NCBI GenBank assembly: GCA_946537195.1
Contig: CAMNFE010000001.1
Span: 4,435-68,434 of the forward strand
Direction of reading: 5' to 3'
DNA from: an uncultured Candidatus Saccharibacteria bacterium
Lineage (GTDB): Bacteria; Patescibacteriota; Saccharimonadia; Saccharimonadales; Saccharimonadaceae
DNA: 64,000 nucleotides
Shown: positions 1 to 64,000 of the stretch, in pieces
Numbering within the stretch: the stretch's first letter is position 1
Layout: each line of letters begins with the position of its first letter
Notes under the pieces: model-generated
What the model saw: the letters and a program-made list of their open reading frames with translations, nothing else
The model's database searches: none
What the model was told of the DNA's origin: nothing
Translations under genes and position numbers: made by a program

Positions 1-335
1 AGCTAACAGAATTATCTGAAATGGTTGAGAAAAAAGAACTCTCTTCAACTGGCGCAAAAGCCATTTTGATGGAGATGTATGATAAGAAGAATACTCAGAA
101 GACAGCACACCAACTTGCAAAGGAAATGAACCTTTTGCAAGAAAATGACGAGGGTGCGCTTGAGGCAATTATTGATGAAGTTTTAACTGCGCCGGAGTGC
201 GCCAAAGCAGCAGAAGATGTACGCAATGGCGAAATGAAGGCAATCGGATTCCTAGTTGGGCAAGTTATGAAAAAGTCGAAAGGAAAAGCCAACCCAGCTA
301 CCGTGAATGAGCTAATAAAAAAGAAGTTGTCGTAA
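1..335 (+). CDS. gatB: Asp/Glu-tRNA(Asn/Gln) amidotransferase subunit B, C-terminal GatB/YqeY domain; 5' end lies outside the window
   Basis: The frame is open from the window edge ([11 protein letters not shown]...). [10 protein letters not shown]...[19 protein letters not shown] is typical of the GatB C-terminus. TAA stop at 333-335. Confidence 0.75.
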
Positions 336-357
336 TTAGAAAGGAGCAACTAAGATC

Positions 358-1200
358 ATGTCATACAAAACCCCAACTAAGGCCGTCATTACGGACGCCG
401 GATTCGCAAGCCGTTTCTTGCCAATTACCAAAACAATTCCAAAAGCCATGATCCCGCTTGGCGCCAAGCCAATCATGCAATACGTAGTAGAAGAATGTGT
501 CAAGGGCGGAATTAAGGACATTATCATTGTCGCTACCCATGAAGGAAAACCGATTTACGAAGATTATTTCAACAACCCATGCGAAAAAATCTATGCACAG
601 CTAGAATCACAAGGCAAACTTGACCGTTTCGAGTCAGTAAAAGAGGTGCTATCAATTGCAAATATCACCGTAATCGAACAAGATCCTAGCCTGCCTTACG
701 GCAACGGTTCACCAATTGCTTCTGCAAAGCCATACCTCAACGATGACGAGGCATTCATTGCAATGTATAGTGATGATTTGATTTTCGGCGAAGGCGACGT
801 AAAGACTTTGATTGAAGCTTACGAAAAGCATCCGGAAGCTAAAGCAATTATTACCGCACAAGAAATGCCAGAAGAAGTCTGGAATAAATATGGCATGATT
901 GCGATGAAAGACGAGGAAAAACAGACCCTCAGCCATATTGTAGAAAAACCTGCTAAGCCAGAAGATTCACCATCTAATCTAACTTCTTATGGGCGCTACT
1001 TGCTAACCCCAGAAGTATTTGAACATTTAGTTCCAAAAAATACCGGTCTCGATGATGAGCTCTGGACCGTCGATGCAATTACTAAACTAGCAAAGTCTGG
1101 CGACGTATTTGTCGTTAAGAGTAGTGGTAAATGGCTCACGACAGGTGATCCAAAGAACTATTACCAGGCTTACGAAGAATTTAACAAAATGGAGGCATAA
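358..1200 (+). CDS. galU: UTP--glucose-1-phosphate uridylyltransferase
   Basis: Nucleotidyltransferase N-terminus KAVITDAGFASRFLPITKTIPKAMIPL. AAGGAG RBS upstream, 22 nt after gatB. Confidence 0.85.
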   Translation: MSYKTPTKAVITDAGFASRFLPITKTIPKAMIPLGAKPIMQYVVEECVKGGIKDIIIVATHEGKPIYEDYFNNPCEKIYAQLESQGKLDRFESVKEVLSIANITVIEQDPSLPYGNGSPIASAKPYLNDDEAFIAMYSDDLIFGEGDVKTLIEAYEKHPEAKAIITAQEMPEEVWNKYGMIAMKDEEKQTLSHIVEKPAKPEDSPSNLTSYGRYLLTPEVFEHLVPKNTGLDDELWTVDAITKLAKSGDVFVVKSSGKWLTTGDPKNYYQAYEEFNKMEA

Positions 1201-1202
1201 AT

Positions 1203-1523
1203 ATGGAAACTCCTGCTTGGATATTAGTAATAATTCTGTCAGTAACATTGTTCCTATTCTTATTACTGTTCATCATCTTGCTCATCAAGTTGATTGGCGT
1301 AACAAAAGAGGCTAAGAAAATAATGATCCAAGGACAAGGCATTGCAGAAAAAGCTGATGATATTGCAGGCAATGTTCGCGACATGACAACAGTGGGTGGT
1401 TTAGTTAAGTACTTCGTCGAAAACTACACTGGCGAAGGAGCCAAGAAGAAAAAAGCGGCGAAGAAAACAAGGGTCGTAAAAAACGAAGAGGAGGAAAAGG
1501 ACGATGAGCGAGAAGAAAAGTAA
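1203..1523 (+). CDS. small membrane protein, DUF948-like (tentative)
   Basis: One N-terminal TM helix (ILVIILSVTLFLFLLLFIILLI) followed by a charged helical tail. It is paired with a YtxH-like gene, as in Firmicutes. Confidence 0.5.
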   Translation: METPAWILVIILSVTLFLFLLLFIILLIKLIGVTKEAKKIMIQGQGIAEKADDIAGNVRDMTTVGGLVKYFVENYTGEGAKKKKAAKKTRVVKNEEEEKDDEREEK

Positions 1524-1869
1524 CGGCGGTAAGTTCTTTTTAGGAGCGGCGCTGGGGGCAATTGCTGGCGCAGTAGCTGGCATTGTAATGGCGCCAAAAA
1601 GCGGCGAAGAAACACGCAAAGACATCAAGGAAGCTAGCGATAAGGCAATAAAAGATGGCAAAGAGGCTAGCAACAAATTCTTCAGTCGTTTCAACAAAGA
1701 CGACATCGAAGACGAAGTAGAAGAAGTTAAAGAAGAGGTCAAAGAAAAGGCCGAAGACGTTAAAGAAAAAGTCGAGAAAAAGGTTGAGGAAGTCAAAAAA
1801 GAAACCAAGAAACCTGCCGAAAAGAAGCCTGCTGCCAAAAAGCCAGCAGCAAAAGCTGAAAAGAAATAG
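1504..1869 (+). CDS. YtxH domain-containing protein
   Basis: GKFFLGAALGAIAGAVAGIVMAPKSGEETRKDI signature, a K/E-rich coil and a KKPAAKKPAAK tail. Overlaps the upstream ORF by 20 nt. Confidence 0.7.
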   Translation: MSEKKSNGGKFFLGAALGAIAGAVAGIVMAPKSGEETRKDIKEASDKAIKDGKEASNKFFSRFNKDDIEDEVEEVKEEVKEKAEDVKEKVEKKVEEVKKETKKPAEKKPAAKKPAAKAEKK

Positions 1870-1879
1870 TTAATTAAAA

Positions 1880-1910
1880 ATATCTCACCAACTCGGTGAG
1901 ATATTTTTTA
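1880..1910. terminator. bidirectional intrinsic terminator
   Basis: Hairpin atatctcacc/aactc/ggtgagatat with an A-run before and a T-run after. It sits between the convergent ytxH-like gene and murJ. Confidence 0.7.
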
Positions 1911-3548
1911 TTGGCGTTTAATATTCTTAAATAATGCGTCGTTGATTTTCTGAATTACCGGCCTTACTTCTTCGATACGCAAGATGCTACATACGATGAG
2001 ATAAAAGACGCCGGTTACAAGAGTGATTGCGACGAACTTCGGGAAAGTTGCCAAGAAAGAATTATCGACAGCGCGAAGAGGTAAGAGTTTTGTCATGACA
2101 TAGGCAACAATGCCGGTCAGTGTTGCCGCTACAGCAATCTTCCCCATTGCGATCCAGAATTTAAGGTCAAAGAGTTTGTGGTCCATATCGCGATTTTGAC
2201 ATACGGCAAGCACGAATACTTCAAATAGTGCACTAATCGAAACCGCATAGGCGAGGCCTTCTGGACCGAGATTTAGCATACTAAATGAAATTGCTAGAAT
2301 AGCCTGAATGACGAAGGCAATGATAGATATAATAAGCGGCGTGCGAACATTTTGCTTTGCATAATAACCGCGCGCAACGATATGATATAGCGACTGACAG
2401 AAGATGGAAATAACAAAGGCGGCAAGAACGCTAGCCATCTTTGGGTCGCCGCCGTTCTTGATAAAGTTAATCACATAGCCACGAATAAAGAATGCTACAA
2501 TCGCAACCGGTAAAGCAATCCAAATAATTGTGCGGTATGCCGAACGTAAAGTGTTGCGGTATTCGTCATCTTTTTTAAGACCAGCTTCCTCACTGAGCTT
2601 CGGGAAGAAGGCGGTCGAAATAGCTACGCCGATTAAGTTAATTGGCATAGAATGAAGCGACGAAGCTTGCTGAAAAGCGCGAATGGACTGCTCGCCCATA
2701 CGTGAAGCAAGGTTGGTATTCATAATGCTTGTAACATAATCAATGCCTTGATCTACCGAACGAAGTGGCAAAACCTTAACGATTGAACGGAATCCTTGGT
2801 TCTTCCAGTGAATCTTGAATTCATATTCGAAACCAAGACCGACAAGTCCGATAATGCTAGTGATTAACTGCAAAATGGCACCAAGCACAACACCAAGCGC
2901 GACGCCCATGATGCCACCTTCAAAGATTTGTATTCCAAAGATATTAATGCCGTTAGTAAAAACTAGAATACCGATAATAATACCGACGTTATATAGAGCC
3001 GGCGCAATGGCGTAAAAGACGAAGCGCCCAACCGCCTGCTGCATACTAGACAATACCGTTGCAATAGCAAAAAGGAATGGATTAATCGCAATCACGCGCA
3101 TCATATTGATGGCGAGAGCCATAGCGGATTCATTAAGGCCAGGAGCGACAATATAGCGCACGAGTGGATCCGCAAAGATCATAATTAGTATCGAAGCGGC
3201 CAGACAAAGGAGCGCAAGGAAATTAAGCGTGCTACCGCTGAGTTCCCAGGCGGATTTTTTATTGCCAGCTACGAGACGCTGATTAAAAACAGGAATAAAA
3301 GTAACCGCAAGGGCGCCAGAAGTAATAATAAAGAATAGAAAATCTGGAACCGTAAATGCCGCCGTATAAGCATCAAGGCCGGCTGGATAAGTATCGTAAT
3401 ACATTGAGTTAAGCCAGCGGTCACGGAAGATGCCAAGCAATGCGGAAATCAAAGTAGAGCTCGCTATAACAATAGCCGCTGTCTTTACCGACAGTTTAGT
3501 GTTTACTAACGATACAACTGAACGGAAGTGATTTTTGCGCTCTCTCAT
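1908..3548 (-). CDS. murJ: lipid II flippase MurJ (MviN family)
   Basis: 546 aa polytopic membrane protein. The N-terminus ...SALLGIFRDRWLN... and overall layout match MurJ. Confidence 0.85.
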   Translation of the reverse strand: MRERKNHFRSVVSLVNTKLSVKTAAIVIASSTLISALLGIFRDRWLNSMYYDTYPAGLDAYTAAFTVPDFLFFIITSGALAVTFIPVFNQRLVAGNKKSAWELSGSTLNFLALLCLAASILIMIFADPLVRYIVAPGLNESAMALAINMMRVIAINPFLFAIATVLSSMQQAVGRFVFYAIAPALYNVGIIIGILVFTNGINIFGIQIFEGGIMGVALGVVLGAILQLITSIIGLVGLGFEYEFKIHWKNQGFRSIVKVLPLRSVDQGIDYVTSIMNTNLASRMGEQSIRAFQQASSLHSMPINLIGVAISTAFFPKLSEEAGLKKDDEYRNTLRSAYRTIIWIALPVAIVAFFIRGYVINFIKNGGDPKMASVLAAFVISIFCQSLYHIVARGYYAKQNVRTPLIISIIAFVIQAILAISFSMLNLGPEGLAYAVSISALFEVFVLAVCQNRDMDHKLFDLKFWIAMGKIAVAATLTGIVAYVMTKLLPLRAVDNSFLATFPKFVAITLVTGVFYLIVCSILRIEEVRPVIQKINDALFKNIKRQ

Positions 3549-3556
3549 ATGCCCTT

Positions 3557-5455
3557 TTAATTATGAAGTTTTGCACTTTCTGGTAATGTAGTACCTTCTA
3601 GAATCTTTGCGACTTCTGCCTCTTCGAGAGTTTCTTTCTCGAGTAGTTCTGTAGCAAGTTCGTCGAGGAATTTTTTGTTTGCCCTTAATACTGCCTCAGC
3701 ACGCATGCCGGCTTCTTTATTAAGAGCTTCAATTTCGGCGTCGATTATTTCAGAAGTTTTTTCGGAATAGTTTTTAGCACGATCGCCAAAGAAATTAACT
3801 TCATCCGTATTGAATACTTGGTCACGAAGCTTAGCCCCCATACCCTCTTGAGATACCATTTCGCGAGCCAATTCGGCTACATGCTGAAGATCCGAACTTG
3901 CGCCAGTAGTAATGCCGTCTTTGCCAAGAACCATGCGTTCAGCAACGCGACCGCCCATAGCACGTGCTAAGACGTCTTTAAGTTCATAGACGCTCTTATA
4001 ACTGCGGTCTTCTGGCGGAAGGAACCAAGTGACACCACCGGCATGACCGCGTGGAATAATGGTAACTTTATGCACCGGGTCAGAATCTGGAAGTACGTGG
4101 CCAACAATAGCATGTCCTGCTTCATGGTAGGCCGTGATACGACGTTCTTGATCGTTCATTACTTTAGACTTACGCTCTGGACCAATTGCGACACGCTCAA
4201 AAGCTTCCGTGACGTCTGAATTGGTAATTTCGTTGTGATTTTCACGAGCAGCAGTAATTGCGGCTTCGTTTGCGATATTTGCAAGATCAGCACCAGAGCT
4301 ACCAGCAGTCTTTGCAGCCAAAGCGTCAATGTTAACATCTTTGGCAACTGGTTTATTCTTGAAGTGGACCTTAAGAATCTCAACACGATCTTTGCGTTCC
4401 GGCAAAGTTACGTTAACGTGACGATCGAAGCGGCCTGGACGAAGAAGTGCTTTATCGAGCATATCGACGCGGTTAGTTGCGGCCATAACAATGACACCGG
4501 TTTCATTGTCGAAACCATCCATTTCAACGAGAATTTGGTTTAAGGTCTGTTCGTCTTCGCGACCAGCACCACCGCGCGCATCACGTTTGTGTGCTACAGC
4601 GTCAATCTCATCGATGAAGATAATACTTGGAGAGTTTTTCTTAGCTTTACCAAAGAGGTCACGTACGCGAGATGCACCGACACCTACAAACATTTCCGCG
4701 AATTCGGAACCGGAAATTGAGAAGAATGGCACATTTGCTTCACCTGCGACTGCGCGCGCCATAAGGGTCTTACCTGTACCAGGTTCGCCGGCTAGGAGTA
4801 CACCGCGCGGAATCTTGGCGCCTAGGCGTTCGTATTTCTTTGGATTCTTGAGGAAGTCGACAATTTCGGTAAGATCCTGCTTTGCAGCTTCGTTACCCGC
4901 AACGTCTTCAAATGTAACCTTCTTTTTCTCGTTACCATAAAGACGAGCTTTAGCTTTGCCGAAGCCCATAGACTGATTATTCATATTCTGAGCCTGACGC
5001 ATCATGTAAAATAGGAATCCGACCACAATAACGATTGGTAATACAATCAATGCTACATCAAGGACAATACCCATGGTATCGACGTTCTCCTCGATTTCGA
5101 CTGCCACCTTGCCCTCTTCGATAACTTCGGCAAAACCTTGCTCTTGGAGAGTGCCAGAGCCATCCTTACGCGAAGATAGATGCTTTGGAAGGTCAACATT
5201 ATCTTTGGCCGTAACTTTTAATTCATTACCTTTCACGACAATCTTTTCTAGTCTGTCTTCCTTGGCGTAAGTAAGGATTTCAGTCAAAGTACGATCTTCA
5301 GACTTAACATTTGCCTCTGGGTTAAGGCTGGTTACGATTGCCATGCCTAAGATGATAACGATCATCCAAAACATGAAAAGACGAAGACCATTGAGGAATT
5401 TATTAGGTTTTTTCTGAGGGCGTTTCCCGCTGATATTCTTTTTATATTCTGGCAT
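3557..5455 (-). CDS. ftsH: ATP-dependent zinc metalloprotease FtsH
   Basis: Walker [12 protein letters not shown]+ core and HEAGHA zinc motif. I moved the start to ATG 5455 (MPEYKK), which has an AGGAG RBS upstream. Confidence 0.95.
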
Positions 5456-5505
5456 TAAAACTCCTATTTTAGCGTGCGACCACACTCGCACTTATCCATC
5501 TATTA

Positions 5506-5514
5506 ATTATAACA
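5506..5514 (-). promoter_or_regulatory. extended -10 promoter (TGTTATAAT) for ftsH
   Basis: The reverse complement of attataaca is TGTTATAAT, about 50 nt upstream of the ftsH ATG. Confidence 0.45.
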
Positions 5515-5548
5515 AACAATCCGCTAAATACGGTATAATTATTCGCAT

Positions 5549-6772
5549 ATGGCGATACGAAATAAACGCCTAAAATACTTGTTGTTAACGCTGATTATAT
5601 CGACCCTAGCGGTGTGTTGTGGCACATTCAATAAATCAGCCTCAGCATATGTGCCAGAATTCTACTATTTCCACATGGATTCATTCCACCAGTCCCTTCA
5701 GCGCGGCGGAGTGGCGGATGGTAGCGACTTCTCGCGAGAAACAATGTTTACCTATGTAATTGACCCGGATCCGAATTACAAAAGTAGCAAAGTTCACTTA
5801 TCAGAAACTGAGAAACAATGGGTACTCACTCTGCTATATCACGAGATAGGCGGTTGTAGGATGGGACCTATTATCACCGCCCAAATGATTCGCGATTCTT
5901 ATTTATACTTCTGCAGTACGAATCCTGGACATAACTGTACAGATTTACGTTCACTAATTGCAACCTCGTTCAGTCCGTCATATCTGACCGTTACGCCACC
6001 AAATTCGCCAAATATGGAGAATGTAGTGAAAGCCTATGAATACGTTTTTGAACAAGGTAATGCATTTTATCCTATTAAAATATTCAGCGCATCAGCATAC
6101 CATCCGCCGGCAAGCATGAGATATTACTGGACAGAAGCTCTCGTACACTGGACACACGGCGATAATCCAATGCATTGGTGCAAAGGTATAGCGGTTGCTG
6201 GCGGGATTGATTGTTATCCGGAAGGCGTAAATAATACTATCTTTGATTACAATAACGGCGACCCTAAAGCTAATGCCCATAATCCATACATAACGGCTAA
6301 GTATGAAGATTCGCCGCCATTTAAAGACGTGAAAGATTCGAAGCCGACTAATAGTTATGATGGTAAAAGTAGCGGCAGTAGTGGCAGCTCTGAGAAAAAA
6401 GAAGAAAAATATACCGTACAAGTCGAACCGGACGAGGACAAAGACTGGATATGCGCAACAATTTTCGGCGCCTGGTGCGATCAGGCGAAAAATGACGGCG
6501 AGACGGCAATTCTCGACATATTAGATTTCGTAATAAGTGTCATGACAGTCGGCATAATAACACTCGCGACAATTGGCATTATTATTATGGGCTATATGAT
6601 TATGACGGCGCGCGATAATGAAGCGCAAATGCAAAAAGCAAAAAAACGACTTTTCGAAATCGTAATTGGCGTCGTTGCCTGGGTGCTAATTGCGGCTATC
6701 TTGCATTTATTATTGCCAAATGTCGATACGTCATCGGTTGAAGGAATCTTAACGCCTAACTTCTTTAATTGA
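5549..6772 (+). CDS. exported protein of unknown function with a C-terminal VirB2/TrbC-like two-helix membrane module
   Basis: N-terminal hydrophobic signal/anchor, a W/H/C/Y-rich ~270 aa domain and an SSGSSGSS linker. These are followed by C-x8-C plus two TM helices split by ARDNEAQMQKAKKRLFE. The module is paralogous to residues ~40-140 of the 9115-10473 protein. Confidence 0.5.
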   Translation: MAIRNKRLKYLLLTLIISTLAVCCGTFNKSASAYVPEFYYFHMDSFHQSLQRGGVADGSDFSRETMFTYVIDPDPNYKSSKVHLSETEKQWVLTLLYHEIGGCRMGPIITAQMIRDSYLYFCSTNPGHNCTDLRSLIATSFSPSYLTVTPPNSPNMENVVKAYEYVFEQGNAFYPIKIFSASAYHPPASMRYYWTEALVHWTHGDNPMHWCKGIAVAGGIDCYPEGVNNTIFDYNNGDPKANAHNPYITAKYEDSPPFKDVKDSKPTNSYDGKSSGSSGSSEKKEEKYTVQVEPDEDKDWICATIFGAWCDQAKNDGETAILDILDFVISVMTVGIITLATIGIIIMGYMIMTARDNEAQMQKAKKRLFEIVIGVVAWVLIAAILHLLLPNVDTSSVEGILTPNFFN

Positions 6773-6787
6773 TTTATTTTCAAATTG

Positions 6788-6796
6788 TGTTATAGT
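6788..6796 (+). promoter_or_regulatory. extended -10-like element (TGTTATAGT) upstream of dgkA
   Basis: Motif read directly from the sequence; 18 nt before ATG 6815. Confidence 0.35.
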
Positions 6797-6814
6797 ATAA
6801 GTACTGGTTTTTGA

Positions 6815-7264
6815 ATGCCAAATTTATCACGAATAGGGGGTGATTCCGTGCCGTATCAGAAACCTGACAAAAAGAATCTGTTCCTTAATATCTGGAGGAA
6901 TATCAAAGATTCGAATCGCGGCCTGGCAATCATGTTTCGCGAATCGAGCACCGTACGTCGTTTAATTCCCGTGGAAATAATTGCGGGAGTACTTCTGGGA
7001 ATCGTTTTTCACTTTATCGCATTGGAATATATAATTCTCGGAGTAACACTCGTAGTGCTCTTCACTGTTGAAACTATGAATACTGCGGTCGAGGAGGTCA
7101 ACGATCTTGTAACACTAGAGGAAAACAAACGCGTGCAACGCTCGAAAGACATGGCGTCTGGCGCCGTCTGGGTGTGGCATCTAATGTATATCGTAGAAGC
7201 CTTGCTCTTTTTAATCTGCCATCTTGTCGGTTTTGCCTGGTGGCAACACTTAATCCCCGGTTAA
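6815..7264 (+). CDS. dgkA: diacylglycerol/undecaprenol kinase (prokaryotic DAGK family)
   Basis: TVETMNTAVEEVNDLV core plus 3 TM helices. An alternative in-frame GTG start at 6848 has a GGGGG RBS. Confidence 0.75.
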   Translation: MPNLSRIGGDSVPYQKPDKKNLFLNIWRNIKDSNRGLAIMFRESSTVRRLIPVEIIAGVLLGIVFHFIALEYIILGVTLVVLFTVETMNTAVEEVNDLVTLEENKRVQRSKDMASGAVWVWHLMYIVEALLFLICHLVGFAWWQHLIPG

Positions 7265-7274
7265 TCCGGGGATT
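7252..7274 (+). terminator. weak hairpin at the dgkA stop
   Basis: aatccccgg/ttaat/ccggggatt. The following T-tract is poor (atttct). Confidence 0.35.
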
Positions 7275-7285
7275 ATTTCTATGCA

Positions 7286-7307
7286 ACAAAAAAGAGCCCG
7301 ATGGCTC
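7286..7307 (-). terminator. intrinsic terminator after tRNA-Pro(UGG)
   Basis: Minus strand reads GAGCC-ATCG-GGCTC followed by TTTTTTTG. Confidence 0.55.
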
Positions 7308-7314
7308 AATGAAA

Positions 7315-7390
7315 TGGTCGGGGTTAGCAGGCTCGAACTGCTGACCTCGCGCTCCCAAAGCGCGCGCGCTACCAACTGCGCCAAACCCCG
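7315..7390 (-). tRNA. tRNA-Pro (anticodon UGG), CCA encoded
   Basis: I folded a 76-nt cloverleaf by hand: acceptor CGGGGTT/AACCCCG, anticodon loop TTTGGGA, T-loop TTCGAGC. Confidence 0.9.
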
Positions 7391-7400
7391 GCTAAAGGTG

Positions 7401-7409
7401 ATTATATCA
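7401..7409 (-). promoter_or_regulatory. extended -10 promoter (TGATATAAT) for tRNA-Pro(UGG)
   Basis: The hexamer ends 10 nt before the mature tRNA 5' end. It lies back-to-back with the GT39 promoter. Confidence 0.5.
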
Positions 7410-7415
7410 TATCTG

Positions 7416-7424
7416 TGGTAGAAT
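7416..7424 (+). promoter_or_regulatory. extended -10 promoter (TGGTAGAAT), leaderless start of the GT39 gene
   Basis: Exactly 6 nt separate the hexamer from ATG 7431, and there is no SD. Confidence 0.55.
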
Positions 7425-7430
7425 TGAAAC

Positions 7431-8954
7431 ATGAGAGATTTTCTAGATAAACGCAAACGACTTTTTCTGATAACAACACCAGCAATATTGGGCGCAATCT
7501 TCATGCTATTATGCATCTTTAATTTCCGCCAATCATTATCGTTCAACGAATCGCTTAGTTCTTATATTACGCGTTTTGATCTAGGAAGTATTTGGAATTT
7601 TGCGGCAAACAATTCTGAACCTCCTCTTTATTATCTTGCCTTAAAAGGTTGGGCGCATTTTCTAGGGCATACAGATTTTGTAATGCGTATGTTTTCGGCA
7701 GTGGCCGGTGCCGCGACGATATTGTTTACTTTTCTTTGGCTGAAGTATAAGTACGGCTTAAAGGCAGCGATGATTGCTGGTTTTCTACTAAGCATCTCCC
7801 CTGCTTTTATTCATTACGGACAAGAAATGACGATGGTTTGTTTTGTGGCGGCAATCGTGTCTGCGGCAACATATTTCCTACAACTCGCTATAGACGACGG
7901 CGAAAGAAAGTGGTGGATTATTTATACGTTTTTAATGATTGCCGGTCTTTGGACAAGTCAATATGTTGCACTGGCTTGGTGCGCACATTTGGCATATTTG
8001 TTGATGATTTTTGGCAAAAAAATCTGGAAAAAGAAAATCTGGTTGCCATATTTTGTAGCTATAGTTACTTTTATTCCTGCTATAGTTAAGCTATTAAAAG
8101 CTCCTGCCGCTCAAAGTACAGCAACTGACATTTCTACGCCAATTAGTTTCCTTTCAGAAACTATATATTATATGAATCCTAGCGAATTGCAGGGTTGGAC
8201 TTTAGCGCTAGCCGTATTGACAATTATCGCAATTACCGTCGTGGCGATACATTATCGAAAAAAGACATCTTTGCTGCTTGCGATGATCTTAGTACCAGTT
8301 GTATTATTAATGGTTCTGTCGATGATGTCGTCGAATATTAATTTCGAACCAAAACATATCGTTTTCGCGATGTTATCAGTTCCAGTTTTGGCCGGCGTAG
8401 ACATTACCCTTCTTTTAAACAAGCGCATAAACAAACGCAAAAAAATAGCATTTTGGAAACGTCCAAAAATAATAGCAGTCTGCATTAGCCTATTAGTCGT
8501 TTGTAGTTCAGTTTTTGGAATAGTCTCAGTATACGCAAAAGGAAATTATGGCTTAGACTCTGGTGTAAGGTCGACGAATCGAGATTTATATAATGCTATT
8601 ATGGCCGCAAATTACGATCGCGATTTACCGATTGTAGTCAATTCTCCACAACTATTTCTTGAATTGTCTGCATACACAAGCGAACATAATCCAATTTTAT
8701 TTATTGATGAAATGTCAAAATATGACGATACAAAGCTAGAAATACTAAAGGATAGTTACTTTGGCAAAATCAATAATTTGGACCAATGGCTGAACGAACA
8801 CAGCAGTTTTTGGTATGTTGGCGTAGCGCCTGAAAACCCATACAAAGATAGCCTGGTTGCACCGCGCGATAATTTGAGAACTACAGAGATTATAAACCAG
8901 CAGTTTAACGAGCATGGCGACATCTATCAAATCTTGAAATTAGAGAGAGAATAG
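7431..8954 (+). CDS. ArnT/PMT-like glycosyltransferase (GT39/GT83-type, polytopic membrane protein)
   Basis: ...NNSEPPLYYLALKGWAHFLGHTDFVMRMFSAVAG... is typical of dolichyl/undecaprenyl-phosphate-sugar transferases. About 11 TM helices followed by a soluble C-terminal domain. Confidence 0.7.
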   Translation: MRDFLDKRKRLFLITTPAILGAIFMLLCIFNFRQSLSFNESLSSYITRFDLGSIWNFAANNSEPPLYYLALKGWAHFLGHTDFVMRMFSAVAGAATILFTFLWLKYKYGLKAAMIAGFLLSISPAFIHYGQEMTMVCFVAAIVSAATYFLQLAIDDGERKWWIIYTFLMIAGLWTSQYVALAWCAHLAYLLMIFGKKIWKKKIWLPYFVAIVTFIPAIVKLLKAPAAQSTATDISTPISFLSETIYYMNPSELQGWTLALAVLTIIAITVVAIHYRKKTSLLLAMILVPVVLLMVLSMMSSNINFEPKHIVFAMLSVPVLAGVDITLLLNKRINKRKKIAFWKRPKIIAVCISLLVVCSSVFGIVSVYAKGNYGLDSGVRSTNRDLYNAIMAANYDRDLPIVVNSPQLFLELSAYTSEHNPILFIDEMSKYDDTKLEILKDSYFGKINNLDQWLNEHSSFWYVGVAPENPYKDSLVAPRDNLRTTEIINQQFNEHGDIYQILKLERE

Positions 8955-8957
8955 AGA

Positions 8958-8963
8958 TATAAT
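8958..8963 (+). promoter_or_regulatory. -10 hexamer TATAAT for tRNA-Pro(CGG)
   Basis: 10 nt before the mature tRNA 5' end, the same spacing as the other tRNA-Pro and tRNA-Ser. Confidence 0.45.
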
Positions 8964-8973
8964 ATCAGTTAGT

Positions 8974-9049
8974 CGGGGCGTGGCGCAGTTGGTAGCGCGC
9001 GCGGTTCGGGACTGCGAGGTCGCCTGTTCGAGTCAGGTCGCCCCGACCA
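8974..9049 (+). tRNA. tRNA-Pro (anticodon CGG), CCA encoded
   Basis: 76 nt: acceptor CGGGGCG/CGCCCCG, anticodon loop TTCGGGA, T-loop TTCGAGT. Confidence 0.9.
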
Positions 9050-9062
9050 AAAACTGTCTGTA

Positions 9063-9090
9063 AAACATCCTCACACTTGGGATGTTTTTT
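9063..9090 (+). terminator. intrinsic terminator after tRNA-Pro(CGG)
   Basis: aaacatcc / 9-nt loop / ggatgttt followed by a T-run. Confidence 0.65.
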
Positions 9091-9098
9091 ATTGATTA

Positions 9099-9107
9099 TG
9101 TTAAAAT
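9099..9107 (+). promoter_or_regulatory. extended -10 promoter (TGTTAAAAT), near-leaderless start at 9115
   Basis: 7 nt between the hexamer and ATG 9115. The element lies downstream of the terminator, which argues against the 9082 start. Confidence 0.5.
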
Positions 9108-9114
9108 AAACTTA

Positions 9115-10473
9115 ATGAGATTCAAAAAAATCTTACTTATTTTGACTTTACTTGCATCTGTTTTCTTGTGCTTCTTTGCCGCTACGGCGGTTTTTGCGGA
9201 AGAAGGCGCCTCGGGTGTTCAACTCGCACCGGAAAAAGACCCAGAATGCGCCACTATACTAAAAGCTTTTTGTAATAGTTCCGGGAATGATATTATTGAA
9301 ATCTTGAAGTTTGTTATTGGTATTTTTACGGTCGGTATCGTAGTCCTTGCAACGATTGGTATTATTTGGTGTGGGTTCATAATCATGACAGCACGAGATG
9401 ATGCATCGCAGGTCACAAAAGCCAAAAAGCGTTTGTTTGAAATCGTAATCGGAATTGTAATTTGGGCAATTAGCTCAGGTTTGTTAGCTATGTTATTGCC
9501 AACTTTTACGGGCACAATCGAGGAGCCAGACGTAGGCGCACCAGACATGCCGGGATCGGCAGACGAAAGATCATATAAAGAAAAAGAACAAGAATCAAGA
9601 AAATACACTAGTAGTAATCCTGCAAACGACAATTCTAAAAAGTCATCGCAAAACGGCGGGTCTAATTCTAATAATAAATCCGGCAGCAATGATAGCGGCG
9701 CCGCAAAGAACACTCCTAACGTTCCAGACAAAGTTACTATAACCGTAAAAGATACAGGCGCATATCGAGCCGTCGAAACGTCGGCTGGAGCAATCCCTTA
9801 CGTCTATACTCCTAATGGTGGCTATGCGCAAAATCCTAGCACAGTAGCAAGTAAGTTGAAGAAGAAAAAAGTGCTCGTTATTGCGAATGCCGGCACATTT
9901 AATATGGGGACTGGGAGAGCGTCCGGTATCGTAATCGCAAAAGGCAAGAGAGTTCAAGATCATAAAAAATCAGAGTGCCAAGCGTTAGTAATAGACCGTT
10001 ATGGCCAAAATCCAGGTTGGGTTAGTGCAGCCTCTAATGCAAAAAGCTTAATTGCTGGAAAAACCCAATATAATGATATGTACGGTAAAAAGGTTAAAGG
10101 TGCCGTCTATTCCGCATCATCCTGTTATGGTCCGTTGGTAGTTGGCGGAAAAATTTCTTATAAGTATGCCAAAATCAAAGATCATTACGTGAACCGACGC
10201 GCACGCTCTATCTTCTGTGCTAAAAAATCTGGCAATTCAATTAAATACGCAATCATTTCAAATAGGAATGAAGGTTCTGGTGGCGGATGGGATTTCAGCC
10301 GGATGGCAAAGGCTGCTAAAAATTACGGCTGTACTTTTGCATACAACTTTGATGGTGGTGGTAGCACGGTATTATATACACGCAAAAAGACATCATCAAG
10401 CTTCTCACATTATGGCGGTAGCCGTAGTGTTCCAACTTACATAATCTTTACTGCCGACAATAAACCGATTTAA
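9115..10473 (+). CDS. membrane-anchored phosphodiester glycosidase (NAGPA/DUF2233) domain protein with an N-terminal VirB2/TrbC-like two-helix module
   Basis: Signal peptide (...TAVFA/EE), a C-x8-C motif and two TM helices split by ARDDASQVTKAKKRLFE. An S/N/G/K-rich linker follows. The C-terminal domain carries ...VIANAGTFNMG... and ...NFDGGGSTVLY, as in DUF2233. Confidence 0.65.
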   Translation: MRFKKILLILTLLASVFLCFFAATAVFAEEGASGVQLAPEKDPECATILKAFCNSSGNDIIEILKFVIGIFTVGIVVLATIGIIWCGFIIMTARDDASQVTKAKKRLFEIVIGIVIWAISSGLLAMLLPTFTGTIEEPDVGAPDMPGSADERSYKEKEQESRKYTSSNPANDNSKKSSQNGGSNSNNKSGSNDSGAAKNTPNVPDKVTITVKDTGAYRAVETSAGAIPYVYTPNGGYAQNPSTVASKLKKKKVLVIANAGTFNMGTGRASGIVIAKGKRVQDHKKSECQALVIDRYGQNPGWVSAASNAKSLIAGKTQYNDMYGKKVKGAVYSASSCYGPLVVGGKISYKYAKIKDHYVNRRARSIFCAKKSGNSIKYAIISNRNEGSGGGWDFSRMAKAAKNYGCTFAYNFDGGGSTVLYTRKKTSSSFSHYGGSRSVPTYIIFTADNKPI

Positions 10474-10475
10474 TT

Positions 10476-11666
10476 TCACTTGATATGAAAGCGAATAAAT
10501 AACAGTATCGCAAGAATAATACCTGCGACAAAGATCCCGGCGCCAATGAACATGGCAATTATAAGTGGGTAGTTGTAAAATTCAATTTCATCGCGAAGAT
10601 ATATTTTAGTTTCGTATAGTTTTTCCGTGCCGTTATAAATCGAAAAAGTTCCCAGCTCAGAGCCTAAGGCGATTTCTGGTGTTATCTCTTCAATACCCTC
10701 ATAACGATATTCAAGTTGAGAACGATCGATATCTTTATGGATCACGGCTTTTGCGCCCTGCTCTGCAAAAAGATCTAGAGTTTTTTGCTTACTATCGCGT
10801 ACGGCGAGTGTTTTAATTGGGTCGCCTTTCTTTAATATCTCTTTTTCAATATAAGTATCCTGGGTGTATTTATATATCTTCTCAGCATCTTTAATATGAT
10901 TTAGCGAATCTGAGTTTGCCCCAAGTGTAATAAGGACATAATTAACGCCATTAAGATTTGCATTACTAGCAAGACAACGCCCGGCTAATTCTGTATACCC
11001 TGTCTTGCCGCCAATTATGAGTGGTCGCTTAGAAAAGGTTTTGGTTGCCGTAAGATTGACTGAAGGCAATTTATGCTCATAGGTTTTGAAGATAGTCGAA
11101 AAGGTTTCATTCTTGAGAGCTTCTTCTAGAATAACGGCAAAATCACTGGCGGTAGAATAATTATTTTCGTTCATACCTACAGGATTATTAAAATGAGTAT
11201 TCTTTAATCCTAACTTCTCTGCCTTTTGATTCATAAGTTTAGAAAAACCATCAATGGAGCCGCCAGTAGAAATAGCGAGTGCTTGAGCTGCGTCTGCGGC
11301 GGACGGAAGAAGCGTTGCGTATAATAGATCTTCGACGGTTGCGTTCTGACCGACTTTTAATCCGATAGCAACGTAGTCGCCAAGATTACTGACCATGTCA
11401 TGCGTAATAGTAATTTTTTCGTCGAGCTTATGTTTTTCTATAGCTATCAAAGCTGTCATAATTTTCGTTAAGGACGCAACAGGAACGCGTTTGTCTGCGT
11501 CCTTGGAAAGAATCACTTTATGGTGGTCGATATCGACAAGTATCACTTCTTTGGAGTCAATCTTGAGCTCCTCTAAAATCTCCGCATCCTTTTTAAGGGC
11601 AGCTGCCGGCAGGCCTTGCGCTGTACATAAAACTAAAGTCATAAGAAATACACTAGCTTTTCGCAT
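10476..11666 (-). CDS. dacA: D-alanyl-D-alanine carboxypeptidase (peptidase S11, PBP5-like) with a C-terminal TM anchor
   Basis: SxxK motif = SLTK and KTG motif = GGKTGYT. The SxN position reads SAA. TGA stop. Confidence 0.8.
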   Translation of the reverse strand: MRKASVFLMTLVLCTAQGLPAAALKKDAEILEELKIDSKEVILVDIDHHKVILSKDADKRVPVASLTKIMTALIAIEKHKLDEKITITHDMVSNLGDYVAIGLKVGQNATVEDLLYATLLPSAADAAQALAISTGGSIDGFSKLMNQKAEKLGLKNTHFNNPVGMNENNYSTASDFAVILEEALKNETFSTIFKTYEHKLPSVNLTATKTFSKRPLIIGGKTGYTELAGRCLASNANLNGVNYVLITLGANSDSLNHIKDAEKIYKYTQDTYIEKEILKKGDPIKTLAVRDSKQKTLDLFAEQGAKAVIHKDIDRSQLEYRYEGIEEITPEIALGSELGTFSIYNGTEKLYETKIYLRDEIEFYNYPLIIAMFIGAGIFVAGIILAILLFIRFHIK

Positions 11667-11674
11667 ATGACTAC

Positions 11675-11683
11675 ATTATACAA
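11675..11683 (-). promoter_or_regulatory. -10 promoter (TTGTATAAT) for the dacA-like gene
   Basis: The hexamer lies 8 nt upstream of ATG 11666, and there is no SD. Confidence 0.45.
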
Positions 11684-11797
11684 CCGATTGATTTATTGCG
11701 CTTTTTGTTTTATAATATAAAGAGGTAAGGGTTTAAGACACTCTATGTCGACCTTAGATTTTGGTCTGAGGAAAAAAACTTATAAGGGGGTGAAAGA

Positions 11798-12331
11798 GTG
11801 AATCTTCCAAACAAATTAACCCTGGCACGAATCGTGCTAATACCGTTCTTTGTGGTACTATTGGTGGCACCATTAGGCATCCTAGGACAGAATTGGATAG
11901 CGTTGATTGTCTTTGCGGCAGCATGCATCACAGACTTTCTAGATGGCCAGATTGCGCGCAGGCGCAATCTAATCACTACATTCGGAAAGTTTATGGATCC
12001 ATTAGCGGACAAGTTATTAGTCTGCTCTGCCCTAGTTTGCTTAAGTAGTATGCAGATTGTCCCAGCCTGGATGACGGTCGTAATAATCTCACGCGAATTC
12101 GTCGTGAGCGGATTAAGGCTAGTGGCCGCAGAACGTGGCATTGTCATTGCGGCGGGATGGTCCGGCAAGATTAAGACAACACTGCAGATGTTCGCGATTA
12201 TCTTCCTAATTGCAGGTATCGATGAACTCAGCGTTTTGACTAACATATTACTCTGGGCGGCCGTCGTAATGACGATTGTTTCGATGGTTGAATATCTCTA
12301 CAAAAACCGTACCCTGCTAAGTGATATGTAG
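11798..12331 (+). CDS. pgsA: CDP-diacylglycerol--glycerol-3-phosphate 3-phosphatidyltransferase
   Basis: CDP-alcohol phosphatidyltransferase motif DFLDGQIARRRNLITTFGKFMDPLADK. GTG start with an AAGGGGG RBS. Confidence 0.9.
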   Translation: MNLPNKLTLARIVLIPFFVVLLVAPLGILGQNWIALIVFAAACITDFLDGQIARRRNLITTFGKFMDPLADKLLVCSALVCLSSMQIVPAWMTVVIISREFVVSGLRLVAAERGIVIAAGWSGKIKTTLQMFAIIFLIAGIDELSVLTNILLWAAVVMTIVSMVEYLYKNRTLLSDM

Positions 12332-12343
12332 CCACCCGTACGC

Positions 12344-12373
12344 AAAAACCCGAGCATTAAAGCTCGGGTTTTG
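12344..12373. terminator. bidirectional intrinsic terminator
   Basis: aaaacccgagc/attaaa/gctcgggtttt, between convergent pgsA and the 12390-14549 gene. Confidence 0.75.
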
Positions 12374-12389
12374 CCTTTCTATGTTTAGA

Positions 12390-14549
12390 TTACATTCCAG
12401 GAATTTGGAAAGCACTTGGGTCGGCTGGATATATCTGGTCTTGCATTACGCCATTGCCGCGCGAAGCAGTAGCTTGCGGATTATTGCTCTCTTCAGCCAT
12501 CTGATCCGTGACTGATGGCATTGTAATTGACGGCGCAATGGAGTCATTAGCAGATCCAACCATTTCGTTGCCTTGTTGGATTTGATCAACAAATTCTTGT
12601 GCACTTTGAGCCTGAGGCATTGGCGCGTCTTCAACCGTTGCTGGAGCCGCAGAAGGATCAAACGGCACTGGTGGTGGCGGAAGAATGGTGCCGGCATCGG
12701 GCATTGGAAGCGGGTCAACGTATTCATTATTTACTTCACCCATAATTGGACCGCCCGCATCAACTGGCGCGTTAGGATCAACTTCTGGCGAAATTGGCTC
12801 AGAAACTGGAGCCGGTTCTGGAGAAGTATCCATCACTGGCATGTTTTCTGGGACTGGGGCAATAAGAGGTTCACTTTCAACTGGTGCAGTTTCAGGAACG
12901 GCTGGAGTTGGCTCTTCAGCTGGGGCTGGGGCTGGTTCGCCGGAAAGCTCAGAAGCCATCATCGCGGCGTAGTCTTTCGGAACTTTCGGTGGCGCAAGAG
13001 CTTCACTAGGCGGGACTAAATTCTTTTTACCGTGGGCTACTTGTTCTTGCAGCTCTCCCATTACTGGATTATCTGCTGTTGCGGCTGGCGCTACTAGCTG
13101 CTCAAGTTCAGCAGTGGCAGCAGCTTGCTCTTCTGGGGAAACAGCCATTGGCGCATCGGCCGATAGCTCGATTTGCTCAGGTGCAGCTGGCTGAATTGGC
13201 GCCACTTCTGGTTCAATTGAGGCTTCTGCCGGCATAGGAGCCGTTAATGGCTGAATGTCTGGCGCTTTAACTTCAACAGGAGCTGGCTCAACTTCTTGAT
13301 TTGGGGATCCTTCTGGTTCTGGCATTGGTTCGGGAGCTGGAGCTATAGCTGGTTCGGGAGCTGGAGCTGGCTCCTCAACTGGAGCTGGTTCTGGCTCTGG
13401 TGCTGGAGCTGGCTCTTCAACTGGAGCAGCCGCTTCGGCCGGTGCCGGTTCTGGTTCCGCAGCAGGTTCTGGAGCTGGCTCTTCAGCTGGAGTCGGTTCT
13501 GGCTCTGGTGCTGGAGCTGGCTCTTCAACTGGAGCAGCCGCTTCGGCCGGTGCCGGTTCTGGTTCCGCAGCAGGTTCTGGAGCTGGCTCTTCAGCTTTCT
13601 CTTCCGTCTTTTCGGAGTCAGGTTTATCATGTTGGATTGCTAGATTGGTCGGATCGACTGGTTTTTCTGGCTCAGCCTCTTCTTCGGGAGCTTCTTCAGC
13701 TGCCGTTTTGGATTCTTCTGGTTCTTCCTTAGCATCTTCAGTAGCATCAACGACATCGGAAGTAAGAATATCGACAGGAATACTAGACGAAATTAGCTGC
13801 TGATCGGCGCCTGCGGCCATAAGTTTACTGGCTACAGCCATAGTCTCAGGCGAGGTATGTTCATTCGAAAAGCGATTCGTCGCAGAAACGATACCGGCAA
13901 GAAGCGCAGTAGCAGTTGATTTATCGATGTTCTCTTTGCCTTTTTCTTTAATCGCCTCAGCAAGTTCAAAGACCATCTCTGAAACAGAAGAAGCAGCTGG
14001 GTCACCCCATTCGATATCGCCAAATTTGCCTGGAACATTAGCAGAAATATTGATAGAACTGGCGTCGTGCATGATACGGCCATACTCAGCAAGAGCCGAA
14101 TCAAGATCGTCGGAGCTAGCAACATTAAGCGCTATAACAAGGTCAACATTATAGTCGCCATGGCTAAATTCCATGTCTTTTTCATCAATTGTAGTCTTAT
14201 ATGGGGTGATAAATACTTTTACATAATCACCATCAATTTTGTAGCGAAGGTGATCCGCTTTCTCTTTATCAAGAGCAATAATAAAATCTTGTAAACTATT
14301 AGTATTAGTCTCAAAAGTCTTCTCTGGTTCAAGGAATTCTATAGCATTCGGCACAGCGCCAGAGAAAATAGCTGTGGCGTGCTTGCCCATTTTATCTAGT
14401 ATGAAAGTGAGACCCAGAGCAGCAGATAACTCGTCCACACTCGGATCTTTTGAAAGCGCAACTAGCACATTGTCACTGGCACGGACGCGTTCCGCCACCT
14501 GCGAGGCAATACTAGATCCACCTTTGTTCTGAGTATTTTGATTTGGCAT
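12390..14549 (-). CDS. degenerate DHH/NrnA-like N-terminal domain fused to a ~450 aa Pro/Ala/Glu-rich low-complexity region
   Basis: The N-terminal ~270 aa align by eye to the DHH phosphoesterase layout. However, the DxD/PDGD and DHH positions read [11 protein letters not shown] and INISANV. The remainder is PAPEPE-type repeats. Confidence 0.45.
13391..13596 (-). repeat. in-frame 108-bp tandem duplication (about 2 copies) within the Pro/Ala/Glu-rich region
   Basis: 13391-13488 and 13499-13596 are identical over 98 nt. They encode [33 protein letters not shown] twice. Confidence 0.9.
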
Positions 14550-14589
14550 TTTTGTTTTTTCTGTTTATGTTTTGACCTTTGATAGAGAC

Positions 14590-14598
14590 AGTTTAGCA
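14590..14598 (-). promoter_or_regulatory. extended -10-like element (TGCTAAACT) upstream of 12390-14549
   Basis: Motif read on the minus strand, about 40 nt before ATG 14549. Confidence 0.35.
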
Positions 14599-14638
14599 TA
14601 AGTTCTTTCTTTACGCAAGTGTTAAATCATCTCAACCC

Positions 14639-14667
14639 TTTACAATTTGCAAGTTTTAGAATATAAT
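14639..14667 (+). promoter_or_regulatory. sigma-70-type promoter TTTACA-17-TATAAT for rpsT
   Basis: The hexamers and the 17-nt spacer were counted directly. The element lies 40 nt upstream of ATG 14708. Confidence 0.6.
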
Positions 14668-14707
14668 ATTTGTTAATTGAAATAATAATTTAAGGAATAA
14701 GAACTAA

Positions 14708-15112
14708 ATGCCGATTATCAAATCCGCGAAGAAGGCTGCGCGTCAAGCTGTTAAGCGTCGCGACAACAATAAAGCGATCAAGAAGGTTATCCGCAACGCA
14801 TTGAAGGATTTCCGCAACAAACCAACTGCCGAAAAGATGGCAATCGTACAATCAGAGTATGACAAAGCCGTGAAAAAAGGCCTCATAAAGAAGAATACTG
14901 CAAGCCGCCGCAAGGCTAATCTTGCAAAGTGGGCAAAAGAACACAATGTTAAACTAGCTGCCAGCAAAAAGACCGCAGCAGAAAAAGCTCCAGCTAAGAA
15001 AGCTACAACCACTAAGACTACTGCGGCCAAAAAAGCTCCAGCAAAAAAGACTACTGCAGCTAAGAAACCAGCAGCAAAGAAAACTGCTACTAAAAAAGCA
15101 GCTGAAAAATAA
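14708..15112 (+). CDS. rpsT: 30S ribosomal protein S20 with a Lys/Ala-rich C-terminal extension
   Basis: MPIIKSAKKAARQAVKRRDNNKA... is the S20 core (~85 aa). It is followed by an AAKKAPAKKTTAAKKPAAKKTATKK tail. Confidence 0.9.
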   Translation: MPIIKSAKKAARQAVKRRDNNKAIKKVIRNALKDFRNKPTAEKMAIVQSEYDKAVKKGLIKKNTASRRKANLAKWAKEHNVKLAASKKTAAEKAPAKKATTTKTTAAKKAPAKKTTAAKKPAAKKTATKKAAEK

Positions 15113-15126
15113 AAATAGTTAGCAAC

Positions 15127-15160
15127 AAAAATATCTCCGCTATATACGGAGATATTTTTT
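15127..15160. terminator. bidirectional intrinsic terminator
   Basis: aaaatatctccg/ctatata/cggagatatttt, between convergent rpsT and the CYTH gene. Confidence 0.75.
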
Positions 15161-15162
15161 AT

Positions 15163-15726
15163 TTATCCTGCAATGGTTGGATGGTCGGAGGATTCTAATA
15201 GTTCCCCGTAGCTCTGCTCAATAGCTTTACCCTTAACCTTTAGCACACGGAAAGTCTCTACTAGATCATTAAAGGCCTCTTCTGGGTCGTCAGACTCGCT
15301 GAGATCTGATTCAATACGGCCATAATAGCCTGGGAGGCCGTCAACTTTATCGATATACATATTAATCGTATCGCCCATCTTTAGCTCTTCGCGGCGGCGA
15401 CTGACTTCATACTTAAGCTCATAACCAAGCTGAAATACGATATGGGCAGTTTCGGTATAATCTTTTACGACCGTAGAATTGACGATATCATAGTGCTGAT
15501 CTTCAAAATGACGACGAAGCACCAGGGCGTAAATCGTCTTGTCTGGCGATTTTACGATAGTACGCAAAGATAGACGCGGCATAGATTTACTGCGAGCATA
15601 GTTTTTAGGTACAAAGATACGATCGTGTTGCCAGTATGGTTCAGAGAATTTAAAATTAATTTCTTCTAGAGTTTGGATAAAGTCAGCACGACTTTGTAGC
15701 TTCATTTTGACAATAGATTTTTTCAT
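15163..15726 (-). CDS. CYTH-domain protein (class IV adenylate cyclase/triphosphatase-like)
   Basis: The beta-rich layout with ...RLSLRT...YALVLRRH...MYIDKVDGLPGYYGRIESD resembles the CYTH YxDxVxGLGxFxEIE block. The N-terminal ExExK motif is degenerate. Confidence 0.55.
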   Translation of the reverse strand: MKKSIVKMKLQSRADFIQTLEEINFKFSEPYWQHDRIFVPKNYARSKSMPRLSLRTIVKSPDKTIYALVLRRHFEDQHYDIVNSTVVKDYTETAHIVFQLGYELKYEVSRRREELKMGDTINMYIDKVDGLPGYYGRIESDLSESDDPEEAFNDLVETFRVLKVKGKAIEQSYGELLESSDHPTIAG

Positions 15727-16139
15727 AGAGTTGCTCCTTCGCGGGCTTTATTCGCCCATTCGTCCGCATCCTCGTTTCCGTCGGTCCCGGCATGTCCACG
15801 GGTCCACTCCAGAGTTACCTCTGGTTTTTCGAGGTAAAGCGCGTATAATTCCTGAACGAGCTCGAGATTCTTGATCTCGCCGTTTTTCTTTTTCCAACCG
15901 TTCTTTTGCCAACCGGCCGCCCACTTTGTGACGACGTTGACCCAAAATTCACTATCGGTCGAGATTATATCGCCGGCTTGAGCGATTTTGTAGGCAGCGA
16001 TGAGGGCTTGAGCCTCCATACGGATGTTTGTAGAATCTTTTTCGCGACCAAGCGCAACCGGCTGACCATTTAAAATGACGGCGTAACCGCCTGGACCAGG
16101 GTTGGGGCTTGCGCTACCATCTGTATAATAGTGTGCCAT
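15723..16139 (-). CDS. rnhA: ribonuclease HI
   Basis: TDGSASPNPGPGGYA...MEAQALI...TDSEF...GHAGTDGNEDADEWA. The TGA stop overlaps the CYTH ATG (ATGA). Confidence 0.9.
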   Translation of the reverse strand: MAHYYTDGSASPNPGPGGYAVILNGQPVALGREKDSTNIRMEAQALIAAYKIAQAGDIISTDSEFWVNVVTKWAAGWQKNGWKKKNGEIKNLELVQELYALYLEKPEVTLEWTRGHAGTDGNEDADEWANKAREGATL

Positions 16140-16147
16140 ATACCATT

Positions 16148-16156
16148 ATTCTACCA
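16148..16156 (-). promoter_or_regulatory. extended -10 promoter (TGGTAGAAT) for the rnhA operon
   Basis: 8 nt between the hexamer and ATG 16139, and there is no SD. Confidence 0.5.
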
Positions 16157-16182
16157 TAGTCTTCCCTGTTGCAAAGCTTAAC

Positions 16183-16211
16183 TTGAAAAAGTTGCATAAG
16201 TGTGATATAAT
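16183..16211 (+). promoter_or_regulatory. promoter TTGAAA-17-(TGa)TATAAT
   Basis: Near-consensus -35, 17-nt spacer and extended -10. It lies ~70 nt upstream of ATG 16284, which has a GGGGGA RBS. Confidence 0.6.
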
Positions 16212-16283
16212 AATATATGTTGGGGATTTTTGCGTGTAAAACGTAAAAACAGCCAATGCACAAAAAAAGGGGGAGTGTTTTTT

Positions 16284-16670
16284 ATGAACGTTCTTTTAAT
16301 CGTACTTGTTTTCTTCGCTCTACTAACTATTGTCGCCATAGCAATTCTAGGAGCAATCTCAAAAAAGCCGTCGATCCTGTTACTCGCGTTAATAGCCATA
16401 GCTATCATGGCGCCCGTATTGCTTGCTCAGGCAGAGCCTGCCGATTCGCGAGAATATCGCGTTATCTATTCGAAAGATAGCGATATCGTCGTAGTCGATG
16501 ATGAGACTGGCAAGACGAGACGCTATAGCCTAGATGGGATAATCCATGAGGATGTGTCCTACAAAATAGGAGACTACGTGACGGTGATAGTTACGGGTAC
16601 TGGAAGCACGGTCTATATTGCTCCGAGCGATCAAAATGTCGTGGTACCAGAAAAAGATCCGAAGAAGTAA
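16284..16670 (+). CDS. small membrane protein, unknown function
   Basis: I chose the start at MNVLLIVLVFF because of the GGGGGAG RBS. Two N-terminal TM helices are followed by a beta-rich ~80 aa domain. Confidence 0.45.
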   Translation: MNVLLIVLVFFALLTIVAIAILGAISKKPSILLLALIAIAIMAPVLLAQAEPADSREYRVIYSKDSDIVVVDDETGKTRRYSLDGIIHEDVSYKIGDYVTVIVTGTGSTVYIAPSDQNVVVPEKDPKK

Positions 16671-16680
16671 CCCAACCCTT

Positions 16681-16716
16681 GGCCGCATACTGAACATAAT
16701 CAGTAGCGGCCTTTTT
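16681..16716 (+). terminator. intrinsic terminator
   Basis: GGCCGC-a-TACTGA/acataa/TCAGTA-GCGGCC followed by TTTTT. Confidence 0.7.
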
Positions 16717-16746
16717 CATGATTGATTTGGCGCTACCCCTGATTAA

Positions 16747-16755
16747 TGCTAAAAT
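16747..16755 (+). promoter_or_regulatory. extended -10 promoter (TGCTAAAAT) for tRNA-Leu
   Basis: The hexamer ends 8 nt before the mature tRNA 5' end. Confidence 0.5.
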
Positions 16756-16763
16756 AGAGCCAT

Positions 16764-16850
16764 GCCCGCGTGGCGGAATTGGCAGACGCGCTAGCTTCAG
16801 GTGCTAGTGCCTTTACGGGCGTGCTGGTTCAACTCCAGTCGCGGGCACCA
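16764..16850 (+). tRNA. tRNA-Leu (anticodon CAG), long variable arm, CCA encoded
   Basis: 87 nt: acceptor GCCCGCG/CGCGGGC, anticodon loop TTCAGGT, 15-nt variable arm. Confidence 0.9.
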
Positions 16851-16865
16851 TATCTTGAAGACAAC

Positions 16866-16896
16866 AAAAATCTCGCCCCTAAAGGCGAGATTTTTT
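16866..16896. terminator. bidirectional intrinsic terminator
   Basis: aaaaatctcgcc/cctaaa/ggcgagattttt. It serves tRNA-Leu (+) and the end of the pilus operon (-). Confidence 0.75.
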
Positions 16897-16898
16897 AA

Positions 16899-18434
16899 TT
16901 AGTTGCTACGGTTGTTCGAGTTTGGACAGTTTCTTTCGGCCGTAGGTGTTGTTACGACGCGAGTACCATCCCAGCGGCTCTCTTCAAAGTAACAGTTATT
17001 TGTAACATAGAAGTCTTTTTGAACCTTATCGTCTTTGTTGTCTGGGTCATTTACTGCCAAAGCATAGTTTGCAATTGGGAAGTAAGTATCAACCATCTCG
17101 ATGCGGGCCTGAACACGGCGGAAGAGGTCGTTCGCGCGGCCAGTCGAGTCAACGATAGGTTGAACGTTTGCGAAATCGATCGTAGTACAACCAGAGGTTT
17201 CGCCTGCAGCCTTGTCCTTATAAATCGTATCGCTGTCGCGATCACAACTGCGCATTTCTACGCTAACTTCCGTTTCTGGGTCACCATAAGGCAAGTTAAG
17301 AACGAGGAAGAAAGTGGTGTAGTTGCGTTTGTTGTGACTTCCATAGTTGATAGGCTTAGGAACGAAAATGTCTGCCGTACAAGCGTAGCCATTAGCTGTC
17401 TCGATATTATTAGCAGTGAAACAGCGGACATCGAGCGGCGTATTTTGCGATTTCATTGCGCTGGTAGCGAATGGACCACCTTTCTCCGAGAACCTTGAAC
17501 CGGCGATATGGTTTGAGTAGTTATTTTCCGATACGCCGTAAAGGCTTGCCGAAGTAGGACGGAACGTGATGGTGCCACGGTTGGTGCGACCGTCTTTGGC
17601 GGAATAGAACTGGCTCATCTTAAAGTTCTTGGCGGTTTGAATTAAGGTAGCTTGGATAACTGAAGGGACGGCTGGCTTATCGGTAAAAGTATTTTTATAA
17701 TCATCGTCGGTTTTTGCGGTGGTTGGCTGATCTTCCTTCATGAAGCTGTTGTTGTCGGTGATTTTGCCGTTCATTGTAGGAACGGATGTGTAACGATGCC
17801 ATAGAGAAGGATCGATGCTGCCAGATTGGTTCTTTGTCTTCTCAAGGTTCTCACGACTGAACCAGCTAATAACAAGGCGGTTGACTTTATCGGTCTCTTC
17901 CTCGCTAGACGTACGTAACGGAATAATCTTGGTTGGATAGTTTTTAGTAAGTGTGGTGAGGTAATTTCTATTCTTTTGGGAGACTTTTACGCAAGTATAT
18001 GCCTGGTCGAAGGCTTGCGCTGTGCTGGAGATGTCGCCACTATCGCTTTTGGTTTGGATAATCGTTTCGTGATTATCTCGGTTATATCCCAGAAGTTCGC
18101 TAACCTTATCGCAATCTTCTGCAGTTGCGTCTACATCAGTAGTGAAGGCTTTTACATACTTCTTACAGTCAATTGAGCTGTTATTAATAACAAGGTTATC
18201 CTTAGCGTTGTTTAAACAGGTCTGATAACGCATTAATACGATTTTGGCATCCTCAATGCCAGCGAGGGCTGAGTTATATGCCGACTGCGACAGACTATAG
18301 TTCGTAGTGCGGCTGGTCTCCGAGAGCATTAAACGAATAAAGCTCAATGAAATAATACTAAGAAGTGTTGCCGTAAATATCACCACATAAATTGCGGCTG
18401 CACCCTTCTTTGTTTCTTTTTGCGTTGTCGACAT
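16899..18434 (-). CDS. PilX/GspK-like minor pilus component (large, 511 aa)
   Basis: I chose the start at ATG 18434, which has a GGAGAAAGG RBS and lies 1 nt after the upstream stop. The N-terminus KKGAAAIYVVIFTATLLSIISLSFIRLML lacks Glu5 and is followed by SQSAYNSALAGIEDAK, as in PilX_N-type proteins. Confidence 0.55.
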   Translation of the reverse strand: MSTTQKETKKGAAAIYVVIFTATLLSIISLSFIRLMLSETSRTTNYSLSQSAYNSALAGIEDAKIVLMRYQTCLNNAKDNLVINNSSIDCKKYVKAFTTDVDATAEDCDKVSELLGYNRDNHETIIQTKSDSGDISSTAQAFDQAYTCVKVSQKNRNYLTTLTKNYPTKIIPLRTSSEEETDKVNRLVISWFSRENLEKTKNQSGSIDPSLWHRYTSVPTMNGKITDNNSFMKEDQPTTAKTDDDYKNTFTDKPAVPSVIQATLIQTAKNFKMSQFYSAKDGRTNRGTITFRPTSASLYGVSENNYSNHIAGSRFSEKGGPFATSAMKSQNTPLDVRCFTANNIETANGYACTADIFVPKPINYGSHNKRNYTTFFLVLNLPYGDPETEVSVEMRSCDRDSDTIYKDKAAGETSGCTTIDFANVQPIVDSTGRANDLFRRVQARIEMVDTYFPIANYALAVNDPDNKDDKVQKDFYVTNNCYFEESRWDGTRVVTTPTAERNCPNSNNRSN

Positions 18435-18435
18435 A

Positions 18436-19305
18436 TTACCTTTCTCCATATTGGCTTGCGTCGCGCGATTCTCCCGTTGCGCGTACGGCAAAATTAAATT
18501 TATTAACAGCACAGTAATTAAAATCTTGGTTCGTAGCTTCGACAGAGGCGCTATACATCTGTTCTGTACCAGTACAGAAGTCGCCGTTCGAAAGAATATT
18601 AACACCTCCGCGCATCGTAGCTAAAATGAATGATCCGGAATAGAATATTTGGCCGGTAACATCATTCTGAGTAGCTGGAAGCACGACCATATCGTAAATA
18701 GCAAGATCAGTGTCGTCGTCCGCAATCAAGCTAACAACGCCATTGGCTGGAGTGTAAGTGAAATGAGTAGTCTTGAGCGTATTGCTATCCTCGTTCTGAC
18801 GCTCGCAGGCGACACGGTCGTTATCTGGGAAACGAGCAAATTTATATACAGTACCATTAATAGTGAAGGCATTATTTGTAACACCAGTTTCACGATATTC
18901 TGCAATAGTTGGAGCGGTATTCCAAACATAGGAATACATACCCGTACAGAATACACCACCAGTTTGAACGGTATTACCATTCGAATTAGTCGTGACGCGC
19001 GCAACTTCATTATAATAATTGCGCCATGCTTTTTTGATATCTGCAGCAGTAATTTGAGTTGAGTTTTGTTGCGCTTTTGGATTTACCTTTTCAACAATAG
19101 GCGAACCGCCTACTACGCGAGACAAGTCGTTGAGAATATCTCGACCAGTAGCATTGACTGCGCGAAGAGCCAAGCCTTTACGATAAATTTCCAAGACGCG
19201 CATCGTAAGAGTAGCGATACCCATCAATAATACTGCTAGGAATGTCATAGCGAGCATGAATTCGATAATAGTAAAGGCCTTCTTCTGTTGTTTCTGTTTT
19301 TTCAT
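18436..19305 (-). CDS. prepilin-type N-terminal domain pseudopilin (289 aa)
   Basis: MKKQKQQKKA/FTIIEFMLAMTFLAVLL: class III signal with Glu+5, but Ala at -1. GGAGG RBS. TAATG overlap with the upstream gene. Confidence 0.65.
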   Translation of the reverse strand: MKKQKQQKKAFTIIEFMLAMTFLAVLLMGIATLTMRVLEIYRKGLALRAVNATGRDILNDLSRVVGGSPIVEKVNPKAQQNSTQITAADIKKAWRNYYNEVARVTTNSNGNTVQTGGVFCTGMYSYVWNTAPTIAEYRETGVTNNAFTINGTVYKFARFPDNDRVACERQNEDSNTLKTTHFTYTPANGVVSLIADDDTDLAIYDMVVLPATQNDVTGQIFYSGSFILATMRGGVNILSNGDFCTGTEQMYSASVEATNQDFNYCAVNKFNFAVRATGESRDASQYGER

Positions 19306-20150
19306 TACTCAATTACCTCCGGATTGTATAAACGGATAATCGTGGTAATAGTGCTTGGCGCAATCGCTCCAACGCTGTGCCAGCAGGTACGAATATAGAA
19401 ATCAAAATAGTTCGAACGCATTGGATGTTGGTTATTGTCGCCAACAACGATAACGAATATACCTTCGGCATGATCGATAAGATTATAGATTTTCTTCTCT
19501 GCTAAAGAAGTCTCACTACTATCGGCACCTCGTGTGTCGCCTTGAATTTGACGCTTCAAGAGATCGTCGTCGTCGCTTAATCTGGATTCTTTGTAGACAA
19601 TGCGCGGGTAAACGATTGCAGGGCGAAGCACGTTGTTATTTATATGATCTTCGTCCAGTTCCCTAACGCCAACGATAATTTCCGAAATCATCGTAGTGTA
19701 AGAATCGTCACCGTAGCTAGTGTTAGAATCTGGAAGAATGAGGCGGGTATTAAGTGCGAAAGCATCGAACTGGCCTACCATACCATTATTGCGGTAGGCT
19801 TCTTCACAAGATGAGAGATGGTTGATATCAAACTTTGTTTCAACCGTGTTGCGCTCATTGTCATCGATAGTGTTAGCCTCTTGCGCAATCCCACGTAAAG
19901 CATCCCATAGTTGACGGAATTGGCTAGACTCTTTGTCTAGCTGACGTTCAGCGACGTAGCTCTGATGAATATAGCGGATAGCTTCAGCTTGGCCATCTAT
20001 CTCATTGCGCGCCATAGTATATTCAAGTGTACGTTGAGCATTATTTATACCGCTATTCATGAGATTAATTGTAATAATGGCAAGAACAGCAAAAATTGCA
20101 ACCGCCATCATTACCTCAATAATAGTGTCGCCGTGCTTTTTTAGTCGCAT
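19305..20150 (-). CDS. prepilin-type N-terminal domain pseudopilin (281 aa)
   Basis: MRLKKHG/DTIIEVMMAVAIFAVLAI: Gly-1 and Glu+5, but Asp at +1. AGGAG RBS. 10-nt overlap with the upstream gene. Confidence 0.6.
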   Translation of the reverse strand: MRLKKHGDTIIEVMMAVAIFAVLAIITINLMNSGINNAQRTLEYTMARNEIDGQAEAIRYIHQSYVAERQLDKESSQFRQLWDALRGIAQEANTIDDNERNTVETKFDINHLSSCEEAYRNNGMVGQFDAFALNTRLILPDSNTSYGDDSYTTMISEIIVGVRELDEDHINNNVLRPAIVYPRIVYKESRLSDDDDLLKRQIQGDTRGADSSETSLAEKKIYNLIDHAEGIFVIVVGDNNQHPMRSNYFDFYIRTCWHSVGAIAPSTITTIIRLYNPEVIE

Positions 20151-21160
20151 GATCTTACTCCTGAGTTTTCACCCTCACTTGCATCCTTAGCGATATCTAA
20201 GTTCATCAATTCTACGCCGCTCTGACTCATGGCGTTTCTTTTGATTTTTACCATACGACGAGCATTATTATAAGTTTGCGCATCACCAGAATCGACGCAA
20301 ATGTTCAGCTCAACTGATTGAAAATTAGCTTCAGTTAGATACCTATTAACGCCAAGATTATCAAGCGTGTTGCTATCTGTATATTTGACGCCACGGCCAT
20401 TATTTTCTTTATTAATATCTTCATACTTGATTAATTGCTCTGAACCATTCCTTAATCCTTTAATACCACCATTGTAAACATATGTGCGAATAGAACCGTC
20501 TCTTGGCGAGCGGAAAATTATCATTGTTTTCTCAATCGGAGTCCTGTCAACATTCTGCAATTTAGTCCCCCACTTGGTTTTCTGAATACGAGAATTATCA
20601 CCCGAGCGAACATAGCAGTTGCTGTCGCTACCAGGATCGCAGTGGAGAGATACGTTGTTTGCGTTTACTACGTCATGTAAAATAGCGATATCACTAAGAT
20701 TAGTGCTGACTGGGTCGCCCGCTTTTGCTCTTTGGCGAACAATTGTTTCGTAATCTCTTCCGAGGAGTTCGGTGGTTTCGATATATTCCTCATTGACGGA
20801 AACAACGGCGCCATAAACTACACAGTTTGTGCGACCGCGATACGATATACTATCAGGAGTTGTATTCATTTGACCCTTATAGTACGCTACAGCATCATCG
20901 TTTCCGATATCATTACCAACTAAGCCATAGCAATTTGACTCTTTGCTGTTCCGCTGAGAAATCTGCGTATCGGACACAAAAGAATACTGATCACGCATCA
21001 TGCTTACTATATCTTGGACGGCATCATTATAACGCTGCCTGGATATATTATCGCCAAGGCCACCAAGAACGCCAACCAGCAAAAGACCGCTGAGCGCCAA
21101 AAATAGCATTACTTCAATAATTGTGAAGCCCTTACGGAAAGCTCCCTTATTATTCGCCAT
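20141..21160 (-). CDS. prepilin-type N-terminal domain pseudopilin (339 aa from M8)
   Basis: MANNKGAFRKG/FTIIEVMLFLALSGLLL is a canonical G/FTxxE site. I chose the start at 21160 because TATAAT lies 6 nt upstream. Confidence 0.7.
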   Translation of the reverse strand: MANNKGAFRKGFTIIEVMLFLALSGLLLVGVLGGLGDNISRQRYNDAVQDIVSMMRDQYSFVSDTQISQRNSKESNCYGLVGNDIGNDDAVAYYKGQMNTTPDSISYRGRTNCVVYGAVVSVNEEYIETTELLGRDYETIVRQRAKAGDPVSTNLSDIAILHDVVNANNVSLHCDPGSDSNCYVRSGDNSRIQKTKWGTKLQNVDRTPIEKTMIIFRSPRDGSIRTYVYNGGIKGLRNGSEQLIKYEDINKENNGRGVKYTDSNTLDNLGVNRYLTEANFQSVELNICVDSGDAQTYNNARRMVKIKRNAMSQSGVELMNLDIAKDASEGENSGVRSCD

Positions 21161-21166
21161 AGTTTT

Positions 21167-21172
21167 ATTATA
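21167..21172 (-). promoter_or_regulatory. -10 hexamer TATAAT, leaderless start of the pseudopilin sub-operon
   Basis: TATAAT-aaaact-ATG(21160). It lies inside the longer ORF-track start. Confidence 0.4.
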
Positions 21173-21220
21173 CATTATCATAAGCGTTTTTGCGATTATT
21201 TTAGTGCTTTTTTGAAGCTA

Positions 21221-24200
21221 TTAATATCTTGACGGCAACTCTTTAGTATAGGTTGTAATAGCTTGATTGTAGCGACTCATCTGGTTAAAAGTCCAAAGAT
21301 AAGTATCCATGCCCATATCAAATATTTCGGCGCGCACAATAGAGTTATTTCCACTGCCGGCACCGGCCGTGCGATGTAATGTTAGCTTCTTAGTTATAGC
21401 TGGGCCATTGAAAATTAGAGAGCTATTACAATGATTGGCGTCTAGAGTGCCGATACTGGTCATTACGCCATTCTGGAAGGAGCTAAAGCTATCGTAAGCG
21501 CAGGTGTTAAGTTCATCAGTTATAATAATGGCGTCTATGCGCGTAACTTTATTGGTAATAAATACCTTATCAGCTATAATGATGTTTTTCCTGGCTTGAG
21601 CTAGACGATCCAGAGTAGGATCGGCATCGAACGATCCGTTCCTAGCGTCTCCGACAATAATGTTCTCATCAATTACAAAAGTACCCTTAACGTCATAGAC
21701 CTCCGTCATATCTACGAGAGAATCATCGAGGTTTTGACTCCCAAGGCGACTAGTATTATTGGCTGCCGAACCTGAACCGAGATAGGCATTTCCGATTACT
21801 TTGTGATGGATGATATTGTTCGAATCTCTATTGTTGTTTAACAAGTTCGGCAAATAGGCATACTTTTTGCCGCCTGCAAGAATACAATGAGTTGTAGAAT
21901 TGCCGAATGTACTACAAGACGATTCAGGCATAGCGCCAGTACTGGTCGCCGTGATTTCTCCTGAGGTATAACGAGTCCTGATACGATCAGCAAATTGCGA
22001 TACGGTCTTTTTACCCACTTCCCCTTCTCCGACGTTATCGCTCGAGCAGTTAGCGTTTGCCAATGTTTGCGTAGAGAAAGAACAAGTACTACTAGTATTA
22101 CTTGGGGTAGCAACTTTATTGATTTCATTGTTAAAACGAGGGCTATTGACGGTTATACCCGTGTTCCCAGTTTGGTAGCCGAAAGTGGCACCAGAGGCAA
22201 AAGCATGCGCCCCCTGCGTGTTCACTTTACCGAAGACACCATATTCAGACCATGAACCAAATGTGAATTTGCCAGTCGCGAGCTCTTTGGAGGTTGTTGT
22301 TGTAACAAAACCTTCAGCATTACCAGAAAATGCGTTTGAGCCTTCAACGCTAAATGTCGGGCGCTTCGCAACTGTATTACAGGTTAACGCAACCTTTTTA
22401 CTGCTACCTTCGTTGGCTTTAAGGGCAACATCATTCGCACCGGCGCCAGTAACGGATTCCATATCATATGCATCGTGGCTATCTGCAGGACTGACCGAGA
22501 TACGCGCGCAAACACGTGTGCCGATAGGTAAGGTATCTGGGACGGGTATATCAAAGCTAACGTGATCGCTGCCGGCTTCGGCAAGCTTCTTATTGTCCCT
22601 GCTGACCGTTCCTTTCGTGTTACCAGTTTGGTTTAGGACACCGTCATAACTTCCAGAACTAATCGGAGTATTGCCAAATTCGTTTCCGGCCAAGTCGCGA
22701 TAGAAGTATTCTACTCTTATCTTTGTTTTCTTCGTAATGGTCGCATAAGTATTAGACGAATCATCGTTACTAATTGCAGTATTCTTACGAGGCGTGACAT
22801 AAACTTTAGTCGAAACTGGCATTTTACTGCCGCCGTAAACTACGTGTGATCCGGCTTCGCTATAAATTGCTGGTTGAGCTTTGTAGTTAAATGGTATTTT
22901 AACACTAGCTTTAGCGGTATACTGAGGATTTTGAGCGTAAGTTCCGTTAGGGACTCGATTGACTATCTTGAGATTATTCCATTGGATACTTTGTGTAATT
23001 GTCGCCCCAACATCTGACGTCTTGCTCGTAAAGTCCACTGAACGACAGTCGTTTGAGCTAGTTGAACCAGCAATTTGATAATGATTATCTTTAAAAGTTG
23101 AGGCGTTCGGAATATTCTTACAACTATACGAATCCTTACTATGTTCAGTGCGATTAGTTGTAGTTATCGAGGCGACCGACGGAGATAAAGCATTTAATAC
23201 TACGTTGTTATTGGTTGGGAATCCACTAGTGCCAGTGCTCCACCAAGTTCTATTGTCGGAATATTTACGCGGTTGTCCTGCAGCAGAGGTAATATTTGGA
23301 ACGCTTGCGCCGAAGAGATATCCACTTGAAGCAGGGTTCCTCTCGCCCTTAGCATAGTAACGGCTTTTATAGGTTGTATTATTGAGCGAAGAAGTGTTAT
23401 TAACAGTATATTGCGCACCAGCACAGCCTTGGTAGCTAAAACGAATCGAATCACCAGGGCGTGCCCAGGTGTCGGCCGCACTAACCGTGTGACCAGCAGC
23501 CGAACTTAAAGTGTTAGCGTTAGTTGGACTATATTTATAGCTATCTACGCCATTTACGGATGCATTGGAGGCACCGATGCGTGCGATATTTTGGCCATTA
23601 AGAATGCCATATTTATACTCTGTTGCTAGCGCACAGGTTAATGGTTTTCTTTTAATCTTAATACAGGCTTTTGAATTCTCGTTGGTAGAAGTTACGCCAG
23701 TATCTGCATAGTATTTATCTGGATGCTGCAGATTCTCGCAAACAGTAGTAGATTCCTCTGGCATCAATTTAATCGTATAAGTGGTTGCCGGAACATTGAC
23801 CGAAGCGGCATTAACGTTAACGGTCGGCGTACGATTCCCTGCTCCGCCACTAGATACGCCACCGCTATTAGAGAACGTAATTCTCGGACGGAAAGAAAAG
23901 TTCTGCGAAACGCCACGACGGCGAATCGTATGATTGAAGGTGACTGAAGTGTCTCGACTATCAACCATTACATATTGGTTGTTATTAATCGTAAGTGTAC
24001 CGTCCCAATCTGAAGTGCCTTCATAAACTGTCCCATTTACTGTCGCTGAGGTTTTGCTCCTTGAATCGATTAGGCTTGGACGATAGACCTTAGCGCAGAC
24101 TTTAGGTCCTTTATGTTCGGAACTATCCGTCCAACCATGGCCGTTGGTGAGATTTTTATAACCAATTTGTTCGCAATACTCTGCTCCATTTTCTGCATCA

Positions 24201-25267
24201 TCTGGAATTTTGAAATTGCGAATAATAAAACCGTTCGAGTTAAAGTCGCCACCTGCGTTACCGAAACGATTAACGCCATCAACTTTTTTAATACTAGCTT
24301 TGCCATTCCTACAAGCGTTACCAAAGTTTGGCGCTGCGCTAGTTCTGGCGGTTCCACCGTTATTGTAGAAAGTTGTCGTACAACGACTATCATTCGTCCA
24401 GTCATTTAAATTAGTGTAATAATGCTTGAATGTTACCGTTTCTCCAGGATGAGCATTCACGCTGACTTTGGCCTGAGTTGTATTGTAGGCCGTTTCGGAA
24501 CCATTGCGAGTCTTGTTTTTAATTGTGCTACGCGGAGTAATGCTTGGGCGATCGGCCTGGATTAGGAATTTCAGCTTCGACCAACCACATCCACTACCGT
24601 TATAACAACGTCGGACCCAAATTGCACCTTCGCGATATGTTCCTTTATCTACCAGATTATTAGCACCATAGGCTTCGATATACTTCTCCATCTTAACTTC
24701 GATCTGAGCGGTACCAACTGGCTTTGAAAAGCCGCCGCCGAAGCTACTACTCCATGAACCATTTGTTCGTTTAAAATAATGCCCCCAGCCATTACTAGTC
24801 TCCCAGCCACCTTTATATTTGAAAATGTCCGTCTGCGTACTGCCGCAACCGTTATAGGTACAGATTCTGACATTGGTCGCATAAACCGCAGCGGCAGGCT
24901 GATGAATTTGCCCCTGCATGCCAATTTTAATCGTGCCCGTAGCTGGTGCAAAATAATTTAGGTAAAGTTCATATTTACTGCCGTTGTTTGTAGACTTATA
25001 GCCTTTGCCATCTGAATAGAGGCCGGTTATATAGTAAATACCACGCTGAGAACCGCCACAGGCCCAGACTGGGTTTGCATGCTGAGGATAAGAGCCAGGA
25101 TAGTCGATCTCGCCGAACTTTTTATATGCTGTTTTTGGAGAATTCGGGATAAAAGTATTGTTGGCGTTACTGATACAGTCTGCATAAGTGTCTTGGCCAT
25201 TGATACCAAAAACCAAGAGCGCAGCGGCAACGATAAAGCCAAATATAAAGATTTTTTTAATTTTCAT
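21221..25267 (-). CDS. giant secreted protein (1348 aa), paralog of 26245-30522; unknown family
   Basis: Signal peptide MKIKKIFIFGFIVAAALLVFGINGQDTYA and no other TM helix. Composition is rich in N/T/S/G/Y/C. GGGAGAAGG RBS, 3 nt after the upstream stop. Blocks shared with the paralog include ARPGDSIRFSYQGCAGAQY, YATITKKT, ASVKIPFNYK, VCARISVSPADSHD, SVEGSNAFSG, FGSWSEYG, SGATFGYQTG and a terminal ELPSRY. Confidence 0.85.
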   Translation of the reverse strand: MKIKKIFIFGFIVAAALLVFGINGQDTYADCISNANNTFIPNSPKTAYKKFGEIDYPGSYPQHANPVWACGGSQRGIYYITGLYSDGKGYKSTNNGSKYELYLNYFAPATGTIKIGMQGQIHQPAAAVYATNVRICTYNGCGSTQTDIFKYKGGWETSNGWGHYFKRTNGSWSSSFGGGFSKPVGTAQIEVKMEKYIEAYGANNLVDKGTYREGAIWVRRCYNGSGCGWSKLKFLIQADRPSITPRSTIKNKTRNGSETAYNTTQAKVSVNAHPGETVTFKHYYTNLNDWTNDSRCTTTFYNNGGTARTSAAPNFGNACRNGKASIKKVDGVNRFGNAGGDFNSNGFIIRNFKIPDDAENGAEYCEQIGYKNLTNGHGWTDSSEHKGPKVCAKVYRPSLIDSRSKTSATVNGTVYEGTSDWDGTLTINNNQYVMVDSRDTSVTFNHTIRRRGVSQNFSFRPRITFSNSGGVSSGGAGNRTPTVNVNAASVNVPATTYTIKLMPEESTTVCENLQHPDKYYADTGVTSTNENSKACIKIKRKPLTCALATEYKYGILNGQNIARIGASNASVNGVDSYKYSPTNANTLSSAAGHTVSAADTWARPGDSIRFSYQGCAGAQYTVNNTSSLNNTTYKSRYYAKGERNPASSGYLFGASVPNITSAAGQPRKYSDNRTWWSTGTSGFPTNNNVVLNALSPSVASITTTNRTEHSKDSYSCKNIPNASTFKDNHYQIAGSTSSNDCRSVDFTSKTSDVGATITQSIQWNNLKIVNRVPNGTYAQNPQYTAKASVKIPFNYKAQPAIYSEAGSHVVYGGSKMPVSTKVYVTPRKNTAISNDDSSNTYATITKKTKIRVEYFYRDLAGNEFGNTPISSGSYDGVLNQTGNTKGTVSRDNKKLAEAGSDHVSFDIPVPDTLPIGTRVCARISVSPADSHDAYDMESVTGAGANDVALKANEGSSKKVALTCNTVAKRPTFSVEGSNAFSGNAEGFVTTTTSKELATGKFTFGSWSEYGVFGKVNTQGAHAFASGATFGYQTGNTGITVNSPRFNNEINKVATPSNTSSTCSFSTQTLANANCSSDNVGEGEVGKKTVSQFADRIRTRYTSGEITATSTGAMPESSCSTFGNSTTHCILAGGKKYAYLPNLLNNNRDSNNIIHHKVIGNAYLGSGSAANNTSRLGSQNLDDSLVDMTEVYDVKGTFVIDENIIVGDARNGSFDADPTLDRLAQARKNIIIADKVFITNKVTRIDAIIITDELNTCAYDSFSSFQNGVMTSIGTLDANHCNSSLIFNGPAITKKLTLHRTAGAGSGNNSIVRAEIFDMGMDTYLWTFNQMSRYNQAITTYTKELPSRY

Positions 25268-25269
25268 TA

Positions 25270-26202
25270 CTAGCCTTCTCCCTGCGTCGATTCTATTTCT
25301 TCCGATAATCTTTGGTCAAAAATGGTTTTATATTCATCAGCTTTCTCTTTATTGCCATTTTTCTTTTCTAGCTTATAAATAGTCTCCGCCGAAAGCGAAT
25401 TAGGATGCATACTTTCGGCTTTATACGCATCTGATATAGCTTGATCAAGTTCAGCTTTACCAGAGAAATTTTCATCGATAGCGATTGCGCGCTGTAGATA
25501 TAGAGCGGCTTTAGCTTCATCGGTTTTACTATTAGCAATCAGGTCATCATATATGGCCATGCCACCCGCATAATCGCCTTCTATAAATTTATTATTAGCA
25601 TTATCGCTATCTAATAAAGCCTGAAATACTTTTTCGTTATAAACCTCGTTGTTATGTTCCTTGTTGGCCATGGTTATTTTTTGAATTAGGAAAAAAGCAC
25701 CAATACCGATGAGGATAAGAGCAATTACACCAATCACAACACCACGACGAATAATATCGCGATTATCACGAATATCAAAAGCAAACTGTTCGCGCTTCTG
25801 ACGTCTTTCTTCACGTCGCTCTGAACGCTTTTGCCGTGAAGCTTCTTTTTGCTCGGCGCGCTTTTCATTTTCAAGTTTTTTAGCCGCTAAACGCTCTGCT
25901 TCGGCTTTACGACGTTCTTCTTCGCGTTTGCGCTTCTCGGCACCTTTGACGTTAACAAAAAGACTCTTGCCGTCTTTGCTCTCTATCTTGCTTGAATGAA
26001 ATTTAATATCTTCTTTGCTGATAGGGACGCCATCAATCTCAACGGTCTCACGTTTTTTACGAACTTCTTCTTCCTTGTTCGCCTGATTGTCCACGTGCTC
26101 ATCCGATGCACTCTTAATATTAGGCGACGAAAAACTAGCTTCGCTTGTGTTTTCTTCTTTCTTGCCCACCTCTCGTGAAGGCCCTGCGTCATTAACGCTC
26201 AT
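25270..26202 (-). CDS. single-pass membrane protein (310 aa): acidic N-terminus, K/E/R-rich charged helix, TM helix, TPR-like C-terminal domain; paralog of 30512-31573
   Basis: Shared motifs are SPNIKSA[SA]DE, ETVEIDG[VI]PI..EDI.F and LFVNV.GAEKR. TM helix VVIGVIALILIGIGAFFLI. Confidence 0.7.
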   Translation of the reverse strand: MSVNDAGPSREVGKKEENTSEASFSSPNIKSASDEHVDNQANKEEEVRKKRETVEIDGVPISKEDIKFHSSKIESKDGKSLFVNVKGAEKRKREEERRKAEAERLAAKKLENEKRAEQKEASRQKRSERREERRQKREQFAFDIRDNRDIIRRGVVIGVIALILIGIGAFFLIQKITMANKEHNNEVYNEKVFQALLDSDNANNKFIEGDYAGGMAIYDDLIANSKTDEAKAALYLQRAIAIDENFSGKAELDQAISDAYKAESMHPNSLSAETIYKLEKKNGNKEKADEYKTIFDQRLSEEIESTQGEG

Positions 26203-26208
26203 GCTAAT

Positions 26209-26217
26209 ATTTTAGCA
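26209..26217 (-). promoter_or_regulatory. extended -10 promoter (TGCTAAAAT), leaderless start of cassette 2
   Basis: TGCTAAAAT-attagc-ATG(26202), the same architecture as at 31580-31588. Confidence 0.55.
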
Positions 26218-26244
26218 CGAATTGGGCCTTCTTTTCGATAGTTA

Positions 26245-29200
26245 TTAGTAACGAGTTGGAAGTTCGCGAGAGTAGGTTGTAACGGCTTGGCTATAGCGAG
26301 ACATTTGGATATAGCTCCAGAAGTAAGTATTCATATTCATATCAAATGTTTCAGCGCGAACCGCAGTATTAGCACCCTTATCTGAGCCGCCCGTACGGTT
26401 AAGTATAATCTTCTTTGCCATTACTGGCGCATTGAACTGTACATGATTGTTACACATATTGGAGTTCATCATGACAGAACCAGATTCACCGCCAATTACA
26501 GCTTTCCTACCCTTAATGAAGTCTTCGTAGGTGTTGTATGCACAGGTGTTAATCTCGTTCGCAATCAATATCGCATCAACGCGTTCTACCTTATTGGTGA
26601 GATAGATTTTATCAGCAACGAAGACACGCATAACGGATTGACCGAGGTTAGTGTAAGTCGGATCATCGATAAAGTTGCTGGCATCACCGTCACCAATCAA
26701 GACATCACCGTCGAGGACGTAAGTACCACTTACCTCGTGGACGCTAGTAGCGTTGAATTGGCCGTTATCGAAGTTCGCTTTGTAGTAAACGTTCAACTTA
26801 TTATTGTTCGGACCGGTGCCGATTCTTTGTACGCCATCACCCCAATAGGCGTCGCCGTTTACCTTAAGGTGGTTAATGCCGTTTTCATCCCAGTCATGGT
26901 TAATCCAAGCTGGCATAAATGCGTACTTCGTAGTACTCGAGCCGTTGGTAGAGTCTTTTGCCTCAACGCATTTGACATTAGCGTACTGAGAATATCCACC
27001 TCTACCAAAGTAGTCATACGACCATCTACCAGCATCACCTGTAGTACATTGATTTTCGTAGTCATTCTTCTGAACGGCGCTAGCACTACCTGAAGTGAAA
27101 CGATCAAGAATACGGTTACGGAAGTCGCGCGCAGATGTCTTACCCATTCCCGCTTTACCAATTGTGTCGGTGGCTGTATTACAGTTTGAGTTGATAAAGG
27201 TTTGGGTCGCGTAGGTACAAGTTGTCGTGTTACTGGTTTTAGCTACGTTGCCACTATTAGAGCGAGTTTGATTTCTGACTATACCTGATGTGCCGGTTTC
27301 ATAACCGAAGGTTGCACCAGATGCTGTACCATGAATTCCGTCACTATCTACGAGACCATACAAACCATATTCTGACCATGATCCGAATAGATATTTAGTA
27401 GAACCGAATTGCTTGGTGAAGCGAGAAGTTATGAAGCCTTTACCATTACCGCTACCACTGTAGGCGTTAGAACCTTCAACGCTCATGGTTGGGAGTTTCG
27501 ATACGGTATAACATGCGCGTACAGTCAAGGTGTTATTAGGGCTCCAGATTGGATATTTCGAATCACTCGATAGAGCTATCTGCGCAATACTGGCTGCCGA
27601 ATTATCACCGTCGTGGCTATCAAATGGAGATACGCTAATTTCACCACAAACACGATCGCCTAGGTCAAGCTCGTCAGGAATATCAATAGTAATCGTATCC
27701 CAGACGCGACCATCTTCTATACTTTTAATTGTCTTATTTTCATTATCGGCGTCATTGTTTTTATCACCAGCCGTGCCGTTAAGACGGCCCGTGCGGTTCA
27801 GGATCCAGACTTCCTCTTTCTCGGAACCGGCGCCATAGTATGCCGAACAGCCACCAAAATAGCCTGAAGATTTACATTTCCTTGATCCGCCTGATGTTTC
27901 GACATACCATCTAGTCTTAATATGGGTAGGTTTCGTGATAGTTGCATATTCGTTCTTCGAGCTATCAGTAGAAACGTTAGTATTAGTACGACGCATAACC
28001 GTGACACCAGTATCGACGTTGAGTGTAGTACCGCGATAGACTACTTTACCGTCACGAGCAGAGCTACCACCTCTACGCTCAGCATGTGGAGCGAGTTTGT
28101 AGTTATACGGAATCTTTACGCTAGCTTTAGCGCCGTTATTGCTAGAGCCATTATGGACACCGTCGATCTGGTTGGTTGAAATCCTGTTATCGTCTACGCC
28201 TTGGTGATTAATGGCTTTAATCTTACGGTCCGTCCAGGTGACGGTCTGTGATATGACGGTACCGACATCGAGTAATCCGGTTGCACAGTTAGTACTCATA
28301 TCTGGCGAGCTGCTTGATGCAGTTTGACCTTTTATTCTACCCGATACTTGATAGAAGTTGTTTGGATTCGATGGACCATTACTGATCATACAATTATAGT
28401 TTTTATAAATTGAATTCGGTTTTTGAGGTGAAGTAAAGCTTGCATCAAACTTATCGTATGGGAATTTTTTGCTACCCGTAACATATTGATCAGCACTGTT
28501 GACTGTGCTAGTCCAAGTACGTGGGCTATGGAACGTAGTAGCGTTTTGACCAGAGACATTGTAGCGCGTTACCTGAGAATCAAAGAGGTACTGATTCTTT
28601 TTGGCGTCAGTATTAGCTTTCGGGTTAGTAGTGGTGCCAGACGCTCCATATTTTGTGACGTAAGATGCTTTATTTAAGAGATTCGGATATTGAGCTCCCG
28701 CGCAGAATTTGTAGGAATATTGAATTAAGTCGCCTGGACGAGCATAGAGGTCTGGAGCATCTTTTACGACACCCGTTCTTTCATAGTCCCTTGGCGCATG
28801 CGGAGAAGTCTTGGTGATACCCGTGGTTGCGTTGTTGACGCTGATATAGCCAACATTCCAGCCCTTATTGTAGCCATATTTATATTCGTCATAGTTAAAG
28901 TCTCCGCCACAGGACGCCTCGGCGCGTTGAATGGTCACACATTTTTCATCAGTATACGTCATATTAGAGGTCTTCCCTGCGTTAAGGGCCGTATTCTTTT
29001 CGTCATTTTTTGTCTGGAAGTGCAACTTTTGACAGAAGGTGACCTTTTGTTTTGGATGAATTGTGCCCTTAATTTCATTAGTAATCTGGTGCGACTGGTT
29101 CTTCTTCTTCGACGTCCAGGTACCTTTCTGGACGGTGCTTTTCTTGTTCACGCCATAATAGTTGCCTGTATCCTTAACGACGGTTTCATAAGATACATCT

Positions 29201-30522
29201 ACATTAAAATTGTCGTTATCAGTGCCTTTATAGCCATCAAGATTAATTACTTTGCCGCGCGTAATAGTATGCACGAATTTAACAGTAAATTTACCGTCTG
29301 TAGTGATAACGACATTATTGCTGCCTTTCGGATTGTCGCGCTCAGTCACAGCAGTACCGCTACCTTTATCGGCATAGACCTTGGTATTCGCAGAAAATTC
29401 AACCTGGCGATTTACGCGATATGAACTCAGACAGACTTCGTCAGTAAGGCCTGTCTTATCGTCGGTGGCTCTATCGGTATTCCTCACTTTATAATAGCTT
29501 AGCCTACTACAGTAGGTATATTTAGTGCCAGGAATAGGCGTAATTGGAACTGTATCGTTAAGAGTAGTGGTATCACCGATTTTATTAGAATGCCAATCTT
29601 TTTTAGTGTTATTAGGCGCTTTTGGAGTAGTGTTTTCTGATGTTTTGCGAGGTTTGGTTTCAAGCGGAGTCGTCACCCTAAAAGAACCGCTATCGCTGTT
29701 TTCATTGCGCCTTACTGTATGATCCCATTTTAAAGTAATACTATTTTTAGTGGTGTATTCGGGTTTATTCGGATCAGTAGATCCGTCACTGTTTTTATTT
29801 TTCGAAGTAGTCGCACTAAATTTAGCCACTTTATTAGTTGGGTAGCAGAACCAAGATAGCGAGTTGTAATCGCTCTTTTTGAGCGTGCCAACCTTAGTAC
29901 CGCTAGAGTTATATTTGATCATCTCATCCGGATAATCTTTTATCGCCTGCTCATATCTGCTCTTAGCGGTTGATTTTGTATAAGCGTCAATAGCAGTACC
30001 GCCGTCACCATTTTTATCTTTAAACTTAAATCCTTTAATTTTAGCCGTAGGGACGTCATGAATACTACCGCCACTACCGCTAGTATAGCTCGTACTACGA
30101 CTACCCACCTGGCCACGTCCACCATGTCCGTTATATTTGAACGAACCACCACGCGCAGAAACGTAGAACCAGCTGCTTCCAGGGTTGCCTGGCTCATCAC
30201 TCTCATAAATATCATAACCAAGGTGCATAAAACCACTACTACACCCCTTAATAACAGTTAAACCCGAGGTGCTATTTCCGACGAAATTAATTGCACCAGA
30301 CCCAAATCTCTCATACCACACCCAAGAAAAGCCACCTGAATCGCAGACACATGAGGACCACATAGCGTTGCCACATACGGCACAACCGCCACTACCGCTA
30401 GTGGCGCCGCCACCACCAGCATATGCATTCATACTAGTTTGCGAGCTTACTATTAAGCCAGCCACACTCAGAGTAGCAAGGCCGGCCGAGAAGTATAATG
30501 CTTTTTTAAGTTTATTCTTCAT
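26245..30522 (-). CDS. giant secreted protein (1425 aa), paralog of 21221-25267; unknown family
   Basis: Signal peptide ...SQTSMNAYA followed by the Gly/Cys-rich stretch GGGGATSGSGGCAVCGNAMWSSCVCDSGG. AAGGAG RBS 8 nt upstream, and the start overlaps the upstream gene by 11 nt. The C-terminal ~900 aa are collinear with the 1348 aa paralog and end in ELPTRY. Confidence 0.85.
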   Translation of the reverse strand: MKNKLKKALYFSAGLATLSVAGLIVSSQTSMNAYAGGGGATSGSGGCAVCGNAMWSSCVCDSGGFSWVWYERFGSGAINFVGNSTSGLTVIKGCSSGFMHLGYDIYESDEPGNPGSSWFYVSARGGSFKYNGHGGRGQVGSRSTSYTSGSGGSIHDVPTAKIKGFKFKDKNGDGGTAIDAYTKSTAKSRYEQAIKDYPDEMIKYNSSGTKVGTLKKSDYNSLSWFCYPTNKVAKFSATTSKNKNSDGSTDPNKPEYTTKNSITLKWDHTVRRNENSDSGSFRVTTPLETKPRKTSENTTPKAPNNTKKDWHSNKIGDTTTLNDTVPITPIPGTKYTYCSRLSYYKVRNTDRATDDKTGLTDEVCLSSYRVNRQVEFSANTKVYADKGSGTAVTERDNPKGSNNVVITTDGKFTVKFVHTITRGKVINLDGYKGTDNDNFNVDVSYETVVKDTGNYYGVNKKSTVQKGTWTSKKKNQSHQITNEIKGTIHPKQKVTFCQKLHFQTKNDEKNTALNAGKTSNMTYTDEKCVTIQRAEASCGGDFNYDEYKYGYNKGWNVGYISVNNATTGITKTSPHAPRDYERTGVVKDAPDLYARPGDLIQYSYKFCAGAQYPNLLNKASYVTKYGASGTTTNPKANTDAKKNQYLFDSQVTRYNVSGQNATTFHSPRTWTSTVNSADQYVTGSKKFPYDKFDASFTSPQKPNSIYKNYNCMISNGPSNPNNFYQVSGRIKGQTASSSSPDMSTNCATGLLDVGTVISQTVTWTDRKIKAINHQGVDDNRISTNQIDGVHNGSSNNGAKASVKIPYNYKLAPHAERRGGSSARDGKVVYRGTTLNVDTGVTVMRRTNTNVSTDSSKNEYATITKPTHIKTRWYVETSGGSRKCKSSGYFGGCSAYYGAGSEKEEVWILNRTGRLNGTAGDKNNDADNENKTIKSIEDGRVWDTITIDIPDELDLGDRVCGEISVSPFDSHDGDNSAASIAQIALSSDSKYPIWSPNNTLTVRACYTVSKLPTMSVEGSNAYSGSGNGKGFITSRFTKQFGSTKYLFGSWSEYGLYGLVDSDGIHGTASGATFGYETGTSGIVRNQTRSNSGNVAKTSNTTTCTYATQTFINSNCNTATDTIGKAGMGKTSARDFRNRILDRFTSGSASAVQKNDYENQCTTGDAGRWSYDYFGRGGYSQYANVKCVEAKDSTNGSSTTKYAFMPAWINHDWDENGINHLKVNGDAYWGDGVQRIGTGPNNNKLNVYYKANFDNGQFNATSVHEVSGTYVLDGDVLIGDGDASNFIDDPTYTNLGQSVMRVFVADKIYLTNKVERVDAILIANEINTCAYNTYEDFIKGRKAVIGGESGSVMMNSNMCNNHVQFNAPVMAKKIILNRTGGSDKGANTAVRAETFDMNMNTYFWSYIQMSRYSQAVTTYSRELPTRY

Positions 30523-31573
30523 CTTCGTCGCTCCTTATTTCTTCGCCTTCTATTTGCTCCCCTTCACCTTCCTCTTCATCATCTACAGGCTCTTCTTCTG
30601 GAGCTTCTTCTGGATCATCATATTGCTTGGCAATTTCCTCGTATTTACTGCCCTGCGAATCGTCGCCTTTCGAATAGTAGAGACGAGATAAGTTGCTATA
30701 GATATAGTGTTTAACGAATGATTTTTCAGAAGTATTAACTAGCTTAAGATTCTGATTAATACCTTCGTCAATATCTTTTGTAGCGCCATAAACGTTATAA
30801 TAGAAAGATTGAATCATGACCTTAAGGTCTGGATTCTGTTCGGAGTTTATCTTATCTTGCAAGAATTCTAGTTCTGAATCTACGCCCTGTTCGATACCGA
30901 TAGTTGAGGCTTCGTCAATGAGCTTATTAAAATTAGTCTCAATCTGCTGACCTCTGTATTCTTTTTGAACAGTAGTCGCCATACGCTTTTCGTATTCGGC
31001 AGGTTCGATAATGTTTATGCGAATTGCATTATAACCAACAAGAATAATCGCTAAAGCTACGATTCCGAGAGTAATAAACTTGTGTTTTCCGCCAAAGAAG
31101 AAATTACCGACTTTCTTCGCTCTTTGTACAGATCTTTCATGTCTCGCTTGACGGGCTTTTCGAGCCTGTTCTTTTTTGACTTGTCTTTCATGTTTAGCAG
31201 CCGCCTGTTTCTTTGCCTCCTCTTCGGCGTGGCGCTTCTCTTCGAGCTCCTTCTGCTTTTCTTTCTCGACCTTTTCTTTTTCTTTAGCCTCTTTCGCTTT
31301 TTTGCGCTCGGCTTCACGGGCGCGTTTTTCGGCACCCTCAACATTAACAAAAAGATCACCTGTATCTTTTTTCTTGATATTCTCGGAGCGGAACTGTATG
31401 TCCTCCTCCGCAATAGGAATACCATCGATTTCGACGGTTTCACCCGGTTTACTTGTATCCGCTGCCGAAGTATCCTCATTAATCGGCTCATCAGCAGCGC
31501 TCTTAATATTCGGCGACAGAGAACCGGTCTCCGTTACGCCCTCCTCTCGCATATCTGCGTCTTTAGCGCTCAT
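30512..31573 (-). CDS. single-pass membrane protein (353 aa): acidic N-terminus, K/E-rich charged helix, TM helix, helical C-terminal domain, acidic tail
   Basis: Paralog of 25270-26202. TM helix FITLGIVALAILVGYNAI. C-terminal DDEEEGEGEQIEGEEIRSDEDEE. Confidence 0.7.
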   Translation of the reverse strand: MSAKDADMREEGVTETGSLSPNIKSAADEPINEDTSAADTSKPGETVEIDGIPIAEEDIQFRSENIKKKDTGDLFVNVEGAEKRAREAERKKAKEAKEKEKVEKEKQKELEEKRHAEEEAKKQAAAKHERQVKKEQARKARQARHERSVQRAKKVGNFFFGGKHKFITLGIVALAIILVGYNAIRINIIEPAEYEKRMATTVQKEYRGQQIETNFNKLIDEASTIGIEQGVDSELEFLQDKINSEQNPDLKVMIQSFYYNVYGATKDIDEGINQNLKLVNTSEKSFVKHYIYSNLSRLYYSKGDDSQGSKYEEIAKQYDDPEEAPEEEPVDDEEEGEGEQIEGEEIRSDEDEE

Positions 31574-31579
31574 GCTTCT

Positions 31580-31588
31580 ATTTTAGCA
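31580..31588 (-). promoter_or_regulatory. extended -10 promoter (TGCTAAAAT), leaderless start of cassette 1
   Basis: TGCTAAAAT-agaagc-ATG(31573), 36 nt below the rny stop. Confidence 0.55.
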
Positions 31589-31624
31589 TAAGCATTCTGA
31601 AAATAGCGAATTTTTAGCTTGCTT

Positions 31625-33142
31625 TTATTTTGCGTATTCGATAGCGCGCGTTTCGCGAATAACATTAACTTTAATAACGCCAGGATATTGCATTGTAGCC
31701 TCAATCTTATCTGCAATATCACGGGCAAGTTTCAAAGCGGAAAGATCGTCGATTTGTTTAGGTTCAACAATAACACGAATCTCGCGACCAGCAGAGATAG
31801 CATAGGCTTTGTCGATGCCTGGGAAACTGGTTGCAACGTTTTCGAGAGCTTTCATGCGCTCAGCGAAGTTCTCGGCGGAAATGTTGCGCGCGCCTGGACG
31901 GGCGGCAGAAATAGCATCAACGATTTTAACAATTAGCGCTTCAGGTGTAGTTGGCTCGATATCATCATGATGAGCGGCGATTGCGTGAACAATTTCGTCT
32001 TTCATGCCAAACTTTTTTGCAAGTTCGGCGCCAATATCGGCATGTTTGCCTTCAATCTTGTGAGTGACGGCTTTACCCATGTCATGAAGAAGCGTAGCGG
32101 TCTTGGTAATATTAACGTCGGCGCCGACTTCTTCGGCAATCATGCCAGCCATATGTGCCATTTCGATGGAATGAAGAAGGACGTTCTGGCCATAGCTAGT
32201 ACGGAACTTAAGCTCACCAAGAAGGTGCAAGATTTCAGAAGGAATACCAATAACGCCAACTTCACGAGCGGCATCTTCACCGGCACGGACAACTTCCTTT
32301 TCAATTTCGCGTTCTGCCTTTGCGACAGCATCTTCAATGCTAGAAGGGTTAATACGACCGTCTTTCATGAGGCGCTCAAGTGCATAGCGAGCTACCTGAC
32401 GACGAATCGGATCGAAGCTGCTTAGAATTACCATACCAGGTGTATCGTCGACTAATACATCAACGCCAGTAGCATGCTGAAGAGCTTGAATATTGCGGCC
32501 TTCCTTACCGATGATGCGGCCTTTCATGTCGTCATCTGGAAGCTTGAGACTCGTTACGGTACGATCAGCGGTAACTTCAGAAGACATGCGCTCCATAGCG
32601 GTAAGAAGCATCGCCTCAGCCGTATCGTCTATATGATCGTTGTAGGCTTTTTGCTCTTTGACCATTAAGTTCGTAAGATCGTCTTTGATGTCACGTTCGG
32701 TCATCGCCATCAATTTTTCTTTGGCGTCTTTTTTACTAAGACCGGCAATTTTTTCTAGTTTTTCTTGAGCCTTAGTGCGGATTGCGCGAACTTCATCTTT
32801 AAGCTCTTCAATTTCACCTTCTTGTTTACGTAGAGACTCAGAACGCTTATCTAATTGATCGAGCTTTTTATCAAGCAAAGTTTCACGCTCGGCGAGACGA
32901 TTCTCGGTCTTCTTCCATTCTTTGCGATGTTCATTCTCTTCTTTTTGAGTTTTATCGCTAATGTCAGATGCTTCTTTTTTGGCATTGAGAACAATTTCGG
33001 AGGCTTCATGCTTAGCTTTACGAACGAGCTCGTCAGCCTTGTTTTTACCCCCGTTCTCTTTGCGTTTATTCATGGCATAAAAACCGCCAACACCAGCCCC
33101 AGCACCTAGGACTAACCCGGCGATAAGTAAACCTATCTCCAT
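31625..33142 (-). CDS. rny: ribonuclease Y
   Basis: N-terminal TM helix, a long K/E coiled coil, a KH domain (GRIIGKEGRNI) and an HD domain (LLHDMGKA...AAHHDD). GGAAAGAGGG RBS. Confidence 0.95.
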   Translation of the reverse strand: MEIGLLIAGLVLGAGAGVGGFYAMNKRKENGGKNKADELVRKAKHEASEIVLNAKKEASDISDKTQKEENEHRKEWKKTENRLAERETLLDKKLDQLDKRSESLRKQEGEIEELKDEVRAIRTKAQEKLEKIAGLSKKDAKEKLMAMTERDIKDDLTNLMVKEQKAYNDHIDDTAEAMLLTAMERMSSEVTADRTVTSLKLPDDDMKGRIIGKEGRNIQALQHATGVDVLVDDTPGMVILSSFDPIRRQVARYALERLMKDGRINPSSIEDAVAKAEREIEKEVVRAGEDAAREVGVIGIPSEILHLLGELKFRTSYGQNVLLHSIEMAHMAGMIAEEVGADVNITKTATLLHDMGKAVTHKIEGKHADIGAELAKKFGMKDEIVHAIAAHHDDIEPTTPEALIVKIVDAISAARPGARNISAENFAERMKALENVATSFPGIDKAYAISAGREIRVIVEPKQIDDLSALKLARDIADKIEATMQYPGVIKVNVIRETRAIEYAK

Positions 33143-33251
33143 TTTCCCTCTTTCCTTCTATACGCAAATATCAAAATTCAGATGAAGGTGCGCATATCAA
33201 ATAAATTAAATAAATATCGTGAAATTAAACGGTAACTCTGTACCTGTTTTT

Positions 33252-33260
33252 ATTGTAGCA
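33252..33260 (-). promoter_or_regulatory. extended -10 promoter (TGCTACAAT) for rny
   Basis: About 100-nt leader before the rny RBS. It lies just below the tsaB stop. Confidence 0.4.
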
Positions 33261-33265
33261 CGTGA

Positions 33266-33598
33266 TTACTTCTTTGGGGGAGTAATATTTGCTGGACGTC
33301 CGTATTCCGGCATGGCCAGATCAACTTTTTCGCCACGGTGATTATAGAGCGGAATATTGAGTTGGCTAGAAATAGTATTAACTACCGTTGCGCCAATGCG
33401 GAGGCCAGTAAAACTACCCGGACCGACCATAAAAGTAATTTCTTCAATATCTTGCCAATCCTTCCCATTTTCCTGGAGTTTTTCGTGGATAAAACTATAG
33501 AGTTGTTTTGCGAGGTTGCGGCCAGATTCCCATTCGTAAGTTTTTTCGTCGAGTTTCATAACAGTCGTAGGCTGAGAAGTGTCTAAATATAATTTCAT
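33266..33598 (-). CDS. tsaB: tRNA t6A37 biosynthesis protein TsaB, short (110 aa, N-terminal half only)
   Basis: MKLYLDTSQ...ITFMVGPGSFTGLRIGATVVNTIS is the TsaB/YeaZ N-domain signature. Overlaps tsaE by 4 nt. Confidence 0.6.
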   Translation of the reverse strand: MKLYLDTSQPTTVMKLDEKTYEWESGRNLAKQLYSFIHEKLQENGKDWQDIEEITFMVGPGSFTGLRIGATVVNTISSQLNIPLYNHRGEKVDLAMPEYGRPANITPPKK

Positions 33599-33999
33599 TT
33601 CTCGCTCACTTCCCTTGTATTCTCGTCGATATACTTAATTTCAATGGTTTTGCGTTGTTCCGGCAAAACATCTTGGACACTCTGTCCCCATTCAACAATA
33701 GTGACCGTTTTTGGATCACTAATGGCTTCAATTAAATCTTCTGCCATAATTCCAGGGTCGTTTAAACGATAGAAATCGTAGTGGACAAGACGATAGTTTT
33801 CTCCGTTATATTCCTTAGAAAGCGTAAATGATGGCGAAGTTACATCCGCTTTTACGCCAAGACCTTTCGCGATTCCGCGCGTTAATGTGGTCTTACCGGC
33901 GCCAACATCGCCGAGTAGCTCCAAAACTAGTGGCGCTTTAAGCGTCTTACCGAGTTTTTGACCATATTTAAGCATTTCCTGTTCGGAATGGATTAACAT
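33595..33999 (-). CDS. tsaE: tRNA t6A37 biosynthesis ATPase TsaE
   Basis: P-loop GDVGAGKTTLTRG, SPSFTL and HYDFYRL. The ATG overlaps the comEC stop (ATGTTAA). Confidence 0.85.
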   Translation of the reverse strand: MLIHSEQEMLKYGQKLGKTLKAPLVLELLGDVGAGKTTLTRGIAKGLGVKADVTSPSFTLSKEYNGENYRLVHYDFYRLNDPGIMAEDLIEAISDPKTVTIVEWGQSVQDVLPEQRKTIEIKYIDENTREVSEK

Positions 34000-35471
34000 A
34001 CATATATTTTACCATATTCTGGAGATTTATCCAGAGCTGGACCACTTCTAAAACTATATTTCGTGCGGCGTTTGAGAGCATATACGACCAGCAAAATTGG
34101 AAAGTATAAAAGGAAAATAACGGGATTATGTGGCGGCATGGAGACTGCCGCCCATTTTATTTCGCTTAAATAATTAATCGTGAATATCTGGAACGACAAA
34201 AATGATTTGTCCAGAAAAAGGAACGGTATAGTCATGAGCCTCGGAAAAATACCTATCAGTGCCGTTAGTGCCATAACGGCTGGAATTACGGGAGTTACTA
34301 ATATATTTGCAACTATGCCAATGATTGATATTTGTCCGTAATAATATATGCTGATTGGCGCACAGAATAGCTGAGCCGAAATAGCAATAATAATCATTTC
34401 CGCAATAAAACTAGGCGATTTTTTACCGTAAAAATACTCGTTTAATAGCGGCGACAAAAACATAATCCCCGCGTAGGATGCAAACGATAGTTGCCAAGCT
34501 ATATTCATGATGATAGTTGGACTCGCAAGGATAGAAATCGCAATTACGTATATAAGAATTCTACCCGGATGAAACTTTCGACCAAAGTATTCTGCAATGA
34601 GAGCAAGGCTAGACACGAGGCCTGCCCGTAATAAGCTGGGGCTCAATCCAGTAATAGATATAAAAAGAACTATGGAGAGAAAGGCGATTGCGCAGCCTGC
34701 GAAGCGCGATATTTTACCGAATCATTTTTTGGCAAAATTGACCAAAACGGACAGACAATATCCGGATGCAACAACAATATGCGACAGACCAACGATTTTT
34801 AGCTTTTCTTTAAAATCAGAAGTGAGTGTTTTTTCGCCTATCAAAAAGCCGAGCGCTAAATCAGCTGAATCTGAATCACTAAAAGCTTCACGTACGCGAT
34901 GCGTAAAAAATTCACGTATTTGCATAGAAAAGTCAGGAGGATCGGGCTTGTCGATGGCGACGAGTTGCGGATGATAGATAGAGGCAATATATTCGCCAAA
35001 ACCCGTCTGGAGCTTTGCCTTAAGACTGACACGATCAGAACGCTTGATGTCATCTATCTTCCCCGCCATCGTGGCGTAAATTTGACATTTTAAACTGTTT
35101 GTGCTATAATTATAAGATAGGTCATTCAGTTTGAGTCTGGTTTGGCCCTTTTTTGTTTCTGGAGTATCGGAGACGGTAGCGCTAAGGGTAACAAATTTAC
35201 CGATATAGCTAGCACATCCACCCTCATCTGCTAAAACCTGCCCTATGCGTAATAATCCAATAAGAAACCCAGCAACAAGTGCAAATAATATACGGAAATA
35301 ATATCTAAAATAAAACGAGCAAAGCAGCAACAAACCAGACGCACACAAAATAATAATAGAGCCGAAGTTTCACTTAACAATAAGACCGAACAAATCCCCT
35401 AACAGTATGCCTACGCAAAACAAAAGAGGCACAATAGAAATATGGAGCGTTCGTTCTTTGCTTTTTTGCAT
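33993..35471 (-). pseudogene. comEC: ComEC/Rec2 DNA-uptake channel (short form, no MBL domain) interrupted by two in-frame TGA codons
   Basis: A single frame of 493 codons runs from ATG 35471 to TAA 33993. It contains TGA at 35372-35370 and at 34724-34722. ComEC hallmarks (GLSHIVVASGY; ITGLSPSLLRAG) lie on both sides, and there is no frameshift. Confidence 0.7.
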
Positions 35472-35477
35472 ATCTTT

Positions 35478-35483
35478 ATTTTA
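35478..35483 (-). promoter_or_regulatory. -10 hexamer TAAAAT, leaderless start of comEC
   Basis: TAAAAT-aaagat-ATG(35471). Confidence 0.4.
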
Positions 35484-35513
35484 AATAACGCACAAAAAGT
35501 ACCAAAGCATAAG

Positions 35514-35532
35514 TGTTAATATTTGGTATAAT
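35514..35532 (+). promoter_or_regulatory. two overlapping extended -10 motifs (TGTTAATAT, TGGTATAAT) upstream of the LtaS-like gene
   Basis: The second hexamer ends 3 nt before ATG 35536. The true start may therefore be the in-frame ATG at 35548. Confidence 0.4.
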
Positions 35533-35535
35533 TAT

Positions 35536-37434
35536 ATGGTGAAAAGAATGAAGAAAAAACCGCTTAGTCCTAAAAACCGTTATATCGTCTCGTCGTTGAT
35601 TTTTCTTTTTATTGCAGCCATTTTTTTGACTTGGTTTTTGGAATATCGTAGTTTCTTAAACGAGTTCTGGCATACTTGGAACTTTATCGCAACGTCGCCA
35701 ATCGCGTTCTTATTCAATGCTTTCCTAATGTGGCTGATGTTGGTTTTTGTTTGGGGCTTGATTGGATCGCCGATAGCAACATTTGGCGTTTCGTGGATTT
35801 TAATAATCATCCTAACCTATATACACATTAATAAATCTTATTCACGCCAAACTCCTCTTCTGCCGGAAGATTTTCAGCTTGCCAGCCAGGCTTCAACTTT
35901 AACTAAGTTTGTTGATTATGGATCAATTATTCGCACAGTAATAGCATGTGCTTTAGTAATACTGCTGACGGTGATGCTATATAAATTTGCGGCTAAAAAA
36001 TATCACCTAACTAGAACTTGGAAAACAACTGGCTTCGCGCAAAAACACGCAATCCCGATGCGGCTATTAATCGTAGCACTTGCTACTGGCGCATTCTTTA
36101 TAAGCACAGATTTTGTAAGACATAACGAAGGTACGCGCTATGAAGAGCTACCATTACTAGGAACTCGTTTTACGGCCTGGAATCAAACGCGTAATTACGA
36201 TGAAAACGGTTTCATTTTAGGCTTTTTGTATAATTTTCAAAAACTCAAACTCGAAGAGCCGGATGTATATTCTAAAGAAAAAATTGCTGGAATAAAATCT
36301 GAATACTCTGCCGAAGCTGAAGAAGACAATCTAAACCGGAAAGATCCAGCAAAAGAAGACGTTAGTGTTGTTGTAATACTGAATGAATCTTTTTACGATC
36401 CGAGCGTCGAATTCAATGGTGCTAAATTTGATAAATATTATCCACACACCGGCGGTGACGTAACTCCAGTTCTTCATAGTATTCAGAAAAAATACCCAAG
36501 CGGTTTAATGTATTCCTTAGATTACGGTGGCGGTACAGCAAATATTGAGTTTGAGGCCTTCACTGGGTTAACTAACTACTGGGTAGACACCGTTCCTTAC
36601 ACTGCCCTAATTCCGAAAGCAGGAAAAATCCCTTCAATTGCGCAAATGTTGAAAGATGATGGTTACAAAACCATCGCAATTCATCCGTTTAATGGCGGCA
36701 TGTATAAACGAAATATCTCACTCGTAAATGAAGGCTTTGATACTTTTATTACAGAGAATGAAATGGACTTTAAAGAACATGACGGAGAATCAGAATATAT
36801 TAATGACCGTTCTGCATATCAACAGACTTTGAAGGTACTAAAAGAAAGTAAAGAAAAGCAGATGATTGGCTTGATTACAATGCAAAATCATACTCCGTAC
36901 AATGTCGAGAACTATGAAAAAACTGATTTTAAATTGACTACTGAAGAAGAACTTGACGAGCAAAGAAAATCTGAAATTGAAGTATATTACCAAAGTTTAC
37001 ACACTTCCGATAAATATCTTGGCGAGTTTATTGGCGAATTAGATAAGTTAGATAAAAAAGTAGTCGTATTGTTCTTTGGCGATCATGCGGCCGGTTTATT
37101 TGATAGCGTAAATTCACACGAAGAAAAAGCCGTTCGCGACTTGGCGCGCGTGACGCCATACTTTATCTATTCAAATTACAATTCTGGTTTCCGCGGCGAA
37201 AAGAAATTGCCAACCACTACTCCAAACTGTATGGTCAATACAATGCTTAACGGTCTAAGATGGAAAAAAGATACACTATATTACATGGTCGATAAAGTCT
37301 GCGAAAGTGAGCCAGTCTTGGCTGCAACATATCTTGAAGGACGCGAAATAAATATGGCCGAAATAATGGACGATTACGAGCTGGTGACTTACGATATTTT
37401 AGGCGGCAAAAAGTACTGGATGAAAAGTAAATAG
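35536..37434 (+). CDS. LTA synthase family protein (membrane-anchored sulfatase/phosphoglycerol transferase)
   Basis: Five N-terminal TM helices followed by an alkaline-phosphatase-superfamily domain (VVVILNESFYDP, MQNHTPY, FFGDHAAG). The start is ambiguous (35536 or 35548). Confidence 0.75.
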   Translation: MVKRMKKKPLSPKNRYIVSSLIFLFIAAIFLTWFLEYRSFLNEFWHTWNFIATSPIAFLFNAFLMWLMLVFVWGLIGSPIATFGVSWILIIILTYIHINKSYSRQTPLLPEDFQLASQASTLTKFVDYGSIIRTVIACALVILLTVMLYKFAAKKYHLTRTWKTTGFAQKHAIPMRLLIVALATGAFFISTDFVRHNEGTRYEELPLLGTRFTAWNQTRNYDENGFILGFLYNFQKLKLEEPDVYSKEKIAGIKSEYSAEAEEDNLNRKDPAKEDVSVVVILNESFYDPSVEFNGAKFDKYYPHTGGDVTPVLHSIQKKYPSGLMYSLDYGGGTANIEFEAFTGLTNYWVDTVPYTALIPKAGKIPSIAQMLKDDGYKTIAIHPFNGGMYKRNISLVNEGFDTFITENEMDFKEHDGESEYINDRSAYQQTLKVLKESKEKQMIGLITMQNHTPYNVENYEKTDFKLTTEEELDEQRKSEIEVYYQSLHTSDKYLGEFIGELDKLDKKVVVLFFGDHAAGLFDSVNSHEEKAVRDLARVTPYFIYSNYNSGFRGEKKLPTTTPNCMVNTMLNGLRWKKDTLYYMVDKVCESEPVLAATYLEGREINMAEIMDDYELVTYDILGGKKYWMKSK

Positions 37435-37443
37435 TATCGCTTC

Positions 37444-37473
37444 AAAAAGAGCTCCTTCTCGGAGCTCTTTTTT
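37444..37473. terminator. bidirectional intrinsic terminator
   Basis: aaaaa-gagctcc/ttctc/ggagctc-tttttt, between the convergent LtaS-like gene and metG. Confidence 0.75.
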
Positions 37474-38881
37474 AGTTCTTTGGAAATAGCGGCGTAGCTG
37501 GTGGTTGAATTTCCGTAGCAGTAAACACGTCTGCGATTTGTTTAGCGGTGTCAGGTAAGAAAATCGCAAGACGATCATTGATGGCGAGTAAATCAACTAC
37601 CAATTTAGTAAGAACTTCTTTTGCTTTTTCTGGATCAGTTTTTGCAAGCGCCCATGGCTTTTCAGCGTCAATGCGCTTGTTAAGCTCGGCAATACCTTCC
37701 CAAAGAATGTCAAAGGCGAAATTGAATTCATATTTCTCCATGCGAGCATCGAAATCTGGGTTCTCACGTTTTTCAACTTTCTGGCCAGAAATACTATTCT
37801 TTTTACAAAGAGTAGCTAGACGCTGGACGAGATTGCCAAGATCATTTGCGAGTTCGTTGTATGACGCTTCATATTTATCCCACGTAAAATCAGCGTCATC
37901 AGTTGTTGAAGCATGACGAAGGAAGAAATAACGGAACGGAGTTAAACCGTGCTTGTCGAGAATCTCAACTGGATCAACTACGTTTCCAATTGATTTAGAC
38001 ATTTTTTCGCCATTCACGGTTACAAAGCCGTGCGCCAATAAATTATGCGAAAGTGGCAAATCTAAGCCGAGTAGCATGGCTGGCCAAATTCCAGCATGAA
38101 AACGTAGAATATCTTTTCCAACAATCTGCGTATGAGCTGGCCAGTAATCGGAAATATCCTTGTCTGGATAACCAAGTATAGTGATGTAGTTGGATAATGC
38201 GTCAATCCAGACATACATGACTTGACTATCATCACCTGGAACTGGGATGCCCCATTCTACTTGCTCTTTAGGGCGCGAAATAGATACGTCCGGCATGTCT
38301 TTGAGGAGGTTTAAGAATTCTTTTTTACGAAATACTGGAGTAATTTTAAGTTCGTCCGTTTCGATAGCTTCGCGAATGCGTTCCTTAAAGTCAGAAATAC
38401 GAAGATAGTAGTTCTCTTCACTTAACTTAATGTATGGTTTTTTATGATCAGGACATTCACCATGATTATCTTCATATTCTTTGTCCGTGACATAACCTTC
38501 ACAACCCTCACAGTACCATCCTTCATATTTATCTTTATAAATATGGTCGGAGAGTTTTTCCCAAATAGCCTGACAACGACGTTCGTGGTCAGGGTCGGTA
38601 GTTCGAATAAAATCAGTGTATTCCACTCCTAATGAATGAATGAAATCCTGAAACTTTAAAGCATTCTGATCGACGAAATCTTGAATATCTACGCCCTGCT
38701 CGGCTGCCTTTTTGAAAATTTTATTTCCATGCTCATCGGTGCCAGCTTGGAGACGAACTTTTTTACCGCAATACATCATATATCGACGGAGGGTGTCCGC
38801 AAGTAGGTAATCCATAGCATGGCCAAGGTGCGGTTTACCGTTGACGTATGGAATAGCTGTAGTGATATATGGTTCTTTCAT
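37472..38881 (-). CDS. metG: methionine--tRNA ligase (short form)
   Basis: HIGH-type motif PHLGHA, KMSKS and Zn-knuckle cysteines CEGCEGY...CPDH. Confidence 0.95.
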   Translation of the reverse strand: MKEPYITTAIPYVNGKPHLGHAMDYLLADTLRRYMMYCGKKVRLQAGTDEHGNKIFKKAAEQGVDIQDFVDQNALKFQDFIHSLGVEYTDFIRTTDPDHERRCQAIWEKLSDHIYKDKYEGWYCEGCEGYVTDKEYEDNHGECPDHKKPYIKLSEENYYLRISDFKERIREAIETDELKITPVFRKKEFLNLLKDMPDVSISRPKEQVEWGIPVPGDDSQVMYVWIDALSNYITILGYPDKDISDYWPAHTQIVGKDILRFHAGIWPAMLLGLDLPLSHNLLAHGFVTVNGEKMSKSIGNVVDPVEILDKHGLTPFRYFFLRHASTTDDADFTWDKYEASYNELANDLGNLVQRLATLCKKNSISGQKVEKRENPDFDARMEKYEFNFAFDILWEGIAELNKRIDAEKPWALAKTDPEKAKEVLTKLVVDLLAINDRLAIFLPDTAKQIADVFTATEIQPPATPLFPKN

Positions 38882-38888
38882 GAACCAT

Positions 38889-38897
38889 ATTTTAACA
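38889..38897 (-). promoter_or_regulatory. extended -10 promoter (TGTTAAAAT), near-leaderless metG
   Basis: 7 nt between the hexamer and ATG 38881. Confidence 0.5.
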
Positions 38898-38920
38898 TCT
38901 TTTATAGAGAAAAGCGAATG

Positions 38921-39700
38921 CTACTTACTGGCAGTAATGACGATTAGAACGACAATGACTACAACTAATACACCCACGCCTATACCGATGAAGAGAGGCT
39001 TTTTGCTCTTGGCAGCTGGTACGGTAATAGTATTAGAAATATGAGTAGTTTCATCTGCGGTCGAGGCTTGCGCTGGAGCTCCTTCTGCTGCAGGCGCCGG
39101 ATCAGTTGAGGCTGGATCGGCCGGTGCTGGATCAACAGCTGGAGCGTCTTCTGTTGTCGCAGTTTCGACTGGCGCTGAACTATCGGCTGTTTCAGCGGCA
39201 GGAGCTGCTTCCATAGAAGCACTATCGCCAAAATTAGCTAACGGATCGGTATTTATATTCTCATATGATGGAGCTTCGCTTTTTGCGGAATCGGATACCG
39301 CTTCTTCGTCAATAATATCGCCGTCAACAAAAGCTGCGGCCGGAGCTGGCTTGGCTGCCGGTGCAGTGCTAGCATCTAATGGGTCAACTATTGGCATATC
39401 GGTGGATGACTCTTCAGTATCGGCTGAATCGCTGGTTTCGCCAGCTAGGCTCATGTCTGGGTTTTCTTCTAGGCGTTTATCAAGATCGGCCTGAGAGGAA
39501 GGCACATCATCGAGGCTAATGGAGTTCACGTCAAAAGTATTCTGAATATTCGGATCCTTGCCGCCAACGTCTTTGATGGCATCATTAATAGCATCCATAT
39601 CAATGGATGGCTGCTCGATATCTGAGGAAGAATCAAAATCTGGAGCTGCAGAATCCGTATTCGTGTTTGTTGTTGTAGCGTTCTGGTTGTTTAAATCCAT
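38921..39700 (-). CDS. tail-anchored, highly acidic low-complexity protein (259 aa)
   Basis: D/E/S/T/A/P-rich with no recognisable domain. Single C-terminal TM helix PLFIGIGVGVLVVVIVVLIVI. GGAGG RBS. Confidence 0.5.
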   Translation of the reverse strand: MDLNNQNATTTNTNTDSAAPDFDSSSDIEQPSIDMDAINDAIKDVGGKDPNIQNTFDVNSISLDDVPSSQADLDKRLEENPDMSLAGETSDSADTEESSTDMPIVDPLDASTAPAAKPAPAAAFVDGDIIDEEAVSDSAKSEAPSYENINTDPLANFGDSASMEAAPAAETADSSAPVETATTEDAPAVDPAPADPASTDPAPAAEGAPAQASTADETTHISNTITVPAAKSKKPLFIGIGVGVLVVVIVVLIVITASK

Positions 39701-39750
39701 TCGGATCCGCCTCCATTAAAATAAATTAGCCGATATATCTAATTATCATT

Positions 39751-40521
39751 TTAATGCTTATGGATATTTTTTTCAAGTTTTACCCATTCTGAAATATCTA
39801 AATCGGCCGGACGAGCGTTTTCGCTGATATGCAACTCTTTAAAAATCTGCTGAAGTTCTGTTTTGGCAATACGTGTGCCGACCGCAAGATTACTTATTAA
39901 TTTTTTGCGCGGCGCAATGAAGCCTAGTTTTATTAAAGCCATGGTTGATTCGGTAGCTAATGGTTCTGCAAGCGGTTCAAGAATTACAATTTGACTATCG
40001 ACTTTAGGCGGAGGCGTAAAGAATTCGCGATCTACTATTGGGCCAAGAGTGACTTTGGCGTAAATTTGAGCTGATAAACCGAGGATTGAGTAATCGCCCG
40101 GTTTTGCCGCCAAACGTTCTGCGACTTCTTCTTGAATTAATAAAACTATTTTTTCTGGCTTGTGCTCGGAATGAAGAAACTTCTGTATTATTGGCGACGT
40201 AATGTAATATGGAATATTTCCTGCAACGACATATTTTTCTGGAAGCTTTAACGCTTCAAGATCAATTGATAAGATGTCCTGATTAATAACCTCGAGATTT
40301 TTACCAGGAAATGATTTGGGAAGATTAGCTGCAAGACGATCATCTAGCTCAACTGCAATTACTTTTTTAAAGTTTTGAAATAGAGTTGATGTGAGCGTGC
40401 CGAGGCCTGGGCCAACTTCTACGACCGTATCTACGTTATCAACTGCCGCAAAATCAGAAATATCCAACAAGATATCTCGGTCCTTTAGCCAGTGCTGTCC
40501 GAGCGATTTACGATTCTTCAT
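39751..40521 (-). CDS. rsmA: 16S rRNA (adenine1518/1519-N6)-dimethyltransferase
   Basis: KSLGQHWLKD...VVEVGPGLGTLT...GNIPYYITSPI. Confidence 0.9.
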   Translation of the reverse strand: MKNRKSLGQHWLKDRDILLDISDFAAVDNVDTVVEVGPGLGTLTSTLFQNFKKVIAVELDDRLAANLPKSFPGKNLEVINQDILSIDLEALKLPEKYVVAGNIPYYITSPIIQKFLHSEHKPEKIVLLIQEEVAERLAAKPGDYSILGLSAQIYAKVTLGPIVDREFFTPPPKVDSQIVILEPLAEPLATESTMALIKLGFIAPRKKLISNLAVGTRIAKTELQQIFKELHISENARPADLDISEWVKLEKNIHKH

Positions 40522-40527
40522 ACGCTA

Positions 40528-41775
40528 TTACCACCAGTGATTAGCAGTCCAGAATTGATATGCCTTAGCCCAACTGCCGTAACGACCGACTGCATAGCCG
40601 TTGCACCAACGAAGTTGCGTAATAGGGTTTGTCGCCCAGTCGCTGCCGGCAGAAGCCATTTTACTGCCAGGAAGAGCTTGGCAAAGACCGGTTGCACCAC
40701 TGTAGCTATTTCTAGATAGCGGATTCCAGTGAGATTCGCGTTCGATAATATAGTTGACATATCCATAATCGCCCGCAGAGATTCCGGCGCGAGCCATCCA
40801 ATCTTCGTGAGAACCAGCCGGCAAGCTAACTTTCATACCAACACGTACTTCTTCATCTATAGGTTTTTTGTTTACAATAGATGAAAGTACTTTTCGAGAT
40901 ATTTCTTTACCGTTACGGAAATCTATTTCATAAGTAACAGTCTTCTTTCCCTTCTGCCCCTGTTTCGTAACCTTACGAGAACCATAATTCATCGAATAGT
41001 CATATGTAGTTTTTACTTTATAAGGAATAGCTTCTTCGACAGTTCGAGTTTGCTTACCCTGGCGATATACTGCAAATGAAATGCCCTCGGTTATTTTTAC
41101 GTCGTCCTTGAGTGATGCCCAAGTCTTTTTCGAATCAATCTTTATGTCACGTTCAGCGCGGAATTCGCCAATAGTGTCTGCCTGGGTACGTACTTTGATG
41201 CTCTTACCGTAAAAATCAAGGTTAACGGTTTTGGCGCGGGTTATCTGATAAGCGGCCGTTAATCCACTTTCAAGAAGTCCGTCGTACGGTACAACTTCAA
41301 CAATATCTGCATCTAATAATTGAATTCCTGCATCGGCAACTACGGCTTCTGGTTCAGCCGATGAAGTGTGAATGAATTTTTTAATATTATTGTCTATTAC
41401 AACTGCTTCACGGGCACGATAAATATTAATATTGAATGTTTCGGAATCAATTTCTTCATCAAGATTAGGCTCGATAGTGTCATATTCGGTATATTTTATG
41501 CCAGCACGCTCTAACAAACTGCGAACAGTAGTAGCGCCAGAGCGCATAGTGATTTTTTCTTCACCATCATAGATGGTAATAAAACTTTGTTCGCCATCTT
41601 GATCTGTAGGTTCAGCGGAAGCAGCGCTCGCAAAAAGATCGCTTTGTTTTGCAGTAATGCTAAAAACAAGAATAGCGACAGTGAGTCCAAGAATTACTAA
41701 GGATGGAATCGATATGACCCCTTTTACCTTGCGTAGTTTCATGCTCTTAAATTTTAACATATCTAAACACTCCAA
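40528..41775 (-). CDS. RpfB/YabE-like cell-wall protein: TM anchor, DUF348-like repeats, G5 domain, C-terminal lysozyme-like transglycosylase domain
   Basis: G5 block ...KVTKQGQKGKKTVTYEIDFRNGKEISRKV...VRVG. The C-terminus YIIERESHWNPLSRNSYSGATGLCQALP is transglycosylase-like. The position upstream of rsmA matches yabE-ksgA in Firmicutes. Confidence 0.65.
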   Translation of the reverse strand: MECLDMLKFKSMKLRKVKGVISIPSLVILGLTVAILVFSITAKQSDLFASAASAEPTDQDGEQSFITIYDGEEKITMRSGATTVRSLLERAGIKYTEYDTIEPNLDEEIDSETFNINIYRAREAVVIDNNIKKFIHTSSAEPEAVVADAGIQLLDADIVEVVPYDGLLESGLTAAYQITRAKTVNLDFYGKSIKVRTQADTIGEFRAERDIKIDSKKTWASLKDDVKITEGISFAVYRQGKQTRTVEEAIPYKVKTTYDYSMNYGSRKVTKQGQKGKKTVTYEIDFRNGKEISRKVLSSIVNKKPIDEEVRVGMKVSLPAGSHEDWMARAGISAGDYGYVNYIIERESHWNPLSRNSYSGATGLCQALPGSKMASAGSDWATNPITQLRWCNGYAVGRYGSWAKAYQFWTANHWW

Positions 41776-41790
41776 GCAAACCTAAACAGA

Positions 41791-42633
41791 TTAGGCTTTA
41801 GCTTTTTTAATTGAAAAATTGTATTTTGATATTTTAATGTAGGCATTTTTCCCCAGCGGAAATTGCTTACCGGATTGATAGGTTTTAATTGCTCCTAACG
41901 CACGAAGAAGTTGTGGACGAGTCTGAGAAATGTTTTCGTTTTTTAGCAGCTCTCTTAGAATTTCCAAAGACACATTATCATCGACCTCAGCAAAGATGTC
42001 ACGCGGTATGTATTGTTTCGGAGCGGCAGCTATTTGAGCTAGCAAATGATTGATTTCTAGATATAACGAGCTTTGTTTTTTATATAGATCAAATAATTGT
42101 TGCTTTTGATCTTCGGCTATAAATGTGAGTTTTTCGCGCACGCGATTACGCAAATATAAATCTTCTGTATTAGTTTGATCTTGGCGAAAGCTTAGCTTGT
42201 TTTTTGTGGCATAAATATAAATATCGCGTTTTTTCCAATCTAAAAGTGGGCGTTCAATTTCCGGATCGTTAAAAGGTGCTAAACCGCGCCATCCAGTACC
42301 GCGCATAATGTTGATCGCAACAGACTCTAGAACATCATCACGGTGATGCGCCACGAACAACTTACCTTTTTCTTTCTTGCAAATATTTTTAAGAAACTCA
42401 TAACGAGCTTCTCGCGCTTCTGCTTCAGACGCGCTGCCACCGAGATGGGCGTCTTTTGTAACGAATGGTAAGTTGTATTTTTTAGCTAAATTAGAGACAA
42501 AGCTTTGATCGTCTGAAGAATTTGGGCGAATACCATGATTGAAATGCGCGACAATTACTTCAGGATCGTTGCTGAAATAGTGCAACATCACCACTGAATC
42601 TATACCGCCTGATACCGCTAGGATTTTCTTCAT
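41791..42633 (-). CDS. tilS: tRNA(Ile)-lysidine synthase
   Basis: PP-loop ILAVSGGIDSVV and 280 aa length. Confidence 0.85.
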   Translation of the reverse strand: MKKILAVSGGIDSVVMLHYFSNDPEVIVAHFNHGIRPNSSDDQSFVSNLAKKYNLPFVTKDAHLGGSASEAEAREARYEFLKNICKKEKGKLFVAHHRDDVLESVAINIMRGTGWRGLAPFNDPEIERPLLDWKKRDIYIYATKNKLSFRQDQTNTEDLYLRNRVREKLTFIAEDQKQQLFDLYKKQSSLYLEINHLLAQIAAAPKQYIPRDIFAEVDDNVSLEILRELLKNENISQTRPQLLRALGAIKTYQSGKQFPLGKNAYIKISKYNFSIKKAKA

Positions 42634-42634
42634 G

Positions 42635-42643
42635 TGCTACAAT
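42635..42643 (+). promoter_or_regulatory. extended -10 promoter (TGCTACAAT) for the PRC-barrel gene
   Basis: It overlaps the ORF-track ATG at 42632, so translation more likely starts at ATG 42671, which has a GGAGAG RBS. Confidence 0.45.
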
Positions 42644-42670
42644 TATTCCATAAGCGGAGAGAAAAAGAAA

Positions 42671-43291
42671 ATGTTAATGGTTGGTTCTAATATGACTAAC
42701 TTCCCAGTATTAAGCCTTCATGTAGGCGGTGAAGTTGCGCGTACGAAACGGGCAATCATTGACCCAGATAATTTAGAAATTATAGCTTATACCCTCGACG
42801 GCCCAATTATTCATAACGATCCAGAAGTTGGCGATATTCTCGATTTAATGGACGTGCGCGAAATAAGTGATAAAGGTTTTATTGTCGATTCGGCCGATGT
42901 TTTTACCTCCCGCGAAGACGTCGTCAAATTAGACGAAATTATGAGCTTGGAATTTGACTTAGTTGGCCTGAAAGTAGTTGATCAAAAAGGTAAAAAAATG
43001 GGCAAAATTATCGACTACACCATCGATTCTGGCAGTTTTATGGTGTACCAATTGATAGTCCAACGTCCTGTCATGAATTCTTTTCTTGATCCGCAACTAA
43101 CTATTAATCGCTCTCAGATTGTCGAAATCGATGATTTTAAAGTTGTGATTAAAAACAGTACTTCCCAGATTAAAGTTAAAAAGACTAAAACCGCAGAAAA
43201 AGAAGAAGAATTTGTTCCTAATTTCGTAAACCCATTTAGAAAACCGGGCTACGCAGAAGACGATTCGAGCTCTTCTAAAACATCTGAGTAA
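42671..43291 (+). CDS. PRC-barrel domain protein (two repeats), YlmC/YmxH-like
   Basis: Two ~80 aa repeats (VLSLHVGGEVARTKRAIIDPDNLEI...; LVGLKVVDQKGKKMGKIIDYTIDSGSF...). Confidence 0.5.
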   Translation: MLMVGSNMTNFPVLSLHVGGEVARTKRAIIDPDNLEIIAYTLDGPIIHNDPEVGDILDLMDVREISDKGFIVDSADVFTSREDVVKLDEIMSLEFDLVGLKVVDQKGKKMGKIIDYTIDSGSFMVYQLIVQRPVMNSFLDPQLTINRSQIVEIDDFKVVIKNSTSQIKVKKTKTAEKEEEFVPNFVNPFRKPGYAEDDSSSSKTSE

Positions 43292-43965
43292 TTAAAACCT
43301 TGTCGAACCAGATATTGAATGAGTTTTTGTTGGTCTTCGTAGCGATTGGCCTTGCGTGCAATTACTTTGCGGAGCTCTTCCCTTTCGTCCCGGGAATTAT
43401 CCGCCAAAACTTCTTCTATAATTTGTTGGCTGATGCCTTTTTTTATTAACTCGTTACGGAGTTTTTTGAGGCTAACACCTTTTTTGACATTACGATTTTC
43501 AACCCAAATTTCGGCAAAACGATGGTCGTCTAAATATCCACGTTCATCAAGTCGTTCGAGTACTAATGGAACGAGGCTAGGATCGTAACCTTCGCGAACT
43601 TTAGTTTGATACTCGCCAGTTTTACGATTTTTGACGCGAACTTTTTTGCTAAGAGTCTTGCGCTTAAGATAATCGCGGATTTCCTTTACGGAATGTGGGC
43701 GCATTAAGGTATATTCAAGTGCGCGTGCATAGAATTTGCCGAAATCCGATGCGCGTTTCAGTTCGATCAATTCTTCGTCGCTGAGCTCGCGTCCAATTTT
43801 AATGGCAAAATCAACAACTTGCGAAATATCGAGAGAACAATAAAACTTATCGTCAACGAAAATATTGACGCGATTTTTGTCACGAATAGCTTCCTTAATG
43901 TCTGTTACTCGATGAGAATGCTTTTTGGGAGCATCATCATCGAAAATCGTTATTGTATCGAGCAT
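43249..43965 (-). CDS. recX: recombination regulator RecX
   Basis: Three-helix repeats (...ALEYTLMRPHSVKEIRDYL..., ...ERLDERGYLDDHRFAEIWVENR...). TAATG overlap with recA. Confidence 0.8.
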   Translation of the reverse strand: MLDTITIFDDDAPKKHSHRVTDIKEAIRDKNRVNIFVDDKFYCSLDISQVVDFAIKIGRELSDEELIELKRASDFGKFYARALEYTLMRPHSVKEIRDYLKRKTLSKKVRVKNRKTGEYQTKVREGYDPSLVPLVLERLDERGYLDDHRFAEIWVENRNVKKGVSLKKLRNELIKKGISQQIIEEVLADNSRDEREELRKVIARKANRYEDQQKLIQYLVRQGFNYSDVLEELESSSA

Positions 43966-45029
43966 TAATCTTCGTCGTTTTTAGCGGCTTCACGAACTTT
44001 TGCCTCAATTTCATCCATAAGTTCTGGTTTTTCTTTGAAGAGTCGCTTAACAGCCTCACGGCCTTGGCCAAGTGTCTCACCATTGTACTTAAAGAAAGCG
44101 CCAGATTTTTCGACGATGCCATATTGTACAGAAAGATCGAGTACATCACCTGTTTTGCTGATGCCTTCGTTGTACATAATATCGAACTCGGCCGTGCGGA
44201 ATGGCGCAGCGATTTTGTTTTTAACGACTTTAATCTTTGTACGGTTACCAGCGATATTGTCGCCATCCTTAATTTGACCAATACGACGAATATCGACGCG
44301 TACTGATGCGTAGAATTTAAGAGCGTTGCCGCCGGTAGTTGTTTCTGGGTTGCCAAACATAACGCCGATCTTCATGCGAATCTGGTTAATAAATATTACC
44401 GTAGCTTTAGTCTTACTGATAATACCGGTCAGCTTGCGCATTGCCTGAGACATGAGGCGAGCCTGGAGACCCATCTGCGCATCACCCATATCGCCGTCAA
44501 TTTCAGCCTGCGGCACCAAGGCAGCTACAGAGTCGACAACAATCAAATCTACAGCACCAGAACGAACGAGCGTTTCACAAATTTCGAGAGCTTGCTCACC
44601 ATTATCCGGCTGAGAAATAAGCAAATCGTCGGTTTTTACGCCGATTTTACGCGCGTAAGCTGGATCTAGAGCGTGCTCGGCATCAATAAATGCTGCTTGG
44701 CCGCCTTGCTTTTGAATTTCAGCGATTGCATGTAACGCGAGAGTTGTTTTACCAGAAGACTCTGGGCCATAAATCTCAATAATACGGCCTTTAGGAAAAC
44801 CGCCGCCTAGAGCTAAATCGAACGCAAGCGAACCGCTAGAAAAAAGTTCAACATCAATCTTGGAATGCTCGCCCAATTTCATAATTGAGCCGTCACCAAA
44901 TTGTTTAGTAATCTGCGAAAGCGCAAGACTTAAAGCCTGTTTTTTGCCTTCGTCCATTGCGGATGCTTTTTTTGTATCTTTTTTATCTTTACCTGACGTA
45001 CCCACCGCTTCCTGACTCTTCTTAGCCAC
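43965..45029 (-). CDS. recA: recombinase RecA
   Basis: [13 protein letters not shown], the L1/L2 loops and full-length similarity to RecA. GTG start with an AGGAGG RBS. Confidence 0.97.
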
Positions 45030-45078
45030 TTGAACCTCCTATTTATACTTATATTTTATCTTATTATCGGGGTAAAAT

Positions 45079-45477
45079 CTAGCAGCACGACAACCGCAAA
45101 TTGCGTGTTTGATAGACATGATGCGTCTTGGGGCGAAAGGGTGCAAAATCTTCAAAGAAATATGCAATTAAGGTTTCAATGCGATTGCGTATATGACTTG
45201 GAATATCTTTATGCTTGCGATAAATACCATTCATGCGGTTTGCGACTGGCGCATAGAACACTTCCCCGGTGCGTAAATCGATGCCGACGCCAAATATGTT
45301 AATAGCACGACTATGGAATTTGTATTGGAGTGCGTCGCGTAAATCAACGAGATAATCATCACCAGTAGCTATGACGCCATTTTTAATATCAACGGCCGCC
45401 CAAATATAGTTGCTTGAGTAACGGCGAATTTGAGCAACTTCCGATGCATTTAGCTTCATTTTTTTGATAAATCTCAT
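45079..45477 (-). CDS. hypothetical protein (132 aa)
   Basis: Clean ORF with an AAGGAGG RBS. I cannot name a family from the sequence. Confidence 0.5.
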   Translation of the reverse strand: MRFIKKMKLNASEVAQIRRYSSNYIWAAVDIKNGVIATGDDYLVDLRDALQYKFHSRAINIFGVGIDLRTGEVFYAPVANRMNGIYRKHKDIPSHIRNRIETLIAYFFEDFAPFRPKTHHVYQTRNLRLSCC

Positions 45478-45594
45478 TTTCCTCCTTTACATTACATTTT
45501 GAAGAAGATACCTCAAAAATATCACCAACAATTGTCCACAAAAAGCATCAGCTCAATATTTTTGACAGAGCCACCTGCTAAACAGTTAAAAATA

Positions 45595-45603
45595 TGTTAA
45601 AAT
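45595..45603 (+). promoter_or_regulatory. extended -10 promoter (TGTTAAAAT) for yebC
   Basis: About 36 nt upstream of ATG 45640. An AAGGAAAG RBS is present. Confidence 0.45.
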
Positions 45604-45639
45604 ATAAAAAGTTAAGAATAAAAAAGTAAGGAAAGATAT

Positions 45640-46341
45640 ATGAGCGGACACAGCAAATGGGCAACCACCAAACGCCAGAAGGCCGTCGTAGACGCCAAGC
45701 GTGGTGCGTTGTTTACAAAAATCGGCAACCAAATCGCTATCGCAGCGCGTAGTGGTACCGACCCCGCTATGAACCCTTCCCTCGCAATGGTTTTGGAAAA
45801 AGCGCGTCTAGCCAATATGCCAAAAGCAAATATTGAGCGTGCGATTGCGCGCGTGGCCGACAAAAGCGCTGCTGCGCTTATCGAGGAGACGTATGAGGCT
45901 TACGGACCTGGCGGCGTAGGTATTATCATTGAAGTCGCAACAGACAACAAAAACCGCACCATGCCAGAAGTGCGTCATACGCTCGAAAAGAATGGCGGTC
46001 GCATGGCAGATCCAGGCTCGGTTATGTTCCAATTCACACGTAAAGGCGTCATTTTCACAAAAGCTAAAGGCGATGAAGTCATGATGGCCGCGCTTGATGC
46101 TGGCGCTGAAGATGTTGCGGATGAAGAAGATGGCACAACTATCTACACTGCGGCTGGCGACCTCGCCAAAGTTCGCAGCGGACTAATTGATGCGGGGTAC
46201 GAGATTGATTCGGCCGAGTTACAGTATGTTGCCAACAATACTGTACCAGTAGATGAAGAAAACGCGCCAAAAGTCGAAAAGATTCTTGACGCGATTGATG
46301 ATCTTGACGATGTCGTAGCGGTTCATACTAACGCGGAATAA
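45640..46341 (+). CDS. yebC: YebC/PmpR family DNA-binding transcriptional regulator
   Basis: MSGHSKWATTKRQKAVVDAKRG... is the canonical N-terminus. Confidence 0.9.
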   Translation: MSGHSKWATTKRQKAVVDAKRGALFTKIGNQIAIAARSGTDPAMNPSLAMVLEKARLANMPKANIERAIARVADKSAAALIEETYEAYGPGGVGIIIEVATDNKNRTMPEVRHTLEKNGGRMADPGSVMFQFTRKGVIFTKAKGDEVMMAALDAGAEDVADEEDGTTIYTAAGDLAKVRSGLIDAGYEIDSAELQYVANNTVPVDEENAPKVEKILDAIDDLDDVVAVHTNAE

Positions 46342-46346
46342 TTAAT

Positions 46347-46380
46347 TAAAAAATAGCCTCTCTCAGGAGGCTATTTTTTT
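46347..46380. terminator. bidirectional intrinsic terminator
   Basis: aaaaaa-tagcctc/tctcag/gaggcta-ttttttt, between convergent yebC and dut. Confidence 0.75.
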
Positions 46381-46813
46381 ATTTAAGTCCAGTAGAACCG
46401 AAACCGCCGGAACGATTAGTCTCGGATAGTTTAGAAACCTCTTCAAATTCCACGTGCTCATATTTGGCAACTACGCCCTGTGCAATGCGCATGCCTGGCT
46501 CAATAACAAAGTCTTGATTGCTGTGATTTTTAAGCAATACGCGCATTTCGCCACGATAGTCCGAATCGATTGTGCCGACTCCATTAAGTAGCGAGACCTG
46601 ATGTTTATAGGCGAGGCCGCTACGACTACGAATCTGCAACTCGTAACCTTCCGGAATTTCTACACCTACTCCGGTATCAAAAGCATGAATTTCGCCCGGC
46701 TTCATAGTATACGGTTCGTCGAGTCGAGCACAGAAGTCAAAGCCAGCTGCGCCTTTGGTTTGATAAGCTGGAATAATAGCATCTTTATGAAATTTGATTA
46801 TTTTCATCTTCAT
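46379..46813 (-). CDS. dut: dUTP diphosphatase
   Basis: AGFDF, GVGTIDSDYRGE and RSGGFGSTG motifs. Confidence 0.9.
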   Translation of the reverse strand: MKMKIIKFHKDAIIPAYQTKGAAGFDFCARLDEPYTMKPGEIHAFDTGVGVEIPEGYELQIRSRSGLAYKHQVSLLNGVGTIDSDYRGEMRVLLKNHSNQDFVIEPGMRIAQGVVAKYEHVEFEEVSKLSETNRSGGFGSTGLK

Positions 46814-46821
46814 ATAAAGAT

Positions 46822-46827
46822 ATTATA
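46822..46827 (-). promoter_or_regulatory. -10 hexamer TATAAT for dut
   Basis: 8 nt upstream of ATG 46813, and there is no SD. Confidence 0.4.
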
Positions 46828-46834
46828 TAAGATG

Positions 46835-46843
46835 TGATATAAT
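46835..46843 (+). promoter_or_regulatory. extended -10 promoter (TGATATAAT) for tRNA-Ser
   Basis: The hexamer ends 10 nt before the mature tRNA 5' end. Confidence 0.5.
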
Positions 46844-46853
46844 TCCATCTAGT

Positions 46854-46942
46854 GGAAGGGTGGCCGAGTGGTTTAAGGCACCGGTCTTGAAAACCGGCGT
46901 GGTTAATAGCCACCGTGAGTTCGAATCTCACCCCTTCCGCCA
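46854..46942 (+). tRNA. tRNA-Ser (anticodon UGA), long variable arm, CCA encoded
   Basis: 89 nt: acceptor GGAAGGG/CCCTTCC, anticodon loop CTTGAAA. Confidence 0.9.
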
Positions 46943-46948
46943 ATTGAA

Positions 46949-46970
46949 TGACCCGTGAGGGTTATTTTTT
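46949..46970 (+). terminator. intrinsic terminator after tRNA-Ser
   Basis: tgaccc/gtga/gggtta (one G-U pair) followed by TTTTTT. Confidence 0.55.
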
Positions 46971-46982
46971 GTGGCGACCATA

Positions 46983-46991
46983 TGCTAAAAT
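46983..46991 (+). promoter_or_regulatory. extended -10 promoter (TGCTAAAAT) for glgB
   Basis: 13 nt before ATG 47005 with no SD, so the leader is very short. Confidence 0.5.
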
Positions 46992-47004
46992 TTAGATACT
47001 GACT

Positions 47005-49008
47005 ATGGCAAATAAAAAGTATAAAATTCTAGAGATTGACCCATGGCTTGAACCATTTGAAAGCGACATTAATCTACGCATGCAACATTATTGGGACGTG
47101 CGTCATGCTTTAGTAGGAGACGGCGATTTAGCGAGTTTTGCAAATGGATATATGTTTTTCGGACTCGCACGTGTAAAAGATGGTTGGATTTATCGAGAGT
47201 GGGCGCCTGGCGCAGATGAAATGCATTTAATTGGCGATTTTAATAATTGGGATCGTAGAGCACATCCAATGCATCGGACGGAATCTGGTATTTGGGAAGT
47301 TAAAATTAGAGGCCGCAACAAAATAAAACATGGTCAAAAAATAAAAGTTCAAGTCACTAGACGTGGACGCAAATTTGACCGTATTCCACTTTATATGAAT
47401 CATGTCGTTCAAGATAAATTGACGCATGGTTTTGTGGGCGAGATTTGGGCACCGGAAAAAACATTTCATTGGACTGATAGCGGCTGGCGTGATCGAAAAC
47501 TCGATTCTCTGCTGATATACGAAGCGCATGTTGGCATGGCGCAAGAAAAAGAAGGTATCGGTACTTATCGTGAATTTGCCGATAAAATATTACCGCGCAT
47601 TGTAGATGAAGGTTACACGGCCGTACAGTTAATGGCAATTCAAGAGCATCCATACTATGCCTCATTCGGCTATCAAGTTTCGAATTTTTACGCCGCTTCA
47701 AGTTGGTACGGCAATCCAGATGATTTGAAGTACTTAGTAAATAAAGCTCACGAACTAGGCTTGAAAGTTTTGCTCGATGTTGTCCATTCGCACGCAATCA
47801 AAAATACCGCTGAAGGTATCAATATGTTCGACGGCACTTTTAACCAATTCTTCTTGACTGGCGAAGCGGGAAATCACCCGGCTTGGGACACGAAATTATT
47901 TAATTACGCCAAACATGAGGTCATCCATTTCCTGCTTTCGAACTTGAAATATTGGATGGAAGAATATCATTTTGACGGCTTCCGTTTTGATGGCGTTACA
48001 AGCATGTGCTACCACCATCACGGATTAGGCGTAGACTTTTCTAACTATAAACAATACTTTGACGTCTTTACGAACACCGACGCAATCACCTATTTGCAGC
48101 TCGCAAATGCATTAATTCACGAAGTAAACCCTAACGCCATTACGATCGCCGAAGAAATGAGCGGCATGCCAGGCATGTGTATTCCAATTAATGATGGCGG
48201 CATTGGTTTTGATTACCGTTTAGCAATGGGGATTCCAGACTATTGGATTAAGGCGCTAAAAGAAAAAGACGAAAAACGCGACATGCACAAAATGTGGCAT
48301 GAATTAACTACGCGACGTCCAGCCGAAAAAAGTATCGGTTACGCCGAGTCGCATGATCAGGCTCTAGTAGGCGACAAGACTTTAATTTTCCGCATGGCTG
48401 ATGCTGAAATGTATCAAGGCATGAATAAAGCCTACCACTCCCCTGTTATTGACCGCGCCATTGAAATGCACAAATTAATCCGCTTCGCGACTTTAACCAT
48501 GGCTTGTGACGGTTATTTAAATTTCATGGGCAATGAATTTGGACATCCCGAATGGATAGACTTTCCACGCGAAGGAAATGGCTGGAGCTTTAAATATGCT
48601 CGTCGTCAGTGGTCGCTCGCTGACGATGGTTTCCTAAAATACGAATGGCTGCTCAACTTTGATAAAGCAATGGTGGATTTCGCCAAAAAGAACGGCATTT
48701 TGAAGAAAAATAGTATCGAAAATCTTTGGATAGACGAAAAAACAAAAATTATAGCTTTTGCACGGGGCAACCTGCTATATGCATTTAACTTTCACCCCAG
48801 CGAATCAGCAACAAAGTTCTTCCTACATGCACATACGCTTGGTGCCGGTAATTATCAGGCAATCTTTTCTACAGATGAACTCGATTTTGGCGGCCAGGAC
48901 AGAATCGATAAAAAATACGTTTACTCGACAGTTTCTGACAAACGTGGAACCGGTTTTGAAATATACCTACCATGCCGTAGCGCAGTAGTCTTCCGCAAGA
49001 AAAAGTGA
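47005..49008 (+). CDS. glgB: 1,4-alpha-glucan branching enzyme, eukaryote-type (GH13_8-like)
   Basis: LLDVVHSHA, FDGFRFDGVTSM, ITIAEEMSGMP, YAESHDQALVGDK and YLNFMGNEFGHPEWIDFPR. From memory these are nearly identical to animal GBE1 blocks. TGA stop. Confidence 0.9.
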   Translation: MANKKYKILEIDPWLEPFESDINLRMQHYWDVRHALVGDGDLASFANGYMFFGLARVKDGWIYREWAPGADEMHLIGDFNNWDRRAHPMHRTESGIWEVKIRGRNKIKHGQKIKVQVTRRGRKFDRIPLYMNHVVQDKLTHGFVGEIWAPEKTFHWTDSGWRDRKLDSLLIYEAHVGMAQEKEGIGTYREFADKILPRIVDEGYTAVQLMAIQEHPYYASFGYQVSNFYAASSWYGNPDDLKYLVNKAHELGLKVLLDVVHSHAIKNTAEGINMFDGTFNQFFLTGEAGNHPAWDTKLFNYAKHEVIHFLLSNLKYWMEEYHFDGFRFDGVTSMCYHHHGLGVDFSNYKQYFDVFTNTDAITYLQLANALIHEVNPNAITIAEEMSGMPGMCIPINDGGIGFDYRLAMGIPDYWIKALKEKDEKRDMHKMWHELTTRRPAEKSIGYAESHDQALVGDKTLIFRMADAEMYQGMNKAYHSPVIDRAIEMHKLIRFATLTMACDGYLNFMGNEFGHPEWIDFPREGNGWSFKYARRQWSLADDGFLKYEWLLNFDKAMVDFAKKNGILKKNSIENLWIDEKTKIIAFARGNLLYAFNFHPSESATKFFLHAHTLGAGNYQAIFSTDELDFGGQDRIDKKYVYSTVSDKRGTGFEIYLPCRSAVVFRKKK

Positions 49009-49024
49009 CAAACATGTCATCTTA

Positions 49025-49033
49025 TGATATACT
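49025..49033 (+). promoter_or_regulatory. extended -10 promoter (TGATATACT) for the tRNA(CAU) unit
   Basis: The predicted transcription start (TSS) falls just before the 5' arm of the helix that encloses the tRNA. Confidence 0.4.
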
Positions 49034-49042
49034 TTTTTGAGC

Positions 49043-49151
49043 AAATACCTTTTCATTAGTGGCACCATAGCTCAGCTGGTTAGAGCGTAGGACTCATAAG
49101 CCTAAGGTCACTGGTTCGATCCCAGTTGGTGCTACCAATGAAAGGGTATTT
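49043..49151 (+). other. 15-bp helix (one G-U pair) whose arms flank tRNA(CAU), followed by a T-run
   Basis: 5' arm aaataccttttcatt (49043-49057) pairs with aatgaaagggtattt (49137-49151). Confidence 0.7.
49061..49137 (+). tRNA. tRNA with anticodon CAU (elongator Met or lysidine-modified Ile2; not initiator-like), CCA encoded
   Basis: 77 nt: anticodon loop CTCATAA, G1-U72 wobble, and no three-G:C stack in the anticodon stem. Confidence 0.8.
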
Positions 49152-49157
49152 TTAATA

Positions 49158-49166
49158 TGGTAAAAT
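49158..49166 (+). promoter_or_regulatory. extended -10 promoter (TGGTAAAAT), leaderless pilin gene
   Basis: 6 nt between the hexamer and ATG 49173. Confidence 0.55.
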
Positions 49167-49172
49167 AATGGT

Positions 49173-49565
49173 ATGAAAACGAAAAAAGGTTTCACTGTTC
49201 TTGAATTGATCCTATGTATTATCTTTGTAGGAATATTTGTAGTTCTTTTCTTCTTTCAAAAAGTAAATGCTGACGCAATGGATCGCGACGAAAAGCGTAA
49301 AACCGCTATCAATGCGATGTTCTTTGCACTAGAAGAGGGCTATTACGAGAAAAACCAATATTACCCAGAAAAAATCGAAAAATCTGAAGTATTACCATGG
49401 ATAGACCCGAATTTGTTTACCGACCCATACGGAACGCCACTCTGGGGAGAAGGTAGTAATTACGTCTACGAAGCTAAAAACTGCGAAGATGGCAAATGTA
49501 AATCATATGAATTACGTTCTACAATGGAAAAAGAAGACGATTATATAAAAACAAGTCGCCACTAA
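49173..49565 (+). CDS. type IV pilin (prepilin-type N-terminal cleavage/methylation domain), 130 aa
   Basis: MKTKKG/FTVLELILCIIFVGIFVVLFFF: canonical G/FTxxE site. A C-terminal Cys pair (CEDGKC) is present. Confidence 0.75.
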   Translation: MKTKKGFTVLELILCIIFVGIFVVLFFFQKVNADAMDRDEKRKTAINAMFFALEEGYYEKNQYYPEKIEKSEVLPWIDPNLFTDPYGTPLWGEGSNYVYEAKNCEDGKCKSYELRSTMEKEDDYIKTSRH

Positions 49566-49592
49566 AAAATCCGCCCCAAGGGGCGGTTTTTT
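49564..49592. terminator. bidirectional intrinsic terminator
   Basis: aaaaaat-ccgccc/caag/gggcgg-tttttt. Confidence 0.8.
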
Positions 49593-50193
49593 AATAGTCT
49601 TCCGATTCGCGTTTGCGATGTTTTTTGTTCTCGTAAACGAGGTGAGAAATAATTTTTACTTCATCGTGCGGGGTATCAAGATATTTGAAAGTATAGGTTG
49701 TTTCGTCGCCAACCGTAGACATACGAAGCGTGCCAATTTGTACTAGGTGCTCTACTAGGGTCTGTTGGCGAAATGAGACATCCTCGATACGGCGAAGCTC
49801 GATGATATTAGTGGAATTCGCAAAAAGAGACGAGCGCGATTTCTGAATCGCGCGTTGATTTGTGATAAACATCTCGTTGGCATTATAGATACTTTGACCA
49901 ATGATGCCACCAGCAAATATCACCGTGTATAGCGCAAATATAGCAATGCGAAGATAATGGAGAGATGTCTCATTAATAGTTAATAACGTCTGATCAACCT
50001 TAATGTTATTTGCAATGAGGATTAGGGCGAGACTAAGGACAATAATACAAAGAGCTACCATGCTCCAGATAGCGATAATACCAATACGAGAACGTTTAAG
50101 ATGAAGCACGACATGCTCATCGGCCTCTAAATTAAGCTCTGGATAATCTTTTGCGCTACGCGCGTGTTTGACTTGCGCTAATTCCTCTTTCAT
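49591..50193 (-). CDS. bacterial PH domain (bPH_2/YdbS-like) membrane protein
   Basis: Two TM hairpins followed by ...FITNQRAIQKSRSSLF...IEDVSFRQQTLVEHLVQIGTLRMSTVG, typical of DUF304/bPH_2. Confidence 0.6.
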   Translation of the reverse strand: MKEELAQVKHARSAKDYPELNLEADEHVVLHLKRSRIGIIAIWSMVALCIIVLSLALILIANNIKVDQTLLTINETSLHYLRIAIFALYTVIFAGGIIGQSIYNANEMFITNQRAIQKSRSSLFANSTNIIELRRIEDVSFRQQTLVEHLVQIGTLRMSTVGDETTYTFKYLDTPHDEVKIISHLVYENKKHRKRESEDY

Positions 50194-50199
50194 GGCGTG

Positions 50200-50208
50200 A
50201 TTATAACA
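50200..50208 (-). promoter_or_regulatory. extended -10 promoter (TGTTATAAT), leaderless
   Basis: TGTTATAAT-cacgcc-ATG(50193). Confidence 0.55.
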
Positions 50209-50236
50209 TATATTTGTTATTTTGGCTAATATATTT

Positions 50237-50265
50237 TTGACATATGCGCCTTAAAATGGTATAAT
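50237..50265 (+). promoter_or_regulatory. consensus promoter TTGACA-17-(TGg)TATAAT
   Basis: The hexamers and spacer were counted directly. AAAGGAAC RBS before ATG 50290. Confidence 0.65.
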
Positions 50266-50289
50266 TAGTCAGTAAAAAGGAACCAATAA

Positions 50290-50802
50290 ATGTCGCAAAA
50301 AACTATAATTGGCCGCGACGCGAAAGTCTCTTTCGTAGGTTTGGCCGAAGACGTACCAGCAAAAGTAGACACTGGCGCAGACGCTTCAGCTGTGTGGGCA
50401 AGTGATATTTTTGTAGACAAAGACGGTATTCTTCATTATAAGCTTTTCGATAAAGGTTCCCCGTATTATACAGGAGAAGAAATAACGACCGACGAATACT
50501 CGGTAGCAGTGGTAAAAAGCGCTTCCGGTGATGTCGTCATGAAATATAAAGTAAAGTTATCTATATGTATCAACGGAAGACGAATCGGGGCCGTCTTCGG
50601 GCTAAGCGACCGTTCAACCCACAATTACCCAATTTTAATCGGACGCAGGACTTTACAGGGGAAATTTATAGTAGACGTTGAGGAAAAAGCAACAAAAACA
50701 ACGAAGGAAACAAAAGCGACACCGAAACTCAACGAACAGATGCGAGAAGATCCTTATAAGTTTTATAAAGAACAATACCTAAACGGAGTAGATGAGAAAT
50801 GA
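50290..50802 (+). CDS. RimK-associated retropepsin-like putative protease (DUF785)
   Basis: VPAKVDTGADASAVWA...YPILIGRRTL. ATGA overlap with rimK. Confidence 0.65.
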   Translation: MSQKTIIGRDAKVSFVGLAEDVPAKVDTGADASAVWASDIFVDKDGILHYKLFDKGSPYYTGEEITTDEYSVAVVKSASGDVVMKYKVKLSICINGRRIGAVFGLSDRSTHNYPILIGRRTLQGKFIVDVEEKATKTTKETKATPKLNEQMREDPYKFYKEQYLNGVDEK

Positions 50803-51710
50803 AGATTGCTATCCTTTCAAACGGAAACGCGAACTATTCCACCAAACGCTTAGTCGAAGAGGCGGAAAAGCGCGGTCACGAAGTAAAAGTTATAAAATAT
50901 AAGAACTGTTACCTATCGATCGAACAAGGCCAAAACCAAGTATTTTACAAAGGTAAACCATTGCGCAAATACGATGCAATTATTCCACGTATTTCGTCCA
51001 ATATGACTAAATATGGTACCGCAATCGTACGTCAGCTTGAAATGCAAGGTGAATATTGTTTATCGAAATCGCTCGCTATTACGCGTGCACGCGACAAACT
51101 TCGTTCAATGCAGCTTCTAGCAAAATACAATATTGATATTCCAAAGACTGTCGTATCGCGCGATTCGGCCGATATTGATCAGCTACTTGATCAGCTTGAT
51201 GGCGCTCCAGTTATCATTAAGCTTGCTAGTGGCACGCATGGTAACGGTGTAGTTCTTGCCGAGACTAAGAAAGCTGCTAAATCTACTCTTCAGGCTTTCT
51301 ATCTTACCAACGATCAGGGCACTAACATTCTCTTGCAAGAGTTCATTAAAGAGTCTGCCGGTACCGATATTCGTGCATTTGTAGTGGGTAGCAAGGTTGT
51401 TGCCAGCATGCAACGCCAAAGTTTGGATGACGACTTCCGTTCTAATCTCCACAAGGGTGGTAGCGGTAAGCCAATTAAACTGACCCCGGAAGAAGAAAAA
51501 GTTGCCGTGAAAGCCGCAAAAATTATGGGTCTTTCTGTAGCCGGTGTTGATATTATGCGTTCTTCCCGTGGTCCACTCGTACTTGAGGTGAATGCGTCTC
51601 CGGGTTTCGGTATCGAACGCGTTACTGGTCGCAATGTGGCTGGTAAGATTATTGAATATGTCGAGCGCAACGCCAATCGCACTATCCGCAAAGACCGCGT
51701 CGGTGCATAA
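50799..51710 (+). CDS. rimK: RimK family alpha-L-glutamate ligase (ATP-grasp)
   Basis: ATP-grasp layout ...PVIIKLASGTHGNGVVLAE...LQEFIKESAGTDIRAFVVG...LEVNASPG. Confidence 0.85.
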   Translation: MKIAILSNGNANYSTKRLVEEAEKRGHEVKVIKYKNCYLSIEQGQNQVFYKGKPLRKYDAIIPRISSNMTKYGTAIVRQLEMQGEYCLSKSLAITRARDKLRSMQLLAKYNIDIPKTVVSRDSADIDQLLDQLDGAPVIIKLASGTHGNGVVLAETKKAAKSTLQAFYLTNDQGTNILLQEFIKESAGTDIRAFVVGSKVVASMQRQSLDDDFRSNLHKGGSGKPIKLTPEEEKVAVKAAKIMGLSVAGVDIMRSSRGPLVLEVNASPGFGIERVTGRNVAGKIIEYVERNANRTIRKDRVGA

Positions 51711-51728
51711 ATAATCTTAAAAACAAAG

Positions 51729-51756
51729 CTGGAGTCGCAAATGGCTCCAGTTTTTT
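51729..51756 (+). terminator. intrinsic terminator after rimK
   Basis: ctggag / 10-nt loop / ctccag followed by TTTTTT. Confidence 0.55.
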
Positions 51757-51757
51757 G

Positions 51758-51766
51758 TGTTAGAAT
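51758..51766 (+). promoter_or_regulatory. extended -10 promoter (TGTTAGAAT)
   Basis: 12 nt before ATG 51779, and there is no SD. Confidence 0.45.
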
Positions 51767-51778
51767 AGAAAATAGCTT

Positions 51779-52237
51779 ATGGTTTTAGCAGTTGTACTCG
51801 CAGCACTACTTCTCTGTTTTCTGCTCGTACGTCACCATGTTGGCGTACCGTTTTTGGCTATGATTGCAGGTCTCGCAGTTTATGAACATTTCGGCTCAAC
51901 TTTTGCTTGGTTTTTAAACCAATGGATCCCGGCATTATCAGTTGAAATTGCCGAAGTCGGAATTTACGTATTACTTGTTGCGATTGCGCCGCTTGTCCTT
52001 TATCTTCGCGCTGGTAAAAGCGGCCTATTTGGCGCTATGCGCGCGGTAGAATCGATTATATTCGCCGTAATGCTTACCGCTCTGCTTGCTGGGCCACTAG
52101 TCAGCCTATTCAGTTTCGATAGCCTTGCCGCAACAATCGCAGGCCAGATTGAAAGTGTGCGCGGAATTATTTTAGTAGTTGGTATTATTTTTGCGTACGT
52201 AGATACTTTCTTGTACCGCTCAGGTCGGATTTCCTAA
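51779..52237 (+). CDS. small polytopic membrane protein, unknown function
   Basis: Four to five hydrophobic helices. Its 3' end overlaps the convergent trmH-family gene by 53 nt. Confidence 0.4.
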   Translation: MVLAVVLAALLLCFLLVRHHVGVPFLAMIAGLAVYEHFGSTFAWFLNQWIPALSVEIAEVGIYVLLVAIAPLVLYLRAGKSGLFGAMRAVESIIFAVMLTALLAGPLVSLFSFDSLAATIAGQIESVRGIILVVGIIFAYVDTFLYRSGRIS

Positions 52238-52709
52238 GTTCCCAAAGGGCGATACCGGCCGCAACGGAGACATTATAGGATTCTTTTGCGCCGCACATCG
52301 GAATTTCTAGCAAATCGTCACATTCTTCGAGTACATCACTAGGGACACCATTAACCTCTTCTCCGAGTATGAGTGTAATATTTTCAGGATATTCTTGAGG
52401 TTCAGACATATTAAGAGATGCCGGCCCTTGCTCTAATGCCAAAATAGTGCTGCCCTGTTCGCGAAAAAGATTGATTGCCTCGTGAATGTCATCAATGCGA
52501 TTCCAAGTCAGCAAATCCTCGGCGCCAAGCGCGGTCTTGTGGATCTGTTTTCTAAGCTTAGCTTGTTCGTGCGGTAAGCCCTTATCGATAAAAGGCGTAT
52601 AGCCAGAGAAAATGACAAAATTAACACCGAGACAATCACAGGTGCGTAAAATAGCGCCAACATTATAGGTTGAACGAATATTATGAAGAATAACTGTAAG
52701 CGTTTTCAT
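52185..52709 (-). CDS. SpoU/TrmH family RNA 2'-O-methyltransferase
   Basis: IRSTYNVGAILRTCDCLGV...LILGEEVNGV...IPMCGAKESYNVSVAAGIALWE. Confidence 0.8.
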   Translation of the reverse strand: MKTLTVILHNIRSTYNVGAILRTCDCLGVNFVIFSGYTPFIDKGLPHEQAKLRKQIHKTALGAEDLLTWNRIDDIHEAINLFREQGSTILALEQGPASLNMSEPQEYPENITLILGEEVNGVPSDVLEECDDLLEIPMCGAKESYNVSVAAGIALWELRKSDLSGTRKYLRTQK

Positions 52710-52717
52710 GTTACAAT
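52709..52717 (+). promoter_or_regulatory. extended -10 promoter (TGTTACAAT), leaderless pilB
   Basis: 6 nt between the hexamer and ATG 52724. The motif overlaps the start codon of the divergent trmH-family gene. Confidence 0.55.
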
Positions 52718-52723
52718 TAGATT

Positions 52724-54334
52724 ATGAATGAGGATGAGGTCCAAAGCAAGCGTAGGCAAAACGAGGAAGACGCGACCGAGCGTCGTGCCAAGATTCTTGG
52801 TTTGCTCTATCTAGATACGCGCGATTTTGAAAAAGACATCGAGCTTGTCCGTAATGTGCTAACTAAGGAAGAGATGCATGAGCATTTCATTATTCCTTTA
52901 CAGGTAGGTGAAGGTAGCAAACCGTATCAGTTTATGGTAACTAGCCAAACGCCACGTAGCACAATTGAAGAGATGCAGAAGCAATACGAAGACGAAGGTA
53001 TGCGTATTGAATTCTACCTCATTTCTAATTCCGCCTATCAGGTATTCATGTTGCGTCATGATCCGCCTCAAGAAGTGCATTATGATGATATCGAAATTGC
53101 TTCCGAGGGCGACTCTGAGACAATTCAGCAGGTTTCCAAAACGCTTAATAGCGTCGCGACAGATAAGGTTTTTGATTACTTACTAGACCAGGCTGATAAA
53201 CTTGGCGCATCGGATATCCACATTGAAAACATGCGCCACGAAATTCGTATTCGTATGCGTGTCGATGGTATTCTCCACCCTGTGGCTGAAATCAGCCGTG
53301 ACCGTTACCGCATTTTCATGGGTGAGCTAAGTTCGCGTGCTAATGTTTCTACAGCCTCGATGCGTCCTCAATCTGGCCATATGCAGAAAGATATTACTCG
53401 AGATGGCGCAACTCACTTATTGAACATTCGTGTCGAGATGGTGCCGACGATGTATGGCCAAGACGCGGTACTACGTCTCTTTAACTTTGATGAAAGCTTA
53501 TTGAATCTTGACCTCTTAGGTATTACGCCACAAGAACGCGCCGAGATTGACGAGGTGATTTCACATCCGCGTGGTCTGCTGTTGATGGTAGGTCCAACTG
53601 GTTCTGGTAAGTCCACTACCCTTTACTCCATTATCAACGCTCTGAATACGACCGAACGTAAGATTATTACACTAGAGGATCCGATTGAGTATGGCTTAAC
53701 TGGCATTTCGCAGATTCCAATTATGACCGGTCAAGGCGGCTCTTTTGCAGAAGGTTTGCGTTCTGTCTTGCGTCTCGACCCTGATGTAGTGATGGTCGGC
53801 GAGATTCGCGATCCGGATACAGCACGTACGGCAATTCAGGCTTCTATCACTGGTCACTTAGTGCTTTCGTCGTTCCACGCCAACTCATCGTCAGCTGCAT
53901 TTTCGCGTATGATCGATATGATCGGTATTAATCCGGTATTCTCATCTTCGGTTCGCCTCGTAATTGCACAGCGCCTCCTACGTAAACTCGATGAGAATAA
54001 GGAAGCCTACAAGCCTGACGCGCAAACCGTAAAATTTATCAAAGACGCAATGTCTAATGTCGAATTAACAGATTATAATCTTGACGATATTACACTTTGG
54101 AAACCAAAACCAAGCAAAGAACATCCGTTTGGTTACAGTGGTCGTACGGCAATTATGGAACAGCTGATTGTTGACGAACCGATTCAGAAATTTATCCGTG
54201 GCGAAGTAATGCCTGACTCGAAGCTAATTGAGCAAACTGCGCGAGATGAAGGCATGTTAACGTTGCAACAAAAAGGCATTTTAGCGGCATTACGTGGCGA
54301 TACGACAATCGAAGAAGTCGCGCGTGTGATTTAA
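52724..54334 (+). CDS. pilB: type IV pilus assembly ATPase PilB (GspE family)
   Basis: T2SSE N-domain, Walker A GPTGSGKSTT, Asp/His boxes, and ...MVGEIRD... Walker B. Confidence 0.9.
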   Translation: MNEDEVQSKRRQNEEDATERRAKILGLLYLDTRDFEKDIELVRNVLTKEEMHEHFIIPLQVGEGSKPYQFMVTSQTPRSTIEEMQKQYEDEGMRIEFYLISNSAYQVFMLRHDPPQEVHYDDIEIASEGDSETIQQVSKTLNSVATDKVFDYLLDQADKLGASDIHIENMRHEIRIRMRVDGILHPVAEISRDRYRIFMGELSSRANVSTASMRPQSGHMQKDITRDGATHLLNIRVEMVPTMYGQDAVLRLFNFDESLLNLDLLGITPQERAEIDEVISHPRGLLLMVGPTGSGKSTTLYSIINALNTTERKIITLEDPIEYGLTGISQIPIMTGQGGSFAEGLRSVLRLDPDVVMVGEIRDPDTARTAIQASITGHLVLSSFHANSSSAAFSRMIDMIGINPVFSSSVRLVIAQRLLRKLDENKEAYKPDAQTVKFIKDAMSNVELTDYNLDDITLWKPKPSKEHPFGYSGRTAIMEQLIVDEPIQKFIRGEVMPDSKLIEQTARDEGMLTLQQKGILAALRGDTTIEEVARVI

Positions 54335-54369
54335 CCCCTTTATTACCCCTTTTCAAAACAGCAAAAATA

Positions 54370-54378
54370 TGCTAAAAT
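54370..54378 (+). promoter_or_regulatory. extended -10 promoter (TGCTAAAAT) for rplS
   Basis: About 32 nt upstream of ATG 54411. An AAAGG RBS is present. Confidence 0.45.
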
Positions 54379-54410
54379 GAGACAAGTTTTTAAATATAAA
54401 AGGTAAAATC

Positions 54411-54869
54411 ATGTCATTTGAACTATTAAAGATGGTGGGAGATGCCCAAAAAAAGAAGGCCGTCATTGACGTCCGTTCTGGTGATACTGTCCGCGTGTCC
54501 CAAAAGATTAAGGAAGGTGGCAAGTTCCGTATTCAGGTTTTTGAAGGTACGGTAATTCGTGTTGATCGCAAACAATCACACACTGAGCGTATCGTTGTAC
54601 GCAAGGTTGCCTCTGGTGTTGGCGTCGAGAAGAGCTTCTTGATGCACAGCCCATTAGTAGAAAAAGTTGAAATCGTTCGCCGCGGTAAGGTTCGTCGCAA
54701 TAACTTGCGCTATCTTCGCGAACGCTCTGGTAAGAGTGCACGTCTTACTCAGAAAGATTTCGACCGCAATGCAGTAAACGAACTTCCAGCAGAAGAAGTT
54801 GAAGAAGCACCAGCCGAAAAAGAAGAAGCCAAGGAAGAAGCTGAAGAAGCTGCAAAGGCAGAAGCATAA
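54411..54869 (+). CDS. rplS: 50S ribosomal protein L19 with an acidic Glu/Ala-rich C-terminal extension
   Basis: ...DVRSGDTVRVSQKIKEGGKFRIQVFEGTVI...VRRGKVRRNNLRYLR is the L19 core. The tail is PAEEVEEAPAEKEEAKEEAEEAAKAEA. Confidence 0.9.
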   Translation: MSFELLKMVGDAQKKKAVIDVRSGDTVRVSQKIKEGGKFRIQVFEGTVIRVDRKQSHTERIVVRKVASGVGVEKSFLMHSPLVEKVEIVRRGKVRRNNLRYLRERSGKSARLTQKDFDRNAVNELPAEEVEEAPAEKEEAKEEAEEAAKAEA

Positions 54870-54870
54870 A

Positions 54871-55791
54871 TTGGCAATTCTAGGAATAGATGAAGTTGGA
54901 AGAGGTCCCTGGGCGGGGCCTCTTGTTGTTGGCGCATGTGTTTTAGGCGATGCGCAAATTGAAGGTTTGACAGACAGCAAAAAGCTGACGGCAAAAAAGC
55001 GCGAAGCATTGGCGCCTATTATCCGGGAAAAAGCAAGCGTTGGTTTGGGTTGGATTTCCGCAAAAGAATTAGACAAGATTGGCATGACGGCCGCGCTATG
55101 CAAGGCTTGCCGTGAAGCGGTAAAACAAATCCACGTACCATTTCATGAAATTGTCATCGATGGGACGATTAACTTTTTACGCGATACTCCCCTAGCCTCG
55201 CACGTGCAGGTCTTAACTAAAGCCGATTTATTAGTGCCAGAAGTATCAGCGGCCTCGATTGTTGCAAAAGTTGCACGTGATGAATATATGCATAAATTGG
55301 CTAAAAAATATCCTGGCTACGGCTTCGAGAAACATGTTGGATATGGCACAGCGGCACATCGAAAGGCTTTGGAAGAGCTCGGCGTCTGCCCGGAACATCG
55401 CAAGAGTTTCAAGCCAATTGCTGAATTAATCGGTAAAACCGAAACAAAGAAAAAAGCCACTAATTCAACCAAAGCACGGGGCGACAAAGGCGAGGATGCG
55501 GTTTGCGAATATCTGACCAAAAGTGGCCATGAAATTGTAGCGCGAAATTGGAAAAATAAGTTTTGCGAGATTGATATTGTCTCGAGGTTTAATGGCGTAC
55601 TCTGTTTTACGGAAGTTAAGTACCGTCAGGCGGGCGCCGGACTCGACGCGATTGATAAAAAGAAGCTCGAAAAAATGCGTTTTGCGGCAGAATTTTATCT
55701 TGCGAAAAACGGTGGCGGCGCAGCGATTTTAGCGGCCGCGGAAGTTTCGGGTGATAATTACGAAGTAACTGATTTTTTGGTTTTGCAATAA
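54871..55791 (+). CDS. rnhB: ribonuclease HII fused to a YraN/UPF0102-type endonuclease domain
   Basis: LAILGIDEVGRGPWAGPLVVGA plus DSKKL marks RNase HII. C-terminal GEDAVCEYLTKSGHEIVARNWKNKFCEIDIVS...FTEVKYR marks YraN. The likely TTG start at 54871 sits immediately after the rplS stop, but the start is uncertain. Confidence 0.75.
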   Translation: MAILGIDEVGRGPWAGPLVVGACVLGDAQIEGLTDSKKLTAKKREALAPIIREKASVGLGWISAKELDKIGMTAALCKACREAVKQIHVPFHEIVIDGTINFLRDTPLASHVQVLTKADLLVPEVSAASIVAKVARDEYMHKLAKKYPGYGFEKHVGYGTAAHRKALEELGVCPEHRKSFKPIAELIGKTETKKKATNSTKARGDKGEDAVCEYLTKSGHEIVARNWKNKFCEIDIVSRFNGVLCFTEVKYRQAGAGLDAIDKKKLEKMRFAAEFYLAKNGGGAAILAAAEVSGDNYEVTDFLVLQ

Positions 55792-55834
55792 AAAAGAGGG
55801 CCCCTCCCCAGCCCTCACAATATGTTTTACCGTG

Positions 55835-56815
55835 TTATGCAATGAGTTCAGAACGAACATACTGCTCGTTCTGCAAAATACTGACGTGGCCCGAAATAGG
55901 GCCTTCTTCCTCGCACTCATCGTTTTCATCGTAGATACTACAGAGATACGAGACTGCAGCATCAAGACTGATGAGTCCGAGATGGACAGGTTTCTTGAAA
56001 ACCCTGAGTAAGACAGCGTCCTCGAAGTCCGGATCCATGATATTCGCACCGAAGATGAGCTCTTCGATCAGCTCAAAATAGGCGTCCCAGAAGGATGCTT
56101 TATCTTTGGCGTGCGCTGCGAGCATGTCGAGTTTCTCGTCATACCACCAAAGAACATCGAACCTTTTGTCGAATAGGCTGCGAGTTTTAACGGTTTCCAG
56201 TTCACTACGAACAAACTCTTCCGGGTCTAAGCCGTTCTCGAGCAGCTTTGAGAGATTAACGCGCACAAGGGCCATCTCGTCAGCCGTAATAGCAGTGCGG
56301 ACAATCCGTCCAGGATCGACTCCGTACTTGATCATCTGAGCTGTACTTAAGTAGACAAGACTTGCTGCCTTATTTGGATTGACGCCAAGATCGAGCAGCT
56401 TAGTCACCTTTTCACGATTAAGGTTATCTTCCGTCTCCAGGATAAGATCCGGATTGACTCCGTATTTTACTTTTCCTTCGAAGCCGAGAAGATGCGGCCA
56501 TTTCTTGACGATGCGGTTAACATCTACGCCGAGCTCTACCAAATCAACGAAGAATGTTTTTACTTCGCTGAAATCGAAGTTGTCCAGGTAGTCGTTAACG
56601 TCGAAATCCGGCAACGCAGCCTTGATCTCGTGGTGCGCATAAACGATATCAGGGATAGACATCTGCCCAACTAGGGTGCGCGGGCTGATGACCTGGGACA
56701 GGTCGTTAAAGTGTTTCGCGATATGGTTGCTGATATCCTCTGCCAAATAGTCGTTGCGAGGATCAACCATTTCATTGTACTCTTCGTAAATAAAGATTGC
56801 CTTGTCAGAATTCAT
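55835..56815 (-). CDS. acidic cytoplasmic repeat protein, unknown family (326 aa from M13)
   Basis: I chose the start at ATG 56815, which has a GGAGGAG RBS. There are five ~25 aa repeats with an [LY]G[VL][DN][PV] core (LGVDVNRIV, YGVNPDLIL, LGVNPNKAA, YGVDPGRIV, NGLDPEEFV). Confidence 0.55.
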   Translation of the reverse strand: MNSDKAIFIYEEYNEMVDPRNDYLAEDISNHIAKHFNDLSQVISPRTLVGQMSIPDIVYAHHEIKAALPDFDVNDYLDNFDFSEVKTFFVDLVELGVDVNRIVKKWPHLLGFEGKVKYGVNPDLILETEDNLNREKVTKLLDLGVNPNKAASLVYLSTAQMIKYGVDPGRIVRTAITADEMALVRVNLSKLLENGLDPEEFVRSELETVKTRSLFDKRFDVLWWYDEKLDMLAAHAKDKASFWDAYFELIEELIFGANIMDPDFEDAVLLRVFKKPVHLGLISLDAAVSYLCSIYDENDECEEEGPISGHVSILQNEQYVRSELIA

Positions 56816-56870
56816 TATTTTTCTCTCCTCCGCATATTGCACAATCATCACGATAGTAAAGATCTATAGA

Positions 56871-56890
56871 AAAGCTGACTAAAGTCAGCG
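56871..56890 (-). terminator. hairpin GCTGAC-TTTA-GTCAGC followed by TTTTC; either a terminator for the nuclease gene or a 5'-leader stem-loop of the next gene
   Basis: Perfect 6-bp stem. It lies downstream of a consensus promoter on the same strand. Confidence 0.45.
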
Positions 56891-56904
56891 AACATATCCT
56901 TATT

Positions 56905-56933
56905 ATTGTAGCATAAAAGTCATTATTTGTCAA
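56905..56933 (-). promoter_or_regulatory. consensus promoter TTGACA-17-(TGc)TACAAT
   Basis: Read on the minus strand. It lies between the nuclease stop (56945) and the hairpin. Confidence 0.6.
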
Positions 56934-56944
56934 TAGAAAGCCGC

Positions 56945-57697
56945 TTACGTTCCCTGCTCTAGGCCCCTAGTAGGCTCGTCAGGACAAAGAGCAAGAACCT
57001 TCAACATAGCGAATTTCTCAGATGGCGTAACCCAAAGATGATATTTATATTTAACGGAGATTTGGCGTGCGACATACTGACAGCGAAAAGCCTCGTTCGA
57101 TGGGAGCCAAGTGTCGGCAGCACCGTCGGATTTGTCTTGATTCGCCTGCCCTTCTACGGCAAGCAAGTTGAGCGGGTCCTGACTAAGCTCATAACGAGTA
57201 TCGGCATCAAGTCGATATGCGCCAGTGGCCCAAGCATTACTAAGCGCAACAACGTGGTCAATTTGTACTGCTGCGGAGCTTTCCTGACCGCGGGTGAATT
57301 CAATAGTTTTGCCAGTATAAGGATCATTTAGGGTGCCAGATTGAACTTTGCAGCCATTAACTACGGTGTTTTTGAGGTCACGATTAAGAATTAATTCACG
57401 CGTATTGCAACCATGCTCATCGATACCCCAACTATCATAAAACAGTTTTCGATAGTATTTTTCAGAGGTATTTTTCTCTTGAACGGCAAGGCTCTCAAGC
57501 ACGTTAATAGCCTTAGTAGAATCAGCTTTTGTTTGTTCGGCCTTAAGTGATATCTCCTCTGGCTTTTTGAGATTTGGGTCGAGCAAAGCTTCGTATTCAT
57601 ATGAGTTAGGATTTAGGATTAAATAAGTACAAAAAACTCCTATCGCGATAAGTACAGCAATAATACGTCTCGTACGATAGGAGATTTTCTTGGCCAT
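56945..57697 (-). CDS. secreted/membrane-anchored DUF1524 (His-Me finger/HNH-like) nuclease
   Basis: N-terminal TM helix IIAVLIAIGVFCTYLIL, then ...GCNTRELILNRDL...DPYTGKTIEF...AVQIDHVVALSNAWATGA...NLLAVEGQANQDKSDGAADTWLP...RCQYV. As I recall, this is the pattern of actinobacterial extracellular DUF1524 nucleases. Confidence 0.7.
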   Translation of the reverse strand: MAKKISYRTRRIIAVLIAIGVFCTYLILNPNSYEYEALLDPNLKKPEEISLKAEQTKADSTKAINVLESLAVQEKNTSEKYYRKLFYDSWGIDEHGCNTRELILNRDLKNTVVNGCKVQSGTLNDPYTGKTIEFTRGQESSAAVQIDHVVALSNAWATGAYRLDADTRYELSQDPLNLLAVEGQANQDKSDGAADTWLPSNEAFRCQYVARQISVKYKYHLWVTPSEKFAMLKVLALCPDEPTRGLEQGT

Positions 57698-57700
57698 ATC

Positions 57701-58243
57701 CTAATAGTTTTCGGCCTGAATTTCAAAGTAGGCTTGAGGGTGCTTGCAGACTGGGCATTCTTCTGGGGCGCTGTCGCCAATGTGGATATAGCCACAGTTA
57801 CGACACTTCCAGACAGTTACGCCGTCGCCCTTAAATACGACACCCTTTTCAAGATTTTCAAGGAGTTTGCGGTAGCGTTTTTCATGCTCGGCTTCGATTT
57901 TACCAACTTCCTCAAATAATTTGGCAATTTCTTCGAAACCTTCCTCGCGTGCCTCGGCGGCAAATTTGACGTACATTTCGGTCTCTTCGTATTCTTCGCC
58001 AGCGATGGCATCTTTGAGATTTTCGGTTGTATCAGGTACGCCGCCATCATGAAGTAGCTTATACCAAATTTTGGCATGTTCTTTTTCGTTATCGGAAGTT
58101 TCCGAAAAAATGGCAGCAATTTGCTCGTAGCCTTCTTTTTTAGCTTTACTAGCATAAAACTGATATTTGACGCGCGCTTGCGATTCTCCCGCGAAAGCTG
58201 CGTTCAGATTTTTTTCGGTCTTTGTACCCTTAATTTCTGCCAT
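57701..58243 (-). CDS. rbr: rubrerythrin
   Basis: Two ExxH ferritin-like di-iron motifs and a C-terminal rubredoxin-like CRNCGY...CPVC. AAGGAG RBS. Confidence 0.9.
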   Translation of the reverse strand: MAEIKGTKTEKNLNAAFAGESQARVKYQFYASKAKKEGYEQIAAIFSETSDNEKEHAKIWYKLLHDGGVPDTTENLKDAIAGEEYEETEMYVKFAAEAREEGFEEIAKLFEEVGKIEAEHEKRYRKLLENLEKGVVFKGDGVTVWKCRNCGYIHIGDSAPEECPVCKHPQAYFEIQAENY

Positions 58244-58266
58244 AATAATCTCCTTAGTTACTTTCT

Positions 58267-58275
58267 ATTTTAACA
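58267..58275 (-). promoter_or_regulatory. extended -10 promoter (TGTTAAAAT) for the rbr-nuclease unit
   Basis: About 23 nt upstream of ATG 58243. Confidence 0.5.
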
Positions 58276-58304
58276 GAGATTAACGTAACGACAAAAGCAT
58301 AAGT

Positions 58305-58334
58305 AAAAAGGCCCCGCATAATATCGGGGCCTTT
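58305..58334 (-). terminator. intrinsic terminator after 58361-58876
   Basis: Minus strand reads AAAGGCCCCG/atattatg/CGGGGCCTTT followed by TT. Confidence 0.7.
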
Positions 58335-58360
58335 GCTAGTGGCGGCAGAAAACTGAGCGA

Positions 58361-58876
58361 TTAGCGCTTCTGGTGCTCGGACAACAGGCATTCAAACTGA
58401 AGAATCTTATCCTCGAGGTAGTTGTAGGCGAGAAGCAAGTTCTCGTAGGTGGGGTCGAAGTGATAGTCCTCGCTCCAACCTTCCTCGATTGGAGTATACT
58501 TCAAAACGCTCTCGTCGCCGTAGTAGCCCTCACGCTGACCAACGCGCGCATAGCGCATCCAGAAGGCCATGTGGTCGAGCTTAAAGCGGCGATTCGGATT
58601 CATAGCGTCGAGATACTCATCGATTGACATGTTGTTCATGTAGGCATTGACGCGTTCGCAGGTCTCGTAGAGACTGTTGGCGTAAGCGCCTACGGCCGGA
58701 AGTTCAGCAGCGCCCAAGGTAAAAAATTCTTCCTCAGTGCGCTCCGGATAGTCGGGGTCGTGCAGCCAAGCATAATACCCCGCAGTGACGACGGGTCCGA
58801 GAGCCGAAAGCGGCTCGATGACAATACGTTGCTCGAAAGTGTATCCGAAGTAATAGAAGTCGCAAAGACGAGACAT
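58361..58876 (-). CDS. hypothetical cytoplasmic protein (171 aa), G+C-rich ORFan
   Basis: AAGGGAG RBS. Y/E/W-rich, with no motif I can place. G+C is clearly above that of its neighbours. Confidence 0.5.
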   Translation of the reverse strand: MSRLCDFYYFGYTFEQRIVIEPLSALGPVVTAGYYAWLHDPDYPERTEEEFFTLGAAELPAVGAYANSLYETCERVNAYMNNMSIDEYLDAMNPNRRFKLDHMAFWMRYARVGQREGYYGDESVLKYTPIEEGWSEDYHFDPTYENLLLAYNYLEDKILQFECLLSEHQKR

Positions 58877-58934
58877 GGTGTCTCCCTTCTGCCATGGGAA
58901 GGTGCTCTAGCCCACCCAAACCAATAGTGGAGTG

Positions 58935-58943
58935 ATTATACCA
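58935..58943 (-). promoter_or_regulatory. extended -10 promoter (TGGTATAAT) for 58361-58876
   Basis: It overlaps the NUDIX stop codon and gives a ~50-nt leader. Confidence 0.45.
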
Positions 58944-59523
58944 ATTTTTCTGCTTTTTTGCGAGCTTTAGCGCTTTGCTTGCGTTCTTTTTTGATGAGTT
59001 TTTTCGCAATGCGCTGTTCTTTAAGCCAGTTTTGGAGGCGTAGATATTCTTCGTAATGATTCGGCAGCATTTTACCGCGTTTAAAAAGACCTTTTATTTC
59101 GCTTCGCATGAACCAGGTTGCAAACTCGACCTCTTCTTTTTGAAACTTCATCTTAGAAAGCGGGATATTAGCTTTGAGATAATAATCGTCAAAAAGTACT
59201 TGTTCTTCGTCGGAGCGGCCTGAATAGAATAATTTCAGCTCTACCGGATTAACATTGATACCAAGCTCTTCTTTGATTTCGGACACAATCCCTTGCAAAC
59301 TACTCTGCCCGGCTTTCGGATGTCCGCCAGTCGTAGCATACATGCCATTTCGAGATTTTGCGCGTTTTTGAATCAAGTAATGTCCGCTCGAGTTTTGAAT
59401 AAAAACCATGACAACTCGAACATAATACCCATCGGGGATTGGATCGCCTACTTTGATGGTTCGTCCAGTACGTTGGCGATCAGCGTCATATAAATCGCGC
59501 TCTTCTCTTTTTCGATTCGTCAT
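58936..59523 (-). CDS. NUDIX hydrolase
   Basis: Nudix box GGHPKAGQSSLQGIVSEIKEELGI. K/R-rich C-terminal tail. Confidence 0.8.
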   Translation of the reverse strand: MTNRKREERDLYDADRQRTGRTIKVGDPIPDGYYVRVVMVFIQNSSGHYLIQKRAKSRNGMYATTGGHPKAGQSSLQGIVSEIKEELGINVNPVELKLFYSGRSDEEQVLFDDYYLKANIPLSKMKFQKEEVEFATWFMRSEIKGLFKRGKMLPNHYEEYLRLQNWLKEQRIAKKLIKKERKQSAKARKKAEKLV

Positions 59524-59540
59524 AATTTGAAGTTAAATAA

Positions 59541-60032
59541 TTATAGTTCAATTTCGGCGACGAGGTTGCCGTGATCTTCAATGATTTTTTTGAGATCCTC
59601 AATTTTAATCCAGACTGTAGCCGTATTGTCATTTGGATGAACGCCGGCAATATGATCTTTTGACTCGGCAAAATCTTTATCAACAAACCATTTAACTGCA
59701 CAGTCTTTATCATTCAATAAACCAAATGGCGATACGCTGCCTGGTTGAACGTCAAGATATTTTTCCATATCATTTGGCGAAGCAAAACTAAGGTGACGAA
59801 AGCCGTGCGCTTTTTCGAAATCTTTAAGTTTAACACGTTTATCGCCCATGACAGTAATCATAATATAGTTGCGTTTTTTGTCGTCGCGAACAAATAGATT
59901 TTTAGCATCAGCTTCGGGATAAGGAACTTCCACATTTCGTAATTCCGTCATATTAAAGACGGCATCATGTTCGGTAATTTCGTGCCAGATTTTTTGCTTT
60001 TTCAAAAACTGGTAGATTTCTGCTTTGTGCAT
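59541..60032 (-). CDS. YbaK/ProX-type aminoacyl-tRNA editing domain protein
   Basis: ...KNLFVRDDKKRNYIMITVMGDKRVKLKDF...VQPGSVSPFGLLND. AAAGGAG RBS. Confidence 0.7.
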   Translation of the reverse strand: MHKAEIYQFLKKQKIWHEITEHDAVFNMTELRNVEVPYPEADAKNLFVRDDKKRNYIMITVMGDKRVKLKDFEKAHGFRHLSFASPNDMEKYLDVQPGSVSPFGLLNDKDCAVKWFVDKDFAESKDHIAGVHPNDNTATVWIKIEDLKKIIEDHGNLVAEIEL

Positions 60033-60054
60033 GGAAGCTCCTTTCTTTTCGAGT

Positions 60055-60063
60055 ATTATATCA
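60055..60063 (-). promoter_or_regulatory. extended -10 promoter (TGATATAAT) for the editing-domain gene
   Basis: 22-nt leader containing an SD. Confidence 0.45.
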
Positions 60064-60065
60064 AA

Positions 60066-60869
60066 CTATTCTACGTTAACGCCCTTCTTGAAAATTCTTC
60101 GGGCGCCAAGAAAGAGCCCAATGTTGAGAATTGTGTAGATTACGTCGCAAACTAAAACTAGCGAACGATAACTACTAAAGCTAAGGCTATTATCTGGGTT
60201 GTTACTAAACATAGCCTTAATACTATCGTCAAAGAACCCGATGGCATAGATAGTTGCAAGCAAAACAACTTGCAATGCGAAATAGAGACCTATGCCAACA
60301 ATAGCCGAATATGCTGTGCGGTTATTATTCGAACGATGTCCGACAACAATACCAAATATGCCGACAGCTACAATATAAATTACTTCCAAAACTGCAGTGA
60401 TAATTATGCCGCATAAAATGAAACCCATATCTTTATATGCGATAAGATTATGAAAATACTGATACAAATCATCGTCCCAAAACGCAATAAAGAAACAAGC
60501 AATTACTACGGCGGTTGAACATAAAGTCACAAGAAGCCCGGAAATAATTTTACCGTCATAAAGTTGACCTTTGGTAACCGGCAAAGTATGCGCGAGATAC
60601 GCTTCGTCTTTGTAGCAATTTTGACGAAAGCGTGCCCAAACACGAATAGCAGCATTAATAATAGTATTAGCCATAGCCGCAATCGTACAGGCTGGTAATA
60701 TATGACGCATCAAACTACCAATGGCGGAATCGGTGAGACTGTAACTAATGCGCGTAAGAATCGCAAAAATAATCGTCAGTATAAAGAAAATTATCAGCGT
60801 GCGATTCATCCACAAGAAATCATATTTAATTAGCTTTCTTAGCATAGAACATACTCCTAAAAATATCAT
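60066..60869 (-). CDS. ABC-2-type transporter permease-like membrane protein
   Basis: Six hydrophobic helices. It overlaps the upstream ATPase gene; the start may be M9 at 60845. Confidence 0.5.
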   Translation of the reverse strand: MIFLGVCSMLRKLIKYDFLWMNRTLIIFFILTIIFAILTRISYSLTDSAIGSLMRHILPACTIAAMANTIINAAIRVWARFRQNCYKDEAYLAHTLPVTKGQLYDGKIISGLLVTLCSTAVVIACFFIAFWDDDLYQYFHNLIAYKDMGFILCGIIITAVLEVIYIVAVGIFGIVVGHRSNNNRTAYSAIVGIGLYFALQVVLLATIYAIGFFDDSIKAMFSNNPDNSLSFSSYRSLVLVCDVIYTILNIGLFLGARRIFKKGVNVE

Positions 60870-61533
60870 TAATTGACGATTTATGCTTGGCGCGTAATTT
60901 ATCGGCCGAGCCAGTTAGAACAATTTTGCCTTTATCGATAAAAACTACGTCATCCAAAATGCGCTCAACATCAGAGATTAGATGCGTAGAGATAATGACA
61001 CTAGAACCCTCCTTGAAATTAGAAATGATTGTATCGAGAATATGGTCGCGCGTGGCCGGATCAACGCCGCCAAGTGGCTCGTCGAGAATATACAAATCCG
61101 CATCACGCGACATGACTAATATGAGCTGCAATTTTTCTTGCATACCTTTGCTCATTTTGGAAATCTTCATCGATTCGTCTAGGTCGAGATCGTTAATGAG
61201 ATTACGCGCACGCTCGGTATCAAAATCTTGATAGAATTCAGAAAACATTAATAATGCTTGCTGAATCGTCATACTTTTGTCTAAATAAGTACGTTCTGGG
61301 AGATAAGAAATATGCGCTTTTGATTGAACGCCAATTGGCTTATTTTTGAAGAGAATTTTGCCGGAGTCTATCGTCAATAAATCATTTATTAACTTAATTA
61401 ACGTCGACTTCCCTGCGCCATTTTTGCCCAGCAGGCCAATTATTTTTCCTTTCTCAATTTTGAGATTTATGTCGTCTAGCACGACCTTGTGGTCGAAGCT
61501 TTTGCATAAATGTTTACATTCAAGCAAAGCCAT
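60826..61533 (-). CDS. ABC transporter ATP-binding protein
   Basis: Walker A GKNGAGKST, signature MSKGMQEKL, Walker B LYILDEP. Confidence 0.85.
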   Translation of the reverse strand: MALLECKHLCKSFDHKVVLDDINLKIEKGKIIGLLGKNGAGKSTLIKLINDLLTIDSGKILFKNKPIGVQSKAHISYLPERTYLDKSMTIQQALLMFSEFYQDFDTERARNLINDLDLDESMKISKMSKGMQEKLQLILVMSRDADLYILDEPLGGVDPATRDHILDTIISNFKEGSSVIISTHLISDVERILDDVVFIDKGKIVLTGSADKLRAKHKSSINDIFRSMFYAKKAN

Positions 61534-61544
61534 CTGCTACCCTC

Positions 61545-61904
61545 CTATTTTTGTAAATATTTGATAGATTCCGCGCGAGTAATACCAATTTTAGCCATGG
61601 CATCAAAATAGTTCTGGACCAATTCTTTAGCGAGCCCGGATTTGATTTTTTCGAGCCGGCGTTGGTCCTTGGTGACATACTTGCCGTTGGTGCGTTCGGT
61701 AAAAATCAACTGGTCGGATTCGAGCTCGGCTAGAGCTTTCTGCATTGTGTTGGGGTTTACTTTTGCCATAACGGCAAGCTCGCGCACCGACGGGAGTCGA
61801 CTGCCCGCCGGATACGCACCAGACACAATTGCGATCCGAAGTTGTTCGACCAACTGCAAATAGATTGGCCGCTCATTATCGAACTTAAATTGTATTACTT
61901 GCAT
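61545..61904 (-). CDS. GntR family transcriptional regulator (YtrA subfamily, short)
   Basis: Winged-helix PIYLQLVEQLRIAIVSGAYPAGSRLPSVRELAVMAKVNPNTMQKA. I chose the start at ATG 61904 (MQVIQF). It heads the ABC operon, as in ytrA-type units. Confidence 0.8.
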   Translation of the reverse strand: MQVIQFKFDNERPIYLQLVEQLRIAIVSGAYPAGSRLPSVRELAVMAKVNPNTMQKALAELESDQLIFTERTNGKYVTKDQRRLEKIKSGLAKELVQNYFDAMAKIGITRAESIKYLQK

Positions 61905-62084
61905 AGTACAATGGTACAACTAGTAGCACGTGGCTGTCAAATTATTATTCCAGGTCTTTTAGCGTAGCGACGTTACACTCCCATAATGCATAATAGAATG
62001 TATAGCCCCCCTATCTAGTAGCGCCTTTATCTCACCTGGATAGCCGCTGATTTTTTAATCCCAACTATCTATTCGTTGTCAGCG

Positions 62085-62093
62085 TGCTAAAAT
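62085..62093 (+). promoter_or_regulatory. extended -10 promoter (TGCTAAAAT)
   Basis: 26 nt before ATG 62120. A GAGGA RBS is present. Confidence 0.45.
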
Positions 62094-62119
62094 ATAAGCA
62101 TAAACAATGAGGAAAAATA

Positions 62120-62848
62120 ATGGATAATAATACATTCGGAAACGCAGCTCCCGGTACCAATCCGTTATCAAATCAGGCTCCGGAACAGGCTCCAGCGGCG
62201 CCAGAACAAGTAGCTATGCCAGCACAAACAACGGAGCCGGAACCAGTGGCGGCCCCAGTTTCTGCCGTTTCTTCCGACCCAGAACCAGCACAGAGTGCAG
62301 CAGCGCCGATAATTTCTTCTACGCCGGAAACGACGCAAGAAGCCCCAACTACAGTTGCCGCCGACGCAAAGGGAGATGCTAATTATAAAGGCATTTATGG
62401 CTGGCTAATTCTTTTTACCGTGAATGCTTTATTCTATTCGATTAATTGTTTTAGCTCTTTTATGGACTCCTTCGAAGGGTCTACTTGCGTATTATTAGAC
62501 AAAGTTGGCTCTGGTACTTGTGCTGCTTTCAATAATTATGTTTCTCTCAATAATGCCGGGTTTGGCTTTTTGGCTATCCTGAATTTGGCGGTTTTTATTC
62601 TGATAATATTGCGAAAAAAGATTGCCAAAAAAATCGCCATTGCTGCATTAATAGCGGACCCATTAATAACAATTGGGTTAGCTGTTGCACTTAATAATCT
62701 CGCAAACTCGCTAGGAGCACCTTCAGGTACTTTTGATGATCTTACGACGCGATTGAATCTAACGATTGGCCTCACTCTAGCCTATTCTATAGTTTGGACT
62801 TTGTACTTCCTTAAATCAGAGCGCGTAAAAAAGACCTTGGTCAATTAG
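62120..62848 (+). CDS. membrane protein with a Pro/Ala-rich N-terminus and a 4-TM C-terminal domain (DUF2569-like, tentative)
   Basis: ...YKGIYGWLILFTVNALFYSI... followed by three further helices. Confidence 0.4.
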   Translation: MDNNTFGNAAPGTNPLSNQAPEQAPAAPEQVAMPAQTTEPEPVAAPVSAVSSDPEPAQSAAAPIISSTPETTQEAPTTVAADAKGDANYKGIYGWLILFTVNALFYSINCFSSFMDSFEGSTCVLLDKVGSGTCAAFNNYVSLNNAGFGFLAILNLAVFILIILRKKIAKKIAIAALIADPLITIGLAVALNNLANSLGAPSGTFDDLTTRLNLTIGLTLAYSIVWTLYFLKSERVKKTLVN

Positions 62849-62875
62849 AGACATCAAACCCACCACTTTTAATAA

Positions 62876-62884
62876 TGCTATAAT
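62876..62884 (+). promoter_or_regulatory. extended -10 promoter (TGCTATAAT), leaderless ruvB
   Basis: 6 nt between the hexamer and ATG 62891. Confidence 0.55.
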
Positions 62885-62890
62885 ACAGAT

Positions 62891-63892
62891 ATGGCAATTG
62901 AGAGGGTGATTGATACTAGCCTACACGAAGACGACAATGAAGAACGTGCCGTAGAGTATTCTTTGCGCCCAATTAATTTTAATGAATATATTGGTCAGCG
63001 ACGACTTAAGACTAATTTAAAATTGGCAATCGATGCAGCGAAAAAACGCGGTGACGTTTTGGACCACGTGCTTTTATATGGCCCACCAGGACTAGGTAAA
63101 ACTACAATGGCTGGTGTAATTGCGCATGAAATGGGGGCAAACTTTCGCGCCACTTCTGCCCCGTCGATCGAAAAAGCCGGTGACCTTGCAAGTATTCTGA
63201 CAAATCTTACTGACGGCGATATTCTATTCATTGACGAGATTCATCGTTTGCGACGTGCTGTAGAAGAAATATTATATTCCGCAATGGAAGATTACAAACT
63301 CGATATTGTTATCGGCAAAGGACCAGCTGCGCGCAGTGTTAAATTAGACTTACCACGCTTTACTTTAATCGGCGCAACTACACAAGCTGGCAATTTGGCA
63401 GGGCCACTCCGAGATCGTTTTGGTCATTCTTATCGTCTAGAATATTATGCTAATAATGATATTCAAAAAATCATTGAACGCTCAGCAAAAATTTTGGACA
63501 CCAAAATCGAGCCGGACGCGGCTAAGCTTTTAGCAGAACGTTCACGATTGACGCCGCGTATTGCTAACCGATTATTGAAGCGCGTACGCGATTATGCAGA
63601 CGTGAATGGCGATGGAATTATTGATATGCCAGAAGCAAAAGCTGCGCTCAAAATGTTAGAAATTGACGAGCTTGGTCTAGACCCAGCCGATCGCAACATG
63701 TTAACTTTGATGTATGAAAAATATGGCGACAAGCCAGTAGGCTTAAATACGATTGCCGCATTGACAGGCGATGAAGCTTCGACGATTGAGGATTATCTTG
63801 AACCATTCTTAGTACAAATAGGCATGATTCAGCGCACGCCACGTGGACGTGTAGTAACTGAAATTGCAAAGAAACATTTAAGTTTGAATTAA
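62891..63892 (+). CDS. ruvB: Holliday junction branch migration ATPase RuvB
   Basis: [12 protein letters not shown], Walker [10 protein letters not shown], Walker B FIDEIHR, and the RuvB C-terminal winged helix. Confidence 0.95.
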
Positions 63893-64000
63893 TTATTTTT
63901 TGCGTTTTTGCGTGATTCAATATGATGGCCGCGGACGGTTTTTTGGAGACTCTTTAATTGGCGACTACTCATGTACCAATAAGCCGCACCGCTACATATA

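Follow-up and report, generated by a model that had tools for sequence, protein, structure and literature searches.

A duplicated module of giant secreted proteins and TPR-like membrane partners encoded ahead of type IV pilus minor pilins in Saccharibacteria

The window analyzed here is a 64,000-nucleotide stretch of DNA from an uncultured Candidatus Saccharibacteria bacterium. The ORF map of positions 16899-31573 has eight tightly packed minus-strand genes, which encode a partner protein, a giant protein, a second partner, a second giant, three prepilins and a PilX/GspK-like protein (Table 1). By the ORF list and the sequence, the eight co-directional ORFs described in an earlier, sequence-only reading of this DNA are all present in the order claimed. 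From 5' to 3', the junctions are an 11-nt overlap, gaps of 42, 2 and 39 nt, overlaps of 10 nt and 1 nt, and a gap of ~1 nt; the tight packing is thus borne out, but not the statement that all gaps are of 40 nt or less, as one gap is 42 nt. No minus-strand hairpin with a stem comparable in length to the 13-bp terminal one was found inside the cluster. An RNase Y gene lies on the same strand, 51 nt upstream. The cluster genes have homologs in many genomes and dN/dS values of 0.04-0.11 against a close relative (locus L044), and are considered real for these reasons. Giant A and giant B are paralogous to each other (31% identity over ~1200 aa, E 2e-140), and the same is true of the two partners (51% identity over 73 aa, E 2e-17), so the cluster carries a duplicated two-gene module.

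Table 1. Features of the cluster, in positions of the window
Feature	Positions	Strand	Basis
Partner A, 353 aa	30512..31573	-	ORF; paralogous to partner B
Partner A TM helix, residues 166-184	31022-31078	-	
Giant A, 1425 aa, secreted multi-domain, signal peptide residues 1-35	26245..30522	-	ORF; orthologs, same gene order
Hypervariable segment of giant A, residues 151-600	28723..30072	-	Comparison with L044
Invariant C-terminal tail of giant A, ...SQAVTTYSRELPTRY-COOH	26248..26292	-	Family motif
Partner B, 310 aa	25270..26202	-	ORF; partner A architecture
Partner B TM helix, residues 155-173	25684-25740	-	Architecture as in partner A
Giant B, 1348 aa, signal peptide residues 1-29	21221..25267	-	ORF; paralogous to giant A
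Conserved C-terminal region of giant B, residues 530-1348	21224..23680	-	AF2 model, Foldseek, profile search
C-terminal domain of giant B, 275 aa, mixed alpha/beta	21224..22048	-	AF2 pLDDT 82.9, pTM 0.83
15-aa tail of giant B, ...QAITTYTKELPSRY	21224-21268	-	AF2 pLDDT <50 for last 15 residues
Minor pilin 1, 346 aa, KG/FTIIEVM, GspH/FimU-like	20141..21181	-	Sub-cut-off N_methyl and gspH matches
Minor pilin 2, 281 aa, HG/DTIIEVM, GspI/PilV-like	19305..20150	-	Sub-cut-off gspI match
Minor pilin 3, 289 aa, KA/FTIIEFM, GspJ/PilW-like	18436..19305	-	Gene order
PilX/GspK-like protein, 511 aa	16899..18434	-	Alignment of nine orthologs; start from L044
Terminator-like hairpin	16866..16895	-	13-bp stem and T run, begins 4 nt past PilX-like stop codon

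Core minor pilins initiate the assembly of the pilus; GspH, GspI and GspJ have a prepilin cleavage/methylation motif and a hydrophobic helix, and K-type pilins lack Glu5. The three prepilins of the cluster have the motifs KG/FTIIE, HG/DTIIE and KA/FTIIE, each followed by a hydrophobic helix. Minor pilin 1 matches N_methyl (E 1.1e-3) and TIGR01708 gspH (E 3.4e-4), and minor pilin 2 matches TIGR01707 gspI (E 5.9e-6), all below the curated cut-offs; the gspH and gspI matches cover mainly the N-terminus. Homologs of minor pilin 1 come after pilD in complete type IV pilus (T4P) loci, and those of minor pilin 2 also sit in T4P loci (E ~1e-27 to locus L037). Minor pilin 3 has weak N-terminal matches only in Pfam and NCBIfam; the third position is conserved in T4P loci, and its GspJ/PilW-like assignment is by gene order. 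Altogether, the GspH/I/J/K assignments are based on gene order and on Table S2 of Wang et al. (2023) for the Southlakia proteins in matching positions after pilD.

The PilX-like mechanical ORF has 568 aa and the protein called in L044 has 511 aa, hence we placed the start at 18434. The protein has a hydrophobic N-terminal helix, GAAAIYVVIFTATLL, without the G-F-T-x-x-E motif, and in an alignment of nine orthologs a large insertion is followed by conserved C-terminal strands (DSTGRANDLFRRVEARIE, KDFYVTxNC). It has no Pfam match, and its profile gave no PDB sequence match. In Southlakia, the fourth gene after pilD, SEML1_0116, was assigned a GspK-type pilin domain with a galactose-binding-like domain (Wang et al. 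2023, Table S2). It occupies the same fourth minor-pilin position as our 511-aa PilX-like gene, and we regard it as equivalent to PilX1. The Southlakia genes that correspond in position to the minor pilins of the window, four in all and following pilD, are essential (Wang et al. 2023), and pilV1/pilW1 are essential in TM7x (Grossman et al. 2025, PMC12206443).

Both giants have an N-terminal Sec-type signal followed by no further hydrophobic segment (maximal 19-residue hydropathy past residue 45 of 0.85 and 0.93), ~39% N+T+S+G and 24 Cys. Hydropathy and residue counts therefore uphold what had been read from the sequence, namely a signal peptide, no TM anchor and a composition rich in N/T/S/G/C. 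Neither giant has a match in Pfam or NCBIfam at E<=1, a scan of 40 diverse members of the family against both databases returned zero domains, and no PDB match for the family was found; together with the Foldseek results below, this agrees with the earlier view that the giants belong to no recognizable family. Orthologs of giant A with 85% and 41% identity keep the gene order unchanged. A profile of the conserved C-terminal region of giant B finds 2012 cluster representatives, and the loci with a named taxon are all from Saccharibacteria. Judged from these searches, the giants form a large, unnamed and apparently Saccharibacteria-specific family. It is defined by a conserved C-terminal region of ~830 aa with an almost invariant last peptide, [RK]E[LIMV][PA]x[RK][YF]-COOH, preceded by an N-terminal region of ~290 to ~1400 aa, and has several paralogs per genome, including many unlinked copies. 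A known S-layer or wall-anchored family was considered and rejected: by Pfam/NCBIfam, C-terminus and hydropathy, the giants have no SLH or other wall-binding domain and no LPXTG or other C-terminal sorting motif with TM helix, and they end at ...RELPxRY without a hydrophobic segment.

The AF2 model of the 819 conserved residues of giant B has pLDDT 84.9 and pTM 0.70. Its first ~500 residues are all-beta, which we interpret as beta-sandwich domains in tandem; a linker then leads to the C-terminal domain. The Foldseek matches listed were generic Ig-like stalk matches, with no propeller among them, so that the comparison with Ig-like folds proposed in the sequence-only reading did yield matches, although of a generic kind. 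The highest Foldseek probability was 0.99, for Cpe0147 repeat domains, itself a generic match (TM 0.16/0.33, 7% identity). The match to the archaeal Ig-domain S-layer protein 8c8o (E 4.8e-4, TM 0.10) is likewise generic and no better than those to arrestin or complement MG domains. The predicted C-terminal domain weakly resembles a beta-solenoid, its best PDB neighbor being an ice-binding beta-helix (E 0.25, TM 0.2-0.3). The tail is the most conserved stretch of this domain and is also modeled least confidently. The exact ending [RK]E[LIMV][APST]x[RK][YF] occurs in 132 of 152 giant-family representatives, 12 of the 25 invariant or near-invariant columns fall in the last 26 residues, and giants A and B have almost the same tail.

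The hypervariable segment of giant A is 71-79% identical in amino acids to its L044 counterpart, with dS of 1.5-2.0 and dN/dS <=0.15, whereas the housekeeping genes flanking the cluster reach 97-99.8% identity, at a dS of ~0.3-0.5. Relative to this one close relative, the cluster diverges faster than its housekeeping neighbors.

Partner A has, in order, a conserved N-terminal motif that is cytoplasmic, a segment rich in Lys and Glu, a single TM helix and a TPR-like ectodomain. It has 10 K+R before the TM helix and 5 after it, which indicates an N-in/C-out topology. The ectodomains of partners A and B could not be aligned by BLASTP. By hhalign, the partner ectodomain profile matches the TPR-bearing small proteins encoded upstream of pilM-linked giants (probability 95.6%, E 1.2e-8). 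A TM-TPR protein is thus paired with the giant in both lineages, minor-pilin-linked and pilM-linked, and this pairing is probably ancestral, as judged by sequence comparison. The ectodomains of the two lineages match at the profile level only, and the partners in the lineage of the window have acquired an N-terminal domain of 150-165 aa that is conserved and cytoplasmic. A TPR pilotin of the PilF/PilW/Tgl type was rejected as an identity for the partner, given its long cytoplasmic N-terminus, its single TM helix and the lack of a lipoprotein signal. The window ORFs that were scanned gave no Pfam match to a secretin.

With homology to the giants as the only criterion, we retrieved loci at 41 places in GTDB species genomes. 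Of the ~34 informative loci, 19 have a giant-family member immediately ahead of the same minor pilins, or of the pilM that heads a T4P locus. Homologs of the same four minor pilins directly follow the giant in 10 of these 19 (L008, L014, L019, L021, L028, L029, L036, L038, L039, L043), as they do in the window and in L044. In the other nine (L030-L035, L037, L040, L041), most of which come from different species-level genomes, the giant directly precedes pilM-N-O-B-T-C-A-D and the minor pilins; in L037 it is 38 nt upstream of pilM, an in-operon position. The adjacency is kept, on the same strand and with gaps of a few to ~40 nt, even though the giants, from genomes of rumen, gut, oral and groundwater origin, share only 24-37% identity. 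The gene link between giants and minor pilins that had been suggested for this DNA is therefore conserved beyond it, with 10 loci at minor pilins and 9 at pilM. In ~15 loci, the partner and giant module has no pilus gene within 10 kb; the pair is always found together, whether pilus-linked or not. The T4P-1 locus of Southlakia, which has been studied genetically, begins at pilM directly after ychF, with no giant-family member there (Wang et al. 2023), and consequently a giant does not head the T4P-1 locus of every Saccharibacterium. Judged from gene order, the pilus association of the giants is well supported, and the family was probably part of a T4P operon ancestrally. Since a single excision of the pilM-pilD block turns pilM adjacency into minor-pilin adjacency, the two configurations are not independent evidence for a specific link to the minor pilins.

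The giants had been proposed to be PilY1-like. They have no PilY1/PilC Pfam match and no beta-propeller, the AF2 model having beta-sandwiches and a mixed alpha/beta domain instead, and PilY1/PilC structures are absent among the 50 Foldseek PDB matches listed for the giant models; by these results, the giants are not PilY1-like in descent or fold. The resemblance is of another kind. PilY1/PilC of Pseudomonas, Neisseria and Myxococcus is likewise a large non-pilin with a Sec signal, encoded with core minor pilins, and has a variable N-terminal part, a conserved C-terminal part and a conserved extreme C-terminus. However, it has a seven-bladed propeller in place of the modeled beta-sandwiches and beta-solenoid-like domain, shows no sequence relationship to the giants, and is encoded after pilX, whereas the giant gene precedes the minor pilins or pilM. 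Unlike PilY1, the giants always have a TM-TPR partner as well as extra unlinked paralogs. PilC/PilY1 contributes a beta-strand to PilK through its last ~10 residues (Ellison et al. 2026, PMC13533445). For the non-homologous MshQ (~1200 aa), encoded beside pilIJK homologs, C-terminal strand addition to the PilK homolog is only predicted (PMC13533445). We regard MshQ of the Vibrio MSHA pilus as the best precedent for a non-PilY1 tip protein: like the giants it is large, not PilY1, and syntenic with pilIJK homologs, a likeness of functional class and not of homology family. NCBIfam and Pfam revealed no homology between them. The two also differ in organism, envelope type and gene position, and MshQ has no described partner.

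TM7x belongs to the same phylum as our organism, and there too it is asked which part of the pilus attaches to the host. In this strain of Nanosynbacter lyticus, PilX2 is needed for normal host binding, and the study did not report a giant-family member (Grossman et al. 2025, PMC12206443). PilX1 and PilX2 of TM7x are pilin-like with an added propeller or jelly-roll domain, whereas the giants are separate secreted proteins. Gram-positive adhesins with Ig-like stalks, such as Cpe0147 and antigen I/II, share the tandem beta-sandwich stalk; the giants, in contrast, have no LPXTG or other wall-sorting signal, and their C-terminal domain has no counterpart there. As to the partner, PilF/PilW/Tgl, TadD and the PilY1 helper TfcP are also small extracytoplasmic accessory proteins, encoded with pili and dedicated to one large component; PilF/PilW/Tgl and TadD also have TPR-like repeats, but the partner is bitopic, not a lipoprotein, and has no secretin to pilot.

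The explanation that we prefer, and to which we give an even chance as a whole, is that a duplicated partner and giant module precedes T4P minor pilins in GspH-I-J-K order, the giants being pilus-associated adhesins that are a functional, non-homologous counterpart of PilY1/PilC or MshQ. The giants are good but unproven candidates for host-cell recognition parts; we infer their extracellular adhesin role, their location at the pilus tip and the receptor of their tail. In this scheme the giant would be exported by Sec, and its fast-evolving N-terminal half would face outward and bind the host surface. The tandem Ig-like beta-sandwiches would serve as a stalk, the conserved beta-solenoid-like C-terminal domain as a base, and the last ~12 residues, invariant and unstructured, as a docking peptide. 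The preferred receptor for the tail would be the interface of the PilX/GspK-like and PilW-like proteins in the priming complex, by beta-strand addition as in PilC/PilY1. The outward TPR domain of the partner may hold or deliver the giant, and the unlinked paralogous modules elsewhere in related genomes may provide alternative adhesins for the same single minor-pilin set. The nearly identical tails of giants A and B, set against unalignable partner ectodomains, favor a shared, conserved tail receptor. PilK homologs that supply the strand in cis have a large insertion followed by C-terminal strands (Ellison et al. 2026, PMC13533445). The insertion and conserved C-terminal strands of the PilX-like protein match this in-cis pattern, which counts against pilin docking.

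The main rival to a pilus-tip location is an adhesin anchored at the cell surface by its partner. The TM-TPR partner would capture the tail, so that the giant acts as a short-range adhesin held at the membrane, the pilus filament would not be involved, and co-expression with T4P would reflect only a common role in host attachment. Extended peptides, for example C-terminal tails, are common ligands of TPR domains, so the giant tail could dock on the partner instead. The N-in/C-out topology with a TPR-like ectodomain, the constant pairing of partner and giant even in the ~15 loci without nearby pilus genes, and a stalk resembling those of Cpe0147 and AgI/II all fit this arrangement, and close-proximity adhesins acting after pilus tethering have been proposed (Grossman et al. 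2025, PMC12206443). It is harder to reconcile with a tail that is nearly invariant family-wide, even between paralogs of the same genome, while partner ectodomains diverge strongly, or with the recurrence of the giant directly before pilM in nine loci, at an in-operon position in L037. We consider partner anchoring possible, though rather doubtful.

TPR pilotins help secretin assembly in diderm T4P. The giants could be envelope-structural, as S-layer or wall-spanning parts such as a pilus portal or sheath in the monoderm envelope, with a pilotin-like TPR partner (PilF/PilW/Tgl); a giant gene heading pilMNO with an adjoining TPR protein, and the generic 8c8o match, can be read in this way. We find this improbable: the domain searches revealed neither a secretin nor an SLH or other wall-binding domain, arrestin or complement MG domains match at least as well as the S-layer protein, and the partner is a bitopic membrane protein rather than a lipoprotein. 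In addition, N-terminal halves that vary greatly in length and sequence, with several paralogs per genome, fit a conserved conduit poorly. Finally, the giants might have no functional link to pili and be unrelated secreted proteins that lie beside pilus genes by inherited gene order. Many copies are unlinked, and both linked arrangements may derive from one ancestor by a single rearrangement; but adjacency has persisted across rumen, gut, oral and groundwater genomes at 24-37% giant identity, and no comparable terminator-like hairpin separates giant B from the first pilin, which makes a mere inherited neighborhood very unlikely.

A central problem in the biology of Saccharibacteria, and of the wider candidate phyla radiation, is how ultra-small episymbionts find and hold their hosts. 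In Saccharibacteria type IV pili are essential, and the only component tied to host specificity, tentatively, is PilX2 of the non-essential T4P-2 in TM7x. Our analysis adds a large, wholly unannotated giant family with an obligatory partner, genomically tied to essential T4P-1 genes; new beyond the earlier observation are the paralogy of the giants and of the partners, the topology of the partners, the family with its tail, and the synteny across genomes. The architecture and divergence pattern of the giants are as expected for a host-facing adhesin. It is conceivable, although we hold it only tentatively, that PilY1 is replaced in Saccharibacteria by an unrelated family of interchangeable giant tip adhesins, each with its own TM-TPR chaperone, that plug one shared, invariant C-terminal peptide into the one T4P-1 priming complex, which is essential. 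Every cell would then have a repertoire of such adhesins, and this repertoire, together with recombination of the N-terminal halves, would set host range. If the tail does dock on minor pilins, the rule of beta-strand addition would reach a monoderm phylum and a third, unrelated adhesin family, and host-range determinants would have to be sought in the variable halves of the giants.

The eight co-directional minus-strand genes proposed from the sequence are all present in the window as open reading frames, in the order originally given. Neighboring genes of the cluster overlap by up to 11 nt or are separated by up to 42 nt. After the last stop codon comes a terminator-like hairpin with a 13-bp stem; inside the cluster, no minus-strand hairpin has a stem of similar length. 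An RNase Y gene on the same strand ends 51 nt upstream, so the transcript may begin further up than partner A. No core type IV pilus (T4P) machinery, pilM and pilC included, turned up in the window ORFs that were scanned. The possibility that such machinery adjoins the cluster was rejected, as these ORFs offer just an orphan PilB-type ATPase ~21 kb away (T2SSE, E 7e-90), which has RimK, ribosomal protein L19 and RNase HII as neighbors and no pilM, pilC or pilT beside it.

Coordinates of the cluster genes and of other features discussed in the text (window positions unless another locus is named)
Feature	Position	Strand	Basis
Partner A (353-aa TM protein)	30512-31573	-	ORF
Giant A (1425-aa secreted protein)	26245-30522	-	ORF
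Partner B (310-aa TM protein)	25270-26202	-	ORF
Giant B (1348-aa secreted protein)	21221-25267	-	ORF
Prepilin-type gene 1 (346 aa), KG/FTIIE	20141-21181	-	ORF and motif
Prepilin-type gene 2 (281 aa), HG/DTIIE	19305-20150	-	ORF and motif
Prepilin-type gene 3 (289 aa), KA/FTIIE	18436-19305	-	ORF and motif
PilX/GspK-like gene (PilX-like), 511 aa	16899-18434	-	Start placed by close relative L044
Orphan PilB-type ATPase	52724-54334	+	
comEC	33993-35348	-	
In-frame TGA of comEC	34722-34724		
719-aa ORF	12390-14549	-	
134-aa basic protein	14708-15112	+	
Tandem giants, L009	7925-20634		
Tandem giants, L020	3982-12235		
Tandem giants, L013	1135-9818		
766-aa family member, L037 (CP011211)	8120-10420		

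Three other features of the window may be mentioned. The 719-aa ORF lies in a GC-rich patch (0.51 vs about 0.42), has no Pfam match, and consists of a globular N-terminus and ~400 aa of Pro/Ala/Glu-rich repeats, ending in …AFQIPGM. Its homologs, ending in …AFHIPGM, occur at loci L036, L038, and L039 of other genomes (L043 is incomplete), where they lie downstream of the PilX-like gene at a distance of ~2 kb, and its position near the pilin cluster is therefore conserved. The 134-aa basic protein has a long Lys/Ala-rich C-terminal extension (…AKKAPAKKTTAAKKPAAKK…) and, judged by eye, is possibly ribosomal protein S20. The comEC gene contains an in-frame TGA (…NFAKK*FGKISRF…), at the same codon in L044; L001 has Ile at this position in an intact 430-aa ComEC, and in tblastn a single-frame alignment runs through the stop and covers the entire protein. 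The gene could be a shared pseudogene or be split, or the stop could be read through.

Giants A and B each have a Sec-type signal and no further hydrophobic segment, an N+T+S+G content of ~39%, and 24 cysteines. They are paralogous (31% identity over ~1200 aa, E 2e-140), as are the two partners through their conserved N-terminal 73 aa, both points having been missed in the sequence-only reading; together they make the locus a tandem duplication of a two-gene module, partner plus giant. Each partner has one TM helix, with 10-12 K/R before it and 3-5 after, and this positive charge predicts that the C-terminal ~140-170 aa face outward. The partner ectodomain profile matches small TM proteins with Pfam TPR repeats from other Saccharibacteria (hhalign probability 95.6%, E 1.2e-8), and the ectodomains of A and B are not alignable with each other by BLASTP. 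The N-terminal ~90 aa of both partners contain the same conserved cytoplasmic motif (SPNIKSA.DE … ETVEIDG[IV]PI..EDI.F.S..I..KD..LFVNV.G), which recurs in partners at many Saccharibacteria loci. The short TM-TPR proteins that accompany the pilM-linked members, the shorter family proteins encoded upstream of pilM, lack this motif.

Word-indexed homolog searches gave few matches (2, 7 and 49 proteins; just two relatives with the giant), which supplied names and sources and no function. The giant relatives are all named "hypothetical protein" and almost all come from Candidatus Saccharibacteria; one partial fragment labelled Bacteroidaceae may be mis-binned. When a profile of the conserved C-terminal ~830 aa, the region that defines the giant family, was used in an exhaustive HMM search, it returned 2012 cluster representatives at E<=1e-3 and 1504 at E<=1e-10, and the variable region before the conserved part ranges from ~290 to ~1400 aa across the family. 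All 41 family loci from GTDB species genomes belong to Saccharibacteria or to MAGs without a taxon name, with rumen, gut, oral, and groundwater sources. The original remark that the giants have no recognisable family holds: no Pfam or NCBIfam model matches giants A and B at E<=1, 40 diverse family members contain no Pfam domain, and PDB sequence searches with profiles of the conserved region and of the C-terminal domain gave nothing below E=1. A PilX-like profile was equally negative against the PDB. The vWA domain is present in some PilY1 proteins. A weak vWA match was observed at the N-terminus (residues 45-111; E 1.4e-4, 22.6 bits vs cut-off 23.8) of the L037 protein from Saccharibacteria GW2011_GWC2_44_17, encoded directly upstream of pilM. 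It is sub-threshold there and absent from three other short members; suggestive as it is in view of PilY1, it was not relied on. A polymorphic-toxin assignment was rejected because the conserved C-terminus and variable N-terminus of the giants are the reverse of that class.

The AF2 model of giant B residues 530-1348 (819 aa; pLDDT 84.9, pTM 0.70) comprises ~500 residues of all-beta structure, which we read as tandem beta-sandwich domains, then a poorly modelled linker and a 250-aa mixed alpha/beta domain; its last 15 residues have pLDDT below 50. The C-terminal domain modelled alone, with an alignment of 37 trimmed fragments, reached pLDDT 82.9 and pTM 0.83. The suggested Foldseek comparison of the 819-aa model with PDB and viral libraries yielded only generic Ig-like tandem-domain, stalk-type matches with TM <=0.16 (Cpe0147 repeats, arrestin, complement MG domains, integrin legs, and an archaeal S-layer protein), with no propeller among the matches listed, and they are not taken to show homology to arrestin, complement, or S-layer proteins. 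The C-terminal domain has no significant PDB neighbor in Foldseek, the best being a faint resemblance to beta-helical ice-binding proteins (E 0.25). On these sequence and structure comparisons, the giants are not PilY1/PilC homologs. The same comparisons place them outside any recognised S-layer or wall-anchored family, the alternative affiliation that had been raised for them.

Loci from other genomes were fetched by giant homology only, pilus genes not being selected for; the window proteins and the T4P proteins of CP011211 then served as queries against the locally called ORFs of these loci. Synteny with pilus genes was found. At ten loci (L008, L014, L019, L021, L028, L029, L036, L038, L039, L043), as in the window and L044, a giant is directly followed by the same four minor-pilin homologs, and at several of these loci RNase Y likewise lies upstream and the giants form a tandem pair. 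At nine others (L030-L035, L037, L040, L041) a shorter member (672-816 aa) is directly upstream of pilM-N-O-B-T-C-A-D and minor pilins, usually preceded, where upstream sequence is present, by a small TM or TM-TPR protein; in L030 the module is duplicated. About 15 loci have the module without a pilus gene within 10 kb, and linked and unlinked copies can share one genome (L008+L012, L014+L026). Some rumen Saccharibacteria (L009, L020, L013) have two or three giants in tandem with pilus genes absent, and the last of them is succeeded in L009 and L020 by a 249-aa gene resembling a partner. From these arrangements, the ancestral T4P locus was headed by a TPR-partner and a family member; in the window lineage the pilM-pilD block is located elsewhere, and enlargement and duplication of the module have taken place. 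A single pilM-pilD excision would give the window arrangement, so that adjacency to the minor pilins in particular carries no independent weight.

The C-terminal end of the family is nearly fixed. Exactly [RK]E[LIMV][APST]x[RK][YF]-COOH terminates 132 of 152 family proteins; among the remaining 20, ~15 have closely similar termini and the others look like truncated fragments. In the giants of the window the tail reads …TTYSRELPxRY, and in the short pilM-linked members the terminal sequence is TTELPPR[YLF]. Of the 25 invariant or near-invariant columns in the 275-aa C-terminal domain, 12 belong to its last 26 residues, and this tail is the stretch that AF2 cannot place in either model. The combination of a fixed terminus, extreme conservation, and absence of intramolecular packing would be expected of a docking peptide.

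Evolutionary rates were obtained by comparing the window with L044. Amino acid identity is 97-99.8% for housekeeping neighbors (dN/dS 0.003-0.04), 91-97% for the partners, 89-93% for the minor pilins and the PilX-like protein, 94% for giant B, and 85% for giant A, with dN/dS below 0.15 for each of the cluster proteins; the cluster genes are functional. Residues 151-600 of giant A show just 71-79% identity and a dS that exceeds the local background three- to fourfold, which suggests imported sequence.

The Southlakia T4P-1 locus (SEML1_0104-0116) begins with pilM, which comes immediately after ychF; the giant is absent at the position upstream of pilM, the four genes after pilD are essential, and SEML1_0116 has a GspK-type pilin domain and a galactose-binding-like domain (PMC10633639). 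In TM7x, pilV1 and pilW1 could not be deleted, and PilX2, which belongs to the second pilus and carries a propeller, has been proposed as the PilY1-like adhesin (PMC12206443). Neither paper mentions the giant family. TM7x and Southlakia are both G1 strains, and the tongue clade T1 is reported to have no pilins. Ellison et al. 2026 (PMC13533445) showed that PilK receives a beta-strand from the final ~10 residues of PilC/PilY1 and predicted the same for the unrelated ~1200-aa MshQ; they also noted that in PilK homologs carrying large insertions the strand is often provided in cis. The PilX-like protein of the window likewise has a large insertion, followed by conserved C-terminal strands, and might do without a strand in trans.

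Because operon membership is conserved, we consider it reasonably likely that the giant family is associated with a T4P system. Pure coincidence of giants and pilus genes fits poorly with an adjacency retained down to 24-37% identity, and a structural or portal role of the giants fits poorly with their variable N-termini and multiple paralogs. In the main competing reading, the giant would be a cell-surface adhesin held in place by the TPR partner itself, which accounts both for the inseparable partner and giant pair and for the many unlinked copies. We prefer, and infer, a mechanism in which the giants would dock at the pilus tip by beta-strand addition, since their architecture parallels that of PilY1/MshQ and since the invariant tail implies a conserved, shared receptor, in contrast to the mutually divergent partner ectodomains of the window.

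In summary, the cluster is a genuine pilus-linked module that is conserved and had not been described before. The observation made from the sequence is confirmed and its interpretation supported in part: the link of the giants with pilus genes is conserved, but by descent and fold they are not PilY1-like. Without being PilY1, the giants plausibly work in a similar way. The whole cluster outpaces the rest of the genome in divergence, the N-terminal half of giant A most of all, as expected of exposed proteins that face the host or phages.

Follow-up and report, generated by a model that had tools for sequence, protein, structure and literature searches.

Tandem giant secreted proteins beside type IV pilin genes in Candidatus Saccharibacteria: a candidate family of host-attachment adhesins

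A window of 64,000 nucleotides (the whole stretch of DNA that was analysed) from an uncultured Candidatus Saccharibacteria bacterium contains two tandem cassettes, each composed of a gene for a bitopic membrane protein, hereafter the partner, followed by one for a very large secreted protein, the giant. The cassettes are paralogues that arose by an ancient duplication and are held under purifying selection, and type IV pilin genes follow them directly. The most likely role of the family to which the giants belong is to provide exchangeable adhesive heads for host-cell attachment, and the giants themselves may be functional analogues of PilY1/PilC, i.e., adhesins that are associated with the pilus and paired one by one with their own membrane partners, a reading to which we give a probability of roughly one half.

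Saccharibacteria live attached to other bacteria. For the choice of host, studies of cultivated strains implicate type IV pili and one minor pilin, PilX2 (PMC11623550, PMC10633639); the family considered here is not described in those publications. Because this family is large, pilus-adjacent, endowed with multiple heads, present in one to three tandem copies and accompanied by a matching partner, it is a concrete candidate for the determinant of host specificity in lineages from the mouth, rumen and gut.

Organization and age of the cassettes

Both cassettes lie entirely on the minus strand of the chromosome, partner1 and giant1 being followed by partner2 and giant2. By translation, partner1 (30512-31573, minus strand) is a bitopic membrane protein of 353 aa, and partner2 (25270-26202, minus strand), of 310 aa, has the same architecture. 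Giant1 (26245-30522, minus strand) is 1425 aa long, with a Sec-type signal peptide and an ELPTRY tail, and giant2 (21221-25267, minus strand) is 1348 aa long, with a signal peptide and an ELPSRY tail; the signal peptides terminate in AYA/TYA. A preliminary description of this DNA had the cassette coordinates and strand right, and its claim of tandem paralogy holds as well, since the giants align by BLASTP at E=2e-140 (31% identity across residues 238-1425) and the partners at E=2e-17 (51% identity, limited to the first ~73 residues). Every one of the collinear motifs that it had listed for the giants is present in the BLASTP alignment.

At the DNA level, just four repeats of 21-65 nt and 71-95% identity are left between the cassettes, three of them being single pairs ~5.2-5.4 kb apart that are sited at conserved motifs. 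The duplication is therefore ancient, as the residual repeats are few and short. In the tree, the giant1 clade and the giant2 clade each hold orthologues from several genomes, and related genomes contain both cassettes in unchanged order. The dN/dS values, 0.108 for giant1, 0.044 for giant2 and 0.089 for partner1 (the last against the related locus L001), demonstrate purifying selection on both cassettes (0.04-0.11). Given these values and the retention of both cassettes in the L001 and L004 lineages, neither copy is decaying.

A separate promoter-like element heads each cassette, as had been proposed: an extended -10-like sequence, TGCTAAAAT, lies 6 nt 5' of the ATG of partner1 (31580-31588, minus strand) and of partner2 (26209-26217, minus strand), which corresponds to a leaderless arrangement, and the latter site is also listed, with a TG extension, by a promoter scan. 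The common TGCTAAAAT-N6 spacing is no evidence that the promoter was duplicated along with the genes, because the window contains 10 matches to TGNTANAAT-N6-ATG where 0.33 would be expected, including one before a tRNA, and the element is found at partner starts family-wide. The orthologous partners of L001, L003, L004 and L005 have retained the element at their starts, and in a relaxed form (N5-7 spacer; ATG, GTG or TTG start) it is in frame at 22/44 partner starts of the family versus 2/51 giant starts, these two giants having no upstream partner. TGCTAAAAT-N6-ATG appears to be the general leaderless promoter of this genome, heading partner genes throughout the family. Literature searches on leaderless promoters in this phylum and on tandem adhesin duplication yielded nothing relevant.

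Giant1 begins within the last 11 nt of partner1, downstream of an AAGGAG Shine-Dalgarno sequence, and the giant2 ATG is 2 nt past the partner2 stop, with GGGAGAAGG as its upstream Shine-Dalgarno sequence; both sequences sit within the 3' end of the partner gene.

Conserved stalks, discrete heads and matching partners

Identity between the giants, counted per 50 alignment columns, is 4-20% in the first ~600 columns (28% in one block) and mostly 20-54% thereafter. The picture of a conserved C-terminal part, of ~830 aa, joined to unrelated heads is supported. The broader statement that the N-terminal parts are unrelated is true of the heads (residues ~30-240), for which iterated profiles gave no cross-match between giant1 and giant2, but not of residues ~240-530, which are remote homologues: hhalign assigned them a probability of 95%, with the confident columns confined to that part. 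These residues form remotely homologous Ig-like domains. The [VL][TK][FW].H motif reported earlier is real and corresponds to the first strand of the repeated beta-sandwich domains. Giant1 thereby consists of the signal peptide, a G/C-rich head (~30-240), an Ig-like middle and a conserved C-terminal region of ~900 aa up to ELPTRY, and giant2 of a Cys-containing beta-rich head (~28-245), two Ig-like domains and a conserved C-terminal region of 814 aa up to ELPSRY.

AlphaFold models of giant2 (pLDDT 82.7 for the C-terminal part and 87.3 for the N-terminal part) display tandem beta-sandwiches. The Foldseek matches are all tandem beta-sandwich proteins, namely an RTX adhesin extender, AgI/II, SdrD, CfaE, an integrin and an archaeal S-layer protein, and the predicted fold is thus adhesin-like. 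Both giants contain 24 Cys, and their GAST content of 36-38% is comparable to the values reported for exposed TM7x pilins (PMC11623550), a composition that suggests an extracellular character.

Orthologues of giant1 include P0001 (85% identity) and P0002 (41%). Compared with L001 over 19 kb, nucleotide identity is 80-98% in nearly every 300-nt interval other than 29400-30022 (minus strand), where it is 64-70%; this hypervariable patch encodes residues ~167-367 of giant1, i.e., the end of the head and the first Ig-like domain, and dN reaches 0.19-0.26 in codons 200-400. The heads are not free-running hypervariable tips: iterated head profiles place them in discrete classes that are conserved between species.

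The family was revealed solely by exhaustive profile search, word-indexed searches having returned two matches for full-length giant1 and one for each of two N-terminal halves. A profile of the C-terminal region found 2013 clusters at 50% identity (E<=1e-3), typically proteins of 1100-1800 aa with a signal peptide and an E[LI][PA]xRY end. The giants finish in ...TTY[ST][RK]ELP[ST]RY with no hydrophobic segment, an end shared by most of 152 members. This family of about 2,000 clusters is unnamed, and searches for Pfam, NCBIfam and PDB sequence matches returned none, the PDB being searched with single sequences and with a 41-sequence profile. It is apparently restricted to Saccharibacteria, as 38/38 taxon-named related loci in reference genomes belong to Candidatus Saccharibacteria, Saccharimonadales or Nanosyncoccaceae and three further loci carry no taxon, a taxonomic range biased towards close relatives because the alignment-based genome scan used alignment A2. 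The partner-giant modules occur in one to three tandem copies, with several head classes.

In partner1, a conserved cytoplasmic N-domain of ~90 aa is joined by a K/E/R-rich linker to a single TM helix (~166-184), beyond which lies a helical ectodomain of ~167 aa; partner2 has its TM helix at residues ~155-173 and a helical, TPR-like ectodomain of 135 aa, of a type that also occurs in basal Saccharibacteria. Neither partner matched a Pfam or NCBIfam family, TPR models of Pfam included; the homologous partner at L040 (199 aa) matched several TPR models besides TPR_2, for which E=5.9e-8. Family-wide, the cytoplasmic domain is essentially a single class, whereas at least nine unrelated classes of ectodomain can be distinguished, with the TPR-like one absent from some partners. 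The ectodomain class tracks the head class of the giant (ARI 0.60, a value reached by 0/2000 permutations), a co-variation that could also reflect plain co-inheritance of adjacent DNA. The idea that the TPR-like ectodomain reads the ELPxRY tail is unlikely, because the tail hardly varies at all, in contrast to the ectodomains, which differ and follow the head.

Pilin genes and the possible role of the giants

Type IV pilin genes, overlooked in the preliminary description, occur immediately downstream of giant2. The first pilin-like gene (20141-21181, minus strand; 346 aa) begins 39 nt after giant2 and has a G↓FTIIEV prepilin motif and a weak GspH match; the second (19305-20150, minus strand; 281 aa) has a GDTIIEV motif and weak GspI/GspJ matches, and the third (18436-19305, minus strand; 289 aa) an AFTIIEF motif. 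The class III prepilin signal (G↓F-T-x-x-E plus a hydrophobic N-terminal helix), carried by these three genes, is absent from giants and partners. A PilX-like gene follows (16899-18434, minus strand; 511 aa by translation from the ATG at 18434), whose product has a hydrophobic N-terminal helix and no canonical prepilin motif; its L001 orthologue is also called at 511 aa, and L048 has a similar gene after its pilin trio. Directly 3' of it, a terminator-like hairpin of 13 pairs (16866-16895, minus strand) is likely the end of the transcription unit.

The adjacency of a giant and a pilin trio recurs in about a dozen loci, with a 178-aa TM protein separating the two at L048. In three other Saccharibacteria (loci L040, L035 and L043), a short homologue of 766-816 aa is the first gene of a complete pilus operon, directly 5' of pilM-(N)-(O)-pilB-pilT-pilC-pilA-pilD and minor pilins, and that of L040 is preceded by a TPR protein. 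For Southlakia, which is amenable to genetics, no homologue was found upstream of pilM or beside TPR genes in the Tn-seq tables, a point against a pilus association.

In our reading, each cassette is one copy of a module that occurs in Saccharibacteria genomes. Its bitopic partner is transcribed leaderless, and translation of the partner is coupled to that of the giant, a fibrillar protein exported by Sec and made of a class-specific head of ~210 aa, a tandem beta-sandwich stalk and a conserved C-terminal domain ending in ELPxRY. We propose that, by means of the conserved C-terminal region, the giant would dock onto the minor-pilin complex encoded immediately downstream. Its position would then be either along the type IV pilus or at the pilus base, with the head contacting the host surface. 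The two paralogues would then present two different heads on one common pilin platform, and the partner, with its conserved cytoplasmic domain and an ectodomain that co-varies with the head, would anchor its own giant at the membrane, hold it there or load it. We infer the adhesion and the role of the partner, as well as the pilus association, for which gene order is the one line of evidence. This counts against placing the giants on a pilus, as does the fact that ~13 of the ~31 loci with enough flank have partner-giant modules but no pilin gene within 10 kb. An extended version, in which the module is a Saccharibacteria-specific host-recognition system, with a swappable head and partner-ectodomain unit on a conserved stalk and dock that plugs into the minor-pilin platform, the head set of a strain fixing which bacterial hosts it can attach to and the partner cytoplasmic domain relaying or gating from inside, seems unlikely to us.

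The modules that stand alone are what would be expected if the giants were pilus-independent fibrillar adhesins or envelope proteins, held at the membrane by the partner, with the pilin neighbourhood reflecting co-regulation. This explanation is possible, if somewhat doubtful. It agrees with the TM helix of the partner and the co-variation of its ectodomain with the head, with a translational coupling that suggests a 1:1 complex, with fold matches that include wall-anchored adhesins and an S-layer protein, and with the lack of PilY1/PilC homology. However, the family is repeatedly joined to minor pilins and heads a full pilus operon in three genomes, and the nearly invariant C-terminal domain and tail, as opposed to the variable ectodomains, point to a conserved docking target.

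It is improbable that the pilin trio forms the pseudopilus of a type II secretion (T2SS)-like exporter with the giants as its cargo through the thick envelope. The weak GspH, GspI and GspJ matches and the Sec signal peptides of the giants would suit such an exporter, and PMC10633639 describes Saccharibacteria as having T2SS-like systems. The linked operons, however, include a major pilin gene as well as pilT, which encodes the retraction ATPase. In addition, neither a T2SS secretin nor an outer membrane is known from this lineage. Finally, the idea that the cassettes came from a phage, as genes for receptor-binding proteins or tail fibres, which the conserved anchor with a variable tip and weak BFVD matches to Ig-like phage proteins might recall, or that one cassette is a decaying duplicate, is essentially refuted, since the BFVD matches are generic Ig-domain arrays (TM ~0.1), no phage genes were found near the cassettes, the housekeeping flanks (RNase Y, TsaD/TsaE, ComEC) keep their order in relatives and both copies are intact and conserved across lineages. 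The earlier term "receptor-binding" is an interpretation; neither a phage setting nor a specific match to a viral receptor-binding protein was found.

Comparison with known systems

Two-partner secretion offers no parallel: Pfam searches detected no TPS or haemagglutination domain in the giants, and the partners, 310-353 aa long with one TM helix each, fall outside any Pfam family and are not Omp85-type beta-barrels with POTRA domains. Fibrillar adhesins such as SdrD and other MSCRAMMs, antigen I/II and the RTX adhesins, which gave the top Foldseek matches, resemble the giants, as modelled, in having a stalk of tandem Ig-like beta-sandwiches and a distinct terminal head. In contrast to them, the giants lack RTX repeats, a C-terminal membrane segment and an LPXTG signal with its hydrophobic segment and positive tail. 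The TM-scores are just 0.1-0.3, and the resemblance is therefore one of domain type and not of whole-protein homology.

Modular minor pilins are a second point of comparison. In Streptococcus sanguinis, PilB has a vWA module and PilC a lectin module (PMC8179133), and PilX2 of TM7x, a large pilin-locus protein with no canonical prepilin signal, is an adhesin candidate (PMC11623550). Like these and PilX1, the giants would bring adhesive modules to the type IV pilus of a monoderm-like cell, but they lack the pilin N-terminal helix, exceed these proteins two- to threefold in size and have genes of their own 5' of the pilins.

PilY1 of Pseudomonas, PilC1 and PilC2 of Neisseria and the three PilY1 paralogues of Myxococcus are tip-associated proteins of type IVa pili. 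The giants share with them that they are large Sec-exported non-pilins encoded with minor pilins, with a conserved C-terminal part, variable N-terminal parts, several paralogues per genome and a proposed role as pilus-borne adhesins (the properties of the known family are partly after PMC11623550). They differ in that neither sequence nor fold points to the defining C-terminal beta-propeller: PF05567 (PilC/PilY1) was not matched in Pfam even at E<=10, the terminal ~220 residues of the model have too few strands for a seven-bladed propeller, and none of the 50 best Foldseek matches that each search listed is a PilY1 protein. A VWA domain was considered as a link to PilY1 and rejected, as it was seen at L040 only, at 22.6 bits versus the Pfam cut-off of 23.8, and in none of six other short homologues. 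Further differences are the long beta-sandwich stalk that makes up the body of the giants, the translationally coupled bitopic partner upstream of each and the nearly invariant ELPxRY tail at the extreme C-terminus. If the analogy is true, the giants would represent a second, unrelated solution to the job performed by PilY1/PilC.

Tandem partner and giant genes

The window carries two cassettes in tandem, each consisting of a gene for a bitopic membrane protein (partner) and a gene for a giant secreted protein. All four are long ORFs on the minus strand: partner1 (30512-31573, 353 aa, with the A of its ATG at 31573), giant1 (26245-30522, 1425 aa), partner2 (25270-26202, 310 aa, with the A of its ATG at 26202) and giant2 (21221-25267, 1348 aa). 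The giants are 31% identical over residues 238-1425 (BLASTP, E=2e-140), and their alignment contains all of the shared motifs listed in the preliminary description; the partners are 51% identical, with the similarity confined to the first ~73 residues (E=2e-17). The tandem pair is thus far beyond chance and the cassette duplication is genuine, and the architecture first proposed, a conserved C-terminal part with differing N-termini, was right in outline.

The DNA repeats left between the cassettes are four and short (21-65 nt, 71-95% identity), and three of them are single pairs about 5.2-5.4 kb apart at conserved protein motifs. The gene order RNase Y, partner, giant, partner, giant is common to the contigs that encode the closest relatives; in L001, the closest related locus, and in L002, the second giant is followed by three pilin genes and a 511-aa gene. 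In a neighbour-joining tree built on the C-terminal region, giant1 groups with the orthologues of L001 and L004, and giant2 with those of L001, L004 and L010; therefore, the duplication is older than these lineages. Other tandem sets, in L012, L016 and L023 (up to three giants) and in L041, L042 and L046, cluster apart from the window pair, suggesting independent duplications. Purifying selection acts on both copies, as the dN/dS values relative to L001 are 0.108 for giant1, 0.044 for giant2 and 0.08-0.09 for the partners, which rules against one cassette being a decaying copy.

Giant heads and partner ectodomains

Identity between the giants, calculated per 50 alignment columns, ranges from 4 to 20% (28% in one stretch) up to about column 600 and is mostly 20-54% beyond it, so the N-terminal halves are not conserved to the degree of the C-terminal ones. 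In the preliminary description, the first ~350-450 aa looked unrelated, which holds for the heads (residues ~30-240), as iterated profiles seeded with each never cross-matched, and fails for residues ~240-530, the Ig-like middle part. Profiles of the latter converge on the same ~110/155 family members, both giants among them, and hhalign gives the N-terminal halves a probability of 95%, with the confident columns restricted to the middle part; the truly unrelated part is so reduced to about 210 residues per protein. Relatives of the giant1-type head were found in six further representative clusters and those of the giant2-type head in about fifteen, and in such profile searches the heads appear as discrete, conserved classes. 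The repeated [VL][TK][FW].H motif noticed earlier marks the first strand of repeated beta-sandwich domains.

Each of the 35 complete pairs examined has a partner with one strongly hydrophobic helix, read as a single transmembrane segment, and with an ectodomain 93-167 residues long. In host-associated lineages, the helix is preceded by a cytoplasmic part of ~100-190 residues that is essentially one sequence class. At least nine ectodomain classes were distinguished, and partner2 shares its class with the basal, TPR-positive partners. Ectodomain class tracks giant head class (ARI 0.60, reached by 0 of 2000 permutations), and one ectodomain class goes with one head class in nine of nine cases, the giants of which lie in two clades of the C-terminal tree. 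Thus, ectodomain and head behave as one unit, apart from the giant C-terminal part, a pattern that suggests their physical pairing but, because adjacent DNA is co-inherited, does not prove it.

Compared with L001, nearly all 300-nt windows over 19 kb have 80-98% nucleotide identity, and the sole strongly divergent patch is at 29400-30022 (giant1 residues ~167-367), with 64-70% nucleotide identity and dN of 0.19-0.26; the patch may have arisen by diversifying selection or by import of an allele segment. At 30220-31573, which spans partner1 and ~100 codons at the start of giant1, dS is unusually low (0.15-0.19, versus 0.5-0.8 in neighbouring genes), which suggests a recent recombination tract ending just short of the hypervariable patch.

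Probable leaderless promoters and translational coupling

The start codons of partner1 and partner2 are both preceded by TGCTAAAAT and six bases. The element is the same before both, as described earlier, but its inclusion in the duplication does not follow, since the match reflects a genome consensus and not co-duplication: TGNTANAAT-N6-ATG has 10 copies in the window, where 0.33 would be expected. Going by their coordinates, eight of these copies are at ORF starts, and one is at the first base of tRNA-Leu. Examples of this extended -10 element exactly 6 nt before an ATG are at 7416-7433 (+), 16747-16764 (+), 33997-34014 (-), 49158-49175 (+), 50191-50208 (-), 52709-52726 (+) and 62876-62893 (+). 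Judging from these sites, the genome seems to make frequent use of leaderless mRNAs; no paper on leaderless mRNAs of this kind in Saccharibacteria was found.

Of 44 partner starts in the related loci, 22 have the element in frame, and there are further near-matches; of 51 giant starts only two have it, and in both cases the giant has no upstream partner. The giants instead have Shine-Dalgarno sequences, located within the 3'-terminal part of the partner gene, and their start either overlaps the partner stop (by 11 nt) or comes 2 nt after it. By these features, each module appears to be a leaderless transcription unit in its own right, in which translation of the giant is coupled to that of the partner. 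In L012 (7092-21429) and L023 (3182-13063), a giant without an upstream partner bears the element and the partner gene lies downstream; therefore, the module order can be inverted.

A large protein family and its pilus context

A search with a profile made from the 830 C-terminal positions retrieved 2013 clusters (50% identity) at E<=1e-3 and 1505 at E<=1e-10. Complete members among the top 150 matches are 1100-1800 aa long, start with a signal peptide and almost all end with E[LI][PA]xRY. The giants contain 36-38% Gly+Ala+Ser+Thr and 24 cysteines each, which fits exposed extracellular proteins; by sequence they have no match in Pfam, NCBIfam or PDB, even with a 41-sequence profile. AlphaFold2 models of giant2 (residues 29-535, pLDDT 87.3, pTM 0.67; C-terminal 814 residues, pLDDT 82.7, pTM 0.69) are almost wholly beta, with a head, a beta-sandwich series and a terminal beta domain of ~220 residues, followed by a helix and a conserved but disordered tail. 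The top 50 Foldseek matches listed per search were all Ig-like domain arrays, at TM 0.1-0.3 (RTX adhesin extender, antigen I/II, SdrD, CfaE, integrin, complement C3 and an archaeal S-layer protein). The motif P-x-D-S-H (VSPADSHD in giant2, C-terminal positions 393-397, window ~22475-22489) does not vary among the 41 members of the broad family alignment, and the same is true of several Cys, Asn, Lys and Glu positions; the motif might serve as a metal site or for an intramolecular cross-link.

All 38 reference-genome loci with a taxon in the record title are from Candidatus Saccharibacteria, of oral, rumen, gut and environmental origin; the titles of three further loci name no taxon. In the window, a trio of genes with prepilin motifs (GFTIIEV, GDTIIEV, AFTIIEF; 346, 281 and 289 aa, respectively) and weak GspH/I/J matches begins 39 nt after giant2; behind it lie a PilX-like gene (511 aa) and a terminator-like hairpin. 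The giant precedes such a pilin trio in about a dozen related loci; in L048 a 178-aa transmembrane protein lies between them. Furthermore, in L040 (complete genome CP011211), L035 and L043, a homologue of 766-816 aa is encoded directly upstream of pilM, two genes without a name, pilB, pilT, pilC, the major pilin, prepilin peptidase and minor pilins, and in L040 a TPR protein gene precedes it.

Other pilus genes of the window are a 130-aa small pilin with a GFTVLEL motif, possibly the major pilin (49173-49565, +), and a PilB-type T2SSE ATPase (52724-54334, +), each with its own leaderless promoter element. Both lie at a distance of ~20-30 kb from the minor-pilin cluster, and pilus genes are thus dispersed in this genome. 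An unusual piliated T4SS has been described in Saccharibacteria, to which two proteins weakly matching type IV secretion pilin models (T4SS_pilin, TrbC/VirB2) may belong (5549-6772, +; 9082-10473, +, the latter also with a phosphodiester glycosidase (NAGPA) domain). A 719-aa ORF (12390-14549, -), with a weak DHH-family match as its sole match, lies in a stretch of 51% GC versus ~43% in the rest of the window, and may be foreign DNA or a gene of unusual composition.

We infer the function of the cassettes, and the pilus-linked reading of the giants is given a probability of about 0.5. The main rival reading, rated less probable, is that they are pilus-independent surface adhesins held by the partner. 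In its favour are the stand-alone modules found in about 13 of the ~31 loci with enough flank, and the fact that the pilus link is itself putative. Both stand-alone and pilin-linked modules occur in at least two genomes (L010/L015 and L017/L029). A secretion-cargo or phage origin is given little probability. The window has housekeeping genes and no phage genes, and comparison of the models with viral structures gave generic matches only.

Pili and some adhesin candidates have been described in cultivated Saccharibacteria (PMC11623550, PMC10633639); no mention of the giant family was found in these papers or in the Southlakia gene tables. The pilus context, together with the size and restriction of the family, makes the finding more interesting than a plain duplication.

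PilY1/PilC are Sec-exported non-pilin proteins in which the C-terminal part is conserved and the N-terminal parts are specific to a class; they are present as several paralogues per genome, with genes joined to minor pilins. The pilus-linked reading builds on the likeness of the giants to them in each of these respects; PilY1 has also been discussed as a comparison for PilX2 of TM7x (PMC11623550). Unlike PilY1/PilC, the giants showed no sign of the defining beta-propeller, and therefore they are called putative functional analogues and not members of that family.

Follow-up and report, generated by a model that had tools for sequence, protein, structure and literature searches.

The comEC locus and its surroundings

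We analyzed a window of 64,000 nucleotides from an uncultured Candidatus Saccharibacteria bacterium, whose minus strand carries a comEC-like gene (Table 1). Retranslation gave a single 493-codon frame free of frameshifts, with two internal stops that were both TGA, as the first-pass annotation had described. The same annotation stated that the list of open reading frames splits the gene into two pieces and misses the first 33 codons. The split was confirmed, the list containing three pieces (35370-35471, 33 amino acid residues; 34722-35348, 208 residues; and 33993-34646, 217 residues). Within the window, comEC is the only real gene whose long open stretches are parted by TGA, and the double-TGA pattern is far more than would be expected by chance.

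Table 1. Positions of the features of the comEC locus in the window
Feature	Position	Strand	Remarks
comEC-like frame, complete	33993..35471	-	492 sense/recoded codons and the terminator TAA
Codons 1-33	35373..35471	-	Cytoplasmic tail and TM helix 1; H-x-S-x-x-P-L motif; upstream of the first UGA
In-frame TGA no. 1, codon 34	35370..35372	-	Context AAG TGA AAC, next base A; directly after TM helix 1
Codons 35-249	34725..35369	-	DUF4131/OB-like region and beginning of the Competence domain
In-frame TGA no. 2, codon 250	34722..34724	-	Context AAA AAA TGA TTC, next base T
Codons 251-492	33996..34721	-	Remainder of the Competence (channel) domain and conserved C-terminal 'YGKIY.C' tail
comEC stop/tsaE start junction	33993..33999	-	Overlap; TAA 33993-33995, ATG 33997-33999
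CTTATGCTT motif	35505..35513	-	Conserved; 34-42 nt upstream of the comEC ATG

The protein joined across both TGA codons matched PF03772 (Competence) with an E-value of 3.6e-36 at residues 212-469, unbroken across the second TGA; the score was 125 bits (cutoff 23), and positions 4-269 of the 270 in the profile were covered. TGA-250 lies within this domain, flanked by the conserved 'NFAKK' and 'FGKISRF'. TIGR00360 (ComEC_N-term) scored 70.8 bits (cutoff 36.5). In the case of PF13567 (DUF4131), the match at residues 39-155 reached 29.0 bits (E-value 1e-6), below the gathering score of 31.6, and a precomputed match to this family is present in many close homologs. Lactamase_B (the metallo-beta-lactamase nuclease domain) had no match in the joined protein, which ends at residue 492, and TIGR00361, the full-length ComEC equivalog, was not reached (57 bits; cutoff 190). 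The protein is thus the short ComEC-like form of Saccharibacteria, not the canonical three-domain equivalog. The top homologs were Saccharibacteria ComEC proteins with 59-60% identity, and the Saccharibacteria homologs are all similarly short (about 480-520 residues). In an alignment with 24 of these proteins, the joined protein kept all the invariant columns, and the H-x-S-x-x-P-L motif is kept in all homologs, whether they bear TGA or not. As codons 35-249 lie downstream of UGA-34, they can be translated only by readthrough of that codon, and codons 251-492, downstream of both UGAs, only by readthrough of both.

The gene order MetRS, sulfatase, comEC, TsaE, TsaB, RNase Y is common to the window and two related loci (L001 and L002; related loci are designated by L and a number). 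The overlap of the comEC stop with the tsaE start points to a translationally coupled comEC-tsaE-tsaB operon. The CTTATGCTT motif sits in the 64-nt gap that separates comEC from the divergent sulfatase gene, and is probably a -10-like promoter element: 21 of 31 loci have T[ATG]TGCTT in front of comEC (about 0.05 expected). Another copy of CTTATGCTT, likewise intergenic, is present at 58295-58303 on the minus strand.

Recurrence of the TGA codons and selection on the frame

In-frame stops, one to five per gene, interrupt the syntenic comEC of related Saccharibacteria in about 60 independent assemblies, namely 33 of about 38 GTDB-species loci, which form one clade, and about 27 further metagenome loci. 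The syntenic comEC of L001 and L002 is interrupted in this way. The carriers are Nanosyncoccaceae-like and mostly from animal gut or rumen. Inside the comEC HSPs, we counted 44 + 43 TGA codons; across these approximately 60 loci, TAA and TAG were confined to the C-terminal end, and no frameshift was found. At least 23 alignment columns carry TGA, at positions that vary among lineages, and the sites interrupt helices and the invariant AWQLSF motif. A scan of metagenome contigs with a single protein gave no close relatives of the window comEC. In the public databases, the comEC entries of the closest relatives are N-terminally truncated fragments.

Comparison with the comEC orthologs of close relatives, which had been proposed as a check, showed TGA in some relatives and TGG in others at both window columns. 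At codon 34, TGA is present in 10 GTDB-species loci as well as the metagenome loci L083-L087 and L154 (the loci named are L001, L003, L005-L007, L009-L012, L083-L087, and L154), whereas L008 and L004 have TGG in this column, L008 being near-identical to L001. Codon 250 is TGA in L009, L011, L087, and L089, TGG in L004, and W in the protein P0004. Both are found again in species with saturation at synonymous positions, and TGA-34 is kept between lineages with dS>2. TGA-34 and a TGA at codon 3 are kept, without decay, in nearly all members of the clade despite saturated synonymous divergence.

Read errors, one of the explanations left by the first-pass annotation, are refuted by the presence of the same two TGA sites in independently assembled and deeply diverged relatives. 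Nothing specific favors a sequencing, assembly, or polishing error at the two sites, and TGA-250 is preceded by an A6 run; an indel would break the frame, which is intact, and both codons are TGA in assemblies from different projects and pipelines. We consider such an error extremely improbable.

The reading frame downstream of the TGA codons is under purifying selection. In close pairs sharing TGAs, dN/dS was 0.15-0.31, segments downstream of the TGAs included; it was 0.16-0.31 in codons 35-249 and 0.09-0.32 in codons 251-492, and below 1 in most pairs in codons 1-33, where substitutions are few. Neutrality was rejected for comEC with p=1e-28 (pooled pairs). The dN/dS of comEC is higher than that of the housekeeping neighbors (0.01-0.1) and of comEC in the TGA-free clades (0.03-0.14), so some relaxation of constraint is possible.

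These values bear on plain decay, in which comEC would be a pseudogene in the window genome or would be repeatedly in the course of loss in the clade. Read with the standard code, the frame has two premature stops, which, like a dN/dS above that of the housekeeping neighbors, would fit this explanation. However, the lesions are all TGA apart from the C-terminal end, the frame length and all the invariant residues are preserved, the frame downstream of shared TGAs is constrained, and identical TGA sites are common to lineages with saturated dS. A recent double-nonsense pseudogene, as previously suggested, is refuted by the same sharing of sites and by the purifying selection. The frameshifts and deletions that had been named as the signature of decay were absent from close relatives, as were TAA and TAG lesions. 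We regard decay as highly improbable.

Tryptophan positions, codon context, and UGA in other genes

TGA and TGG interchange at the same comEC columns, including the near-invariant Trp326, where L005-L007, L012, and L026 have TGA. An 81%-W column (window residue 294) is TGA in L016, L020, L025, and L045, and in close relatives TGA stands in place of TGG at columns 34, 40, 166, and 250. The share of W at TGA columns is 15.3% against a background of 1.6% (9.4-fold), while Gly is at 0.4-fold and Cys at 1.2-fold of background. Column 250 is rarely Trp elsewhere. The residue that would be inserted at the comEC UGAs is most probably tryptophan, judging from the aligned columns.

Selenocysteine, which is encoded by UGA, is an extremely improbable alternative, as the TGA columns align with Trp and show no enrichment of Cys, and the sites are numerous and shifting. 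The predicted structure in the 60 nt downstream of TGA was no greater than that of TGG controls (MFE -8.4 and -9.2, respectively; p=0.21), so that no excess of a stimulatory structure was found, and neither the window nor the loci yielded a selenocysteine tRNA. Downstream RNA structures are dispensable in some cases of readthrough.

Termination is weakest at the tetranucleotides UGA-A and UGA-C. Among 68 unique contexts of in-frame TGA codons in comEC, 52 (76%) have A or C as the next base, compared with 43% for the TGG codons of the gene (chi2 p=8e-16). Of the two window sites, TGA-34 precedes A and TGA-250 precedes T, which is a strong termination context. The TGAs also show a 5' bias within comEC: of 26 lineages, 22 have TGA as their first Trp-like codon, compared with an expectation of 7.8.

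This context is relevant to an on/off toggling of the gene, in which the TGA alleles are null at present, revert to TGG by one transition, and are kept by a periodic ON state. Toggling would account for the alternation of TGA and TGG between near-identical genomes (L001 and L008 at column 34, and L003 and L005-L007 at W326) and for the somewhat elevated dN/dS of comEC. On the other hand, TGG to TAG is equally easy and reversible, yet there was no TAG at Trp columns, and the bias for A or C after TGA is relevant only if ribosomes reach the codon and sometimes pass it. Moreover, an all-TGG 'ON' state is found in almost no lineage of the clade, and the persistence of TGA-34 and the codon-3 TGA described above does not fit alleles that come and go. 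Toggling is therefore unlikely, although it is the least improbable of the alternatives.

It is also conceivable that the pieces are made separately, by termination at UGA and re-initiation, and assemble into a channel. Gene callers do output separate pieces, and split membrane proteins are possible in principle. However, the next in-frame ATG, GTG, or TTG lies at a median distance of 11 codons after 47 TGAs, with no SD-like motif at any of them. In the window, the next start after TGA-250 is 26 codons on, also without an SD-like motif, and a restart would remove the conserved S255, R256, F270, and G275, of which S255, F270, and G275 are invariant. The TGA columns vary by lineage, sever helices and AWQLSF, and have TGG in close relatives. 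A split gene is very unlikely.

In the genes around comEC, UGA is an ordinary stop. No TGA was found at about 2,850 Trp positions of neighboring genes (about 295,000 aligned residues from about 40 gene families), a sample of genes up to approximately 10 kb from comEC, to which the exclusivity of comEC applies. In the clade, comEC has 61 TGA and 132 TGG, compared with 0 TGA and 1,679 W in the neighboring genes (Fisher p=4e-65), and the metagenome contigs repeat this result, with no internal TGA against 1,172 W in non-comEC genes. A family-agnostic scan of 1.54 Mb for split open reading frames revealed only ordinary gene junctions and no second TGA-split gene, and tblastn with 62 window proteins likewise gave ordinary junctions and no other gene with an in-frame TGA. 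Mixed TAA, TAG, and TGA 'stops' in the HSPs of w16899_18605 and w42632_43291 were set aside as an artefact of over-extended ends of open reading frames.

TGA ends 36 of 346 genes in the clade loci (10.4%) and 12.5% elsewhere, with no clear difference. In the window, it terminates 6 of 59 other long open reading frames, in agreement with the earlier statement that TGA is a real stop there. The tsaE stop is a TGA within an ATGA overlap, whose position is kept in 37 of 43 related loci; RNase H, glgB, and the dacA-like open reading frames also end in TGA at conserved positions. As previously proposed, glgB ends at a genuine TGA, since its Alpha-amylase_C domain reaches residue 665 of 667, and the dacA-like gene, a Peptidase_S11 open reading frame, terminates at 10476-10478. 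At orthologous junctions, L013, L016, and L045 have TGA and L003 has TAA. Back-up stops follow TGA terminators at a median of 6 codons compared with 10-14, a weak signal from loci that are not independent.

A genome-wide reassignment of UGA (code 4 for Trp or code 25 for Gly), or an ambiguous code of which comEC is the visible case, is suggested by the presence of UGA at Trp positions, by the scarcity of TGA terminators (about 10%), and by known reassignments of UGA to both Trp and Gly in Patescibacteriota (PMC13092985). The lack of TGA at Trp positions of other families, the conserved TGA ends, and the depletion of Gly at TGA columns argue against it, and, read with code 11, the window has a coding density of 93% and long open reading frames without interruption. 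We thus agree with the earlier rejection of code 4 or 25 and judge a genome-wide change highly unlikely.

The decoding machinery was also sought. With ARAGORN, the window and 75 loci gave tRNAs for Leu, Met, Pro, Arg, Ser, and Lys only, and no tRNA-Trp, UGA-reading tRNA, or selenocysteine tRNA; Rfam gave tRNAs and nothing else in the window. A six-frame search of all loci (about 2.5 Mb) for the GGQ motif of release-factor genes gave two chance matches only, and prfA, prfB, and prmC were not among the approximately 45 Pfam-annotated open reading frames of the window.

Two further possibilities were set aside. Bacterial TadA requires a U-A-C-G loop, not G-A, which speaks against A-to-I editing of UGA to UGG in the mRNA. 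Horizontal transfer of comEC from a code-4 donor does not agree with the gene tree and synteny, which are Saccharibacterial, or with the TGG-to-TGA changes, which are recent and ongoing.

Possible readthrough of UGA and its significance

Taken together, we think it probable that comEC is an intact, selected gene in which a gene-specific readthrough of UGA as Trp competes with release factor 2 (RF2) and limits the synthesis of ComEC. Tolerated or programmed readthrough had been listed among the earlier options, and it gains support here as a clade-wide and comEC-specific trait that is not peculiar to the window genome. Both UGAs would be translated, most probably as tryptophan, by a tRNA-Trp that reads UGA through third-position C:A mispairing or, alternatively, by a UGA-proficient tRNA-Trp variant. 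This tRNA would compete with RF2, and termination would prevail part of the time; each UGA would then act as a leak valve, with full-length ComEC coming from a fraction of the ribosomes. With the first UGA at codon 34, the aborted products would be short. The arrangement appears to have been inherited and maintained across the Nanosyncoccaceae-like clade of animal gut and rumen, in comEC only, while ordinary genes still end in UGA. We infer that translation passes through the comEC UGAs, and that the purpose is to keep the amount of the DNA-import channel low or conditional; a possible reason for throttling is that comEC shares an operon with the essential tsaE and tsaB.

The efficiency of the readthrough is a difficulty. 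L020 and L025 carry four to five UGAs in comEC and would need a high efficiency at each site, since near-cognate leakage of a few percent at four to five UGAs would leave almost no ComEC protein. Efficient readthrough ought also to extend other UGA-terminated proteins, of which the back-up stops are a weak hint.

The classic programmed readthrough of UGA as Trp by near-cognate tRNA-Trp is that of the phage Q-beta coat/A1 gene, and UGA is naturally leaky in Bacillus subtilis. As in these systems, comEC would have a UGA in a leaky context, read sub-stoichiometrically by tRNA-Trp against RF2, with a conserved stop and a selected downstream frame. In those systems, however, one site extends a complete protein and two useful products result, whereas comEC has one to five UGAs inside one membrane-channel domain, and only the readthrough product could work. 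Furthermore, the comEC sites move among lineages, and the trait is chromosomal, restricted to one cellular gene, and clade-wide.

UGA encodes Trp (table 4) in Mycoplasmatales, Hodgkinia, Nasuia, Zinderia, and the Patescibacteriota family JAKLIH01 (PMC13092985). The comEC clade resembles these in the exchange of UGA and UGG at Trp positions among relatives, in the AT-biased small genomes, and in the precedent within the phylum. It differs in that table 4 is genome-wide, RF2 being lost and UGA terminators absent, while the comEC clade ends about 10% of its genes in UGA. Variants of tRNA-Trp(CCA) that read UGA (with a 4-bp anticodon stem, A9C, or the G24A 'Hirsh' change) are present in many bacteria that also end genes with UGA; such variants raise UGA readthrough in Escherichia coli and coexist with RF2, and the 4-bp-stem form has been recorded for one Saccharimonadales genome (PMC13092985). 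They are a plausible molecular agent for comEC and remain a candidate in its clade. That study covers tRNAs, not their natural target genes. In the eukaryotes Condylostoma and Blastocrithidia, which have context-dependent ambiguous stop codons, one codon is both Trp and stop in the same genome, as would be the case in the comEC clade; their ambiguity is genome-wide and settled by how close the codon lies to the 3' end of the mRNA, unlike that of the clade, which is confined to comEC.

The autoregulation of prfB depends on an RF2-sensing +1 frameshift at a CUU UGA C site with an SD-like stimulator. An early in-frame UGA likewise would tie the output of comEC to the activity of RF2; unlike in prfB, the frame is unchanged, and a stimulator was looked for and none was found. 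In the comEB-comEC genes of B. subtilis, translational coupling and a weak RBS hold ComEC low (bioRxiv 10.1101/2020.12.30.424838). The amount of ComEC would be limited at translation within an operon in both cases, by coupling and a weak RBS in B. subtilis and by readthrough of a stop codon in the comEC clade. A full-text literature search found no report of an in-frame UGA in Saccharibacteria comEC.

To our knowledge, ComEC is the sole known route of entry of DNA, and possibly of nucleotides, in these epibionts with reduced genomes. Pipelines that use code 11 will mark comEC as fragmented, pseudogenized, or absent across the gut and rumen clade of Saccharibacteria, and such an annotation would falsely imply a loss of competence. 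For the evolution of the genetic code, a standard-code bacterium would use UGA as a stop and also, within one gene, read it as Trp. This state resembles the proposed 'ambiguous intermediate' of UGA-to-Trp reassignment, limited to a single gene, in a phylum with several UGA reassignments. For regulation, the arrangement suggests a cheap, regulator-free throttle for a potentially harmful channel that is co-transcribed with essential genes. comEC also offers a concrete natural target for testing the in vivo role of the recently catalogued UGA-reading tRNA-Trp variants.

A further idea, which we put forward tentatively and consider rather doubtful, is that in an entire family of animal-gut Saccharibacteria UGA serves as a conditional, gene-private Trp codon that gates ComEC, the early UGA being actively maintained near the 5' end and in leaky UGA-A or UGA-C contexts, and having been gained independently at least six times. 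If so, DNA import and competence would be on only when UGA suppression is high, as could result from a UGA-proficient tRNA-Trp, a low activity of RF2, or a high supply of tryptophan from the host, and natural suppression of a stop codon would be the switch that regulates one cellular gene in a bacterium with a standard-code genome.

The comEC frame and its recurrence in relatives

The first-pass annotation had read comEC of the window as one 493-codon frame with two in-frame TGA codons. Retranslation confirmed this reading, as codons 34 and 250 were the only internal stops. Mechanical ORF calling breaks the frame into three pieces of 33, 208, and 217 aa. With both stops masked, the Pfam Competence domain (PF03772) gave one unbroken match over residues 212-469, across the second TGA (E=3.6e-36), and the protein passed the TIGR00360 ComEC_N-term threshold. 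A beta-lactamase domain was absent in the domain search of the masked protein, which also fell short of TIGR00361, the full-length ComEC equivalog; the window ComEC is the short form (about 490 aa) typical of Saccharibacteria. Its top database homologues were 59-60% identical (the named ones being 'Candidatus Saccharibacteria' ComEC/Rec2), and it retains all invariant columns of an alignment with 24 homologues.

Features of the window and of related comEC loci
Feature	Position	Strand	Remark
comEC frame	35471->33993	minus	493 codons, single frame, terminal TAA 33993-33995
In-frame TGA, codon 34	35370-35372	minus	internal stop of comEC
In-frame TGA, codon 250	34722-34724	minus	internal stop of comEC
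comEC stop / tsaE start	TAA 33993-33995, ATG 33997-33999	minus	overlap, sequence ATGTATGTTAA
CTTATGCTT motif copies	35505-35513, 58295-58303	minus	second copy in another intergenic gap
Large ORFs without Pfam match, cluster 16899-31573	21221-25267 (1,348 aa), 26245-30522 (1,425 aa)	minus	
Pilin-like ORF	19305-20150	minus	N-terminal methylation motif; adjoins large-ORF cluster
PilB/T2SSE ATPase	52724-54334	plus	
RecA-RecX	43249-45029		
RuvB	62891-63892		
ATG-NNN-TGA subclade (related loci)	L018 1553-1561; L021, L029, L031, L037, L019/L080, L013, L024, L016/L045		example ATG AAA TGA ATT CAT CGT CCG CAC

The nearest database proteins were unusually short at the N-terminus. In two related loci with the gene order of the window (MetRS, sulfatase, comEC, TsaE, TsaB, RNase Y), L001 (ENA) and L002 (JGI), the comEC frame extends upstream of the called start via in-frame TGAs: two in L001, one of them exactly at the codon-34 site, and one in L002. 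We scanned a single genome for each GTDB species and obtained 80 comEC loci, the majority of them rumen, gut, or faeces MAGs from ruminants, horse, and deer, several labelled Nanosyncoccaceae. One large clade in the ComEC tree (hereafter the TGA clade) comprises about 38 loci, 33 of which have 1-5 in-frame stops, all TGA; among these 80 loci, no in-frame stop was found in other Saccharibacteria clades, including Microsaccharimonas. An independent scan of metagenome contigs gave about 27 further TGA-bearing loci, among which L087 has TGA at both window sites. The closest relative found (L089; 63% identity over residues 173-492) has TGA at 250, 434, and 440. TGA recurs in relatives at both sites. 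As different projects and assemblers yielded identical codons, read or polishing error, an explanation left standing by the first-pass annotation, was excluded.

Outside the TGA clade, TGA interrupts the comEC region of the outgroup locus L065 (CAYODV010000002.1) twice in frame, at window-equivalent residues 97 and 114; this could have arisen independently or could be an artefact of the alignment or of the upstream region. In L053 (13035-13037) and L061 (6368-6370), both TGA-free outgroup genomes, a TGA separates two long ORFs in one frame (about 550 and 590 codons), and may mark an ordinary junction or a further UGA-interrupted gene.

Constraint on the frame and identity of the UGA codons

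The recent double-nonsense pseudogene that had also been proposed was refuted by the shared sites, the selection on the frame, and the nature of the stops. The window has TGA-34 in common with lineages that have diverged to dS>2 and share about 51% amino-acid identity with it. A dead gene would have lost the intact 490-codon frame over such divergence, and it would not have gained TGA exclusively, since TGG to TAG, CAA to TAA, and frameshifts arise no less easily. Between close pairs sharing TGAs, comEC dN/dS was 0.15-0.31, including segments that stay untranslated if the first UGA is a full stop; four independent pairs pooled gave 92 nonsynonymous changes at 4,385 sites versus 129 synonymous changes at 1,375 sites (neutrality p=1e-28). 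comEC is therefore under constraint in the TGA clade. This constraint is perhaps somewhat weaker than elsewhere: dN/dS was 0.03-0.14 for comEC in TGA-free clades, at larger divergence, and 0.01-0.1 for neighbouring housekeeping genes, with some other neighbours at 0.2-0.3.

The TGAs were assigned to the columns of an alignment of 78 reconstructed comEC frames. The near-invariant W326 of the AWQLSF motif (elsewhere 72 W and 1 F) is TGA in L005, L006, L007, L012, and L026, and the residue 294 column (W in 60/74) is TGA in L016, L020, L025, and L045; columns 40 and 166 show the same pattern. The codon-34 column has TGA in 10 loci and TGG in L004, L008, and L015; L008 and L001 are 98% identical, yet differ by TGG versus TGA there. 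At the codon-250 column, TGA occurs in the window, L009, L011, L087, and L089, and TGG in L004. In the 23 TGA columns, 15.3% of the residues of the remaining sequences were Trp (background 1.6%; 9.4-fold), Gly was depleted (0.4x), and Cys and Arg were at background. By these alignments, the in-frame UGA of comEC acts like a codon for Trp rather than for Gly (code 25) or Sec; with Cys at background, a selenoprotein was ruled out.

Ordinary use of UGA outside comEC

The first-pass annotation had rightly excluded a simple code 4 or code 25 genome, because real genes in the window end at TGA. The final Pfam domain of the glgB-like ORF closes 2 residues ahead of its TGA, the Peptidase_S11 (dacA-like) ORF terminates at TGA 10476-10478, and the tsaE TGA, in an ATGA overlap with tsaB, is identical in position in 37/43 related loci. 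Read with table 11, 93% of the window is coding and its longest ORF has 1,425 aa; the 61 long ORFs end with TAA (42), TAG (11), or TGA (8, of which 2 are comEC pieces).

When 62 window proteins were used as tblastn queries against the genome and metagenome loci, 44 in-frame TGAs fell within comEC HSPs in 82 genome loci, and essentially none in other families over about 240,000 aligned residues; a few mixed TAA/TAG/TGA matches outside comEC sit at over-extended ORF ends. Counted within the TGA clade only, comEC contains 61 TGA and 132 TGG, and not one of 1,679 Trp positions in its neighbours is TGA (Fisher p=4e-65). The metagenome loci gave the same picture, with 43 TGAs in comEC and none among 1,172 Trp positions of other genes. 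We also searched 1.54 Mb, without regard to gene family, for long ORFs in one frame separated by a single stop; the stops were TGA 20, TAG 2, and TAA 1 within comEC, and TAA 46, TAG 30, and TGA 7 outside it, which is terminator usage at ordinary gene junctions. Some of these junctions have TGA in L013, L016, and L045 where L003 uses TAA; the same genomes thus use UGA both as terminator and inside comEC.

In the window, a 568-aa GTG-started ORF (16899-18605, minus) overlaps the upstream gene (18436-19305, minus) by 170 nt, and its HSPs to relatives cross mixed TAA/TAG/TGA; its start is therefore over-extended, which explains non-comEC 'stops' in the tblastn comparisons. The rplS (L19) ORF (54411-54869, plus) and an unusual RNase HII-UPF0102 (YraN-like) fusion (54799-55791, plus) overlap by 70 nt in different frames, and the TTG start of the latter is probably over-called. 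The large-ORF cluster, the pilin-like ORF, and the PilB/T2SSE ATPase look like type IV pilus/competence machinery; no in-frame TGA was found in these window ORFs.

Where genes of the TGA-clade loci (a subset of L001-L045) and the window terminate with TGA, the median distance to the next in-frame stop is 6 codons, and 56% have one within 6; after TAA/TAG terminators in TGA-clade loci the distance is 10-14 codons, and other clades show no such difference. These short distances, from phylogenetically non-independent loci, may represent back-up stops against leaky UGA.

Putative partial termination and readthrough in comEC

The leakiest termination signals are UGA-A and UGA-C. Of 68 unique in-frame TGA contexts, 52 (76%) have A (28) or C (24) as the next base, versus 43% after TGG in the same gene (A alone 9%; chi2 p=8e-16). 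In-frame TGAs also crowd toward the 5' end of the gene: in 22/26 representative lineages (7.8 expected) TGA is the first Trp-like codon, and 31/33 TGA-bearing genome loci have a TGA within the first ~42 codons. The early sites differ among subclades (2, 3, 8, 20, 29/30, 34, and 38-42), which implies several independent gains. In one whole subclade the UGA is at codon 2-3, immediately ahead of the conserved H-x-S-x-x-P-L motif; no relative has TGG at the codon-3 column, and this UGA looks like a maintained stop rather than a Trp synonym. Neither bias is expected of a codon freely interchangeable with TGG; both are understandable if ribosomes sometimes terminate at comEC UGAs, since aborting early costs little and weak contexts would be preferred. 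We found no restart signal after the TGAs (next in-frame start at a median of 11 codons, SD-like motif in 0/47) and no extra RNA structure downstream.

Of the explanations offered by the first-pass annotation, only readthrough stood, and we consider functional UGA-to-Trp readthrough in comEC a likely reading of these sequences. UGA would be decoded as Trp in competition with RF2, possibly through leakage of the ordinary tRNA-Trp(CCA) or through a UGA-proficient variant of this tRNA, and full-length ComEC output would be reduced or conditional. Genomes with 4-5 comEC UGAs (L020, L025) would require high per-site efficiency, for which this mechanism offers no account.

As judged from sequence, the mechanism would work like the UGA-to-Trp readthrough of phage Q-beta. 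It differs from the code 4 and code 25 class, as neither genome-wide use nor absence of UGA terminators was found, and resembles an 'ambiguous intermediate' on the way to code 4. UGA-to-Trp reassignment was recently described in another Patescibacteriota family, JAKLIH01 (PMC13092985); the table of that paper includes one Saccharimonadales genome, with a 4-bp-stem tRNA-Trp. Our full-text literature search found no report of in-frame UGA in Saccharibacteria comEC.

The conserved motif CTTATGCTT occurs 20-75 nt upstream of comEC in 21/31 loci (L013-L045) versus about 0.05 expected, and probably represents a -10-like promoter element typical of the lineage; the ATG within it starts a short upstream ORF in some loci. 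TsaB (33266-33598, minus) is 110 aa and matches positions 2-89 of the 212-position TIGR03725, with the RNase Y gene beginning 123 nt beyond; since L001 and L002 have the same 110-aa call, the half-size TsaB appears normal for the clade, not a truncation.

comEC seems to be the first gene of an operon that also carries essential t6A genes. Throttled translation would, speculatively, make the abundance of a channel that is scarce and potentially harmful independent of how strongly the operon is transcribed; TGA-free relatives have the same synteny. That readthrough is an adaptive gate, not mere tolerated leakiness, is a tentative suggestion that we rate below even chances. Because the comEC TAA overlaps the tsaE ATG, the essential tsaE and tsaB would be translationally coupled to a UGA-interrupted gene.
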